From Prorocentrum cordatum (lineage: Eukaryota), in assembly GCA_963575745.1 (NCBI GenBank), contig CAUYUJ010000282.1, positions 1-64,000 on the forward strand: a stretch of 64,000 nucleotides of DNA. Direction: 5' to 3'. Under the pieces are notes generated by a model. The model saw nothing but the letters and a program-made list of their open reading frames with translations. It did no database searches and was not told the DNA's origin. This document shows, in pieces, positions 1 through 64,000 of the stretch. How positions within the stretch are numbered: position 1 is the stretch's first letter; every line of letters starts with the position of its first letter. The translations under genes were made by a program, and so were the position numbers.

Positions 1-228
1 CCGGTCATCGGGCCTCCCCCCTCCCTTTCCCCCTCTTTCTTCCCTCCTCCCCCTCTTTCTTCTCTCCTCCCCCTCCCCCTCACCCTCCTTCTCCCCTCCC
101 CTCCCTCTCCTACCCATCCCGTCTCCTCCCCCCTCTCCCAGCCGCGATCGTCGGGGCAGGGCCGTCGCCACCCAGGGGACAAGCCAGCCAGGAGCCGCCC
201 AAAGCAAAGCCAAGGGTGGGGGGGCACC

Positions 229-400
229 TCCCTCCGCCTCCTTCTCCTCCGCATCCTCCTCCTCCTCCTCCTCCTCCTCCTCCTCCTCCTCCTCCTCCTC
301 CTCCGTTCTCTTCCTCCTCCGCCTTCTCCTCCTCCTCCTCCTCCTCCTCCTCCTCCTCCCCATCCTCCTCCTCCTCCTGGCGTCCTCCTCCTCCTCCCTC
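229..400 (+). repeat. (CCT)n microsatellite
   Basis: Direct reading of tandem cct with few interruptions. Confidence 0.95.
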
Positions 401-419
401 TCATTCAGCAGAAAGCACT

Positions 420-3400
420 GTCAACCCCGCAGCGCCAGCATCATCATCACCATCATCAGCATCTTTCTCCTCTTTCTCCTCGCCCTCCCCCTCCCCCTCA
501 CTCCCTCCCCCACCCTCTTGTTTCAGGGCCCACCAGGGCCCCGAAGCAGCGACGAAGGAACATGCCAAGGCACCAGACGTCAGCCAAATCGAACAGCCCA
601 GCGAAACACCCAGCTTTGCGGCCAAGGCCAGCAGCGCAAGGTTCACGGTCGACGCTGGCGCGCCTCGGCCCCCGCTGTTGCCACGGCGGGCCCGCAGTCC
701 TCATGTACAGGCGTCCCGAGCAGCCCGGTGGCGGTGGGACCACTGCTTACCAGGGGCCCATTGGCCAAGGGGGGGTCCACCAGGATGTCTCTCCCGCCTG
801 TCCCAGAAACGAGAGGGATTACGTCACCTATCCCTTGTGCTGGCCACCTCCCCCGCCACGCTGGCGATCCACCAGGATCGGCGGCGCCAAAGGCATCAGC
901 CGCCAGGCCGCCCCAAGCCAGCCCCGACGATAGCCCCGACTTCGACCCGGACACGGATTGTCACCCCAGCATCCTGAAGGCCGGGGATTTCGGCGACGGG
1001 GAGTCCGACCACGCTGAGGCTGAGGCTGCGGCGCAGAAGGTCGTGGGGACAGAGCAGCGTGCGGGTGACGATGCGCCCGCGCATGAATACATGACAGCGC
1101 GCGCGGCTGCCACCGCTGCCGGGAGGGGGGATCGCGATCGCGCGGGTGATCCTTCCCGCCGCGATCGCCGCCAGCCACGCAGGGCATTTTTCCCGATCCC
1201 CGACCCTGTCCCTGCCACCAGGCAGGGGAGTAGCATGGAGCGCACAGGCGCCACCAATGGCATCGGCGTCGCTTCCGCATATGGCCAATCAGGCTCTGAC
1301 AGCACGGCCCTGATCCACCGGGTATGAGACGCCGCAAATCAGAGTGGCGGACACGCCGTATTTTGTATGCGCCGATGCCTAGCGTGACATAGATCAGTGA
1401 GTGATTCGGCACTCCCCACCCACATCTTTTCACTGGGACTGTCAAGCGCAACCAAAGGTTACACAGACGAGCATTCATGCACTTCTGGGCATTGCCTTGA
1501 TTGGGACAGCAGAGCCCCATGCGCAGATAAGACGCGCGTTGGCTACGCCTCGACTTCGTCCTGTTCCGCGACCTTCTTGCTAAGCAGCACCTGGGCCTCC
1601 TGGCCACTCGCGACTTAGACCCGGCGCGACAATTGGACGGGCGAAATGCAGCGCCCGCTTGCTTACCCTTCAACCGACTGGGCGACCGCATCGAAGGCGT
1701 GTGCTGGGCGCGCACGGGCGCGGCGGATCTCGCCGGCGACGCGGGCTGTTCGAAGTGGCCACCCGAGCCGCGCGCGCGACCCATGACGAGCTCGGCCGCG
1801 TCACTCAAGCCCACGGCCAGGGCGAGCGACGCAGGGGGCCAGCGAGGCACGGTACAGCTCCGCGTTTGCCGCGTGCGCGCGCCACCCCCTAGCTGACCCG
1901 CGCCGCGGGACAGCGCGTCGAGCGATGATCGCCCTCGACATGCGTGCGTGGAACCAGCCACGCACAGATGTGGGACGCAGCCAAGCACGCCGGGGCAGCT
2001 GCCAACCTGCTGGCGCAGCGGCGTCGATCGACTAGCCTCGCGGATATTCCGCGCGCGCAGTGGGCGCCATGGCATCCGCGGAAGCTGAACGCCAGAGGTG
2101 CAGCCGACGCGACCAGACCGCCTGCGGTGTAGCACGGCGCAACCACATGCGAGCCAAGAACGGAGCCAGGGCCAAAAGCCAGTGGGGCGCAGCCGCAGCA
2201 CAGCGGCCCTCCCCGGCCTGCAGGCACGTGGACCTGCACCGACAACGGCGAGGAGGAGCCAACCGCCGGATCTCTCCAGGCGCGTGGCCCACCGCGGCAT
2301 AATGCGAGGCCGCGAGGCCTACGACCGCAGCATGGCGATTGCTCAGCCGACGCCCCTTCAGACGCGATCTCGGGCAGCCCTGGTGACTCGCACTACCGGA
2401 CCCCCGCCTCCACGAATAAACCGAGCAACGGCCTCGCCGAGGCCGCTGCCACGCTGGAACTCACGACGGGCGCCTGGGAGCCAGCGCCGGGGCGACGCCG
2501 CGGGGCCGGGGCCCAGGCCGACGCGGCAATCCCTACCGGGGGCGCTGTCAAGGCGGAGCGCCGCCAAGGATTCCCCCGCCCAGCCCCCGCCCAGACATCT
2601 GTTCGCGCCGACGAAGCTCTCGCCCGCGCCATCCGCGCCCGACCCGCTGCCCGAGCCGGCGGCGAGGGCGGTTGGGCCACAGGGGGTGCCAATGCGCTCC
2701 CAGACGGGGCCCCGCGACTGTCCGCCCGAGCTGCGGGCCACGCAGCGCGCCAGGTTTTTGGCATGGAAAGGAGAGCTTCCGACGGACCAGCGCGCGTTCT
2801 CAGTCATGTCCACATGGGTGCGCGCACGGGGGGCGCCGGCCCACCGCCGCCCAGCGTCGTGGAGGGCGCGCCGGGCCCGCCCTGCAAGTTTCGGGGCGAC
2901 CCCGCGCGGAATTATCAACGACGTCAGCATCGCGTTCGCCATGCCGGGGAAACGCCCGTCGCCTGCATGTGGATTCAGACAGGAATGCGCGCCTCGACTA
3001 ACCGCCGTCCAAGTCAGCCGGACCTCGACGCCAGCCATCCACGGCAAATTCGCACAGGAAGAGCACATTCGCGTCTCGTGACATTCGCCAACTGGCACCA
3101 GCAAGGCAGTTCTTCCTCACTGGGCGACATCATGCCAGTGGCGCGCGCGTGGAGAAAGCGGCAGCGCTGGTGCGCACCGCGCTCGCAGATGACAGCGGCC
3201 CCTCGGCCCCCGTTGCCAGGGGCCCAGAAACATCGCTTGAAGGGGCTGTCCTTTTTAACGGCCTGTCGGGCCGAAGCGCCCACCCCGGAAAGTGATTGGA
3301 TGCGCTTCTGTGGAGGAGCTCTACTACCGGGTGGCGGCCTTCGAGCCCAGCGGCAACCCCTTCGAATCCCGCTCGCGGGGATCTACATCGACGTTGCGCC

Positions 3401-5100
3401 AGCAGCGGAGGGCGCGGACCTCGACCTTGCTGCCGCTGCCGAAACCCGAGTTCGCCGAGCGGTGGCTAGACCCCCCATGGTCGCCCGAGGCGCGCGCGCA
3501 TGAGCTCGCTCCATAAGGCCCCTGGTGGCGGGCATTTGCGCCGCAGGTGCTGGCGCCCGAGCCGCAGGCGCGACGGCGCGACGCATTTTTTCCAGCGACC
3601 CGCCGTTTGCCGGCATCCGCCCCAGGGAGCGCGGGCGGATATCCCGGCGGGCCACGCGCCCCCTCGCATTCCCAGGCCATGCCTTGGAACTGGAAGCCGT
3701 CGCGCAGCGGGGGGCGCCCCTCGGCGGCGCGTCCAGGAGCGGCGAGACACTAGTCTCAGCGCCATAACCGAAGAGGTGCGCGACCGCGCGAGAGCCTTTC
3801 GTGGGGTGGTCCGACGGGTGGAGTCTGGTAAACCATCGCCCGACTGGAATTGAGCTGGCCAGCCTTGGGCGCGATGCGTGACGGCTGGGGCGCGCGCCTG
3901 CCGTGGTGACACCTGCCCTTTGGGCAGTTCGCGCATGTTCGCAGAGCGTCGCAAGGTCGCGCCTGCTTACGACCCCCGCCGCGAGGCATGACATCGGGGC
4001 GCTGGCGGCGGGGATTCAAGGCCTCGACTACTTCGCCAGCGCTTGATTGAAAAGGACAACAGGCAAAGCCAAATGCGCCGCGCCCAACAGAGGGGGAGCG
4101 CGCGCGGGGATCTCGGCCGACCCATCGCCGCCGCGCCGACGGCGTAGCTGAGGAGGAGACTCAGGAAATCACCGCCTGGAGATGCCCTTGCCGGACTGAT
4201 GAGCGAACCTCCCTGGCAACAGTGATCTCAGACGAGAAGTGGAGAGACCGCCCGCCACGCGCGGCGCTGCGGGCCACTGTAAGAGGGCGCGCAGCTTCTC
4301 CACCGCCAGGCCAGCCCGGCCCAGGAAGAACTCCCGCAGGCCATCCCAAGACCGCCGCCAGAGGATCATGTCGAAGCATGCGTTGGCACTGGCACGTGGG
4401 CTAGGTGGGCCCGCGCGGCCGCGGGTGGGGCCTGCCCGCGGAGGTCCCGGATCATCGTTTGAATCGCTCCGCCCGAGCGCGCGGCTTTGCGCAGCCAGCG
4501 CAAAATGCCGAAACTCTCGCGCTGCTTCACGCGAGCACCAAGGCCCAGAGACCCGCCCACATGTTCATGGACAACGCAGCAGTTGTCGACGGGGTCCGAT
4601 GCCTTTCTCGCAGGACACCCACCGCAGACCAAGGGTTCGCCAGCTAACCTGTGGCAGTGCATCCACAGGGTGGTCCAGGCCAAACCGGGCATGTTCAAGG
4701 CCCACAAGTTGAAAGCCACTTCGGCGAGCAAGGGATTACACGACGAAAGCCGCATCTCGCCGATTGCCAAGGCCTTTACCCGCCACGCTGACGAGCTAGC
4801 AACAGCTGGAGCCCGTCTGCACTTCGCGCTTCACGAAGCCATCGACGCGGATAAGTGGCGACATACACTCGCAGCTATCATCCGCGGCATTGCGGCGGCG
4901 ATATGCGACCGTCGTCGCCGCGCACGGCCGATGACAGACAGACGAGATGGCCGCTCCGGGTCGGGACTCCGCCGCGTGGAACCCCACCTTCTCGTCAAAC
5001 GGGGGGCGAGCCGCCGGGCTCGCCCGATGGCCCGCGCTCGCGAGGCCCGCCATGACCAGGCATCATGGCATTTTTTAGAAGATCCGCAGGGCGCCCCCTC
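420..5100 (+). mobile_element. Heavily decayed non-LTR retrotransposon (EEP-like, RT, RNase H); boundaries approximate
   Basis: Frameshifted motifs in the expected order: possible EEP GIALIGTAEPH (~1490) and DLAGDA (~1730); RT-like AVGPQGVP...LAWKGELPTDQRAFSVMSTWVR (~2670-2820) and CGFRQEC (~2970); RNase H AQNAETLA...FMDNAAVV, NLWQ...HKLKA...HADELATAGA (~4495-4810). Confidence 0.6.
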
Positions 5101-5640
5101 GACAACTCAGAAGGAGAAGCATGGTCATAGGCGCCCAACCCTCGGCAACGCAAGGGTGGCGCGCACGAAGCCCGCGAGAAGGGGCTTGTTTGGACTGCGC
5201 AGGTGGCGCTGCCGCGCGCGGAGGGGTCCGCTGGCCGCGCGTTGCTTTCCATTGATCTCCTTGTTAGTTGGTCGTCGTGTCGCGTCTGCGCGCGGCGCGA
5301 CATGTCTGTAGTGCACATGTAGCCCCTGGCAGTGAACGGCGTAATTGCCGTGCAACTGCAGAGCGAGTGCTGCCCGAGCGCGATGTCATGTTTGCGCGAG
5401 CACGCAAATGCGGTCGCGCGAAAGTGGTATGATTATCGCAAGCACGCAAGCAAGAAGGCTATGCATCCTGAGGGATGCGTGGACGGCAAGGACACCCACG
5501 GTTCCTGCCGCGATTCGCTGCGACAGACAATCGGCGCCAGCGCGGATTGGACTAAACAGCCCGAGAGGAGGGGGAGGAGGAGGAGGAGGAGGAGGAGGAG
5601 CTGGAGCTGGGGGAGGAGGAGCTGGAGGGGGAAGAGGGAG

Positions 5641-8432
5641 GACCTGCACGCAATGACAAATGATGGAAATCATACCATTCTATACACTTCTGTTGCCCGC
5701 TGCTGCCGGGGGCGGCCTCGCCGCCGAGCGGTCGCCCAGCTTCGCGGGGCCCCGTCCGGGTTGCACAGGACCTCCCTGACCAAGGAACCGGCGCTGTTGT
5801 TGTTCGCGATCTTGTTGTGCAGGGCGATTTGCCTCGAGGCCAAGATGTTCGAGAGCGGCTGCGCTACTGCTCTGCGTTGGACATCGTCGTTGCTGATCCT
5901 TGATACATGCGAGCACGGGATGCCCATGATGCGTTTCGAACTCCTGCAATGGAAAGCACCCAGCCGGGCCCTCTCAGCGCGTAGTAGCCAGACAGTCGAG
6001 AAAGCACAACAGCTTGCTCAGCACAGACGTCTCGTAAATCTTCATTTTCCGCGCCAGACCCATGGAAGAATGGGGCCGCATCTTCCGAAGTCGGTTGAAA
6101 ACCCCAGTCGCGTCTCCAATGCGCCGCGAGAGTTCTGATGCAGCCTTTCCGTCGCAAGTGATGAGCCCACCTAAACAAACGGCTTCCCGCGCCGTGCTGA
6201 TAGGGCCGCCATCTGGCTTCGCGATACTCATTCCTGTCGAGATCTGTATCTGAACAGTCTTATCACAATTCAGCTCTAAGCCGTACTTCGCGCCCTCCTC
6301 GACGACGGCGTTGAACATATTTTGCAGGTTCCCTTGGTGTTGCGAGGCCGACATGGCGTCGTCAGCATAAAGAGCACCCCTGGTGACCAAGAACGCCGTC
6401 TCATCACGAATATCAGCGCGGTCGAACACGTCGTGCAGGAGGACTCTTTGCACGGCGATGAAGAGGTAGGGCGATGGCGGGCACCCTTGGGCGATCCCTG
6501 CGCGCTGACGTCTTTCTGAGGATGATCCCGCGTGGTCGTGCACGACGAAGTACCGGCTCTCGTTTATCGCCCCGATCATGCTCGCCATTTCCGCAGGCAG
6601 CCCAAACCTGTGCGAAACCGCGCGCGCTACGTTTGGCTCCACTCTGTCGAAAGCTTTCGCCCAGTCCAACATGAGATGCAGCGTGCCGCCCGAGTTGTTG
6701 TTGCGCGCAGCGTTTATCATGCGCCTCGCCAACATCAGAGCGTCTGCCGTGCCACGACCTGGTCGGAAGTCATACTGTGAATTCCGCGTCCTCTTCCGGC
6801 GCCACCACCGATCAACCTTTTGTGCAACATGGAAGCAAGGACTTTGCATCCTACTGGCAATAGCGAAATTGGCCGGTAGTTTGCTGGGAGCGCGGCGTCG
6901 CCTTCCTTGAAAAAGAGGACGACTTTTGCGCGGCGCCACGCCTCTGGAATTGTTTTCTGCTCCCAGCACTTTTGACGCACTTGAAGCAGAATGCCGCAAG
7001 CCAGGTCGTCATCCGCCACTGCCTTCCAGAAGTCTGGCGGCGCGTCGTCGAGCCCGGCCGCCTTCCCGACCTTCAGTCTGCCCGGAGTTCGCCGGGGCTC
7101 TGTGTCGACTGGCAACGCAGGCCCAAGCGGCGCGTCACTTGCGGGACTCATGCCTTCAAGGCGTCACTGCGCGTGCTCGAAGTAGTCTGCCAAGACATTC
7201 GCCCTGTCCGCCGAGTCACTCAGACTGCCGTCGGGCTTTTTGATTGAAGCATGCTTGGCGGGCCTGGGCTCGCGAAGGTACCAGGTTTGCTTCCCCATTC
7301 CCTCCGCGAGTAAACGAATCCAGCCACCTTTTTTCTGTCTTCTTTTCGGGGTTTCCTGATGAGTTTGTGGAGTCTGCGTTCGCCCTCGTAGTCGGCAGCC
7401 CTGCAGCGCGCATCGCGATCCGAGATCAATTGCAGCGTAGCTCGGCTAGTCCATGGCCGCCTGGCCAGGGGGCCCCCGTCAGGAAGCGCATCGGCAGCGC
7501 GGGCGAAAGCGGCTCGAAGATCCTCTGTGGCGTCGTCTAGGGAGTCTGGCTGGGCAGAAGACGAGTCCGTAAACCTTCGTGCGAGGGCGGATCGAACGAT
7601 TTGGTGCTGGAATGCCGATGTATCCACGGAGTTCTTTTGTGCCTGGGCCTCCGCGTTGACGTTCGCGCTGGTCTCGACGATGGTGAGGAAATGGTGGCTG
7701 TTTAGAGCGCGTGTCCGGCTCGTCCAACAACTCGCGATCGCAGGCAGAGCGCCCCGGTGACATAGCACATGGTCTATCTGAGCAAAACGCTCCGGCGATA
7801 AGATTACGATGCGAAATTTGCATGTCGGGAGGGTTGTCAAAGTAGGTGTTCGCGACGATGAGCTCGCACGCCTCGCAACATTCGAATGAAAACCGCCGGT
7901 TCGAAGTGGTGGGATCCTGGCCGTCATGCGATGCAGCCGCCGTGAAAACGCATGGTCTGATAACGTGGCCCTCGGATGCCCCCGTGCGACGCAAACGAGC
8001 GTTGAAATCTCCGAAAGCGAACGTGATGCTGTGGTCCATGGTCGGCCAGACGAGCTCCTCGAGGTCGTTGAAGAAGTTCTGCCGCTTCTCGTAGTCGTGC
8101 TCAGAATGCGGAGCACAAGCTGACAGGCGCGTCGAAATGCCCCCGCGCAGTCGCACGCGAAGGGTAGCCATGCGATCACACTGAGCTTTGAAGGCCGCGA
8201 CGGCAGAGCGCACCCAAGGCGAGACTATGAAACCAACGCCCGCCCACGGACGCTCTTCCAGATTCAGTTTACCAGAGAGAAATATGAGGAAGCCGTCCTG
8301 CTCGTAAGATTCGGCTCCACGGAGGTGTGTCTCCTGAATGCATAGAATATCAATTCCCTGCTGTTCCATTACACGCTGAAGCTCCATTAGCTTGATTACG
8401 GAATCGCCTCGCAGACCCTTAACGTTCCATGA
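5641..8432 (-). mobile_element. Decayed LINE ORF2 (APE endonuclease + RT, no RNase H seen), RTE/L2-like
   Basis: SWNVKGL...DILCIQETHL, AGVGFIV, AFGDFNARL, QIDHVL (APE); GKAAGLD, NYRPISLL, QYDFRPGRGT, LDWAKAFDRV, GIAQGCPPSPYLF, LYADD, LELNCDKT, CLGGLIT (RT); C-terminal RRRGRP motif ending at 5670; several frameshifts. Confidence 0.93.
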
Positions 8433-8434
8433 TT

Positions 8435-9020
8435 CTCGCGCGCGCGCAAATTTGTTTCCCCGCGAACACGGAATGAGGCGCGAGTTGTCGCGCGAGCCCC
8501 AGCGCGCAATGCGCCGCGAAATTCCGCGCGAAATTTCAGCGCGAAATTGTTGCGCGGATGTTTCAAGGCGGTCTCTGATTCTAGGAGGCGCTCGCAGGCG
8601 CGGCCGGGTGCTCGCTGGCGAGTTGGGGAAGCAGTCATGGGTAAGTTTTCGCGCGGCCAGTCTAGGCAGCAACCCTCGGGGCCAACTCGCGCGGGCGACT
8701 TCGCGCGGGCGATTTCGCGCGGGCGATTTCGCGCGGGCAATTGCGCGCAGGCAATTTCGCGACCCTGCGTCGTGGCCGCCCATGCTTCTCGTCTGCCTCT
8801 GACGAGCGGGTTTGTGTTTTTCTCGGCGACATTGTGATTGGGCCCGGCGATGCCAATGCTCATGGTCGCAGTGCCGACGGCTCGTGCGCGCGTGACGACG
8901 GTGGGAAAGGGGGCGCGGTCCAGCGCCCGCGCCGTTGGGCGGGCTGCGAGGGGTGTCCATCCCGCCGCGGCGCAGATGATTGATCGCGCGAAATTGCCGG
9001 GGGCGCCCGGGCAATTTCGC
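8435..9020. repeat. Clustered short CGCGCGAAATT / AATTTCGCGCG-type repeats
   Basis: Many copies of gcgcgaaatt/atttcgcgcgggc, including a 14-bp tandem array near 8690-8760. Confidence 0.7.
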
Positions 9021-12000
9021 GGCCCATCCCACGCTCCTTCGCGTCTCCAGGGGATCGGCTTCTGCGAGAAGAGGGCCCACTCGGTCTCGGCGGGGCCCTC
9101 GACAATGGCGGTGATCACGCCGCTGCAGCAACGCGCCGTCATAGCCGAGGCCGCGCGTCAGACCCGACAGGCGCCCCCACCCCAGTGGGGCGCCACGACA
9201 GCGATGGTCGCGACGCTGACGATGAAAGCGCATTTCCTCGCCCCGGCAGGCTCGCTCCTTCCATTTTCATAGAATCAAACGACGAAAGACAAACAGCTTT
9301 GATCACATGCATTTCTTTATTGAATGAAGCCGCGCCACCCCTCGCGCGTCTCAAGCGCGGTTGGCGCTCGCCCCCCCCCCCCCCCACCCGGCGCTTGCGC
9401 GCGGTCTCTCGAGGGCGCGGGCGAGGGCCAGGAATCGATTTTCCATGGGCAGCGCCTGGGCATCGTTTCTGAAATTGTTGATGGGGCGCCGAAGACGCGA
9501 AAAGCTGAGAAGATGGATCGGGCCGCGAAAGCACCGAACACGTTGAACAGCCGAGTGAGACTCTGCGCCCAGCCGAACACGCGACAAACGCAGACACAAT
9601 TCGACGACAGAAGTTCGGCGACAGCAATAAAGAAGGCCGACGCGAAGCAAAGATAGACCGACGACATTCAAAAGACAAGAAAACAATTGCCAGCGACAGA
9701 AATATGAGTCTGACGACAATCAGCCAGCGGCGCAGAGCCGCGACGAAACCCGAAGTGGCGACGACAAAATGTTTCGGGAAGACGTGCGACAGAAATTGCG
9801 GAAGCGCCATTCCATGGTGAATTCATGGGGGCTGCAGACCACGGGCCCGATGTGTCACGCGGTTTAGTCGAGCGATATATCGTCGCGCGTTCCGCGCGCC
9901 CGGCAGGCTCGCGCCCGCGATGGGATTTCGGGCGCGCGCTGATGCAATCTCGCGCGCGCAGCGGGTTTGTCGCGCGCTGGAGACGCGCGCGCGCGCCGAT
10001 GCCATATCGCGCCGCGCGCCCCCGCCGCGGCCGAAGCGCGAGGCGCGCGCGGGGTGGGGTGTCGCGCGAGAGACATAGTGTTGCGCAGTCTGTCCGCGTT
10101 GCGCACGGCGCGATACCGGCGTCGGCGTCGACGCGAGAGCCGCGGTTCGGGGCGGGCGGTGGTGTCGGAGTTGAATTCGCACGTCGCCCAACACAGGTCG
10201 GCGAGCTTCAGTTGTCGATTTTGGGTATGTGCTCAATCTTTTTATGTAAAACGATTTGTCTGTGGATTTTCCCCCGCGCGCAGTGGGGAGGTGAGAAGGC
10301 GCGCCGCGACTGCGCCTCAGGAGGCGAAGCCTCGCTGGAACCCAACCTGGGGCGATCGCGGCCCGGGAGAAACCTTCGCGCGATGGGCAAGCGGTCGCGG
10401 ACTGCGCCCCCCCGCGGGCTGGCGCCGTCGCCCCAGCCCGCTGGGCTGGCCAGCCCCCCGGCGCAGCGCGCTCTGCCGCCCGGCCCGAGCCCCGCCCCGC
10501 CCGGGATAATTCTGGAACAAAGGGCCCTAGCGCCATCCGCCAGGGCGCAGGTGCCCGAGCGACGCCAGCGCAGCCCGCCCATCGGAGGCGTGCCCTCACG
10601 CGGCGTCTCACCGCGGCCAGGCGACAGCCTGCCCATGAACGCGAAACTGTTCTTATCGCAAGCATCGCGGCGCTGCGACAGCGCACGTCCAGCATCGCAC
10701 CCACGCTGCGTAGCGCCCGGGAACAGTCGCGCCCCCTCCTCGATAGGTTCAAAGTGCGAAGTCCGCCAGGAACGAGCTCCAGCTAGCTTTTTCCCCCACG
10801 CCTATCTCTCATGGGGCCACTCCTCAGGCGCGACTGAGTGCTCACCGCTAGCGCACCAGCGTTAGCCTCTCCATTTTTCGCCCGCGGCGAAAGCACCCGG
10901 CAACCTGTTGCGCAGTTCAGGCACTGGGCCGTCGAGGAGGATGCCCAAACGTGGGGCCTTCTTCCCGAGGAAATCGAGGCGCGCATGCCGAAGCGCGCTA
11001 CAAGCCGGCGCCCAACTGCAGTACGTCAGAGCTCCGAGTCATCAGGGTTGGGGGCGGTCAGGGGTAATTACATAATCGCGCCTCGGGGGCGCAAACCGGA
11101 ATTGCAGATTCGCGCCTCGGGGGGCCCAAATCGGAATGACCCCGGATATCTTGTATCCCGGATAATTCGGGCGCCCGAACACGGGCGCGCAAGAGGGGGC
11201 GTGCCACGCTCTCATCGCCTCGCCCTTGGTTTTTTTTGTTTTGCTGCCGGGGTCTTTGACCGCGCCAGGGGGGTCCGTTCCTGTTATTTCAGGCGGCACC
11301 GCCCACCAATGAGAGGTTGGCCGAGCAAAAGCCAGCAGCATCCTGCGGGCCAGAACAAAACCATCGTCCGAAGTGGCGCGCTCCTCCTCCACTTCCCCCT
11401 CCTCCCTTTCCCTCCGCCCCCGTTCTCTCTTTCGAGTCCTTTCCATTTCTCCCCTCCCCTGGCCCCTCGCCCCCGCCCCGCCCACCCACCCATTGCCCTT
11501 CTCTCCTGCTTGGCCCACCACCACCCCATCCCGTTTGTTTTGGAAAATAGACGACATGAGAGGATGGGGAGGTGGGCACTAGTAGCATGTACTGGAGGGG
11601 GGCGTTTTGCAACCGCGCGCCTGTGGGCGTGCTGAAGAGCGCACGTCCGCAGACTTCCTCCCGTTGTGACATCGGGAAAGAAAGGGGTGAGGAATGAAGC
11701 GGGACCAGGACGGGATAGGAGTGGTGATGGGGAGACAGGTCGGGTGTTCTTGGCAGTCTGTGCTGTGGGGTAGGAGCAATCACGCGACGACCAAGGCGCA
11801 GGCGGGAGGCCAAAGCATAAGGGGAGAATTCGGGGGAGGCGCAAGAGGGGATGGGGCGATCGGCGTGCGCACAAGACGGCCCCCGAGGTCATCGCATACC
11901 TTGACGGCCTGGCGCCGCCAACGATTGTGACGGCGACAACCACGACGCCGACTCCGGCCCCCACCACGGTGGCCTCGACGGTTTCGACCACTCCGACGGA

Positions 12001-12232
12001 GGCCGCCGCCGAGGTCGTATCCTTCGAAACGAGCACCACGGTGGTGGCGGCGCCCGCCGATGCCGCCACGACGCTGGCGGCCGACTGCGGGGAGCCCCAT
12101 CCGCCAGATCCCCCCTCCTCTCCCCTCCCTTGCTCATTTCCCCGCTTCCCTTCCCCCTCTGGCCCTCCTGACCTCCTCCTCATTCGCGTCCTCCTCCTCC
12201 TCCTCCTCTTCCTCCTCTTCCTCCTCCTCCTA

Positions 12233-12234
12233 TG

Positions 12235-12265
<31 letters not shown>

Positions 12266-12412
12266 GCAGCAGCATCATCATCATCATCATCATCGTCATC
12301 GTCATCGTCATCTTCATCTTCATCTTCATCTTCATCTTCATCTTCAACTTCATCTTCATCTTCATCTTCATCTTCATCGTCTTCATCATCATAATCATCA
12401 TCATAACCATCA
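12233..12412 (+). repeat. (CAT)n / (CATCTT)n compound microsatellite
   Basis: Direct reading. Confidence 0.9.
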
Positions 12413-12956
12413 TTTTCCCCCTATTCCTCCCCCTCCCCCTCGTCCTTCCCCTTCCCAGCCGCAGCGGGGCCGCCACGGCGGGCGCGGCCGGCGCGGCAGC
12501 CCCGCTGCGACTGGCGGGCGCGGCCGCCAATGTTGTCGTCGCTTTCGTCGTCGTGTTCGTGGTCGTTGTTTTCGCCACAACCGTCGTCGCCGTTGTCGAC
12601 ATGCTCGTCGTCGTTTTTGAGTTGCTGCCTCCGTCCTCGCCGCTGTTTCCGTCGCCGGCGTGGCCACAAGCCCAGCTGCGCGGTCGTCGTCGGTGTCGTC
12701 GCGGTCGTGGTAGGTTTTCTGTCTCGTCGTTGTAGTCGTCGTGTTCGTTGTCGTGTCTGGCCTGTGCCTTCGTTGTCGTCGTTTTTCCAACCCTCCTGCG
12801 TTGGGCTCTCGTTTTAAGTAGAGCACTGCGGTCTCCACTCCTTCCTCCCTTCCCGCCTCCCTCCCCTCTCTTCCCTCTTGTTTTCCTCCCACCTCCTCTC
12901 TCCTGCCTTTCACCTTGTTTGCACCTGCCTGCCATCCTGCCTCTTACCTCGCCGCC

Positions 12957-13660
12957 CTGCGAAATTGTCGCCACTTTCGAGGGCTTCCGGGGGGTCCAGC
13001 GTTAGATTGGGTCAATATGGCAAACGCGACCCGGGCCCTCTGGGTGAAAAGTCCCTTGAGAATCTCTGGTGAATCTCCAAGTATTTGGGCATTCCCACAG
13101 TCTCTGTAAAATCTCTGGGCTCGGCAATCTCTGGGGAAATCTGTGGAACGTATCAGAGGTTCGTAGAAACATTTGAGAGATCTCGGGAAAAAAGTCCGGG
13201 AATATCCCCGGCGTGCAGAAATCTCCAGAACAATTCAGGAACATCTCCGGATCTTCTCCAGCGGTTCTTTCGCTGGAGTCTTTTAAAGGCGCGAAGACTT
13301 TAATCATGCGGCGATTCGCCAGAAGGTTGAAGTTTTTTTTCAGATTTGCCGAAATATTTCAAGGCGCGAAGTTGTTTTGGATATTCGCCTGAAGTTTCCT
13401 AGATATTGGACATTCGCGGGAATTCGGGGGAATAGTTATCTATGGAAGCCGCAATCGACCCAGTAAGTCCAGCGGAGTGGCGCCCCACGCAGACCTAAAT
13501 AAGACCTCACCATCCCTTGGGGGCTCCGATCTGCGAAATTGCCGGCACTTTCGAGGGCTTCTGGGGGGTCCAGCGGAATGACGCCCCACGCAGGCCTAAA
13601 TAAGACCTCGCCATCCCTGGGGGGCTGCGACCTGCGGAGCTGTCGCCACTTTCGAGGGCT
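12957..13660 (+). repeat. Dispersed repeat block with ~45-bp direct repeats around an AT-richer GAAATCTC-rich core
   Basis: ctgcgaaattgtcgccactttcgagggcttccggggggtccagcg (~12957) recurs at ~13531 and partly at ~13640. Confidence 0.7.
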
Positions 13661-13997
13661 GCTGAAGGGCAGCGCAGCGAGGCGAACACGCCAGCAGCCA
13701 CGTTGCCGCGTCGGCCTGCACCCTCCCTTGGTCCACATCTTTGCTTTTCACTCCCGTGAGGGGAAGGTGGGGTGACAGAGAGGGGGGGGGGTATGAGGTG
13801 GAGCACGGGGTAGGGTAGGCGGGAGGGGCGAGTGGACAGGGGACAGCGGAGAGGGAGGAGTGAGGGAGGGAGGGAGGTTGGAGCAGTATGAGGAGGAAGA
13901 TGAGTAGGAGGAGGGCGCAGGATGAGGCGGAGGAGGAGGAGGGAGAGGAACGAGGGGGAGCAGGAGGAGGCGTTGGCGGAGGAGGCGGAGGAAGAGG

Positions 13998-14036
<39 letters not shown>

Positions 14037-14214
14037 ATGGAGTGGGGCGGGGGTAACGCATACTGGCCCCGCGGAGGAGGGCGACAATGGGATCCAGGTC
14101 GAGTCGAGCGCAGGTTTCACCGTCGGCGACACCATTCTAATAGGGGACTGGACCGCGCCCTCAACCGAGAGCAAGAGGATCCAGCTACGCTGCCGCGCGT
14201 GTCCGCCACCGCGC

Positions 14215-14332
14215 TGTGTGTGTGTGTAAGTGTGTGTGTGTATGTCTATGTGTGTGTGAGAGTGTGTGTAAGTGTGTGTGTGTGTGTATGTGTGTGTGTG
14301 AGAGTGTGTGTATGTGTGTGTGTGTGTGTGTG
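14215..14332 (+). repeat. (TG)n microsatellite; a second tract lies at 15246-15402
   Basis: Direct reading. Confidence 0.9.
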
Positions 14333-15616
14333 GGTTGGACGCCGTGTCGCCGCTGCGCGCGGGGCCGCGACGCGAAAACGTGTGCGTGTGCGTGATCACG
14401 ACCATGTTCATGACAACGACGACGACGACGAAGGCGAAGGCGATGAGTGCGATGCTGGCATCCGAGACGAGCCTCGCGGCGCTCTTGCTCGCCGAGCCCG
14501 TGGGGGTGATCCGTTGGGAGGTCGAAGCTGCAATTCCGCTGCGCGTGCCGAGCTCCGCGGAAGCGCAGGACGGGGAGGGTGGGAGAACGGGGATATGGAG
14601 GACGAACGTCACGAGAAGGAGACTGCCGAGAGCCAGGCGGAGGGGGAGGGAGGTGGAGGAGGAGGGCGAGGAGGAGGGCGAGGAGGAGGGCGAGGAGGAG
14701 GACGAGGAGGAGGACGAGGAGGAGGAACAGTTGAGATCTGGTCCTCGGGCCACAGCGCGGGCCTCTGGCGGCCGTGCGGGACGTTGCTGGCACGGCTGGA
14801 ACGGAGTGGTAACAAGGCCGTTCCAGGGGTGGAAACCACATCCTGGACGGAGTCGCCACAGATCCTGGACGATTCTGGGATGAGGCATATCATCTGTTCC
14901 ATCCCATATCCGTTGCCGACGACAGCCCGACCCCCTGGCGCGCCTGACTGATCCTGTCGTCGTTTCTATCTTCTTGAGGTTTTCCATTCCTTTTGGCTCC
15001 TGGACCGATCCTCCGGCAACTCGGGGCCCTCTGGAACCGTTTTGGGGGTTTGGGGGGCTTTCTTGGGCTGCCTTGGGACACGCTAGCCCCCCATGATGCG
15101 TTCGTCCCAAGCTGGGGGTAAGTCAAATTCCCAGTGTGGGAGCCAGGGGGGATAATGGGGGGGAAACATCTCACACGCCTAGAGGCCCACAAGGGTTCGG
15201 TGGACTTTGTACGCCTCGTCGCTGCGCGCGAGGCCGCGGCGCAAATGTGTGTGTGTGTGTGTGTATGTGTGCGTGCGTGCGTGTGTGTGTGTGTGTGTGT
15301 GTGAGTGTGTGCGCGTGTGAATGTATGTGTGTTTGAATGTGTGTGTGAATGCGTGTGTGTATGTGTGTGTATGTGAATGTGTGTGTGTGTGTGTTTGTGT
15401 GTGATCGGGTATTGTAGTGGCCTCCGGCCAGTGCCGCCGATCCGGGGTGCTACCGGTTCTGCTTGCAACGGATGGTTTTTTCTGTTTAGTCGTAGAGACT
15501 CGCTCGAGACATCTTCATAAGATAGAGATGTTGAACTCGCTCGGCAACCTTCGGATATTCGAAAGTGACGATCTCGCGTGAACAGCCAAACTCATGGGAT
15601 GTCCCCTCCCACCTCT

Positions 15617-16400
15617 GGGCCTGAATGGCGGCAGCCAAGGCGTCAGCCCCCGCCCCCGCCCCGACTCCTCCGTCCCGGGCGTGAATGGCGTCAGCCAAAG
15701 CGTCGGCCCTCCCCCCCCTCTCCTCTCCCGGGCTTGAATGGCGTCAGCCATGGCGTCAGTCCCCCCCAACAGAGTGAAGCTTGAGCGAGCTCCCCCCCCT
15801 CCTCCCGACTGCTCCCTCCCGGGCCTGAATGGCGTCAGCCATGGCGTTACCTCCCCCCCCCCTCCCCTCTCCCGGGCCTGATCGGCGTCAGCTATGGTGT
15901 CAGCCCCCTCCCCCCCCGACAGAGCGAAGCTTGAGCGAGCTGCCCCCCCTCTCCCCCCCCCCCCGGACTGAATGGCGTCAGCCATGGCGTCAGCCCCCCC
16001 CCCCCTCCCCCCCTCCTCCCGGGCCTGAATCTCCCCCCCCCCCCCTCCTCCTGGGCCCGAATGGCGTCAGCGATGGCGCCTCCCCCCCCGACAGAGCGAA
16101 GCTTGAGCGAGTCCCCCCCCCTCCCCCTCCCCCCCCCCCCCCGACATCCTCCTCCCGGGCCCTTCCCCCTCCCTCCTCCTCTTCCCCTCCTCCCCCCTCC
16201 CGGGCCTGACTGAATGACGTCAGCCCCTTCTCCCCCCCTCCTCCCTCCCGGCCCTGAATGGCGTCAGCTATGGCGTCAGCTCCCCCCCCCCCCGACAGAG
16301 CGAAGCTTGAGCGAGCTCCCCGCCCCCCTCCCCCTGCCTGGGCCTGAATGGCGTCAGCCATGGCGTCAGTCCACCCCCGACAGAGCGAAATTTGAGCGAC
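15617..16400 (+). repeat. Minisatellite of GGGCCTGAATGGCGTCAGCCATGGCGTCAG and GACAGAGCGAAGCTTGAGCGAG modules separated by C-runs
   Basis: About 10 copies of the first module and 5 of the second. Confidence 0.9.
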
Positions 16401-16629
16401 CTCAAGTCCACGCTCTCAGAAACTCACGCTGGATCGAATGTGTGTGTTGGGGTATTTCGTGAGAGCGCCGCTCTGCCAAAAGCCCGCCGCGCGGCCTGGG
16501 ACTCCGGCGCGCGACGCCGCACGTGCACCCTGCCGAGGTATAAGTGCCTGCTGTGGGGGCCCAAGGCGGGGCTGGGGCCAGATCCTCCTCCTCCTCCTCC
16601 TCCTCCGCCTCCTCCTCCTCCTCCTCCTC

Positions 16630-19600
16630 TCAAGTTCCTCGGGGCCCGACCCATTTTGGCGGGGTCACCAGGGACTCCTCGCCACTTCCGCGTAGGGTTT
16701 GGGGGGCAACGCGCAGCCCGCGCCGCCAGGCCGTGCAGTGGGCGATCGAAGCGTTGGCGAAGAGGGAGGAGGACACCATGGGCTAATGTCGGAAGCGAGC
16801 ACAACGCATACACCAAGTGCTCCAACTGCGGGCGCTCAGAGTACAATCGCATCCTGGAGGCCTACCAGAACAAGTGCAGGTGCGGCAAGGTGCTGAAGCT
16901 ATTCAAGCCGAAGGCCCCTCCCGCGCAGGACGCCTTGGACTGGGATTGGAGCAAGGGTAAGGGCAGCTGCGAAGGCAAAGACAAGTACAAGGCCGACGCC
17001 CCCATCCCAAGCGAATATTTCACAGATGCAGGTGGTGCTGGCCCAGATGAGCGCGTACACTTCGGACTTGAGTGCGAAGCAGGCCCTCATGATTCAGTCT
17101 CAGACACCTTTCGCAGCCGGCGATGACCAGCCCTATCACCGCTGAGGAAGAGGTTCGGGAGGCACCCGGTGCTTGGAAAGACGCCAACATGCGCCATGAC
17201 CAGGCACAGAATCAAGTTGTTAGACTTCGAGACCAACTTGCACGCGCTGAAGAAAAAGAAGCGCATTTCGCACGGGAGTTGGCAGTAGCAGAGTTTCGGA
17301 AGAAGGAGGCCGCCAAGCGTCTGGGCCTCGAGGTGGGTGTCGAGCCAAAGCCGTCATAGCCCAGCAACGCGACACATAACTGGGGGGTGGTATACGACAA
17401 AGAATTCTTTGACAAAGTTGATGGCTATGAAAGCGACGAAGAAGAGAACAAAAAAACATATTGTCCAGTTGATGGCACAGCTAGAGAGCGCCAACCAAGC
17501 CATCGAGACCAACGGGGGCGAGATCGGGCGCTGGAAGTCCCAGGTGTCGGAGCTGAAGACAAAGGCGCAGGATCGGCTGGCCAAGAAACGCAAGGGTCAA
17601 GACGGCGCGGCACAAGCCGCAGCATCGACGGCGACGGGTTCGGCACCTTCGGCATCCCTTTTTCCACTGCAGTCTTCAAGGGCCCCCAGCGATGAGGAGC
17701 TCACGGAGGAAGCGAGGAAGATCTCTGACCAGAAGTTTGCGGAGAAGGCAAAGGAGCGAGCTGCGCGCGCTGCTGCTGCTGAGGCGGCAGCGAAGGCAGC
17801 TGGCGACGAATGAAGCCAGACCCCTGGCAGCGACGAGACCGCCGCTGCCACCGGGGACATCTTCTGCGGCAGTATTGCACAGTGAGGGCCGACTGCAGAG
17901 CAGTGGATTGAGAACTCTCTTCCCCGTGATAAGTGTCATGGATATGCGTTCCAAGAAACCCTGCGATTGGACGAGCTTGCAGCAAAGGGGCGAGAGATGA
18001 GTGGATTGGGACTCAAGATGTGCTTCAGCGCCGCGTTGCAGTCCGTCTCTTCGAGCAAGGGCGCTCATGGGGGAGTGCGCATCGGGGCTCGGGGTCGTTT
18101 TCAAACTTCCACCTTTCGTGAGCTCGCGGAACCAGGCTGGGCATCCGCAGCTGCAGCTAGCCCGAGCCCAGGCATGGGCGTTCTCAGTTTGCGCGACTGG
18201 GCCCCCATGGTTTGGCACATGAAAGGCTATAGCATCGTCGTCATCAGCGCATACTTCGACCATGGCACTTCCCTGCGGTCTGGAGCTAACGCGCGGAATC
18301 TGGGTAGCGTCGGCAGCTCCCTGAAGACTGCGCAGTGCCCATGGGTGCTCGAGGGCGACTACAACGTTTCACCGTCAGACTTCTGGCGCTCTGGTCGGCC
18401 GAGCAGCATTTATTGCGAGCGTGCCAGAGGCGGGCTTCACGCGCGCGAAGAAGGGCTGCAGGCCCTCGATCATCGACTTCGCCGTGGTGGGCCCGCATGC
18501 GATCCCGCGCGTTGTCTGCGCATACGCGGTGGCCGACGCACCCGGGGGGGCCTCGTTTGGGACAGGTCAACAGCCTCAAGGGCGCGGCGAAGTTCTGTTG
18601 GGCCAGGCAGCTCGAGATGCCGGGGCCCTGCGTCCACCCGCCCAGGCCTAAAAAGGCCCGGAACCACGACAGTAAAAGACAAAGCGAGCCCCTGGAACGG
18701 CGGGAGCAAAACCAACATGGGGCCACTGTAGGGCCCACAGGAACTGCTTGCCTCTCAGACCAGGAATCCCAGGCAAAGTTGGACGACCTCATGAGCCGCA
18801 GGTGGGAGGCCCTCCGCCCGTTCGGCTGGGGGCAGACACCCTCGAACCTCGGCCAGGCGAATGGCGACGGCGACTTCTTTGCCATGGCCGACCAAGGCCC
18901 CGACGCAGAGCATCTGGAATATTTCCGCTTAAGCCCCCTGAGCCTGCGCATGGCTAGTTAAGCCAGCTCGCTCAGGACGCGCCGGGTGCGACAATCGACG
19001 CGAGGGCCGTGAACGGCCTGCGGCAGCCGATTTCGGCGCCCAGCAACATGACCGTCGACGAGGCGCCTGGCTGCGTCAAGCAGAGCATCAGCGACCGGGC
19101 GATCCCGAGGCAGGCAGACGCATTTGACGCGCGATGCGCGCACGTGATGGATTGCGTTGAAAGGTTATATTGCGCGGCCTACAATATCGCCGAAGAAGAG
19201 AAGCCCAAATCCGCTGGCCGACGGGAAGGCCTACCGACACAAGTGGGCCAAGGGAGTTCTACGCGGACTTCGGCGACCTCGCCGCGCTGACAAACATGCT
19301 GAGCGGTGGGCGCGCGCCGCGACGGCGCCCGGCCACTTCGACGCCTTGTTGGCAAGGAAAAGTGGAGAACAGCAGAGACCCGCAATCATCATCAGTTGCC
19401 GTCGGGTGGCGAACGAGGGTATCCCACCTGCTGGACGTCTCGAATCGGCAGCGGCAGCTCTGAATCTCTCTGGAAGAATAGATTCTCCGACATCGGCGCC
19501 CTCGGCCACGACGTGATCAAGGGTATGATGAAGCAGGCGCACGACGAAGCATCTTGGATTCTTAGACGTGATATAAAAGCCAGCGGTCGCATCTATGCCC

Positions 19601-22600
19601 AGTGGGTAGCCTCAGGATGCGACAGTGAGCCTGGCGTACTTCACGTGATCACCAAAGACAGTGTACAGCACGAAGATGACTATATAGCTGATGGTGGCAA
19701 AGCGGATACACCCACGGACATCATCGACGCCAAAGCCATCATTTTCAGAAATATTTGGACCAGGCACGCGGACAGCAGCGAGAACATCATCGACGTGGTT
19801 AGCGACCTCCGTGAGAAGGCACTTCTACAGACGGCCCTGGCATGGACCTTGGACGACTTGGATCGAGCTTCGCAGGGTGCACCCGAAGGACCCGACAAGA
19901 TGGCGATGATTGACGCGAGGCGCCTTCCTGTTCGGGGACGCACTGCTCTTGTGGATATGTTGAATTGTTGCGAAGACCTTCTGGGCTGGCCATGGCAATG
20001 TACGCTGGCTTCGGTGATGCTGCAGCCTAAACCTAAAGGGGATCGAGCCTTGCCATTCATCACGTGGTTCTGTCGCTGTTGGGAAGTGCTGAATCGGCAA
20101 CGGATACGTGAGTGGGTGCTGGGAATGCAGGACAAGTGGGGTGTGGCAGTGTCAGCCAACTTATGCCTGCGCGAAGCGATGGCGCGAGTTATATCTGACG
20201 AGATTGCACGCGAACTCCATTTACATTGAACGCTTCTACGACACACAATCGGCTATTGTGCAGCGGGGAAGGCGGCGTCCAAGTACGGCTTCCCTCTTCG
20301 CACCCTCGCCGCGGCCCTCTTGGTGCACACGACCGCGAGCATATTGCGACAGAGTGGGGCATTCAGTGAGCCGATCTTGGGCGCGCAGTCGTTACTTGCT
20401 GGTTCCCGTCGCTCTGATAATCTTGCTCGTGCAGTTGTTTGTGTTGTGCCCGATGGGGCTGTCTTTATCTTCCCCCAAGTGCACGCCGCGCGCGTGGTTT
20501 GAGGACCTCAGCATCCAGTGCGTCGGGAGCCGCGAGAAGCTCCCCGATCTTGGTCTCGGCTACCCACAAAGTCTTTCTTGAGCTGGAACAGCAGAACCTG
20601 GTCATAGCGGATGAGTCTGCGTTCTTCGCCAGTTGCCCGAAGCTGGCTCATATTATCACGGACAGGCTAGAGGCGCTGCAAGTACCGATCAGGAAGACGG
20701 CGGAGGGCAGGGGCTTAGGCGTGGACCGCAGAGGCGAAACTACGACACGGTGTGGCACTCACCAGAAACGACGGAAAGCAGCTGCACGACGTCTTGGACG
20801 CATCGCCACCAAGCGTCAGCCTGTACCTTGCAGGCAGCGGAAGCAATTCTCCAACCAGGGACCGATGGCATCGGCCACCAATAACCACCGAGTGCATGGA
20901 GCCTCGCCCTCGGAGGTCTTGAAGATTAGGCAGCAATATGCGAAAGCTATTCGGAGACCCTGGGCGGGCAGATGCTTAACCGCACTCTTGGAATTGAAAG
21001 GAGACGACCCTGGAGTAGCCACACCTAAGCTGCAGGTGCATTCTTGGTTCGATATGTGGGCTAAGAGGCCTGACTTTCGCAGCGTCATTATCAAGGTGTG
21101 GCCCAACATTCGTCAAAGACTCGGACACGGCTCCTCGATATCGCTGGCCGCAAAAACGCGGCGCTATCGGCTGTGTGATTCTTACTTTGTGGGAATGTGG
21201 TTGGGGCGGCATTGTTGCAGACGCGTGGGTGGACGCTGAGGGCAGCACTTGGGCATTCACGGACCCCGAGCAGGCCGGCGACCCCGCCACCTTGATCGAC
21301 ACTTTGGTTTCTGATATCAAACTCACGCAGTGGAAGAAAGCAGCGCAGCAATGCCATGGACTTGGGCGTGAACACGGCGTGGACAATATTGACCTGCGGA
21401 GGCGGCTTCGTTCGCTGATGAACCAATGCCGCCGCGCGGAGCGCGGGGCCCTACCTGCAGCAGCTTGCGCAGGCACCTGGTCAGGCAAGCGGATATCCAA
21501 TGCAGGGGGCAAGGGGGGCCTGTGCAGCTGCGGACGCGAGGGGGGTGAGTGCCACAGGATCTGGGGACAGTGCCAGGTGCGGGAAAGTGAGCCAGCGCAC
21601 GGGAAGTCGAGCTATCTTCAACGACGTGCTGACGACCTGTATGAGACCATCCCAGCCTTTTGGTTACGAGGCCTCACTCCGAGGAAATGGACCTGCCCTG
21701 ACCCGTGCGAGACGACCGACTGCGAGACAGCCATGGGGGAGCGCATCGGCGCCAACAGGATTTACTCCCCTAGCAGCGACCCCTTGGTCATCTATGGCGA
21801 CGGCAGCGGCTGCGAAGGGTCAGGAGATTAACGTTAGCGGCTGGGCTTGGATTAGACTCGGCCTCAACCAGCACGGCGAGTACGTCATGCGCGCGGGCAA
21901 GAGGCGTCCACTCCCTGGCCCGCGCCAAACCAAAAACCGCGCGGAGTTGTGGGCATTCTACGCTGCTTGAAGGGAACCGATGGACCGATGCGGACCGACT
22001 CGGGATACCTCATGGCGGGATGGAGGATTGCAGGACACACGCGGGCTGCTAACAAGGGTACGAATTCAGATTTATGGAGATTTATTGGCATCGAGCTGGA
22101 CAAACCGTTCGGGACCAGTGGAATTATTTTAGACTGAAAGTCATCTCTTGATCGAAGAAGCTAAGAGACGTGGATGACCGAAGCGTGCGTGGGCTGGCAA
22201 CTCCATAGCTGACAGATCAGCAGACCAGGCAGCAGCGGACCACAGCACACCTCAAGCACAGTTGGATTGCTATGATTGGATCAGAGCGGGTCCGTTTGTG
22301 GCCAGGGACAGAATCTGCCAGGCTACCCACGGTGCTTTCGAACGCCGACCTCCATGTCATGCAGATAGGAAGCGACAGCGAGAAGACGAGAAAGCAGATG
22401 CGCCGGCGGCCAAGCCAGTGCTGATCCCGATCAAAGACCTGGTCCCTAAGTGCAGCCACGACATAGACAAGGACGGGAGGCAGGCGAGATGGACGTGCAG
22501 GGGTTGCCGGCAATCTATTCCCAAGGCAGGCTCCAAGACGCTCGCCAGGAGTTGGCCGAACACGACTTGCCAGCGCACAGCTCTATCGACCAGACCTCGT

Positions 22601-23391
22601 CGCGAGATTCTTGTCGGTGGCCAGTTTTCTCATCGCACCCACCCAGTGTTGTTCAGCTGTCAGGAGAATAATTGGTTATCTTTACTCTGCGTTGCACGAG
22701 CTTGCCCTGGACAGCACGTTTTTGTTGGCAAGCACTTGATCGAGGAATGTAGCAACTCACCAAACTGCGCTTCTGGCAAGCACCTCCTGTCGAAGTTGCT
22801 GACAACCGCAGGCTGGAATGGCTCGTGGACAAAACCTGCGGCGGACAGTGCGAATTGCCTTATCCAAAGAGTACGTGCCCCTCGCGACGAGCTGAACTCC
22901 GATGCGGTATTGGCTTCGATGGCGGCGGCATCTTCATCATGAACACCGAGCCCAGTGGCTCCATGTGGAGTGGGCAGTTGTGTCGACCGGGCCCACGGCT
23001 TTTTCCGTTAGAACGCAAGTCCTGATGCGTTCGGCGACCCCAGTGGTGCGTCGCGACGTTGGGCACGTTAGAATGCAAGTCCGGATAAGATCGGCGCCCT
23101 TTGGGGCGGCGCGACGTTGGGCTCACGTCGCCACACAGAGTCGCCACGTTTTGCTCTGGGTTATTGTATGGTGCTTCCAGAATGTTCGCTATCTGCATAC
23201 CACCACTTCCCGCTGCAATCTCGACTTCAGCTTCGACGTGCGAGCTCTGGGGGCTCTTTTCTTCTATGATGTGTATGCCGCCGTGGTCGTGGGCTGCTCC
23301 GAGGTGTTCGAGCTGCTCATCTAGGTCTGCGCGGCGCGAGCGGGGCCCGTCCGAACGGGGCCCGAGCGACACCGTCGCTGCCTGCGTCCTG
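16630..23391 (+). mobile_element. Near full-length decayed LINE: ORF1 (Cys motif + coiled coil) and ORF2 (APE-RT-RNase H)
   Basis: ORF1 ~16770-17813: CSNCGRS...KCRCGK and coiled-coil segments. ORF2: VISAYF, WVLEGDYNV, IIDFAVV (APE); GPDK, LQPKPKGDRAL, FYDT, SLLAGS, WFEDL (RT); IYGDGS, QTKNRAELWA, RTDSGY, NSDLW, GNSIADR (RNase H). Bounded by (CCT)n at 16584-16629 and 23392-23492. Confidence 0.88.
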
Positions 23392-24156
23392 CCTCCTCCT
23401 CCTCCTCCTCCTCCTCCTCCTCCTCCTCCTCCTCCTCCTCCTCCTCAGGCTTCGTTCACTCCTCCTCCTCCTCCTCCTCCTCCTCCCCCTCCTGGGCTGC
23501 AGGGGCCCAAGACGGGGCTGGAGCCCGAGTTGTTCCCCAATCAGTGCTTGTACTGAAGGGGTCCTAGCGGATATCGACAGATTTGGCGAAAGTGTCCCGC
23601 CGATTTTGGTGGCCGGCTGGGTTCCCGGGTTGCTGGTTCTGGTTTTGGGTCGATTTCGGTGGGTTCCGGGTTCCCGGGTTTTTTGTCGATCTCTTTGTCG
23701 AAAGCCATATATTGATTGTTTTTTTTCCTCTGGTGTATTTGATGGCTCCGGTCCAAGGAGTGGGGGCATGCTGGCCTCTTCCGCGGCGGGTGCTATTCGA
23801 CAGCTGCTTCGCAATGGGCGAACAACAACAAGTCAGTCCGACACGCACCAGCCGTGGCACACAGCGGCGGCGGATCGTGGATGTCACGTCCGCTCCTTCT
23901 TCGTCTTCTCGGCGGCTCAGGGACGTCACGTCCCTCGGCTCTTACGGGACAGGGAACCCGAACCAAGCATAGTTTGACATACCCCCCCTACTGGGACGGC
24001 GTTGGTCCTGCTGTTCGCCCCCTCCATTGTGGACCGATGATCCCAGGTCGGGTGTTCCCCTCAAGATGGGATGGGCCCCCGTGTTCCACCGCCCCCCCCC
24101 AGATGGGATGGGGGGGGGCGAGGACACCGACGCCGCCGCCGCCGCCGCCGCCGACC

Positions 24157-24191
<35 letters not shown>

Positions 24192-24242
24192 GACGATGAC
24201 GACGACGACGACGGCGGTGGCGGCGACGACGACGACGACGAC

Positions 24243-24275
<33 letters not shown>

Positions 24276-24487
24276 TCTCATGCTCCCTGAAGCGCCCTCG
24301 CCCGCCATAACCGCAGGCGACGACTGCTCGTTCAGTCGTCGTAGCCGTCTGCACGCATCCCACCCCGTGGACGTGGCTGACCCTCTCACCACGGGCTCTG
24401 GGCACACCCGTGGCGAGGCCAAAGCCCAGGGTGCTTGGGGAACGAATTCCGCATAGGCCTGCGACCTTGGTCTCATCATCCCGTCGG

Positions 24488-24667
24488 TATCGTTTCACCG
24501 ATCCCCATCCCCATCCATCCCTTTCGAGACCCCCACCGAATTACCACCCCAGTTGGGGATACACCCCTCGAAACCCGAAGGGAGCGACCTATATCCCCAT
24601 CTAGGGGGGTAAGTCAGCCAGTGGGGCCCAGGCCACGCCGCTGGGGATGGGGATCGGTTAAACGATA
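24488..24667. mobile_element. MITE-like element with terminal inverted repeats and probable TA target-site duplication
   Basis: gtatcgtttcaccgatccccatcccca (24487-24513) versus tggggatggggatcggttaaacgatac (24642-24668): 26/27 complementary, with TA at both ends. Confidence 0.75.
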
Positions 24668-25181
24668 CGCATCTCAGAAAGTTCTCGGCGAAAGCAGCGG
24701 GGCGTCCACTCTCCGCCACGCCAGGCCCACAGGGCCACGACCACAGGGGGGGGGGCGGGGGGAAGCAGCGGCACGCCCACCGCCCACCTTCCACCACGCC
24801 ATGGAAAAAGCGCCGCGACCACAGGGGGGAGGGGTCCCAGGGGCAGTGATCCCATTCTCAAGGCCTTCGCGAGTCTCACGGGCGTACCCGTCCAGGCGGG
24901 GGTCGATCCGATCTGCATCGGGGATGGAGGCAACCCTGGATCATAGATGCCCTCTCCGTCGGGTTTCGCGGCGTCTATCCCCGCCTGCAGGGAAGGCTGG
25001 TGGCGCTCAGGTGCCCTCCCAATTCGGGACGGGGAAATCCAATGCCGATGCTGGCGAATCAGACCAAGCAGGAGGGAGTTCCCCTGGGTCCCTGATCCCC
25101 CCCCCTCTCGAAAAGAGATGCCTCGCCCAGCCCTGGTCGCCCCCTCTGCCTTGGCGTGCCCAGGGTCTCCCTCCCCCTCAG

Positions 25182-25295
25182 GCTCCCTCGCCCTCGACTC
25201 GGGGCTCGTGTACAGGCACCCCAAGGGCGCCCCGGTCAGCAAGATCGAGGCCCGCGCGGTCAACTCCACGCTCCAGTGGAGCCCGGCGGCGCGTC
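25182..25295 (+). CDS. Possible isolated exon of an unknown host gene
   Basis: Pyrimidine tract + cag|G, then GC3-rich frame GSLALDSGLVYRHPKGAPVSKIEARAVNSTLQWSPAAR; the donor position is uncertain. Confidence 0.3.
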
Positions 25296-26579
25296 AGTGG
25301 GGGCCTCGCGCGTCGTAGGCCTTCGCCCGTTCCGGGCACTCCGGGGGGGGGGGGCTCGTGGCCACGGCCCGACGCAGCTCGAGGGCACGGGCCAGGACGC
25401 ACCCCGGGGAGGGATCCAGAGGGCCCGTGTTGGCCGGGTTTCGGTCGAGGGGCGGGCGGAGGGGGGCGGCCTGCCAAGAGGGACGGCCACGGGGGGATCC
25501 CGCAGAAGCCGGCCTGGAAGCTTCCGGGCCCTGCTCTGAGGAGCCCCGCCCGCCAATGCCCTTCGCATAGAATCGGGGGTGGACAGAACCCCCAACAGCG
25601 ACACGTCGATCAGTGAATTGTTCGTTTTTGTTTCGGTTCTCGAGATGGCGCCGTGGCCGTTATTTGCCAGGCTTGCGCCCGCCAGGTTTGGGCCTCAGGC
25701 CGTATTCACAAAACCACGTTTTACTAGAGGGGGGTCTGTCCATCTCCGATAGAAGGGCGGCGCCACTTCTCAGAAGGCGGTGGCCCCTGCGCCAGCCCCG
25801 TGTGCGCGCGCCGCCAAGGAGGCTGCTGGACGCGAGTGCCGAGAGCATGACCGAGCCAGAGCGGAAGGACGTCGGCCTTCGGGGGGGCACGGCAGGCGCA
25901 GCCAAAGCGGCTGGGGCATCCCAGAGAAGGGCCTCGCCGTCGGCGGAAGCGGGCAGAAGGGCAACGGCCGACGGCAGAGGGCGGCAGAAATCTGGCGGAA
26001 GGCGGCGGGGGAAGGACGATACGTCGACTTTTTTGGATCCATGGTTCCTGGAGTCGGGCCGCTGCGCTCGGTGTCTGCTTCCGTGTGTGTTTTTTTTTTG
26101 GGGGGGGGAGAAGATGGAGGCACCGAAGAGATCAGCGCGCGCTTTGCTGCGCGCGTGCTGCTGCCCACCATCATGTAGCCTTCGACTGTAGCCTTCGAGG
26201 GAAGAAGGAGTGCGCATGCCTTGGTTTCGCTTTCGCCAGCGGTGCGGGAGGAAAAGAGAAACATGGAGAGACAAGGCAGCCGGGCCCCTGATCGATCTCC
26301 TCCTGGACGACGCGGGCCCCCAGGGCCCCTGAGCCCGTCCCCATCCCCAGGAGCGGTTTGGCACACCCCGAGTCGTTTTTGTCGACAGTCCCACGGCCAG
26401 GAGCGAGCTTCGAAGGGCAGGAGGTGGCGACATGCTTTTTGGTTTTGTGGCGGTGGGAGTGATCGCACCGCGGTCGAAGCGGCCACCAGGCTAGCACGAG
26501 CTCGAATTTCGCACAAGAAGGGGCGCGGGAGAAGGGGGACGAGGAAGGGGGACGAGGACGAAGGAGGGACGATGAGGGG

Positions 26580-27290
26580 CGAGGAGGAAGAGGGAGGAGG
26601 AGGAGGAGGAGGAGGAGGAGGAGGAGGAACGAGGAGGGAGGAGGAGGACGAGGAGAGGAGGAGGAGGAGGAGGAGGAGGAGGAGGAGGAGGAGGAGGAGG
26701 AGGAGGAGGAGGAGGAGGAGGAGGAGGAGGAGGAGGAGGAGGAGGAGGAGGAGGAGGAGGAGGAGGAGGGAGGAGGAGGAGGAGGAAGAGGAGGAGGGAG
26801 AGGAGGACGAGGAGGAGGAGGAGGAGGGACGAGGAAGAGGAGGAGGAGGAGGAGGAGGAGGAGGAGGAGAAGGATGAGGAGGAGGATGAGGAGGAGGAGG
26901 AGGAGGAGGAGGAGGAGGAGGAGGAGGAGGAGGAGGAGGAGGGAGGAGGGAGGAGGAGGAGGGAGGAGGAGGAGGAGGGAGGAGGAGGGAGGAGGAGGAG
27001 GAGGGGGAGGAGGAGGAGGGGGGAGGGAGGGAGGGGAGGGAGGGAGGGGGGAGGGAGGAGGAGGGAGGAGAAGGAGGAGGAGGAGGAAGAGGAGGGGAGG
27101 AGGAGGAGGAGGAGGAGGAGGAGGAGGAGAGGAGGAGGAGGAGGAGGAGGATAATAATACTAATAATACATATTAATAGCAATAATAATAGCACTAATAA
27201 GAATGATAATAATATCAGTCATAATCATACTACTAATAAGACTAATAATGATAATAATATTAATGATAATAACAATAATGATAATATCAA

Positions 27291-27349
<59 letters not shown>

Positions 27350-27676
27350 ATACTGATAATGATAATGCTCATACTATTAATACTAATAATGCTAATACTA
27401 CTAATAATAAGAAGAAGAAGAATAAGAGGAGGAGGAGGAGGAGGAGGAGGAGGAGGAACATAATAATAATACTAATAGTAATAATTATAATAATAATAAT
27501 AATAATACTAATAATACTAATAATTATACTAATAATAATAATACTAATAATATAATTAAGATAATAACAATCATAATACTACTAATAATAATGATAAGAG
27601 GAGGGGGAGGAGGAGGAGGAGGAGGAGGAGGAGGAGGAGGAGGAGGAGGAGGACCCCCCCCACACAACACACACAC

Positions 27677-27753
<77 letters not shown>

Positions 27754-27754
27754 A

Positions 27755-27807
<53 letters not shown>

Positions 27808-27840
27808 TACATACATACATACATACACACAGACACACAC
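26580..27840 (+). repeat. Compound microsatellite (GGA)n-(TAA)n-(CTA)n-(GGA)n-(TAA)n-(GGA)n-(GACA)n
   Basis: Direct reading. Confidence 0.95.
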
Positions 27841-28129
27841 CAGCGAGGGGTCGAGCGGGGTGGGGTGGGGCCGCCGCCGCGGCGGCCGCAGGCGGAAGAA
27901 GGGGGAGAGGCGGCCGCGGAGAGGGGAAAGACAGAGGGCACACCCAGAACTCCTTGGCGGCGAAGCAGGTTCGTCGTGATCTTTTCGTGGCAGTGGGACC
28001 CGTGTGCGGAGCGGTCTCGGGGGGTCCGCGGAGGTCCCCAAAAGGTCCCCGGGATGCTCAACGAGGTCTCCGGACGGCCGGAAAGAGCAAACGACTTGTC
28101 CGCAAGCCCTGGACTGGATACCTCGATCC

Positions 28130-31100
28130 TCGATCCTCGCTCTCCTCCGGACGGCGGGGCCAGGAGGCGCACCAAGGCCAGGGCGTCCTCCCCCGGCCGG
28201 CCGTCGTCCTCGACCGCGAACGGGACCATCCGCAAGCCAGGGTACCGCGCGTTTCTCGTTCTCGGCCGCGGCGGCCGCTGCGCCAGCGCGCCGGGCTGAC
28301 CCGCGCCCCAGCGCGTCCTGGGACAGCGCGCTGACCACGGAGAAGTCAACCCGAATGGGCACAGCCACCCGGGGGGCGTGGATTATCAGATCCATTTGCG
28401 CCTCTGGCCAGCTGGCTGCTGCGTGCGGCAACACCATCTCTGTGCAATGCGCAGCCAGCACGACGCAGCCGGCGTCGTGGCGGCGGACGAGCCACCCGCC
28501 CACCGCGCAGGATCGCGCGTCCTGCCCCTTCGGGTCCAGCACAGCTCCGCACACGCTCCCGTCGGGATGCCTGTGCTGGCACACTCCCGTGCAGCAGGGC
28601 AGGTCCTCGCCGAGGCGCACGCCCAGCGTGACGCTGAACTGCGCTTCTGAGAGGCGGTGCTCGGGCCGGGAGGGTGGACCCAGCCAGGCGCTCGCCCCAG
28701 GGCCGCCAGCGCTGTGCAGGGCCGCGGCTGCCAGTGGGTCGTGGCTCGCCTCGTTGGCAACGATACGCACAGCCGCTGCGAGTGGGGCCGAAACCAGAAT
28801 GTGCTGCGGGGCTGCGGGCCCCTCGTCGCCCACGTGGGCGGTCTCGTCCTGAAGAGCAGCCCGGAGGGCCCGCGTCGCCTCCGGGAGACACCTCCGCGCC
28901 CACGGGCTCACGCTGGGCAGCGCGCCCGCTCCGTCCAGCCCGAGTCTGCGCAGGCAGTGCGGGAGGCAGAGGTGCCACGACGCCGCCTGGGCCGCCGCGG
29001 CCGTGAGCTCCACGCTCTGCAGCCCCAGCCCGCCGTCCTTCCCCGCGAGGCAGAGCTTCCTCCCGCTCAGACCCTCCAGTGGCCGGCCGCGCAGGTGCTG
29101 CACCTCCGCTAGGAGCGCTGCGTCCGGGGCGCGGGTCTCTGTCGTCGGGATGCCGCAGGTGCGCGCGAGGAAGGTGTAGTCGGGGCTCGTCCGGGCTCGC
29201 AGCAGCGCGAGTGCTTGCTGCGCGTCCAGTCCAGCGGCCCGGAGCTCTCCCAAGCGGGAGTAGACGCGGGCCTGGGAGGCCGCCAGGCGGGCCGCCTCTG
29301 GGCTGTCCAGCGCCAGCATGCTGCCGTCAGCCGGTAGCGCGGCTGGAGCAACTGGTAATTACCCCTGGCGCGGCGGGCAGCGCGCCGTGGCGAAGCACGA
29401 GGGCCCGCGGCTCCACCTCTCTGGGAGCGCAGGGAGCGCTGCCACGTCCACCTGGCGCCCTGGGCACAGCTCGGTCTTGGTCGGGTTGCCACGGAGGCCA
29501 ACCTGCGCACACGCAGCGATGAACACCGCCTCTGTCTGCGCCGCCGCCGCGGGCTCGCAGATCACATCCTCGTCTTGGTAGCAGTAGCTGCGCCCTGACT
29601 CGGTCGCCGTCCCGGCCGCGGCCACCACCGCGTCCGCCACGTGCTTGTAGCAGAGCGGGAAGAGCTGGTTGGTGAGCGCGTCGCCTTGGGGGCCCCCTTG
29701 CTCCTTGGTGAGCTCCGTGCGGCTCCCATCCCGCGCCACGTGCACATGTACAGCCGGCAGCCGCCGTGCTCAGGCCAACGCGAGCCCACGGCAGCAGCTC
29801 GGGGACCATCGTCTGGACGGCCCGCGCTGCCGCTGCACGGTCGTACTCGTTGTGCGCGTTGCTGGCGTCCAAGCTCAGTCTGCAGCAGTTTGGCCAGCTG
29901 TCTAGGTCAAGCAGGGCTGCTTTGTGCATGTGTTCCGCTCCCCTCGCGTTACCCACAGAACGCTCGCCGTCGCTGGGGGCCGCCGCCACCCTGCCACGGA
30001 ACACCCTGCATACCGCTATGGAAACGGCGCGGCGATGGAAGATGCCTAGGGCGAACGGTCGGACCTTGTCGCGTTGCTCCCGGTCCCCGGCCAGGACACG
30101 GACGCCCAGTCAGGCCTGCGCGGCCTCGCGCGGGGCCTCGCCGAGCTGCAGGTTCAGGATGACCTGGGCGAAGCTGTCCCACGCCTCCTCGTGCCGCGGC
30201 ATCCACGCCCAGTGCTCTCCCCGAGCGTTCCCTGGCCCAGCGCCGCGGTGCCTCGGAGCGTGAAGGTACGCCAGGCGCAGGCGGCACAAGGAAGCTGTCA
30301 ACATCACCAGCCGTAGGCTGCACTGCTGTGATGTCTGGCTGGGCCGCCGCTGTGGGAAACAGCGTAGGGAGGCAGCGACGCGCCTTCTCGTCAGGAGCGA
30401 GCGGCAAGTTACCGTCCAGTATCCGCATCGCTTCCCGCACGTCCTCGTCAGCGAGGACCTCCTCGATTGCCTTGACGTCCTTCGCCAAGCATTGTGCTGC
30501 TGTGAGTGCTGCGCCGGCGCCGCTGCGCAGCATGAGTCCGCCTCCTGCCAGAGGATGTCCCACGACCCCTCCCAGATCAGCCGGATTCGCCTGGCAAGTG
30601 TGCGCGCCACGGTCTCCCCTTTTTGGCCCCAGGTGCATCCCCGCCGCTTCCGCGACGCAGAGAAAAGAAGGCGGTCGAGAATGGGAGCGCCTTCAGGCCG
30701 CGAATCTCGCCCGCGCCTCCAGCCGCCGCCAGAATGAAGTCGCACAGCGCTTTCCGGAAGTCCGCGACGGCGTAGCGGAGCGCCTCCTGGACAACCGAGA
30801 TGGTGCCGCACTTGTCGTGGAGACTGTCCCAGGTGACGTCGTCCCAAAACTCCATGCGCTGGAGCTCTCTCTAAGGCACCGCGCCGTCGGCCTGCAGGCC
30901 GCACCAGCAGCGCCGCCGCCCCGGCTGGCTGCGCTCCGGCCCGCATGCCCGCGGCCTCCGCTGCATCGAACGCTGCCTGCGCCTCCGCGCGCTTCTCCAT
31001 GGGAAGGTGCGCCCAACCGCTCAAGCCGCCGGGCGGGCCGCACTGGCCTGCGACGCAGCCGATGTGGTGGACCCGAGCTCCAGGGCCGCACCCGGGGAGT

Positions 31101-31397
31101 GCGGGCTGGCACCTCTCCGTGGCAGGTGGCGCACATGGCCAGGCTCCTCGACGTGGGCGCCGAGATCGCCCACCCCTCCTCGCCGCCTCCAGCCGGCACA
31201 ACGACTGGCACGTCATCCTGGGACCGCCGCCGTCGTCGCTGCCCAGCGCCTCCGCCAGCTGCATCGCCTCGGCCTCCAGCGCCGCCCCCCTCCTCCTGCA
31301 TCATCCCTTCATTCAGCACGTACGCATCCCCACCCTGGTCAGCAGGCTGCGCCGCCGCCGCCGCCGGCACAGCGCCGAGGACGACATCGAGCTCCAT
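28130..31397 (-). mobile_element. Decayed CRE-like non-LTR retrotransposon (RT + CCHC finger + restriction-like endonuclease)
   Basis: Putative ATG at 31397, N-terminal CATCH. RT: GAEHMHKA, LSLDASNAHN, GGPQGDAL, YCYQDE, GLRGNPTKT, KDGGLGL, GASAWL...LSEAQFSVTLGVRLG. CQH...CGAVLD...SCAVGGWLVRRHD. RLE: MDLII...VDFSVV...AENEK...PFAVEDDGRPG. Multiple frameshifts. Confidence 0.85.
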
Positions 31398-31632
31398 CGT
31401 GTGAGCAGAAATGTGTACAACAAATGCGACGGCGCCCCCCCCACCCCCCCCGCCGGCCTCGGCGGCCGGCCGTCGCTGGCTTCGAGCTCCCTCGCTTCGA
31501 GCTCGCTCGAACCTCCTCCTCCTCTTCCTCCTCCTCCTCCGCCTCCTCCTCGTCCTCCTCCTCCTCCTTCCTCCTCCCCTCCTCTCCTCCTTCCTCCCTC
31601 TTTCCCTCCCTCCTTTCCTCCTCCTCCACGAG

Positions 31633-31770
31633 GACGTCCTGGAGGCCATGCGGGCCGCCTGGCAGAGCAGCGGTGGGCCGCAGCCCGTCGAGGCCGCGTT
31701 CGACCAGGGGAGCGGCTCCGTGCTCTTCGTGTCGCCCGACATGGAGAGCGCCCGGCGCGCCAATGTCTGA
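31633..31770 (+). CDS. Possible terminal exon of an unknown host gene
   Basis: CT-rich tract then ag|G; GC3-rich frame DVLEAMRAAWQSSGGPQPVEAAFDQGSGSVLFVSPDMESARRANV ending in TGA at 31770. Confidence 0.35.
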   Translation, partial: DVLEAMRAAWQSSGGPQPVEAAFDQGSGSVLFVSPDMESARRANV

Positions 31771-31778
31771 GCGGGGGC

Positions 31779-31990
31779 CAGGGCCCCCAGAGGCCAGGGC
31801 ACCTGCTGCCCAGGACCTCTGAAGGCCCCAGCCGGAAAGGGCGAAGCATGGAGAGCGTTTCGGCCCGAGGGTGCTGCAGTGCTCTTGGGTGCGCCGAGGG
31901 CCCCCAGAGGCCAGGGCACTGCTGCCCAGGACCTCTGAAGGTTCCTGCTGGAGGGCACGAAGAATGGAGAGCCTTTCGGCCCACGGGCGC
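31779..31990 (+). repeat. Two ~118-bp direct repeats
   Basis: gggcccccagaggccagggcac(c)tgctgcccaggacctctgaagg at ~31780 and ~31898. Confidence 0.8.
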
Positions 31991-32817
31991 CGCAGTGCGT
32001 GTGGGCGTGCCGAGGTACCCCGTGCATGGGGTCCCGGAAGGGAGGGGTCGCCATGGAGAAGGGCATTGCTACGGCGGGGGCGTTCGTTAAGGAATGTGCC
32101 CAGGCGGCTCCAGACTCTGGATAGTTCCTTATCTGATGGGGGCGGCGGTGAGATCCATGGCCAGACCCCTGTTGCTGCTCAGCCGGGTTCCAGACCCTGG
32201 ATTCTTTGTCCAATGATACCGCATCCAATGCCCTTACCGTGGCCACGACTTTGAACGTTCCACCAGTGGCGAATGAAGAGCTGAGAACGTTTCGACCCAC
32301 GGGCTGCAGCTCTCTTGGGCGCGCCGATACGTTGTCTGTTCTCAAGACTCCGTGAGCCGTTCGTACGACAAGGGGGAGCCGTCCTTGTGATGCGAGAGGG
32401 TTGTTTCTGGGGGCCCTGGAAGGAGAGATCGCCAGGAAGCAAACGGCTCCCGAGGGCAGCGGGTTCTGGTCCTTCGCCCTTCTGCGGCTCCCGGGGCCAG
32501 CCGCGGGCCCCGGGACTGAGAAGACGACTCGGGACCGAGAGCTGGTCCCCAGGTGGAGGCCCAGGGGTCCAGGCCGGTCCAGGGCACGTTTCCCTCACGA
32601 CCACGTTCTCGCTCGTGGCAGAGACAGGCGGATCGAGCTTCCAACTTCGGGGTCCGAGCTTTTCGGGCACCCTTGGCTCGGGCTCCTCGACGCCACGCCC
32701 AGGTCCGGCTCGAGATTCTGGCCAAGACATTCCTGGAGAGGTCTGGGGGTCGATTATTGAGGACTGATGGGAATGCGGATGAGGAAGCAGGGGGGGGAGA
32801 GGGGGAAGAGGAGAAGG

Positions 32818-33555
<738 letters not shown>

Positions 33556-34878
33556 GGATGAGGATTTGCCTCGGTGTTGGTGCCCGTGGCACGTTCCAGA
33601 GAGGACCCCGCCTGCGGCGGGCCCTGGCCATCCGCGGAAAGCTGGCGGAAGGCTGGCGGACGGCGGCGGCAGCAGAGAGCGGGCGGGGCCCTCAGAGGGG
33701 GCCGGCGGAAGGAAGAGTCGGCCCTCCGAGAGGTGGCAGGAGGAGGACGACGAGGAGGACGACGAGGAGGACGACGAGGAGGACGACGAGGAGGAGGAGG
33801 AGGAGGAGGAGGAGGAGGAGGAGGAGGAGGAGTTGGAGGAGGAGGAGGAGGAGGAGGAGGAGGAGAAGGAGCAGCAGGAGGAGGGAGGGCGAGCTTCTAT
33901 GTTTTTGGGGTGCCGGGGGTCTCGCGCGGGCCTCGTGGCGCTCTGCCTTCGGGCGACTGGGCACGCCGGCCCCTCTGCGTGCGCACCCAGGGCTTGGCTT
34001 CCGCACGTGCCGCGTGCTTGGCTTCCTCCTCCCCCCCCCCCCCTCTCTCCCCTGCCCTGCGCGCGCGCCTCCGCGCGGGACGGGAGAGCACCATTCGCAG
34101 AAGGTCCGCCCTCCATTCGTGCAGGCAGGTGCGGCAAGCTCTGCAGGCGAGCGTGCGCGGCGCCATGGCGAGAGCCCCGTGCCTGAAGGCCGCCCGCCCT
34201 CTCTCCGCGCAGCTGTTGGGACCACTGACCACGGGCGTGTGTGCGGCGCTGGGGCGAGAGCCCGGTTTTGAGCATGGCCCGTTCCGAGATCATAGACTGT
34301 CGGGAAGTGTTGGGCGAAACGCCCAGCTCGCCCTATCGGCACGCCTGGTGGTGCGACTTGGAGAGATTGTCTGTCCGGACGAGGAGGGTGAGGACGTGTA
34401 TGAGGAGGAGGAGAAAGGAGCAGGAGGCGGGAAAGAGGAGGAGGAGGACGAGGAGTAGGAGGGGGGAGGAGGAGGGGGGAGGAGGCGGAGGGGGAAGACG
34501 AAGAGGACGACGACGAGCGAGGAGGGAGGAGGGGATGAAGGATGGTGCTCGGAAGGAAAAGGGGGAAGAGAGGAGCAGGGAGGATGAGGAAGGAGAAGGT
34601 TGGGGTTGGAGAAGGATCGATGAGGAGAGGAGGAGGAGAAGGAGGAGGAGGAGGAGGCGGAACCAGAGTTGATCGATGCTGCAATGTACAATTCCATCCC
34701 AAGTCCCCTCCCCAGAAGTCCCTACCCGCAGGAGGTAGGTATGATGTGGGATTACGAGGATGAAAGAGAGGCAGAAGGTTAGAGATAGGACGACGTGCTC
34801 GAGTATGAGTCGGAGAAGGCATGTAGCAGGATTGGCCTGGAGCAGCAAGAGGAGGAGACGGAACACCAAGAGGTACAG

Positions 34879-34879
<1 letters not shown>

Positions 34880-34933
<54 letters not shown>

Positions 34934-35151
34934 TTGATGTTGATGTTGATGTTGATGTTGATGTTGATGTTGATGATGTTGATGTTGAGGTTGATGTTGT
35001 TGATGATGATGATGCTGATCCTAATGGTGATGCTGATGTTGATGATGATGATGATAATGATGATGACGATGACGATGATGATAATGATGATGATGATGAG
35101 GAGGAGGAGGAGGATGAGGATGAGGATGAGGATGATGATGATGGTGATGAT

Positions 35152-35182
<31 letters not shown>

Positions 35183-35200
35183 AGGAGGAGGAGGAGGAGA
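34880..35200 (+). repeat. (GAT)n/(GATGTT)n grading into (GAG)n
   Basis: Direct reading. Confidence 0.9.
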
Positions 35201-35581
35201 TAGGAGGTATGAGGTGGGAGGTGGGAGGGAGGATGAGGAGGAGGCCGAGGAGGAGAAGGAGGAGGAGGACCCGTTGACTGTGACCCATTGGGTAGATTCC
35301 TGCAGGCGCGCCGGTAGCCATGGACGGAGAGAGTGCCTGTAGGCAGGGAGGGCTTGTAGGCGTGCCTGTATGCAGGGGGGGGGCCCTGTAGGCAGGGGCA
35401 ATTGGAATGAATATGGGCAAGGAGGGCCTATTGACGAGGAGGGCCTGTATGCAGGCATGGCCTCGGGAGGCGCACGCGGACCAGCCTCCTTCCGTTCATG
35501 TTCGCGCTGCGCAAACATGCGTGCACGATTGTCGACGCAGCCACGCCCACCAACCGCGCCTTGGCAGCTAGTTCGTGTGAG

Positions 35582-35715
35582 GATGGGCAGCAGGAGGCGG
35601 CGGCGGCGGAGGAGGAGGAAGCGGAGGAGGAGGAGGATCTGGCGCCCGAGGACATCGGGTATTCCTGGCTGTGTAGTGCGCTGGACGAGGCGTACGCGGC
35701 CGACGAACAGCTCAG
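35582..35715 (+). CDS. Possible isolated exon (acidic peptide)
   Basis: ag|GAT...CTCAG|ga; frame DGQQEAAAAEEEEAEEEEDLAPEDIGYSWLCSALDEAYAADEQL with GC3-rich codons. Confidence 0.3.
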
Positions 35716-36021
35716 GACGGGCTGCCGCTGCCTCGTCGCCGCCTCCCGGGTCGGCGCTCCCTGGCGGTCTTCCTCCCGCCCTGCCTCCTTCTCGACCTCC
35801 GCGTCCTTCCTCATCCTGCTACTCCTTTCTTCCCCTTTCTCCTCCTTGATCTTTGCTACTTCCCCCTCTTCCTCGGCCTCATTCCCCCGCCGCCTCCTCC
35901 CCGTTCCCCTCTCCCCCTTTCTTTTTATCCCTCTTCTCCCTCCGTCTCCTCCTGCCTCCTTTTAGCCTCCTCCTACCTCCTCCTGCCTCCTCCTCTCCTT
36001 TTCCACCTGTCTCCTCTCCTG

Positions 36022-36058
<37 letters not shown>

Positions 36059-37269
36059 TCCTCCTCCTCCTCCTCCTCTTCCTCCTCCTCCTCCTCCTCC
36101 TCCTCCTCCTCCTCCTCCTCCCCCCTGCAAGTAGGCCCTCGCCGTTATCTACCCGCTACCCACTGACCAGTGGTATATCGTGGCGGTCGTGGTCCGACAG
36201 CGCGGCCGGCGCGCCCTTGCAGATACAGCCGCGGTTGACCCCAGCAAGCCCAAGGAACCTGTGGCAGAGGTGTATATAAAGGACCGCCTGGGGTGCAATC
36301 TCACACTCTTTTCCGAAGCGTGGTTCCTGGTGACGTTGCTAGCTTTGTGGGCTTGTCTCCACTCGAGAGAAACTGGTGGAAGCCTGTGCCACCGCGTGCG
36401 GTCCTGGGTCCAAACCTTGGCCGCGGGATGCTGTGTCTGCGGTCCCTTGGCCAGTGGTCGTGGTAGGCGGTTTCACCCTGCATGGCTCCCACCGGTTTGG
36501 ATGCTGAAATCGTTCTTGCATGTGCGATCGTGCAGCCACGGTGATGGCCGCCAGCTCGAAGCTGGCCGCTGGCCCCCCAGTCAAAAGCGACGAGAAGTTT
36601 GGCCAGAATCTCGCAAGGCCAGATTCCCAGACATGCAGGCCCGCCAGAGACGGCCTCAGCAGCTAGCGGTGGCTACAGTCCAGGTTTCCAGCAGCGCGGA
36701 TCCGACAGATACCCCATTCGTTTGCTGAAGCCGTCCAATCGGTTATCCCTCTTTCCCCTCATTATACTCCCCCTCCTCAATCCTCCTCATCCCCTCCTCT
36801 TTCATATAAGCAACTCCTCGTCGCACCACCAGACACTTCGGCAGAGCGGCGCACGCGATGGTCGTGATGTGTGGGATCTCCAGCAACTACACGTATAGAG
36901 GGCAGTCCGTTTTCAAAATGAGGTTTTCGCATTGGCGCCACGCGCATTCGTCGTGAAAGAACGACTGGGCAGTCAAAATGAGGTTCATACATCAGTGCCC
37001 CGCGCATTTGTCGTAAGTCGTGTCCAGCAGATACGCTGTTTTCAATACGCGGCTCTTGTCGTATTGTCGTGGCGCCGTTCACATATGTTGCTCGAGTGCG
37101 TTGCTTGTGTTGGGCATTTTGGCCCGAGCTCCTTTTGTCGCGGGATAGTTTTGCGCAGCGTGTTGAACAGCGTGTTGGGTCCTGGTGTTGAAGAGACAGC
37201 GCCCGGCGTCACTCACCTCATTTCCTTCCCCTCCTCCTTCCTCCGCATCCCTGCCTTTGCTCTCCGCGT

Positions 37270-38090
37270 GCAAATGGCGGCACAGCCCTCGCACGTTTCG
37301 TGGCTCCGTAGGGAGCTCCACCGACCACGCAAGCGACAGCGCCCGCACGGTGTTGCCACCCAGTCATGGCACACCGCCCGCTCTCTTCGTGGCCCCGTAG
37401 GAAGCTCCACCGAAGGCCCAAGCGGCAGCGCCCGCATGGCGGCGACGCCTCCATTTCAGCCCCATCACGCGTTTCGTGGCCCCGTAGGGTGCTCCACTGA
37501 AGCCCAGTGGCAGCGCCCGAATGGCGGTTCCGCTCCACTTTGGCACACTTCTAACACGCTCCGTGGCCCCTGAGGGAGCTCCACCCACCATGTCAGCACT
37601 CCCCTCACACGCTTCGCGGTCCCGCAGGGAGCTCCACCGAAGCCCCAGTGGCAGCGCCGGCATGGCGGCGCCGCACCCTTTTGGCACACCCTTCACGCGT
37701 TTCGCGGCCCCGTTGGGGGCTCCATCCACCGCGCAAGCGGCAGCGGCGGCATAGCGGCACCGCTCCATTTCAGCACCTCATCACACGCTTCGCGGCCCTG
37801 CAGTGAACTCCACCGAGGACCCCATTGGCATAGCCCGCATGAAGGCGCCGCCACATTTTATCACACCCATCACGCGTTTCGTAACCACGTAGGGATATGT
37901 ACCGACCGCCCAAGCGGCAGCGCCCGCATGGCGGCGTCGCACCATGTCGGCGCACCACGCACACGTTTCGTGGCTGCGTAGGTGGTAGCTCCACCGAAGC
38001 CCCAGTGGCAGCGCCCGCATGGCGGCGCCACCCTAATTTGGCACACCCCTTGCCCATTTCGTAGCCCCGTAGGGAACTCCACCGAAGGCA
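37270..38090 (+). repeat. Degenerate tandem satellite, unit ~85-90 bp
   Basis: About 10 copies of cgtttcgtggccccgtagggagctccaccgaagcccagtggcagcgcccgcatggcggcg. Confidence 0.9.
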
Positions 38091-38992
38091 CACGCTTAGG
38101 CCTCACGGCCCCACGGACAACTGAATACAATATGTAATGTCTTTGCAAGTGGTATGTCAGGATGCCGAGGGTGCGGTGCCGCCACCGCGGGTGCAATCAT
38201 TGCATTCTGCGCGACGGCGCAGCAGGCAATTCTTCTGGTGACGCGCACACGTGCTCACCCATCGGCGTCCTGCAGCGCGCTAGCGGCGGACTGCTTCAGT
38301 CGTGTCAACGCCTCCTCTCCCTCCTCCCCCGTCCTCCCCCTTCCTCCTCCTCCCCCTTCATCCTCCTTCCTCTCCCCTTTCCTCCTCCTTCCTCCTCTGC
38401 CCCCTTCTTCCTCCTCCTCCTCCTCCTCCTCTTCCTACTCCTCCTCCTCCTCCAACTCCTCCTCCTCCTCCTCCTCCTCCTTCTCCTCCTCCCCCTCCCC
38501 CTGCCTCCCTCCTCCTCGCCCCTCCTTTCGCCCCCTTCCTCCTCCTTCCTCCTCCTCCTCCTCCTCCTCCTCCTCTCCTCCTCCTCCTTCCTCCCACTTC
38601 CTCCCCGTTTCTCCTCCTCCTCCTCCTCCTCCTCCTCATCATCATCATCATCATCCTCATCCTCCTCCTCCTCCCCCTGTCCCTGTTCTCTTCCTCCCCC
38701 TTCCTCCTCCTTGCTGTCGCATCGGGGGGTTGTCGGGCGCCGTGTTTCCGCCCACTCCGGGACCGTTGCTCCGACGGCTGGGCGATGCAACGCGTCCATG
38801 GGCAATTTCTGGATTCCCCTCCTGAGGTCCGCCTGGCCAGCAGCTTGCGCCCAGTGCTTTCCGACACTGGGGACGCAGTCTATGACAGCACGAAAGAGCG
38901 TTTCGCGCGACCCTCTGGTAAATTAATGTGTCGTGACATCGCCCTCGTCTGTCCGAGAGCTTAAGCGCGCGAAGCGCGGGCGTTTGTAGCAT

Positions 38993-39909
38993 CTGTATGC
39001 GTACGTGCATGCATGCATACATTCAATTTCATGTATGTATGTACGTATGTTTGTATATACGTATGTGTGTTCATGAATGTCTGTATGTATGCATGTATGC
39101 ATACCAGTGTATGGATGTATGCACGTATGTATGTGGGTATGTATGCATGCATGCCTGTCTGTCTGTATGCCAGTCTGCCTGTCCGTCTGTCTGACTGTCT
39201 GTCTGTAGTATGTATACAGACTACATTTATGAATGCGTGTGTGCATGTATGCATGCATGCGTACATGCATGGAGGTATGGCTGTATGTGTACATGGTTGT
39301 ATGTATGCATGTATGTATGTATGTATGTGTGTATGTATGTATGTATGTATGTATGTATGTATGTATGTATGTGTGTGTGTATGTATGTGTGTATACATTG
39401 TATGCACGTGTGCGTGTATATATGCATGCATGTATGTGTGTATGTATGGACGTACGTGCATGTATGAGTGTATGGTATGTATGCGTGTGTATATGTGTAT
39501 GTCTGTACGGGTGAGTACATGTGTGCATGTACGTATGTATGCATTGATGCATGCATGCATGCATGTATGCAGCATGTATGAATGCATGTATGCATGTCTG
39601 AATGTATGTATGTGTGTATGTATGTGTGTACGTGTGTTCGTACGTGTGTATCTAGGGTTGTACGTATGTATGTATTTATGCGTGTATGCATGTATGCATG
39701 TGTATGCATGTATGTATGTACGGAATGCGTGTTCTGGTATGGTATGTGATTGTACGTTGTGTTGCGACATGGTATGCTATGTTATGGTATGTTTCTGTGG
39801 ATATATATATATACACATACAGAGGCATGAATGCATGGGTGTATGTATATGTGTATGTTGATATGTATATATGGATGCACGGATGGATGCATGTATGTAT
39901 GTATGCAGG

Positions 39910-39940
<31 letters not shown>

Positions 39941-40279
39941 GTGCCTGTCTGTCTGTCTGTCTGCCTGCCGGTCTGTATGTACGTATGCATGTATGCATGT
40001 ATGTATGTGTATGTGTATGCGTATGTATGTGTGTATGTAAGAATGTGTGTACGTATGTACGTACGTATGTATGTATGTTCGTGTGTACGTGGATACGTAT
40101 GCATGTATGCATGCATGCATGTCTGCATGTATGTTTGCATCAATGTGTGTATGTATGTGTGTGTATGTAAGTCTGTATACATGTATGAATGTGTGTATGT
40201 ATATGTGTATGCATACAAGCATGTTTGTATGCATGCATGTATGTATGTATGTGTGCATATATGTATGTATGTGCGTCTG
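38993..40279 (+). repeat. Degenerate (TATG)n/(GTCT)n microsatellite field, which resumes at 46471-46585 after the Copia insertion
   Basis: Direct reading. Confidence 0.95.
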
Positions 40280-40357
40280 TGTAGCAGCGCAAGTTGATCA
40301 ACAGGTTCGTGGCATGTACGTTGCCCGAAGCCGTGTTGGTCCAAAATCACTCGGTCA
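40280..40357 (+). repeat. 5' LTR (78 bp)
   Basis: tgtagcag...tcggtca; about 89% identical by eye to 46392-46470. Confidence 0.93.
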
Positions 40358-40370
40358 TGGTAGCGGAGCC
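40358..40370 (+). other. Primer-binding site, initiator tRNA-Met type
   Basis: TGGTAGCGGAGCC immediately after the LTR; TGGTAGC matches the 3' end of eukaryotic tRNAiMet, as in the Ty1 PBS. Confidence 0.8.
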
Positions 40371-40622
40371 TAGCTCCGATCAGACCGCTACCGATCCATA
40401 TCAGACCGCTTCCAAGCGGAGCGCGCGCGCAGCGCGCGGCGATATCGACGAAGCTGGTAGAGACTGGTTTGTGGTGGACGTGGTGGCTCGCTGGCGCCAG
40501 CTGGTGCGCAGCGTGCGGAGGACCAGGCGACTGCAGCGAATCTGGGGTCATTTGGGACAGTTCCTGCAGATCGTGTGTGACAGGGACCTGCGAGAGGATC
40601 CGAACCGTGCTGTAGGGGGACG

Positions 40623-43600
40623 ATGGCGGAGGAGCAGCTGAGGCGACTGTCGGAGCAAGTACAGGGCCTGACTACGGAGCTCACGCGCCAGAGGGACGTA
40701 GTGGCGACACTACAGCATCAGAGGGTCCAGGAGCTCGAGGCCACGACGAAGCTGCAGGCGTCGGTCACCGCGGATCGCGAGGCCAAGAGAGAGAAGGTAC
40801 AGTTCGTAGACATCAAGGGCATCGGCAAGCCCTCGACCGTCAACTCGGACATGGAGGCCTGGAGTTGATGGAGTTTCAAGCTGGGCAACTTCCTCGAGGG
40901 CGTGGCCACGGGGATCAAGGAGGCCATGGAGTACTGCTAGGACCAGGAGGAGCCCATGCAGGACACCGACCGCGAGGAGATCGCGAGTTCCTTGGACGAC
41001 GGAGCGGACGTCAAGAGTGTAGGGAGGCAGCTGTATGCGGTGCTGGCGCCGCTCTGCGATGGCGAGGCGCTGGACCTGGTGCAGTCGACGAAGACGACGG
41101 GTTCGAGGCATGGCGGGTGGTGTCACGCCGGTTCGACTCACAGGGCGCTGGGCGCAGGAGGAACATCCTGGGGACGCTGATCCAGCCTGGGGCAGTCGAG
41201 GTGAAGGAGCTGAACAGCCACATCACCAGATGGGAGGAGCGCCTGCGTGTTTACCAGAGGCGAGCAGGCGCAGCGATGCAGGGGGACATCAAGACCGAGG
41301 TGCTGATCAGCATGACAATGGGCGTGCTGAAGGGCCACCTGGTGCTGAACGCGAACAAGCTGAAGACGTACCTCAGCGTTCGAGAGGACATCCAGAGCTA
41401 CCTGGAGTCGAAGGTCAACGACGGCCCGACGCCGATGGATCTCAGCGGGCTTGGCGGCAAAGGAGGCAAGAAGGGGGGCGCGGGCATCACGTGCAACAAC
41501 TGCGGCAATAAGGGCCACAAGAAGCAAGACTGCTGGAGCCCTGGCGGTGGAGCTCGCCATGGGAATCAAGGCTCGAAGGGCGAGGGCAAGGACGGCAAAG
41601 CCGGCAAGGGCAAGACCAAGGGAGACAAGACGGAAACCAAGAACATGGAGATGCCTTCCAGATCGCACACCCAGCCCTGGCCGAATATTTGCAGCAACCA
41701 GCAGCAACAGCAGGCAGGCTTCCCAGGATACTGCTCGCTGTGCTGGGGCTGGGGGCAGAAGAGACAGGATTGCCCTTCATCGCGTGGGCAACCGCCGAAG
41801 CGCGGTGCCAACTGCCTGGAGGCCGGGGGCAAGCAGGAGCCAGAGACCGAGCTGCCTGGGAGTATCGGCGGGCTGGACCTGTGTACGTGATGGACGGGGA
41901 CGACGAATTCTTTTATGCAGCGGTGGATTCTGGAGCGGCGGAGAGCGTCGCCCCGCACAAGTGGTTCACGGATGCGGCGGCGCGGCCGACGATATCCAGC
42001 GAGTCGGGCGCGAGCTACCCGGCGGCCAAAGGCCAGCTGGTGCGCGACGAGGAAGAGAAGATCATCGAGGTCTTGGCGGAGGACGGCTATGTGAGGCGTC
42101 TCCGATGTACCCCGACGGCTGCGCACCGGATGCTGCCTGCTGTGTCGAAGCTGGTTGGATAGGGCCACGAGGTTGATTCCGGGCCGACGGGTTGCTACCT
42201 GAGGCGCATCGCGAGTGGCGTGGCTCTACCTGTTCATCTACGGCGTGGAGTCTACTGTATCAAGCTCAAGAAGGTGAAGGTGAACCAGGCTCTGGGCCTC
42301 AGCGCAACGTTGGCGAACAGGCGGCATGCGCAGCAGTAAGTCCCGACAAGGAAAGCGATATCTCTCCTCTCCCAGAGGGCGAAGTGCCAGCGGGGGCGCC
42401 GGCAGTGGCGGCGCCCGACGAGCCCCAGCAGAAGGTCGAGGAGGAAGACGAAGACATGGGGGGCCCGCGGGTCGCAGTGGCCCCGAGGCCGTTCGAGCCG
42501 ACGACGGCCGAGCGAGAGGCGCGCGAGGCGGCAGGCCACGCGCAGTTCAGGGCATGGCGCGGAGACTGCGTCGGAGGGCGCGGCCGCAGTGCTGATCTTC
42601 GAAGGTTGGGCGCTGAGAGAGCGCGCCTGGTCCGCGCGATCTCCATAGACTACGTGTTCTTTGGAGGAGACGATGCTCGCGCGGCGCCGACGGCGGTGCT
42701 ACGTGGGCACAAGGGGCGATGGACGGCGTCGATCGCAGTGGCGAGTAAGGGGGCCCGCGAGGCCTGGATCATCGAGCGGGTGGCGGAGGCCACCGGGTAC
42801 TCGGGGGTGAGGCAATTCATCTTCAAGAGTGACCAGGAGCCTGCGATCCTGGATCTGAAGAACAAGGTCATCGAGAGTCTGGGCGAGACCTACGATTCGT
42901 GAAGGAGGTGAGCCCGGTGGACGAGCACCGGCCGAACGGCGCGATCGAGCGGGCGGCGCAGTCCGTGGGTGTCGTCGTGCGGACGCGGAAGCTGGCGGTG
43001 GAGCGCCAGTATGGGGTGCAGATCAGCCACGACCACATGATCGCACCGTGGCTCATCAACTACGCTGGAGCGGTGCTCAGCCTGTTCGAGGTGGGAGCGG
43101 ATGGACGCACAGCGTACGGGAGGATTCGAGGCAAGAGGTATCGCAAGGAGCTCCCACCGTTCGGCGAGACGGCGTTTTACCTGCCAGCGGACAGGAACAG
43201 GGGGCACAAGAACAAGCTGGATGCCAAGTGGTTGACTGGCGTCTACTTGGGTGGGCGTGGAGCTCACGAGCCAGGAGCTGCGCATCGGCGTGGAGCTGGG
43301 CGTGGCGCGGGCCAGGGCAGTCAGGCGGAAGGCCGGCGACGCCCGCTACGACGGCGAGCAAATGAGGAGGCTGCAGGGGTCACCTTGGCGGCCAGTGCCA
43401 GGGGCGGCCCGAGACGGGGGGCGCCTCCCGATGGCGAAGGCGCCCGACGAGGCGCCTCTACCAGTGGAGCCGCCGGCGTTGCGGCCAGGCACCGGGGCAG
43501 GTGGAGCACTTGGACCTTGGGCCTCGGCGAGTCTACATCCGCAACGAGGTGGAGATTAAGAAGTTCGGTCGCACCGAGGGCTGCCCCGGCTGCGACGACT

Positions 43601-43920
43601 ACGCGGCTGGACGGCCAGCTCGCAGTCACAGCGAGACCTGCAGGGCGAGGATCGCGAAGCCCATGGAGGATGATCTCGAGATGAACCAGCGAGCGAAGAT
43701 GGCCGAGGAGCGGCTTGGAAGGAAGAGGCCGGCCGAGCGCCAGTCGGTCGAGCCAGAGGCGCCGGGAGGTGATCAAGGGCAACTTGCGGCGTCGGCGAGT
43801 GGAGCGGCACCATCGAGCGCGGCGGCGGCATCGAGCGCAGCGGCGCCGCTGGGTGCAGCAGCGTCGAGCGCGGCGGCATCATCTAGCGCAGCGCAGCCTG
43901 AGGTGAAGGACACGGGCCCG
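40623..43920 (+). pseudogene. Copia gag-protease-integrase (frameshifts and stops)
   Basis: GPTPMDL, CNNCGNKGHKKQDC, CSLCWGWGQKRQDC; AAVDSGAAESV; HAQFRAW..CVGG, ISIDY, FKSDQEPAI, NGAIERA, TAYGRIRGK..PFGE, KLDAKWLTGVYLG. Confidence 0.9.
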
Positions 43921-45170
43921 ATGGACACGTCCGACGCTTGTCCCTCTCGCGATTGCATGGGGCTCCGATTCGCCGCTCGACAGAGCTATCACTGACTGGG
44001 GTTTCGAATTTGCCCTCGGCAGATGCGCGCCAGGGTACAGCGCGATGCCTGTAGTACTCCTCCCCGCCAGCGCACAACCTGCATGGTCCGAGTCGCGCGC
44101 CGCAGTCAGGTGGTCTGGTTCGGTCTGCTGCGCGAACTGCTGCACCAGCCTAGGTCGTCGCAGCAGGTAGCGTCCGATCCTCTTCACCATCTCCATGGCG
44201 ATCTGCGTTGGCTGGCTCATCCATCGTGCCGCTTCTTTCGCCGCAAAGACGAGATCGATCCTGTCCATCGCCAGGTAGTTCATCTTCATGCACACGCTGC
44301 GAAATAGTGCCGAATCGGTAGTGCCGAGTGCCGGTGACTCCATCAGCTCCTCGGCCGTCCTCTTGATGCCCGGCGATGTTACTGCTTTGCTGCCTTTGTC
44401 TGCTCCTAGCTTCAGCTGCGCTAAGACGATCTCGACATAATGGGCGTCAGCCCCCCGCTGCGAACATGGAACTCCAGCCTCGGTCTCGGTGAGCTCGACG
44501 ATCCTGTTGAGCAGCGTGACCTCCCGCAAGTCGCCGTCGTCCCAGCCGAGTACCCCACGCGCCCTCACCAGCAGCTTCTTGGACAGCTCCGTCTTGAACC
44601 ACTCCAGGGCGCCGTCGTCGCCTTCGCTCGCGAAATCGCCCCCGTGGTAGAACGGCAGGATGTCCTTCTCGTCGCGCCGGCACACGCACGGACAGAAGAC
44701 GCCACATGCTCTTGAGCAGTAGCGCACAGTCGCCTTCCTGACGTCGCTCGGCTGGGAGTTGAACGAATGCCCGCCTGCGCGCGGGACTGTGGAAGTGCGC
44801 CCGACTTATATCGATGAACATCAGCCTGCGTCGCCTACAGCCCCCGCGCTTCCAGCTCATCATCTCTCTGCTTCCTGCGGCGGGGTGGCTGAGAAAACAT
44901 CGCCCCTGAAAACCCCAGGCGTGGTCCGCGCGCTCTTCAGTTCCTTCGCGACCAACCTGCGCCTTATCGCTGGGCGAGCGTCGTCGCCCTTGTTCACGTC
45001 CACCCACTTGACCGGGTTGGGCTTCGCCTTGGCCCCCTCCCAGCAGAGAGACTCTGGCACGACCTCGAACGCCTTCATGTCGCACATGTACTTGAGCTCC
45101 TCCTCCCTGCCGGCCCGCGCCAGCTTCGCGCCCAGCAGCTGGCCCGAGATGTTGTCGCGAAGCTCTTCGT
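43921..45170 (-). pseudogene. Copia RT and N-terminal RNase H (inside the inverted segment)
   Basis: KWVDVNKG, RRRLVAKE, FSATPP, FIDISRAHF, LLKSM, HGGDF, LLNR, FRSVCMKMNYLAMDRIDL, VKRIGRYL, DSDHAG, RSTTG, QSVIALSSGESE. Confidence 0.93.
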
Positions 45171-45259
45171 GCTCCTCCATGTCCCAGGTCGCGGCGTCCC
45201 CCTCGCCAGTGACGCCTGCGGTGAACGCGCTCAGGTCGCCGTTAACCTTCAGCTGCGCC

Positions 45260-45989
45260 TTCAATCCCCTCAGGATCGCTGCCGCCCGCGCCGGCTGGTA
45301 GCTCTGCGCTGGTCTCGTCTTCGAGCCCCCGACAAGATGCACGCGGCTGCGCCGCCTGTCTCGAGGTAGGCTCTCGTTCTCGCGCCGGCGGGATACCTCC
45401 GCCGAGCTGCGCCCTGAGTTGCTCATCCAGCCTGTGGGCTTGAGGACTAAGCCCATCTCGCCATCGAGGTCCACCGTCTGTTGGCCAAAGCAGCACTGGT
45501 GCCCCGCGACGCGAGAGACACCCTCCATCCTCAGCAGATGCTGCATGACATCCAGCTTCCAGCTCCTCGATCCGGGTGCTCGCGCAGGAAGTAGCGCCCT
45601 GCCTTCACCTGCTTGACGTACCGCTTCACGCAGAACTCGAGGTGCCTGACGCCCTCTATCACCTTCTGCTCGTACGCCTCGGGGTCGCGGTCCTTGTTCA
45701 GGTTCATGATGAGACTGAACGCCCGGCACATCGGCGACCCTATGATCAGATACGGCTGCTCCTCATCGATGACCGCCTCGCACACCTTCTGGCGCTCCGG
45801 GTCTGACAGGTCCCACGGCGCCCCGTCCTCATCTCTCAGTCGCAGGTCGAAAGCAAGTCCTGGATTAAGAACAAACGACTCTGCCCTGCTCGTTAACTTG
45901 CCTGGCCCAAACAGCTCAGACACGTGAGCGCCGAAAAAGCCCGGGTCCTTGATGATGCCTGTGACCCCCTCCAGCATGTCCGCCTCCAT
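45260..45989 (-). pseudogene. C5-cytosine DNA methyltransferase domain of the Copia element (inside the inverted segment)
   Basis: VSELFGPG (motif I-like), AFDL, WDL, LIIGSPMCRAFS (motif IV, Cys retained), FLREHP (motif VI-like), QCCFG, LKPT, AQSYQPARAAAILRGL (motif X-like); one frameshift near 45570. Confidence 0.8.
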
Positions 45990-46235
45990 GGCGCCCCCGG
46001 CTTCGCATGCGCCTTCAACTTAACTCTTCGCTCCCGACGCTACAGCTGGGCGCGGCATGGCGCTCAGGCTTGGCGCATGGAAGGTTCGGCACCTACGCGC
46101 GCAGCACTTGGGGGCGCAGGCTATCTACCACCAGGAGCTCGCCCGGCTGAACAAGGTGCCAGGCGAACGCAACACAGCGGACATGATGACTAAGCACCTG
46201 AGCGGTGACATGATCGATTTCTTCATGGATCGGTA
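45990..46235 (+). pseudogene. Copia RNase H C-terminus in the original orientation
   Basis: DATAGRGMALRLGAWKVRHL...KVPGERNTADMMTKHL. Confidence 0.85.
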
Positions 46236-46391
46236 AGGGTTCGTGATATTGGAAGGACCTAACGAGCTGTCCCTGCGGGCAGCAGTGTGAGCACGGCTTG
46301 AGCTGAAGGCTCGGCCATCCAGTTTAATGAAGCTAGCGGGCGGTTTGCCTGTTGTCGGCGGCGGCGCGGAGGGCGCCTAGCCGAGGAGGAG

Positions 46392-46470
46392 TGTAGCAGT
46401 GCAAAGTTGACAAACAGGTTCGTGGCATGTGCGTTGTCCGAAGCCGTGTTGGTCCAAACTCTTTCGGTCA
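46392..46470 (+). repeat. 3' LTR (79 bp) preceded by polypurine tract GAGGAGGAG
   Basis: Homologous to 40280-40357; TG...CA ends. Confidence 0.93.
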
Positions 46471-46674
46471 GTATGTGTGTATGTATGTATGTATGTATGA
46501 ATGAATGAATGAATGAATGTTTGTATGTGCGCATGTATGTCTGCATGCATGTATGTATGTATATGTATGTATGGATGTATTCATGTAGAGAGAAGGGTGG
46601 CGAAAGACTGAGCGAAGGACAAAGAGAGAGAGAGAGAGAGAGAGAGAAGAAAGGTGAGAAAGAGAGAGAGAGAG

Positions 46675-46707
<33 letters not shown>

Positions 46708-47902
46708 AAGACACAGAGACAGAGAGAGAGAGAGATGATCCTTCGTCTTCCCCCCCCCCCCCCCCTCATCCGCCGGGCACCTGCGCGCCGCCCCGCAAGA
46801 GGAGGTGGGGGCGCGCCGAGTGCGACGGCGGGCTGCCGAGCAAGCTGGTCTCCAGGGGGAAGGGAGCGGGTCTGAAGGGGAGAAGGCCTGGAGGGGGGTG
46901 TTGCCTGGAGGAGAGTGAGAGAGTGTGGCCTGGAAGCGAGTGGGCCCGAACGGGAGAGAGGGGAACCGAAGGGCACAGATCATCGGCATGGGCGTGAATT
47001 CCCAGAGCTCCGCGCAGGTTTCTTGGATCGTGCGCGGGACCCCTCGCGGGGGAGGGGGCTGGCCTGGATGAGGAGGGAGGACCGGTGAGGGGTGAGGGAG
47101 GGTGAGCGAGGGAGGACGAAGGCTCGAGGCAGGGAGGAGGATGGAGGAGGGATGGGAGCGTGAGAGGGGGTGGAGGCGAGGTGGGGAAGAGTGAGGTGGA
47201 AGCGCGACGGGATTTCCGCGGTCGGAGCGTCGAGATGATCGACGCGTTTGGTTCGGAGTGGGCTCGCTGCTCCTCAGCTCTGGTTTTCCACGTGGTTCCC
47301 ATGGACCTAGCAGGCATGCCAGCCCCTCTGGTGCCGGCAGGGCGCATCGATCGAGGAGGAGGGGGAGGAGGAGGAGGAAAGGGAGGAGGAGGAGGAGGAG
47401 GAGGAGGAAGGAGGAGGAGGAGGAGGAGGAGGAGGAAGAGGAGGAGAGAAGGAGGAGGAGGAGAGGGAGGAGGAGGAGGAGGAGGAGGAGGAGGGGGAGG
47501 AGGAGGAGGAGGGGGAGGGGGAGGAGGAGAAGATGGAGGAGGAGGAGAAGGAGGAGGAGGAGAGGAGGAGGAGGAGGAGGAGGAGGAGGAGGAGGGAGGA
47601 CTCTTTGGACTCTGTGGCCGAGCACCGAGACGTGCGGGGGGGAGAGAGCGGGGGGGAGAGAGAGGGCGGGCCCCAGCGGCGCTCCGCCGCCCGCCGCGCC
47701 CGCCTCCCGACGCGCGGGAGGGCAGTCGGGGAGAGGAACCCCCCAGACTGCGGGACCGCCCCCACGAAGGCCCGCAGGCCCACCAGAGGGGGCGGACGGC
47801 CTACCAGAGGCCCAAAACCGCGGAGGACGAGGGGGGGGGGGCGGGGGGGGCAGGGCCCACCACCAACCGCAGTCTGGACAGACCCCTCCCCTACCCCCTC
47901 CC

Positions 47903-49240
47903 TCAGCAGTCCTCCATCTTCTTCACCATGAACTCCCAGTAGCTGATGACGTCGCGGAGCAGAGCCAAGAACTCCTCGTCTTGCCCGTGCTGCCCCGCCG
48001 CCTCCTCGAGGGCCACGAGCTCGCCCGTGATCCTCAGGTTCTCGAGAGCGTGCTCGAGCACCACCTCCTTCTTCAGCTTCTTCTTCGCCGTGCCCGTTGG
48101 GAACTCCACCTCCTCCAAGAACACTTCCTTCGTGCCCTTCTCGCGGATGATCCCCATCATGATGTCGTTGGCGAGCCGTCGTCCCGCCAGGACGCGCTCC
48201 ATCTTGGCGTAAACCGCCGCGTTCTCCGAGTAGAGGCGCTGCCACTTGTCCTCCACCAGCAAGGGAAAGGGCGGCACCGCGGGCAGCTTCGCGGCCTTCC
48301 CGATCCAGCCGCCAACGTGCTCCGGGGAAGCGCTTCTGGAGCACGTTGGACGATAGGCCGGCACGCCCAACATCGAAGGGTCGCCCACGCTCTTCGCCAG
48401 CTTCTCCTCGTCCGAGTGCATGCCCGGCTGCTCCTCCAGCCGCGCGCCGAGCTCGGCGTCCCCTTCGTCCTGCACCAGGTCGACGTCCTTCGAGTACCAC
48501 TCGTCCAGGGCGTCTTCTGACTTCGCGTTCTCCTCGTCCACCTCGTCCGAAAGCTCGAAGAACTCCACGGAGCCTGTGATGCCGACCTTCAGCGAGTCTC
48601 CTCTCGGGGCGTTGGGAACCACCTTGGCCTCGCCGCCCAGCAAGTCGATCACGCCACCTCGCGCGCCGGCGACCTGCTCCTGCGACGCCTCTTCCTGCAC
48701 CTGCCTCTCGACTCCTTGTCCTTCTTGCTCTTCTTCTCCTTCTTCACCTTCTTCTCCGTCATGCGGGTGGCCGTCGCCCGAGGCTGCCATGGGCCTGGCG
48801 CCAAGCCACTCCACGGGCGGCCGTCCAGCAGCCGCAGAGCTCCGCATCACCGTCGTCTCCTTCACCTCCTCCTGCGGGCAGGGCATGGAATCCCACACGC
48901 CTGGCGGCGCGTCCAAGATCGCGAGGCGCGGTGCCTGCGATGGCCGCGGCGCCTGGGGCGGGCGCAGAGGCGGCGGCCTGGCCTGCGACTCCACCTTCGC
49001 GTCGTCCGCGATGGCCGAGAGCCTGCGGGTCGGCCTGGCCTTGGGAGGGATTGCCGCCTCCTCCGCCTCCTTGCGGCGCGGTGGGCTGCGCACTGGCCTC
49101 GCGCCCAGCGCAGCTCGCACCGCCGCCCCCACCGCCGCCGCGGCGACCTCCGCCGCGCAGGCCGCCTGCTGGTGGGGCGGCTCCGCCGCCGCCTCCGCCG
49201 CCGCCGTCGCGCGCCACGGCACGGAGGCTCGCCATGACAT
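47903..49240 (-). CDS. Intronless ORF of 445 aa, unknown function, downstream of an SL relic (probable retroposed transcript)
   Basis: ATG at 49240 (MSWRASVPW), about 72 nt after the SL; uninterrupted frame with GC3-rich codons and a helical-looking C-terminus. Confidence 0.65.
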   Translation of the reverse strand: MSWRASVPWRATAAAEAAAEPPHQQAACAAEVAAAAVGAAVRAALGARPVRSPPRRKEAEEAAIPPKARPTRRLSAIADDAKVESQARPPPLRPPQAPRPSQAPRLAILDAPPGVWDSMPCPQEEVKETTVMRSSAAAGRPPVEWLGARPMAASGDGHPHDGEEGEEGEEEQEGQGVERQVQEEASQEQVAGARGGVIDLLGGEAKVVPNAPRGDSLKVGITGSVEFFELSDEVDEENAKSEDALDEWYSKDVDLVQDEGDAELGARLEEQPGMHSDEEKLAKSVGDPSMLGVPAYRPTCSRSASPEHVGGWIGKAAKLPAVPPFPLLVEDKWQRLYSENAAVYAKMERVLAGRRLANDIMMGIIREKGTKEVFLEEVEFPTGTAKKKLKKEVVLEHALENLRITGELVALEEAAGQHGQDEEFLALLRDVISYWEFMVKKMEDC

Positions 49241-49312
49241 CTGAATAGCCCGAGCAGGCGCTGCCGTTCCCAATCACACCTGCCCAACGCGGGGGTTACC
49301 CACGGGGAACGG

Positions 49313-49333
49313 CTTGAGCCAAAATGGCTACGG
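49313..49333 (-). other. Dinoflagellate spliced-leader (DinoSL) relic
   Basis: Reverse complement reads CCGTAGCCATTTTGGCTCAAG, a perfect match to the 21 invariant nt of DinoSL; no GT donor follows. Confidence 0.95.
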
Positions 49334-49929
49334 GAGGAGGAGGGAGGAGGAGGAGGAGGAGGAGGAGGAGGGGGAGGACGAGGAGGAGGGAGGAGGAGGG
49401 GGGGGAGGAGGGAGGGAGGAGAATGAGGAGGAGGAGGGGGAGAGGAGCAGGAGGAGCAGGAGGAGAGGAGGAGGAGGAGAGGAGGAGGAGGAGGAGGAGG
49501 AGGAGGAGGAGGAGGGGTCGCCTAAGCCCTTTCTCTCCGGGCCTTTTGATGCGGCGGTGCCACGACGGAGGGCAGGCAGACAACAAGTGCTGTCTCGGGC
49601 GCGGCGGGCGGCCTCGCTGGCCCGCGTATTCGCGCTGCAGTCGCGAGAGCGCCCAAGATACAGGGATGCCTCCTGCGTCAAAGGACAGAAACACATAATC
49701 ATGAACTTCTGGCGCTCCGCGCGGATTTCTTGGATCCGCGCCTGGGCCCCCCCCCCGGCCGCGTCTCCGGTCCCGCCCCTGGCGCGCTTCGCGCGCCAGG
49801 GAGGGGGGTCCAGCGCAGATCCAAGAAATCCGTGCGGAGCGCCAGAAGTGTATGGTTATTCCCCAAACAGCTTGCTGAACGGGGTGCTGTTGTGATAGAA
49901 GCTAACTCCGGCCGAGGGAAAGCTAAGCA

Positions 49930-51415
49930 GAGACATCCTCAAACAAATGTGGTGGTCCGGCCCGTTTCGCCTTAGACATCCTCACAACTCTCGTTTCTGA
50001 GTTGTCCGGGATTGAGCGTTTCGCCTGAGACATCCTCGAAAAGTTGCGCTCCGGGACGCCGCGCGAGAGGTGGTCCGGGCCGTTTCGCCTGAGACATCCT
50101 CAAAAAGTTGCGCTCCGGGACGCCGCGCGAGAGGTGGTCCGGGCCGTTTCGCTTGAGACATCCTCGAAACTCTGAGCCCCGAGGTGCCGTGCGAGAGGTG
50201 GTCCGGGCCGTTTCGCCTGAGACATCCTCGAAACTCTGAGCTCTGCGATGCCATGCGCGAGGTGGTCCGGCCTATTTCGCCTAAGACATCCTCGAAACTC
50301 TGACTTCGGAGATGCCGCGCGAGAGGTGGTCCGGCCCGTTGCGCTTGAGAAATCCTCGAACTTCTAAGCTCTGAGATGCCCTGCGCGAGGTGGTCCGGCC
50401 CGTCTCGCCTGAGACATCCTTGCAATTCTGAGCTCTGAGATGCCGTGCGCGAGGTGGTCCGGCCTGTTTCGCACAAGACATTCTCGCAACTCTGAGCTCT
50501 CAGATGCTGCGCGAGAGGTGGTCCAGCCTGGGCGCCCAGAAGACCACATGTGACATATCCTCCATGGGACCCTGCGAGCCTCAGGAGGCCCCAGAGAGGT
50601 CCAGGAGGCCGCAGGACGCCCAGGACAGGCCCCAGGGGCCCCCAGGAGATTCCCAGGAGGCTCCCAGGAGGCCCCAGGAGGCCCTCTATCAGAACGTGTC
50701 AAGTTAATACACATCCAGTGTCGATTCGTTGATTTTTCCTGCTCTTGTGCCCCCCCCTCCACTTTGACGGGCCCACGCGGCCACAGGTTAGATATCCCCC
50801 CTGGGAGCCCCAAGAGCCTTCAGGAAACCTCAGGTGGAGTTCAGGAGGCCACAGGAGGCCCAGGAGGAAGCTCCAGGAGGTCACCAGGAGGCCCCAGGAG
50901 GCACCAGGAGGCCGCAGGACGCCCAGGACAGGCCCCAGGGGTCCCAGGAGGCACCAGGAGGCCGCAGGATTCCCAGGAGGCTCCCAGGAGGCCCCAGAGG
51001 CTGCCTATCAGAACGTGTCAAGTTAATACACATCCGGTGTCGATTCGTTGATTTTTCCTGCTCTTGTGCCCCCCCCTCCACTTGGAGAGGCCCAAATGGC
51101 CACAGGTTAGATATCCCGGCTGGGAGCCCCAAGAGCCTTCAGGAAGCCCCAGGTGGGGTCCAGGAGGCCACAGGAGGCCCAGGAGGAAGCCCCAGGAGGT
51201 CCCCAGGAGGTCCCAGGAGGCCCCAGGAGGCCCCCGCAACTCGGAGCTCTGAGACGCCGCGCTCGAGGTGGTCCGGCCCGTTTCGCCTGAGACTTCCTCG
51301 CACCACGTTTCGCCAGAGACATCGTCGCAACTCTGGGGTCCGAGATGCCGCGCGCGAGGTGGTCCAGCCCGTTACGCTGGACACATCCTCGCAACTCTAG
51401 GCTCCGAGATGCCGT
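49930..51415 (+). repeat. ~60-65-bp satellite interrupted at ~50540-51235 by a tandem pair of ~319-bp units
   Basis: gagacatcctcgaaactctgag...gcgagaggtggtccggcccgtttcgcct about 10 times, plus about 3 copies after 51236; agaacgtgtcaagttaatacacatcc... at 50691 and 51010. Confidence 0.9.
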
Positions 51416-52362
51416 TCGGGATGAGGAGGTGGAGGAGGAGGAGGAGGAGGAGGAGGAGGAGGAGGAGGAGGAGGCATGTTTTAACATGCCATGCCAGCCC
51501 GCACTGGACGGGCACGCAATCGACCTTGGAAACCGCAGTGGGTCGAAAAACCCTGTTTGGGGATACTGCACTCCGGCTATAATGTGTTTTTGTTATTCCT
51601 CTACTCTGGGGAGCACGGCGGAGAACTTTTACAGCGTGTCGCGGCGGCGGCGGCCCCTGCGACACGCAAAGCTTTGCAAGCTGACAGCGCGTCGCTCTGC
51701 TTCGCGGGGCCGGAGGCTGGGAAAAGCGCTGATGCTCGGGGACTGGGACGTCATTACTAGCGCGTTGCGCCGGAGGGTGGTGTGCCAGAACTGGTGGCGC
51801 GGCACGGTAAGCAAACGTTACTGACCGCACGGGGGCTCAACGGTTTCGACGCCGGGGTCTGAGCGAGGGCGAGGACGGGATGTGACCGCATGTCTTTCCA
51901 GCGCTCGGCGCCCGTCATGGCCAGGCACGGTGATCCTCCGCGCGCATCCAGCAGGTGGCCTCCTCGTGCTCATTGCGCGAATCTGGCCGTGTGTGCCTTC
52001 AGCCTCTTGGAAGCGGGTGCCGGGCATGCTGGCCCTCGGGAGAGGAGAGGTGGGTTCTCCCTCCTCCCCCCCTCCCTCGCAGCCCTTTCACCCCGCCTGG
52101 CCCGCCCTCCCACCCTGTGCCCCCTCCTTCCCTCCTTGCACCCTCCTCCCCATCGCTTCCCCTTTCTCGCTCCCCATCGCTTCCCATCACTCGCTCCCCT
52201 CCCCACACTTCCCATCATTTCCCATCACTCACTTCCTCCTCCCCATCACTTCCTCATCACTCACTCCTCATCACCACCTCGCCTCCCTGTCTCGCTCCCA
52301 TCACTTCCCCCTCTTCCCCTCCCCTCACCTCCGTCCTCCTCCCCTCACTCCGCCTTCGTCAG

Positions 52363-52540
52363 GTCCGCCACTGGCGGGAGATCTTTGCTATCATCTGTCT
52401 CGTCATGCTGCTCGTCTTCTGCTTCCGGTGCGTGCGGCACCTGCAGCGGAACCCAGCGGCCCGCGACTACCACGCGGCAGGACTCTACACGTGCCTGAAC
52501 ACGTGCGACCTGCCCGACAAGGTGGACAACTGTACGCAAG
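52363..52540 (+). CDS. Exon a of the EMG1/Nep1-like gene (transmembrane helix + Cys-rich linker); upstream exon(s) not identified
   Basis: Long pyrimidine tract, cag|GTC...CAAG|gc; VRHWREIFAIICLVMLLVFCFRCVRHLQRNPAARDYHAAGLYTCLNTCDLPDKVDNCTQ; phase 1 joins 53008 in frame. Confidence 0.55.
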
Positions 52541-53007
52541 GCTGGGGACATGCCGACCATGCCGTGCCGGCCACCGGTCTTGGCCGCGTCCGTCCTGGGC
52601 CCGGCACCGACTCGGGGCCCAGGCCCAGGTCTCCGACGACATGGTCCTTTCAATGCCGGCACTTCTCGTTGGCTTCGGCCTCTGTATTGAAGTTGCCATG
52701 TGCAGAGCAGCGATATTAGCACGTGTTGTGGCTCCCCACACCCCCTGTGCCCGCCTCGTGGTTTCCCACCGATCGGTGTCTGGGTCTCGTTGTCGGCCCC
52801 TACAAAGCGATCCCGGCCTCTGGGTCTCGTTGTCGGCCCCTGGGGGCAACAAAAAGGGCACCCGTGACGAACACCCTCCTTTGGGGAAGGGGTCGGAACC
52901 TCCGGGGCCGCGCATTTGGAAACAGTCGGGTCGTCGGATGTCTCGGGGGATGGGCCTGGCCAGGACTGGCGCCTCGGCGCGTGATCGGCAGCCTCCCCGC
53001 GCGCGAG

Positions 53008-53063
53008 GGCGGCACAGGGTGATTGTCATCTTGGTGGACGCTCCGCTGGAGGAGAAGACCGAG
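53008..53063 (+). CDS. Exon b of the EMG1/Nep1-like SPOUT gene
   Basis: (G)RHRVIVILVDAPLEEKTE resembles EMG1 RRLIVVLEGASLE; gag acceptor (alternative cag at 53017), GA donor. Confidence 0.7.
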
Positions 53064-53481
53064 GACTGGCGGGGCGCGGGAGGGGGGCCGTCGAGGGGAG
53101 CGGCCTACCCCTGAGTGCCCCGCTCGGGGCGCGTTTCGTGGGGTCGGGCGGGGCACGCGGGGCGTGCTCGTGTACAGCGGGGGCCCGTGCCAAGGAACAC
53201 GCTGCTTGCCTCTAGGGAGCCCTGGGCTGCTTGGGTTTCGACGGTTTTGCGGTGGAAGGCGCGGCGTTCCCACGCCAAACATCGATGGACGTCCTGGGGT
53301 CTCAGGGTTGGGTTTCTTGTGGAAGGTGTCTTGTGGGCTGGCCCCCACTGTACCCTCCTGCCTTCGAAGGAGCCTTCTTAGAAGGCTCTGGGCCCTCCGG
53401 AGAAGCCTCCGAGCCCTTCCTGAAAGACCGCACCACCCCCCTCGCGCTGACCCCTCCTTCTCCGCGCGCGCCGCCAGCGAG

Positions 53482-53625
53482 GACCTCGAGAACACCTCGA
53501 CATATCCAGAGGAGAACGAGCTGTCCATCGTCTACGACAGCCTCCTGTCGCTGCTCGACAGCGGCCTCGCGGCCAAAGGCATGTTGCAGATCTTCATCGT
53601 GTCGAGAGGGGGCGCCGTCATCCAG
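53482..53625 (+). CDS. Exon c of the EMG1/Nep1-like SPOUT gene
   Basis: IVYDSLLSLLDSGLAAKGMLQIFIVSRGGAVIQ resembles [33 protein letters not shown]; 144 nt, GT donor. Confidence 0.8.
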
Positions 53626-54182
53626 GTGAGCGCCCAGGGAGAACGGGCTCGACTGCGCGGGGCGCTCGCGCCCGAGCTGCCCGCGCGAGGCCGCGCGCGA
53701 GCGCCCTCGTCCCCACGCCGCGCCCGAGAGGGCCTCGCCTCGGGCGCGCCCTCGCCCTCGAGAGGCGGACGCCGGCGGCACAGTTCGAGGCGGCGGGCGG
53801 GGGCCCGCCGGCGGCAGGCCGGCGGCAGGCCGGCGGCAGCGGGCGTGAGGCGCCCGCGCTCTCGCAGCCCGGGCTTCCGGCGTCGCCCCACTGCCGGGTG
53901 CCGCGACGGCGGCGAGCTCGGGGGCGGAAGAGAGGGGGGTGATGACTATAGGGGGGGGTGGATGTCATGGCGTGGGCCATGGTATTTCCCCAGATTTCAT
54001 GGCGCCTCTTCTTATCTCATTACGTCCCTGGCCCCCCCGCTGGGCCCCGCACATGCCGCCGGTCATGATTGGCACCCCCCCCTCTTGGACACCCCCCTCT
54101 CTGCCGCTCCCGACGAGCGTGAGCCTTGCGCGCGAGGTCGCCACGTCCTCGCGCGCAAGGCTCTGTCCGTTTCGCCGGGCAG

Positions 54183-54229
54183 GTGCACCCCCACCTGGAG
54201 CCTCCGAGGAGCCTGCGGGACTTCTCCAG
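54183..54229 (+). CDS. Exon d of the EMG1/Nep1-like SPOUT gene
   Basis: VHPHLEPPRSLRDFS(R) resembles VNPQTRIPRTFDRFCG; cag acceptor, GC donor, phase 2. Confidence 0.8.
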
Positions 54230-55402
54230 GCGGCCGGGGAGAAAGCCAGTCACCCGCCCTCCACGGACGAGGGCAGCTTCTGGCCCTTCCTGCCAGCGAC
54301 CTCCAGGGACGGTGGGTTCGCTGGGAGGTCCGCGATTCGGCCAGTTCGGCTGCTTCGCAGTCGGCTGCGTTCGGTCGGTCCGGTTCGGTCGGTGGTCCGG
54401 TAGTCCTTGCCGCGTCGCTGCGCCCCTCTGGGCTGCTTGCAGCCTGTCGGTTCCGTTTGGCTTCGGTCTCGTTGCGGGTCCGGTTGGTTTCCGGCTGTGT
54501 TGCCGCCGTTTGCGGCCCTGGTTCGAGAGGCGGGGGGGCTCGATTCTGATGGGCCAGACTTTTGCGCTCGGCTCCGCCGCGCGGGGGCCGGGGCCAGAGG
54601 CAGCGATCGGCCACTGGCTCTCGGCCTAGGGTCTCTGGTCTTCCGAGCAGCTCTCGCGAGCCCCTGGAGTCAAGCAGTGGTGAAGCGTCCTGGCTTGCTT
54701 ATGGACCCACCGAAGAATGTTCTACGAACCTTCTTTGTGGCTTGCACGAAATGTTCTTAGAACGTTTCTGGCTGAGACTGTCCTTCTTAAATGCATCGGG
54801 TGGGTCCGAAGAGCATCTCGTGGCAGGCCTATGGGAATGCCGGGACGGTCGGTCCCTGCTGTATATGGAGAGGCCTCCAAGACTCGAGGAGCAACCCGCA
54901 GAGCACGGGCGCAGCCTTTTTCGGAGGTCCGCGCGGAGGTCCTCGATTCGGCGCCGGGCCCGCCTCCCTGCAGGCGGGGGGGACTCCAGCGCCAGGCTTC
55001 GGTCGGGCATGTCCTGCTACAGGCGGATTTGGAAGGACAAATGAACACAGTCAGACACAAAGATAATCGAAGAGTGGTCGAATAAACGTCCCCTTACTGT
55101 TTCTTGAGTATGTCTGAGTACTCAGCCTGTTGAGGGACATGCCCGACATGGCGCCAGACCGAACAGTTCACGCGGATCTCCGAACGTTCATATTTGCTGT
55201 GCACGCCCTGTTGGTTCGTTCTTCCAACCCTGAGATCCGACGACGAGACATCCACATCGTGAGGCATCAAGCTCAGAGGCCCAATGGCATCCCAACGGTC
55301 TGCGCCACTCCTCGAGCCGGATCGGGCCGTAGGGGCCCACGGGGCGCGAGGATTCGGGCGAAACCGCCCGGAGTGAAAAAGTTGCGACGCCAGGACCTCA
55401 GG

Positions 55403-55448
<46 letters not shown>

Positions 55449-55545
55449 AAGTCGTCGTCGCCGTCGTCGTCGCCGTCGCTGTCGCTGTCGCTGTCGCCGA
55501 CGCCGTCGCTGTCGCCGTGGGGGCACGTCCGCGGCCGCCTCGAAG

Positions 55546-55690
55546 GCTGGTCAGGAACGTCCTGCACGAGGGCAAGGCGATGAAGGCCCCTGGGCTGTGT
55601 GGGTGCACCCGCTCGTTGATGCGCGTCGTGCGCAAGCCCGTGCGGCACCACTTGCCCTGGGGCTGCAAGGTCTACGGCGTGACGCAGCAG
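55546..55690 (+). CDS. Exon e of the EMG1/Nep1-like SPOUT gene
   Basis: LVRNVLHEGK...LMRVVRKPVRHHLPWGCKVYG resembles LMVQLLHKLS...LLKVIKNPVSDHFPVGCMKVG; phase matches exon d; GC donor. Confidence 0.8.
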
Positions 55691-56159
55691 GCGGCCGGAC
55701 GGCCTTGGTCGTGAATGGGAGGAGTTGGCGGCGCGCGCAAGGGGCGGGGGCGCGAGGGGGTTCTCAGAAGGCAGGCCGCTTTTCAGAAGCCACCCCAGCT
55801 TCCAAAAATACAGGGCTCATGAGGAGCCTCCATGCCCTTCTGAGAAGGCCCCCGCCTTCAAGAAGCACCCCGCCTTCTCAGAAGTCCGCCCCCCTCGCGC
55901 CATCCCCTTGGGCGCGCCGCCAACGGAGAGAGATTGCACTGATTTGTTGCGAGCCTCGGGCCCATCCACCTACGCGCGCCATGGGGGTCAAGGGCTTTCT
56001 GTGAGCGGCTCTGGGCTGCCAAGGCCTCCTCTGGTCTTTCTCCAGAGGCTCCCAGAATTTTGGAGCACACCTCTCTTGTGGCGGGTTAGGACGGTCGGCC
56101 GACGCGCTGGACCCTGGGCGGCACCTGTCGCGACGTTGGACACGTGCCGCGGTCGCGGA

Positions 56160-56677
56160 CTCAGCAGGGCGAGGAGGAGAGGGGGGAGTGCGAGGACGAG
56201 GGGGGGAAGAGGGAGAGGAGGAGGAGGAGGAGGAGGAGGAAGAGGAGGAGGAGGAGAAGGATGAGGAAAAGGAGAAGGAAGAGGAAAAGGGAGGAGGAGA
56301 AGGAGGAGGAGGAGATGGAGATGGAGATGGAGATGAAGATTGAGATTGGGGAGGAGGAGGAGGTCCTCCTCCTGGAGGAGGAGGAGGAGGAGGAGGAGGA
56401 GGAGGAGGAGGACACAGGAGGGGAGGAGTAGAAGGGATTAAGGATGTACTTTGGGAGAGCTATTGGCCCCGATTTGGGGCCTCCGTAGGCTCTGAAGCCC
56501 ACGGGCCCGTCGGCCGAGGAGTGGGGGGATCGCGTTCGGCAGCAGGTACCGCCCGCTCTTGGCGGCCAGTTCTGCGTGGGGAGGAGGGGGGAAGGGAGCG
56601 GGGGCACTCTCTGCGTGGGCCAGGCTGAGCTGCTGCTGCTGCTCCTCCTCCTCCCCTCCTCCTCCTCCTCCTCCTCC

Positions 56678-56744
<67 letters not shown>

Positions 56745-56775
56745 CATCCTCATCCTCATCCTCATCCTCATCCTC
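56160..56775 (+). repeat. (GGA)n tract, then (CCT)n-(CAT)n tract
   Basis: Direct reading. Confidence 0.85.
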
Positions 56776-58439
56776 GATCTTCCACCCACGCACCTTCTCT
56801 CCTCCTGCACTTCGGCGCAGCTCTCGCTCGCACTGTTCGATGCATGGTGCTCATTCTGGATTGGCGAGCCTGGCAGGCTGCTTGAGGTGGGCAGTCTCAG
56901 CATCACTTCAAGGCGTACTCGAGGGCAATCTGGAAGGCGCGGTGTGAGGAGGGGCTGAGGCGGCAGGTCGGCATGCTCGCAAGACCCCTCCCACTACTCA
57001 CTCTCGACGCATTCCCTCGGCCTGATCTCGTCCAGGCCCTCAAGCTGGACGTGCTGCTGGGTCAGCGTTTGCTGAGCAAGCTTCGGGGGCGGCTGGTTGC
57101 CCTAAGGCACTCCTCTGGGTCCTTCTCCTCGGCACGGAGGCAGTCTTGCGATTTCTACGGAGAGCACCTTCTGAGTCCCACATGATATGTCCTAGGGAGC
57201 TGCAGCTGGACGGAAAACGCCAGTTGTGCCTTTTGGGAGGCCAGTGGGAGCATGGTGGATCCCGACTCAAGGGAGGCTGCGGCCACGGTGGTTCTGTTGG
57301 CTGCCCCAGCTGAATTGGGGTACGCGGAGGCGGCGCTGCTGGCGTTCCATGTGGAGAGGGAGGCGGATAGCTTCTGGGCGCCAGCTGGTGGAAATGGGCG
57401 CGCCCTCTCTCCCTCTTCCTCATCTCCTGCCCTCCTTCGACCCTGCCAAGCGCTCCGGGTGGGCGTGTCAGGTCGGGCTGGGTCTCCCTTTCCCCTCCTC
57501 AGCCTTCTCCACTCCTCTGGCGCCCTGCTCTGGCTGCCGTGTCCGTGGGCTTCCTTGTCCTCGCCGCCGACGCCTTGGGAGGTGGTCCGGGCGAGGAGCC
57601 ACACTCCCCTCTGAGGCTTGCACGAGAATGCAGATACTTGTTTTCGCATTTGCCGCACCCCACTGCAGGGTGCGCGTCTGGAGGCTAGACGCTTGAGAGT
57701 CGACCTGCGGCTTAGCAGGCTTTCCGCACCAATGAATGGCTCGGGATCGAGGCGCCACGCGCTGCGGCATGCCCGTTCCATGACAAGACCTTCGGAACAT
57801 AACGAGCTCTGAGGCTTCGAACCTCCACCCAGTCCGGCGCTCCGGGTGGGCGGGTCGGGTTGGGTCTCCCCCTCCCCCTCCTCTTCCCTCCCTCTTCCCC
57901 CTGGGGTGGCTCCCTCCTTTCCTGCTGCCATGTCGTACTCGTGAGGTACGTCGACGAGACAGCGCAGATGAGGTCGGACGGGCCCCGGGCAGGTGCTCTC
58001 CTCTGCCTTCCCCCCCCCCCCCACACAGACGCACACTGCGGGGAGTGCCTGAGTGGCCTCTCCTGCCACGCCGCTTGCCGGGGCGTGTGTCGGAGGCGCC
58101 TGCCAAGGAGAAGCCTTCTCACGCAAGCCCTCCCCCCAGTATGTCTCCAGAGCCGGCGCGGCAAGGTCGTTTCCCGGGCCTTCCCGGACCGTGGTCCTTT
58201 GCTATAGGGAAGCCTCGCCCGAAGCTTCTGTATGCAGACCCGACGGGAACACATTGGTATCCTCTTCGTTTCTCCTCCTCCTCCCTCTCCTCGCTTCTCC
58301 TCCTGTTCTCTCATTATCCTTTTCCTCCTCCTCCTCCTCTTTCTCCTCCTTCTCCTCTTATCTTCAAGTCGACCTCCTCCCTCCCCTTCTCTTTCCCTTC
58401 TGTCGTCGTCATCATCCTCCTGCTGCCTCCTGTTCAAGA

Positions 58440-61400
58440 TCGCAGCGGTGTTGGGGAGGCAAGTCTAGTCAGGCCATCCATTACATGCTGGAAGCGACGG
58501 GCCAGCATCTTCAGACGCTGCGCCACAGGGACATGAAAGCCAACCGGGACGAGTGGCGTGCCTGGGCCAAGCAAGCAGCTGAGGCGCAGGGAGGGCGAGC
58601 GGCCTTCGCCTTAGTCCGTTCGGCTGCCCATGTCCAAGGGTCGGCGTTCGAAGTGTTGGACGAGGATGAGCAGCAGTACCTCCCGGTGGGGGGCGTTGAT
58701 GCAGTGGCGCGCGTCCTGAAACAGTGGCAGCAGCTTTGGGTACACGATCTGCGCGAGGGTGAAGTACATTCATAGTTGCGGCGAGGAGCTGAGTTCGACG
58801 CGGGGCAGCTGCCTGCGCTCACACGGGCCGAGCTCGAGCGGGTCGTGGACACGTACAGCGAGAAGGCAGGTGGGACATGCAGCATCCTCGTTATTTCGCC
58901 GGCTGCCAAAGAGTTTCAGGCTGCGGTTCTTTGATAACTTGCGAGCTTGGGAAGCCGATCCGCTGGACAGCAGGCTGTTCCTGATGCTGGTTTCGTTTTT
59001 GCCCAAACCGCCTCCAGGAGGTGGCGTGGCACGGCGTGCGCCCCGTTGTCCTCAACTGTGTCTGGCTGCGGATTTGGAGCAGGATGAGGCAGCCGCTGGT
59101 GGCGGCCTGGGAGCGCCAGATGGAGGGCAGCTTCTACTGGGGAGGCGTGGGCAAGACGTGCGACCGTGCGGGCCACGTGCACAACCTGCTGGCCGTTTAC
59201 TGCGTGCAGCACTGGAGCATGGCGGCAGGCACGGCAGCCCTGGACCTCAGCAGGTACTACAAGCACGTCTCGCACGAGGCCCTCCTGCGCGAGGCGCGGC
59301 AAACGCGTTTTCCGCTCCCGCTGCCGCGGGCACTGTGTTGTGGCCACCGCCTGGGCAGGCGGGCGAGGCTCGCAGGGGCGCTGTCGGTGGATATCCGCGC
59401 CAATAGCACGATTCGCTGCGGGCTGCAGCTGCGCGCTGGGGCTCGCAAAGCTCATGGTCCACACGCTGCTGGTCGAGCAGGCGCCGAGGCTCCCGCTGGT
59501 GCGGGCGCAGCACCTCGTTGACGACCGGCTGCTGCAGGCCCCCGGCACCGCCAAGGTGGTCAGCGACCAGCTTCCGAAGGCGCTGCGCTTCCTCGTCGAC
59601 GGGCTCGAGTCCAGGAAACTAAAGGTCAACTGGGCTAAGACGGGCTGGTTGACGGGCGATGAGGGGCTTGCCCGGGGACTCGAGAGTTGCTGGCAGGGCG
59701 AGCTGGAACGTGCCCGTGACATCAGATGCCTGGGCGGATGCGGCACGTCAGGAGTCCTCCGCAGCGTTGTCGAGCAAGGCAAAAGGTTGTTGAAGGCCTA
59801 GAGCTCAGCCGATAGGGTGCACGCTCTGAGGGATGCTGAAGCTTCGGTGGCCAAGGTTTCTCGTTGGTCCTCCGCGGCCGCAGCTGTCTGGGGATCAGCG
59901 GTCACGGGCATAGCAGGTTTGAAATGTAACTGATTAAGAACCCCTGTTTTGGAAGTCCAATGGTGACTTCCGACGGGGGCCAGCGTGGGCCTCAGGCTCA
60001 AGCGCATGTTTCGAGGGTTTTGGAGGGGCCCGCTCCTGGTGCACTCAAGTGAAGTTGTTCAAGCTTGGGCTCTCTGCCTGGAGGCTTCTTCGCCGTCGCC
60101 TCGGGGTCCCGGAGGCCGTCCTGGAGCGTTCTCGGGGCGTCGTGGGCGAGACGTCTCCGTGGGCAAGGCGCTGCAACCCTGCGCGGGCGCTGCTGCTTGC
60201 CCTTGCGAGAGTCGGAGGTCGGATGGTCTCTGTCCCGAAATTCGCCGGCCCTGCAGGTGAAGTCGATATGTAGTTTTTCCCGCCAGGCAGAGCGGTGGCA
60301 ATCGCTACGGGGATGGCGCCCATCGCGTCTGACGCTCTTGCGATGAAGCGCTGCGGTAGTTGGGCTTCTGAGCCCCACTGGGCCCCCCTAGACGAGGTCC
60401 TGCGTGGGAAGGCGGAGGTGGGGCTCACTAGGCACGGGCGCAATCCAGTTAGGAGTCTGGTCTCGGGCGCGCGCTGGCCTCGGGCGAGGCTGGCGAAGCG
60501 TGGCGAATCGGCGTCGGATGCGCGTCAACTGCCCGGCTGTCGGGGCACTCTGTCCCATCGGAGTTTCGATTGCCCGTGCTCAGCAGGTTTCAGGCGCGCG
60601 GGTTTGTTGCCCTCCCTCAAGAGAATTGCCTGGGAGGTGGCGGTCCTTGATGAGGAAGAGGGTGAGTTTCTCCTCCCCCGAGGTGCGCGTTTCCTCCTCC
60701 GAGGCAGTGTCGAGAGGCCCGAAGCCCCAACGTAAAATTGGGCGCGCTTCGGGGGGGCCGCGCCAGGCTGGAGATGGGGAGGCCCCATCTTCGTGGATGG
60801 GCCAGCCTCCCATGCGGAATTCGTTTCGTGCAGGAGAGCAGGCTGGGCCGCAGTGCAGATTGACCAAGCCGGCCGCTTTGTCGCCTGCATGTATGGGGCG
60901 GTGCCTCGGGGGCGGGGGCCTGACCAGTGGGCTCGGTGCGGGGGAGACTATGCTTCCACGTTCTTGCTAGGTTTAGTGGGCCTTCTCAGGAGGGAGACGT
61001 CGGCGTTCCGCTCACTGTGCGCAGTGATTGTGCCGGCTCAATCTCCTGCCCCACCTCCTCGGCCATTGCCTTCGACCCAAGCAGCGAGAGGCGTCGCATG
61101 CGGCAGCCGCGGTGGTCCAAAGTCGGCCAGTCTGCTACGGCGTGCAAGGTCAAAGCCCATAGGTCGCCGCAGGAGGCCACCTCCTGGGATGACGGGTGGC
61201 AGCTCAGAGGGAATCGTCTAGCGGACGAATGGGCCAGGAAAGGGGCCCAGCTCTGGTCCACGCAGGTAGAGCAGGAACTTTTGGTCGAGGGATGTGAGCG
61301 GTTCGTGGTGCACGCGGCCGAGTGGCAAGGCAGGCTCCATCGCTGGCTCCACGATTCGGGCTTCAGCGTCGGTGGGGCGGCCGAGGTGGTCCTTCAGTTC

Positions 61401-62110
61401 CATGCTTGTCCGACCAACGTGGAGGAGGCGGATCTAGTGAACGAACTGGATCAGCGCCTGGCCCAGCGTGAAAGGGAAGGCCTCCTAGAGGCCATGCCTG
61501 CTGGGGGTGGGGGAAGCGGCTCTGGGTAGGGCGCGGCTCGGCTCTGATTATGCTGCTCCCGGCTCCTCCGTTGGCTCCTCGGCTTCTGCTCCTGACCTGG
61601 CGCCCCACCTCTCGGGGCTTAGGTGTGGGGGGGGAAACACTTGGCAGTTCAAGAGGCAAAATGTGGTGCGCTTCCAGTTTTGGCATGTGTCTCAAGTGGT
61701 GCGAGTGTTCAAAGCTGCCGCGGGCCAGGGAAAGGGCTGGCTGTCAGTGTTTCGGGCCCAGGCATCCTGGACCCGCCACTCAGCGCAGCAGGCTCAGACG
61801 TAGCTTGCACCCCAACTCCACCAGCGCCCCTCCCCCTAAGCTCGGCGAGCTGTGTGAGCCGTCGGTTGAGATCCGGGCCTTGTGGCAGGGTATGCTGGTT
61901 GTTTCCGAGTCCTCGGAGAGTGCTGACCCAGCGGTCAGTACCGTGTATGGGTTGAACACCCCCGGTGTCCTGGATATGTACCGTGTCGCGCAGCTGCACG
62001 GGTTTGACGATCCGCGGGAAGCGGTCGAGTTTCGCTGTGCTGAGCGCGAACGCGAAGCCAGACTCGAGAGGAGTGCTGGCTCAGACGTGCTTAATTTATT
62101 ATTAAATTTC
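58440..62110 (+). mobile_element. 5'-truncated decayed LINE (RT + RNase H) inside the ~7-kb intron of the EMG1-like gene
   Basis: FLPKP..GG, RPVVL..WLRIWSR, ALDLSRYY, AGCSCA, LVDD, LKVNWAKT (RT); IFVDG..RAGWAAV, KVKAH...GNRLADEWARKGA (RNase H); AT-rich end near 62092-62109. Confidence 0.85.
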
Positions 62111-62685
62111 GCTGTGAGCCCCCTAGTGTCCTACGGTCCTCCTGCTCCTCTTCCCTCCCATTCGATCCTCCTACAGCTTTTCAATATGACTACTATTCTC
62201 CTCTCCCCTGAATACGGCTGGGGAGAGGCCCGCCCCCTGCGTTCAAAGCGGCGCTGCCGCTCCAGCGAAGGCCTCATTTTAGCATCGGCGCTTTGCTCCC
62301 ATCGTTCAGGCTGGCGCTCTCGCCCCAGCGCGGGCCGCTCATGTGGATCAGAGTGTTCGTCGTTGTCGCCCCGCTCCTTTCTCTTTCCCGCCTTCCCTTG
62401 GTCATCTTGCTCCTCCCGCTTCTCCATACTCCAGCTCCTGCTGCTGATGTTCCTCCTCGTCGCCTTCCGTCCTCATCCTCCTCCCCCTCCTCCTGCTATA
62501 TCCTGCTCAGCCTCCTGCTCATCCGTCACCTCCTTTTCTTGTTTTTTGTCTCGATGGGTTTCTTTTTGGACTTCGAGGTCCGCAACGACAGGCGTCGGCG
62601 GATGGTGGGAGAGGTCTGATGTCAGATATGGCGGGAGCTCACCTAGCTTCTCCCCCTCTCTCCTGACCAGGCGTGCCGAGACCAG

Positions 62686-62814
62686 GCGAGCCACATCCTC
62701 GACCTGAAGCAGGTCGCGAGCTCCGTGTACTGGCCCGTCGCCTTCGTCGTCGGCGCCTCGTTCGGCGATGCCGTGGCGGAGAATTGGACGAGTGCCGGCG
62801 GCCAGGGCCTCCAG
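62686..62814 (+). CDS. Exon f of the EMG1/Nep1-like SPOUT gene (3' boundary uncertain; final exon not found in window)
   Basis: ASHILDLKQVASSVYWPVAFVVGASFGD resembles VVSDVRELVPSSDPIVFVVGAFAHG (SAM-binding knot region); phase 0 joins exon e; in-frame alternative acceptor at 62670. Confidence 0.75.
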
Positions 62815-63499
62815 GTTCCCTCTCTTCCTCCTTCTCCTCCTATTCCTCCTCCTCCTCCTCCTCCTCCTCCTCCTCTTCTTCATCCTCCTCCTCCTCCTCT
62901 TCCTCCTCCTCCTCCTCCTCCTCCTCCTGTGTCTCCTCCACATCTTCCGTATAAGCAACTCCTCTCCGTCGCACCATCAGTAGGGCGGGTCAGGCTTTTC
63001 GCCGAATTAAAAGCTCCACACCATTGGTGGTCTTGAAGTTTGAAATCTGCAGCGGTTTTCAAGGATGGAGGGCGTGCTATTTTACAAACTGTGGCTCTCG
63101 CTTTTGCGCCGCGCGCCTTCGTCTTCAAAACTCAACATCAGCTTCAAGGATGGAAGGCGGATGGTTTGCAAACTGTGGATGTTGCTCTTGCGACGCGCGC
63201 ATTCGTTTTGAAGTTTTGCGGCAGCCTCAAGGTGTCCTCTAAGAGCTACCCCGGCTCACCCGCCGCGCGCAGCCGCGCCTCACCCAGTCCCGCTCAGACT
63301 CCCCTCGCTGCTTGCGATGACTAGACGCTGCACCCTTGTGTCTCGTGGGAGGCGGCGTGGATGCCCCGGCGCTTTCGGGAGGCGCCCTGTGCGCCGCGCG
63401 TGCTGCTGCCGCTACCGGCGCGGGCGCGGCAGCCCCGGCCGCCGCCGATGTCATGGACGAGGCTTCGGAGGAGCAAGTCACGTGGACTGACGCAGGCCG

Positions 63500-64000
63500 C
63501 TGCCAGGCTGGCGGTGTTCGATCCGCTGGCCGCGCCGCCTGGCGCCGGCACCGCGGCTGCCGGAGACTCTAATGCCGACCCCCTCCGCGACACGCTCTTC
63601 CAGGAATGGGCGCACCAGGAGATCCTCGTGCACTTCGAGCTGATCCACGCGATGGTTACCAGCAGTATTACGATCAACGACCTCCCGATCGCCCTTCCCA
63701 CAAACCTCGACGCCCTGAAGGTGATCTATAAGAAGTTGGCCTACGTGGTCGGCGCCGCGGACCCGTGGTTGTACCTTGGCCTCGCCCGCTTCGAGGGTCT
63801 CACCCCGTCGGAGCAACTGATTGCTGCGCGCTTGCGCACGGCCCTTGGGCGGATTGGATCCGTGGGCGGAAGAAGTTGAAGAACCATGGGCGGATTGGAT
63901 CCGGCGATCCACGCGTGCCGCGGAGGAGTGTCTGAAACGGCTCAATATCGATGACTGGAGACACCTGGCAACAACGGAGGCCGCCGAATGGGCGACACTT
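63500..64000 (+). other. Coding-like segment of unknown identity (possibly the start of another retroelement)
   Basis: GC3-rich frame DPLRDTLFQEWAHQEILVHFELIHAMV...LKVIYKKLAYVVG with a stop at 63879; no recognised motif. Confidence 0.3.

What the first reader, a model, noticed from the sequence alone, without database searches (positions are those of the whole stretch)
52363..62814. Divergent EMG1/Nep1-like SPOUT methyltransferase apparently fused behind a transmembrane helix and lacking the RPD motif
Seen: six phase-compatible exons, invisible in the ORF track, splice into a frame collinear with EMG1/Nep1 from the first beta-strand to the PVAFVVGA knot motif. Known: EMG1/Nep1 is a soluble nucleolar 18S rRNA pseudouridine N1-methyltransferase with a conserved RPDI motif (RNA-binding Arg; the Asp mutated in Bowen-Conradi syndrome) and an RIPRT motif. 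Here these read ELSI and EPPRS. The upstream exon adds a hydrophobic stretch (IFAIICLVMLLVFCF) and a Cys-rich linker. Inference: a neofunctionalised, possibly membrane-anchored or secretory-pathway SPOUT enzyme with a non-rRNA substrate. I know of no description of such a protein.
Basis: partly seen in the sequence, partly recalled or inferred. Interest (0 to 1): 0.8.

Follow-up and report, generated by a model that had tools for sequence, protein, structure and literature searches.

The report
Membrane-tagged, motif-stripped EMG1/Nep1 paralogue
A dinoflagellate (Prorocentrum cordatum) gene that is transcribed and correctly spliced encodes a copy of the ribosome-maturation methyltransferase EMG1/Nep1 that keeps the fold's hydrophobic core, has lost the catalytic and most RNA-binding residues, and sits behind a predicted membrane helix, so it probably no longer does the ancestral job.

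Summary
The window comes from Prorocentrum cordatum. PolyA-RNA contigs from two runs of one study join all six exons with no mismatches. The last acceptor is 62671, not 62686, which adds five in-frame residues. The spliced product is already public as an unnamed partial protein (P0122, 319 aa). It scores 75.3 bits (E 6e-21) against Pfam EMG1 and E 3e-12 against human NEP1.

- **Lost residues:** yeast R88-P89-D90 read E-L-S here. R129 and R136 read E and D. Only R132 is kept.
- **Other losses:** the first Nep1-specific insertion finds no match. The conserved hydrophobic core positions are kept.
- **Coding signal:** every exon has GC3 of 0.81-1.0.
- **Hydrophobic stretch:** it scores 2.58 on Kyte-Doolittle and is modelled as a helix. 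At least 81 residues precede it.

My best reading is an expressed, lineage-specific EMG1-derived domain that keeps the fold and no longer methylates 18S pseudouridine. It is probably a membrane-tethered pseudoenzyme or a repurposed module.

Three things remain unseen. The C-terminal end of the knot lies outside the window. No orthologue was found. A canonical EMG1 in this species could not be searched for. I rate it a new variant of a known kind, of moderate interest.

The parts
25847..25867 (+). First coding exon of the public models P0001/P0122 (ATG at 25847; donor GA)
   Evidence: tblastn of P0001. The exon chain reproduces the protein exactly. The frame stays open for 92 codons upstream, so the true exon start is unknown.
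31633..31743 (+). Upstream coding exon 2 (acceptor AG|G, donor GA)
   Evidence: GC3 0.97
35651..35715 (+). Upstream coding exon 3 (donor GA)
   Evidence: GC3 0.81
46802..46847 (+). Upstream coding exon 4 (donor GT)
   Evidence: GC3 1.0
52363..52540 (+).
   Evidence: RNA contig pieces cover 52362-52538 with 0 other letters in both runs. GC3 is 0.86.
52381..52425 (+). Hydrophobic run IFAIICLVMLLVFCF (residues 88-102), predicted transmembrane helix
   Evidence: The Kyte-Doolittle 19-residue mean peaks at 2.58 at residues 87-105. AlphaFold2 models helix 79-110 at pLDDT 63-76, even though the input alignment had placed Nep1 beta1 on it.
53008..53063 (+). Exon encoding RVIVILVDAPLEE, the likely beta1 strand of the SPOUT core
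   Evidence: RNA joints on both sides. Modelled strand at 144-149. The N-terminal Nep1 profile places beta1 here, but at -1.6 bits, which is not significant.
53482..53625 (+). Exon encoding the degenerate catalytic loop, helix alphaA, and strands beta2-beta3
   Evidence: Alone it hits Pfam EMG1 at E 1.6e-5. All 7 PDB hits are NEP1.
53518..53529 (+). E172-L173-S174-I175 in place of the invariant R-P-D-I catalytic loop
   Evidence: Alignments to human and yeast NEP1. The role of yeast R88/P89/D90/I91 is taken from passages of PMC3064781.
54183..54229 (+). Exon encoding VHPHLEPPRSLRDFS (start of the second Nep1-specific insertion, helix alpha-c')
   Evidence: RNA joints. The profile alignment runs straight across both splice junctions.
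54198..54221 (+). E213-P-P-R216-S...D220, equivalent to yeast R129-I-P-R132-T...R136; only R132 is kept
   Evidence: PMC3064781
55546..55690 (+). Exon encoding the rest of the second insertion and beta4 (profile 117-143)
   Evidence: Pfam EMG1 E 0.049 alone. Its only 2 PDB hits are human NEP1. RNA piece 55544-55687.
62671..62814 (+). It holds the 5-residue insertion ACRDQ and the strand with PVAFVVGA (62734-62757).
   Evidence: RNA joint 55687->62668 with 6 letters of slack and 144 letters on the shorter side. P0122 contains ACRDQ. The frame stays open at 62814 with a GT donor. The next exon is not in the window.

Best explanation
This is a real, transcribed, multi-exon gene of Prorocentrum cordatum. 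Its product carries an EMG1/Nep1-derived SPOUT domain behind a predicted membrane-spanning helix and a short Cys-containing linker.

The domain keeps the buried hydrophobic positions that build the Nep1 fold. It has lost the residues that make Nep1 an rRNA pseudouridine N1-methyltransferase:
- the R-P-D catalytic loop;
- two of the three arginines of the R-I-P-R...R RNA-reading motif, both replaced by acidic residues;
- the LLD/N-x3-H segment of the first Nep1-specific insertion;
- probably the Phe that caps the adenine of SAM.

I therefore infer that it no longer binds or methylates the 18S helix-35 loop. It most likely acts as a non-catalytic, fold-retaining module, possibly still dimerising or binding a ligand, tethered to a membrane in a lineage-specific protein.

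Shown: the splicing, transcription, homology, substitutions and coding periodicity. Inferred: the membrane anchoring, the loss of activity, and the existence of a separate canonical EMG1 that does the ancestral job.
For: **Transcription and splicing.** Two polyA RNA runs (one study) each hold a contig (2712 and 3073 nt) that joins all six exons with 0 other letters. Spliced joints cannot come from contaminating DNA.

**Public model.** The splice product is identical to public protein P0122, CAK0789688.1.

**Homology.**
- Pfam EMG1 scores 75.3 bits, E 6e-21, over residues 174-300, matching profile positions 51-165 of 197.
- 9 of 10 PDB sequence hits are NEP1, with human at E 3.3e-12.
- All listed Foldseek rows with E <= 0.001 are Emg1/Nep1 chains; the call counts 19 such matches.

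**Coding constraint.**
- The frame is open over 319 codons and 10 exons.
- GC3 is 0.91 overall and 0.81-1.0 in every exon. None of 5000 intron windows of equal length reached 0.912; the maximum was 0.897.

**Pattern of loss.** In the confidently aligned stretch 175-227 there are 22 columns conserved at >= 95% in 45 archaeal Nep1 sequences.
- 8 are identical (7 hydrophobic plus one Ser).
- 2 are conservative hydrophobic changes.
- 12 are changed; 10 are polar or charged residues, one is a Gly, and one is Ile->Pro.

**Functional residues.**
- E172, L173 and S174 stand for yeast R88, P89 and D90.
- E213 stands for R129, R216 for R132 (kept), and D220 for R136.
- In yeast, R88 is the proposed catalytic residue, held in place by D90. 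Ala mutants of R88, R129, R132 and R136 lose RNA binding (PMC3064781, passages).
- R88D almost abolishes RNA binding (PMC2241868, passages).

**Helix.** The Kyte-Doolittle mean is 2.58. The stretch is modelled as helix 79-110.
Against: - No orthologue was found. phmmer of P0001 (residues 1-207 of the protein plus intron read-through) against 1.84 billion representatives found only itself. Conservation of the architecture therefore cannot be shown, and a young decaying fusion is not excluded.
- The last 30-40 residues of the knot (beta6, alphaE, and the SAM loop equivalent to yeast S228-L232) are not in the window or in the public model. Neither SAM binding nor dimerisation can be judged.
- The structure model is poor: mean pLDDT 55.6, pTM 0.39, and everything after residue 244 is below 50. 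Foldseek TM-scores are only 0.22-0.45.
- No dedicated transmembrane predictor was available.
- MAFFT offered another alignment in which the hydrophobic run is beta1.
- The RNA evidence is assembled contigs from a single study, and there is no protein-level evidence.
- A canonical EMG1 in this species was not shown.
- Loss of catalysis would not by itself mean loss of the ancestral role. Yeast Emg1 mutants that cannot bind SAM still support growth (PMC2241868, abstract).
Confidence: 0.5

Rival explanations
1. One reading: a neofunctionalised, still active SAM-dependent SPOUT methyltransferase, anchored at a membrane, that now methylates a substrate other than 18S rRNA.
For: - The fold core is kept, and so is the strand-loop G299-A300 of the knot.
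- R216 (yeast R132) and D185 (yeast D101, which holds R132) are both retained (PMC3064781).
- The coding signal is strong in all exons.
- SPOUT enzymes have switched substrate class before. The 2022 review abstract reports one protein-methylating member, and Sfm1 is listed there.
Against: - By the alignment to human NEP1, the Phe that stacks on the adenine of SAM (yeast F182) reads Q270, next to a 5-residue insertion.
- The second backbone Gly of the SAM loop (yeast G212) is displaced by one position or reads D304 (roles from PMC2241868).
- The proposed catalytic Arg is Glu.
- No new basic or otherwise conserved surface can be shown without orthologues.
- The C-terminal SAM loop is unseen.
Confidence: 0.2
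2. A transcribed but functionless by-product: a duplicated EMG1 fragment captured into another gene and now decaying, still spliced and polyadenylated.
For: - No relative was found among 1.84 billion representatives.
- Exon 6 alone finds no other protein.
- Functional residues are lost wholesale.
- The public model is partial.
- The introns are large. They carry coding-like open segments on both strands and long codon repeats. I take these for mobile-element remnants, but only one weak zf-CCHC match supports that.
- The species is reported to have many duplicated, slightly different gene copies (PMC10666404, passage).
Against: - There is no stop or frameshift in 319 codons across 10 exons.
- GC3 is 0.81-1.0 in each exon, above all 5000 intron controls.
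- The substitutions are not random: the hydrophobic core positions are kept and the polar ones changed.
- All nine splice junctions are of the regular kind for the species.
Confidence: 0.2
3. The hydrophobic stretch is not a membrane helix. Instead it is the buried first strand or a packing element of an extended SPOUT domain, with exon-2 'ILVDAPLEE' standing for the LLD-x3-H segment. The protein would then be soluble.
For: - MAFFT aligned Nep1 beta1 (MPLIIILVE) on residues 92-100 and LLDNALH on ILVDAPLEE.
- Under that alignment, the spacing from the LLD-like Asp to the RPD-equivalent is 20 residues. It is about 18 in the archaeal sequences of A1/A2 (my count).
Against: - AlphaFold2 was run on that very alignment. 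It still modelled 79-110 as one long helix and 144-149 (VIVILV) as the strand.
- The N-terminal Nep1 profile puts beta1 at 146-167, though not significantly.
- Fifteen consecutive hydrophobic residues are long for a beta strand.
- Pfam does not align profile positions 1-50 to either candidate.
Confidence: 0.1

Closest known systems
Eukaryotic EMG1/Nep1 (human EMG1, yeast Emg1; PDB 5fai, 2v3j, 3oii)
   Same: - Same Pfam family, PF03587, at 75.3 bits.
- The match is collinear from helix alphaA to the knot strand, with human at E 3.3e-12 over residues 167-308.
- It keeps I91, D101, R132, F137 and L140 (yeast numbering) and the second Nep1-specific insertion.
   Different: - R88-P89-D90 reads E-L-S, R129 reads E, R136 reads D, Q94 reads D and Q143 reads N.
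- The first Nep1-specific insertion is unmatched, with 16 residues between the 'PLE' of exon 2 and ELS. I recall about 30 in human, which no call here shows.
- There is a 5-residue insertion where the SAM-capping Phe should be.
- A predicted membrane helix and at least 81 further residues lie upstream.
- The C-terminus is unknown.
- EMG1 is a soluble nucleolar homodimer.
Archaeal Nep1 (M. jannaschii 3bbd, A. fulgidus 3o7b, P. horikoshii 9jgb; Asgard Nep1 fetched here)
   Same: A local match of 23.2 bits to a 5-sequence archaeal profile covers alphaA through alpha-c' and runs across two splice junctions.
   Different: All archaeal-invariant polar residues in that stretch are changed. NCBIfam Nep1 equivalog models score 14-30 bits against cut-offs of 250-375.
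Yeast Emg1 SAM-binding mutants (D214R, L232S, A237D)
   Same: They are a precedent that an Emg1 fold can act without catalysis. These mutants lose more than 100-fold in SAM binding and still support growth (PMC2241868, abstract and passages).
   Different: Those mutants keep the RNA-binding surface and stay in the pre-ribosome. Here the RNA-binding residues themselves are gone.
Sfm1, the SPOUT protein arginine methyltransferase
   Same: It is an example of a SPOUT fold turned to a non-RNA substrate (listing; table passage of PMC9508554).
   Different: It belongs to a different SPOUT clade, is a soluble monomer, and its active site is known. No similarity to it was tested or seen here.

Membership tests
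EMG1/Nep1 (Pfam PF03587) | Score above the family's gathering threshold | tested here: met
   P0122 scores 75.3 bits, E 6e-21, against a cut-off of 28.2. The shorter isoform P0001 scores 26.3 bits, below the cut-off.
EMG1/Nep1 (Pfam PF03587) | Invariant catalytic loop R-P-D-I at the start of helix alphaA | tested here: not met
   It reads E172-L173-S174-I175. The invariance and role come from passages of PMC3064781.
EMG1/Nep1 (Pfam PF03587) | RNA-reading arginines (yeast R129, R132, R136) | tested here: not met
   They read E213, R216 and D220, so 1 of 3 is kept.
EMG1/Nep1 (Pfam PF03587) | First Nep1-specific insertion with LLD/N-x3-H between beta1 and the catalytic loop | tested here: not met
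   Pfam profile positions 1-50 are unmatched. hmmalign leaves these columns as gaps. MAFFT's alternative placement lacks the His.
EMG1/Nep1 (Pfam PF03587) | Second Nep1-specific insertion (alpha-c', beta-c', beta-d') | tested here: met
   It is aligned to human 5fai over residues 213-269 with a single 4-residue gap.
SPOUT superfamily | Alpha/beta core with a trefoil knot that forms the SAM site (loops beta4-alpha-d', beta5-beta6, beta6-alphaE) | tested here: inconclusive
   G299-A300 of the knot strand are kept. The F182 equivalent reads Q270, next to a 5-residue insertion. The G212 equivalent is displaced (PMC2241868). The beta6-alphaE loop lies beyond the window. The model is below pLDDT 50 after residue 244.
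SPOUT superfamily | Fold similarity to solved members | tested here: inconclusive
   All listed Foldseek rows with E <= 0.001 are Emg1/Nep1 (19 such matches counted), but TM-scores are 0.22-0.45 and rmsd 5-8 A, on a low-confidence model.
SPOUT superfamily | Homodimer through alphaA and alphaE | not testable with these tools
   alphaE is not in the sequence available, so no complex job was sent.
Single-pass membrane protein | A hydrophobic helix of about 19 residues | tested here: met
   The Kyte-Doolittle 19-residue mean is 2.58 at residues 87-105. The stretch is modelled as helix 79-110. No dedicated predictor or topology test was available.

The most novel reading that the evidence does not exclude
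A dinoflagellate has turned the EMG1/Nep1 knot fold into the cytosolic or lumenal head of a membrane-anchored protein with a new activity. The activity could be a SAM/SAH-binding sensor, or a methyltransferase acting on a non-rRNA substrate at a membrane. This would be the first membrane-bound member of the SPOUT superfamily. The 2022 SPOUT review never uses the word 'membrane' (0 occurrences in its main text).
Probability: 0.15. Interest if true: 0.7.

Novelty: new variant of a known kind. Interest (0 to 1): 0.42.

Why it matters
EMG1/Nep1 is usually seen as a conserved, soluble ribosome-assembly factor found in archaea and eukaryotes.

This copy is expressed, keeps the knotted fold's core, has lost the catalytic loop and most of the RNA-reading residues, and sits behind a membrane helix. 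It would be a clean natural example of a SPOUT domain freed from its rRNA role. It would also add to the many lineage-specific 'dark' genes of dinoflagellates.

If it still binds SAM or still dimerises, it would show what the Nep1 scaffold can do apart from rRNA. If it is only a decaying fusion, it illustrates how gene duplication in very large dinoflagellate genomes produces transcribed chimeras.

In practical terms, the public annotation calls it an unnamed partial product. This report gives it a family, a corrected exon structure and a list of lost residues.

Tried and rejected
- **Whole-genome search** for a canonical EMG1: no genome is held for this window.
- **Earlier notes** of this scan: none.
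- **Pfam scans of window ORFs.** I scanned 280 of the 337 plus-strand open frames of >= 60 aa, those starting up to 53216. I also scanned 27 selected frames on both strands. Nothing informative turned up upstream of 52363. My first impression of reverse-transcriptase or RNase H frames in intron 55691-62670 got no Pfam support, so I dropped it.
- **Relatives in large collections.**
  - phmmer of P0001 against 1.84 billion representatives found only itself.
  - Exon 3 searched against longer proteins found only P0001.
  - Exon 6 found nothing.
  - The archaeal Nep1 profile returned 120 listed hits, all 45 that carry an organism name from Asgard archaea and no listed name eukaryotic. No eukaryotic or dinoflagellate EMG1 could be collected, so the paralogue question stays open.
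- **Exon 6 alone** has no PDB hit and no Pfam EMG1 hit.
- **NCBIfam:** only sub-threshold archaeal Nep1 models.
- **ESM Atlas:** the nearest clusters are EMG1, at 0.75 and 0.85, which is lead level only.
- **Missing C-terminal exon.** A six-frame profile scan of 62815-64000 found nothing. The open frame 63325-63876 instead resembles light-harvesting proteins, weakly.
- **Introner-type inverted repeats** at intron ends: none of 8 nt or more.
- **RNA cover.** Parts of the stretch have no contig cover. This is not used as evidence, since contigs show presence only.
- **Supplements of PMC10666404.** Two files are held as text, and none contains NEP1, EMG1, PF03587 or pseudouridine. The gene annotation tables could not be seen.
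- **Not attempted.** A second structure job and a dimer prediction were not sent, because the domain lacks its last helix.
Full report
**What the window is.** A search with the translation of exon 3 found one protein, 100% identical. NCBI names it 'unnamed protein product, partial [Prorocentrum cordatum]', and it has a precomputed PF03587 domain (P0001). The window is G+C-rich, 0.51-0.72 in 2-kb steps.

The splice sites fit what is published for this dinoflagellate: donors GT 24.7%, GC 51.4% and GA 23.8%; AGG acceptors 79.7%; mean intron 4709 bp (PMC10666404, Table 2, passage seen). No whole genome is held for the window, and this scan has no earlier notes on it.

**Checking the observation.** The six exons splice into an open frame. 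RNA evidence is direct. Two polyA RNA runs from one study each hold one contig, of 2712 and 3073 nt. These lie on 52362-52538, 53478-53622, 55544-55687 and 62668-62815 with no differing letters. They carry the joints 52538/53006, 53059/53478, 53622/54180, 54227/55544 and 55687/62668. These are assembled contigs, so they show presence and joining, not expression level.

The last joint has 6 letters of slack. Five residues (ACRDQ) are therefore added in frame.

A cluster look-up then showed that the public annotation already holds exactly this product. P0122 (CAK0789688.1, 319 aa, partial) equals the first 81 residues of P0001 plus my RNA-guided splice, letter for letter. P0001 (CAK0789687.1) is an isoform model that reads on into the intron after exon 3.

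**The gene is larger than the finding.** Position 52363 is an internal acceptor. The public models add four upstream exons at 25847-25867, 31633-31743, 35651-35715 and 46802-46847. I verified these on the DNA. They have donors GA, GA, GA and GT and AG|G acceptors, with introns of 3.9-11.1 kb.

The RNA contigs run 1786 and 2292 nt upstream of 52362. The annotated coding sequence upstream is only 243 nt. They also run 210 and 65 nt past 62815, with no joint to anywhere in 62816-64000. What lies at either end could not be seen, because the single read-laying run covered 50001-64000. P0122 stops open at the exon end.

**Is it coding?** Third-position G+C is 0.91 over the 957 nt, and 0.81-1.0 in each of the ten exons. 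Second-position G+C is 0.32-0.67. In 5000 intron windows of the same length, the best of the three phases had a median of 0.68 and a maximum of 0.897. The hydrophobic exon shows the same periodicity (0.62/0.41/0.86), which supports its frame.

**Is it EMG1/Nep1?** Yes, by sequence.
- P0122 scores 75.3 bits (E 6e-21, cut-off 28.2) against Pfam EMG1, over residues 174-300 and profile positions 51-165 of 197.
- 9 of its 10 PDB sequence hits are NEP1/Emg1, with human at E 3.3e-12 and yeast at 1.2e-9.
- Single exons already pointed the same way. Exon 3 gave E 1.6e-5, and all 7 of its PDB hits were NEP1. Exon 5 gave E 0.049, and both of its PDB hits were human NEP1. Exon 6 gave nothing alone.
- I built a profile of five archaeal Nep1 sequences, fetched through archaeal genome handles. 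It scores the spliced protein at 23.2 bits, in one alignment that crosses two splice junctions. None of 2000 shuffles exceeded 5.9 bits.

An AlphaFold2 model built with 41 archaeal Nep1 sequences as the alignment is poor: mean pLDDT 55.6, pTM 0.39, and below 50 after residue 244. All listed Foldseek rows with E <= 0.001 are Emg1/Nep1 chains (the call counts 19 such matches), but with TM-scores of only 0.22-0.45. Fold evidence is therefore consistent but weak.

**What has been lost.** The alignments use yeast numbering, and S174 aligns to residue 90 of 2v3j.
- R88-P89-D90-I91 read E172-L173-S174-I175.
- R129-I-P-R132-T read E213-P-P-R216-S.
- R136 reads D220.
- Q94 reads D178 and Q143 reads N227.
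- D101, F137 and L140 are kept.

The yeast Nep1-RNA structure paper (passages read) gives the roles. R88 is invariant and is the likely catalytic residue. It is held by invariant D90, the Bowen-Conradi position. P89 and I91 are also invariant. R129, R132 and R136 read the RNA bases. Ala mutants of all four arginines lose RNA binding. The Emg1 structure paper (abstract and passages) reports that R88D almost abolishes RNA binding.

In the confidently aligned stretch 175-227, 22 columns are at least 95% conserved in 45 archaeal Nep1 sequences, 40 of them Asgard. Of these columns, 8 are identical here (7 hydrophobic, 1 Ser) and 2 are conservative hydrophobic changes. The other 12 are changed. Ten of those are polar or charged residues, one is a Gly, and one is Ile to Pro.

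The first Nep1-specific insertion, with its LLD/N-x3-H segment, finds no match.

At the SAM site, the knot strand G299-A300 is kept. By the alignment to human NEP1, the adenine-capping Phe (yeast F182) falls on Q270, beside the 5-residue insertion. The second backbone Gly (G212) is displaced by one position (roles). This part of the alignment is less certain. The last SAM loop is beyond the sequence available.

**The hydrophobic stretch.** IFAIICLVMLLVFCF (residues 88-102) gives a Kyte-Doolittle 19-residue mean of 2.58.

MAFFT aligned Nep1 beta1 onto it, and aligned LLDNALH onto exon 2's ILVDAPLEE. That would make it a buried strand. The structure job was run on that very alignment. It nevertheless modelled 79-110 as one helix (pLDDT 63-76) and VIVILV (144-149) as the strand. 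An N-terminal Nep1 profile also places beta1 on exon 2, though not significantly, at -1.6 bits.

The chance that the stretch is really a membrane helix is about 0.6. It is internal, not an N-terminal signal. Basic residues flank both sides, so topology is open. The 38-residue linker has three Cys (C-x3-C-x8-C) and is modelled as disordered, with pLDDT 30-36.

**Relatives and literature.** phmmer of P0001 against 1.84 billion representatives found only itself. Exon 6 found no other protein. The archaeal profile search listed 120 hits, all 45 that carry an organism name from Asgard archaea and none named as eukaryotic. Neither orthologues nor the species' canonical EMG1 could be examined.

- Full-text search for EMG1 with dinoflagellate gave one unrelated paper.
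- SPOUT with transmembrane or membrane-anchored terms gave 10 listed papers, none of which contains 'SPOUT'.
- EMG1/paralog/SPOUT/catalytically inactive listed no description of such a protein.
- The 2022 SPOUT review has 0 occurrences of 'membrane' or 'pseudoenzyme'.
- The two supplements of the genome paper held as text do not mention NEP1, EMG1 or PF03587. Its annotation tables could not be seen.

**Verdict.** This is a real, expressed, EMG1-derived protein with a predicted membrane helix, and it has lost canonical function.

The evidence favours a fold-retaining, non-catalytic or repurposed module (0.5). The alternatives are an active enzyme on a new substrate (0.2), a transcribed decaying fusion (0.2) and a soluble protein whose hydrophobic run is buried (0.1).

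It is a new variant of a known family. It is of moderate interest, and limited by the missing C-terminus, the absence of orthologues and the lack of protein-level data.

Noticed in passing
window 63325-63876 (+): This is a 184-codon open frame with coding-like GC3. Its best PDB sequence hits are fucoxanthin/chlorophyll and light-harvesting proteins, weakly (E 0.033 and 0.57). It has no Pfam hit and no RNA contig cover in X1/X2. It could be a silent or degenerate light-harvesting gene fragment downstream of exon 6.
   Followed up: partly
window 40710-43752 (+) and 44470-46007 (-): Runs of open, GC3-rich segments lie inside the 11-kb intron. One has a sub-threshold zinc-knuckle match at 41264-41539 (E 0.0014, 19 bits against a cut-off of 20.8). 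The minus-strand set contains a string that reminded me of the cytosine methyltransferase PC motif, but it has no Pfam hit. These are probably mobile-element remnants.
   Followed up: partly
window 47906-49273 (-): A 456-codon open frame lies on the opposite strand inside intron 46848-52362. It has strong coding periodicity and no Pfam family.
   Followed up: partly
window 26.5-27.1 kb, 32.8-35.2 kb, 38.4-38.7 kb, 47.3-47.6 kb, 56.2-56.8 kb, 62.8-62.95 kb: Long trinucleotide repeats read as runs of E, L, S, I, Y, M or D in open frames on both strands. They account for the strong GC and AT skews at 26-28 kb and 32-36 kb.
   Followed up: no
window 53942-54100 and 54670-54997: Short RNA contigs of high depth lie in introns 3 and 4, with several mismatches, odd short 'joints' and many loose ends (tables 2, 5, 7). 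They look like transcribed repeat copies from elsewhere in the genome, not exons of this gene.
   Followed up: no
upstream of window 52362 (RNA contigs X1 record 2, X2 record 8): The transcript contigs extend 1786 and 2292 nt upstream of the hydrophobic exon. The public model has only 243 nt of coding sequence there. The remaining 2.0 kb or more is unexplained. It could be a long 5' UTR, further exons, an upstream coding unit or a chimeric assembly.
   Followed up: no
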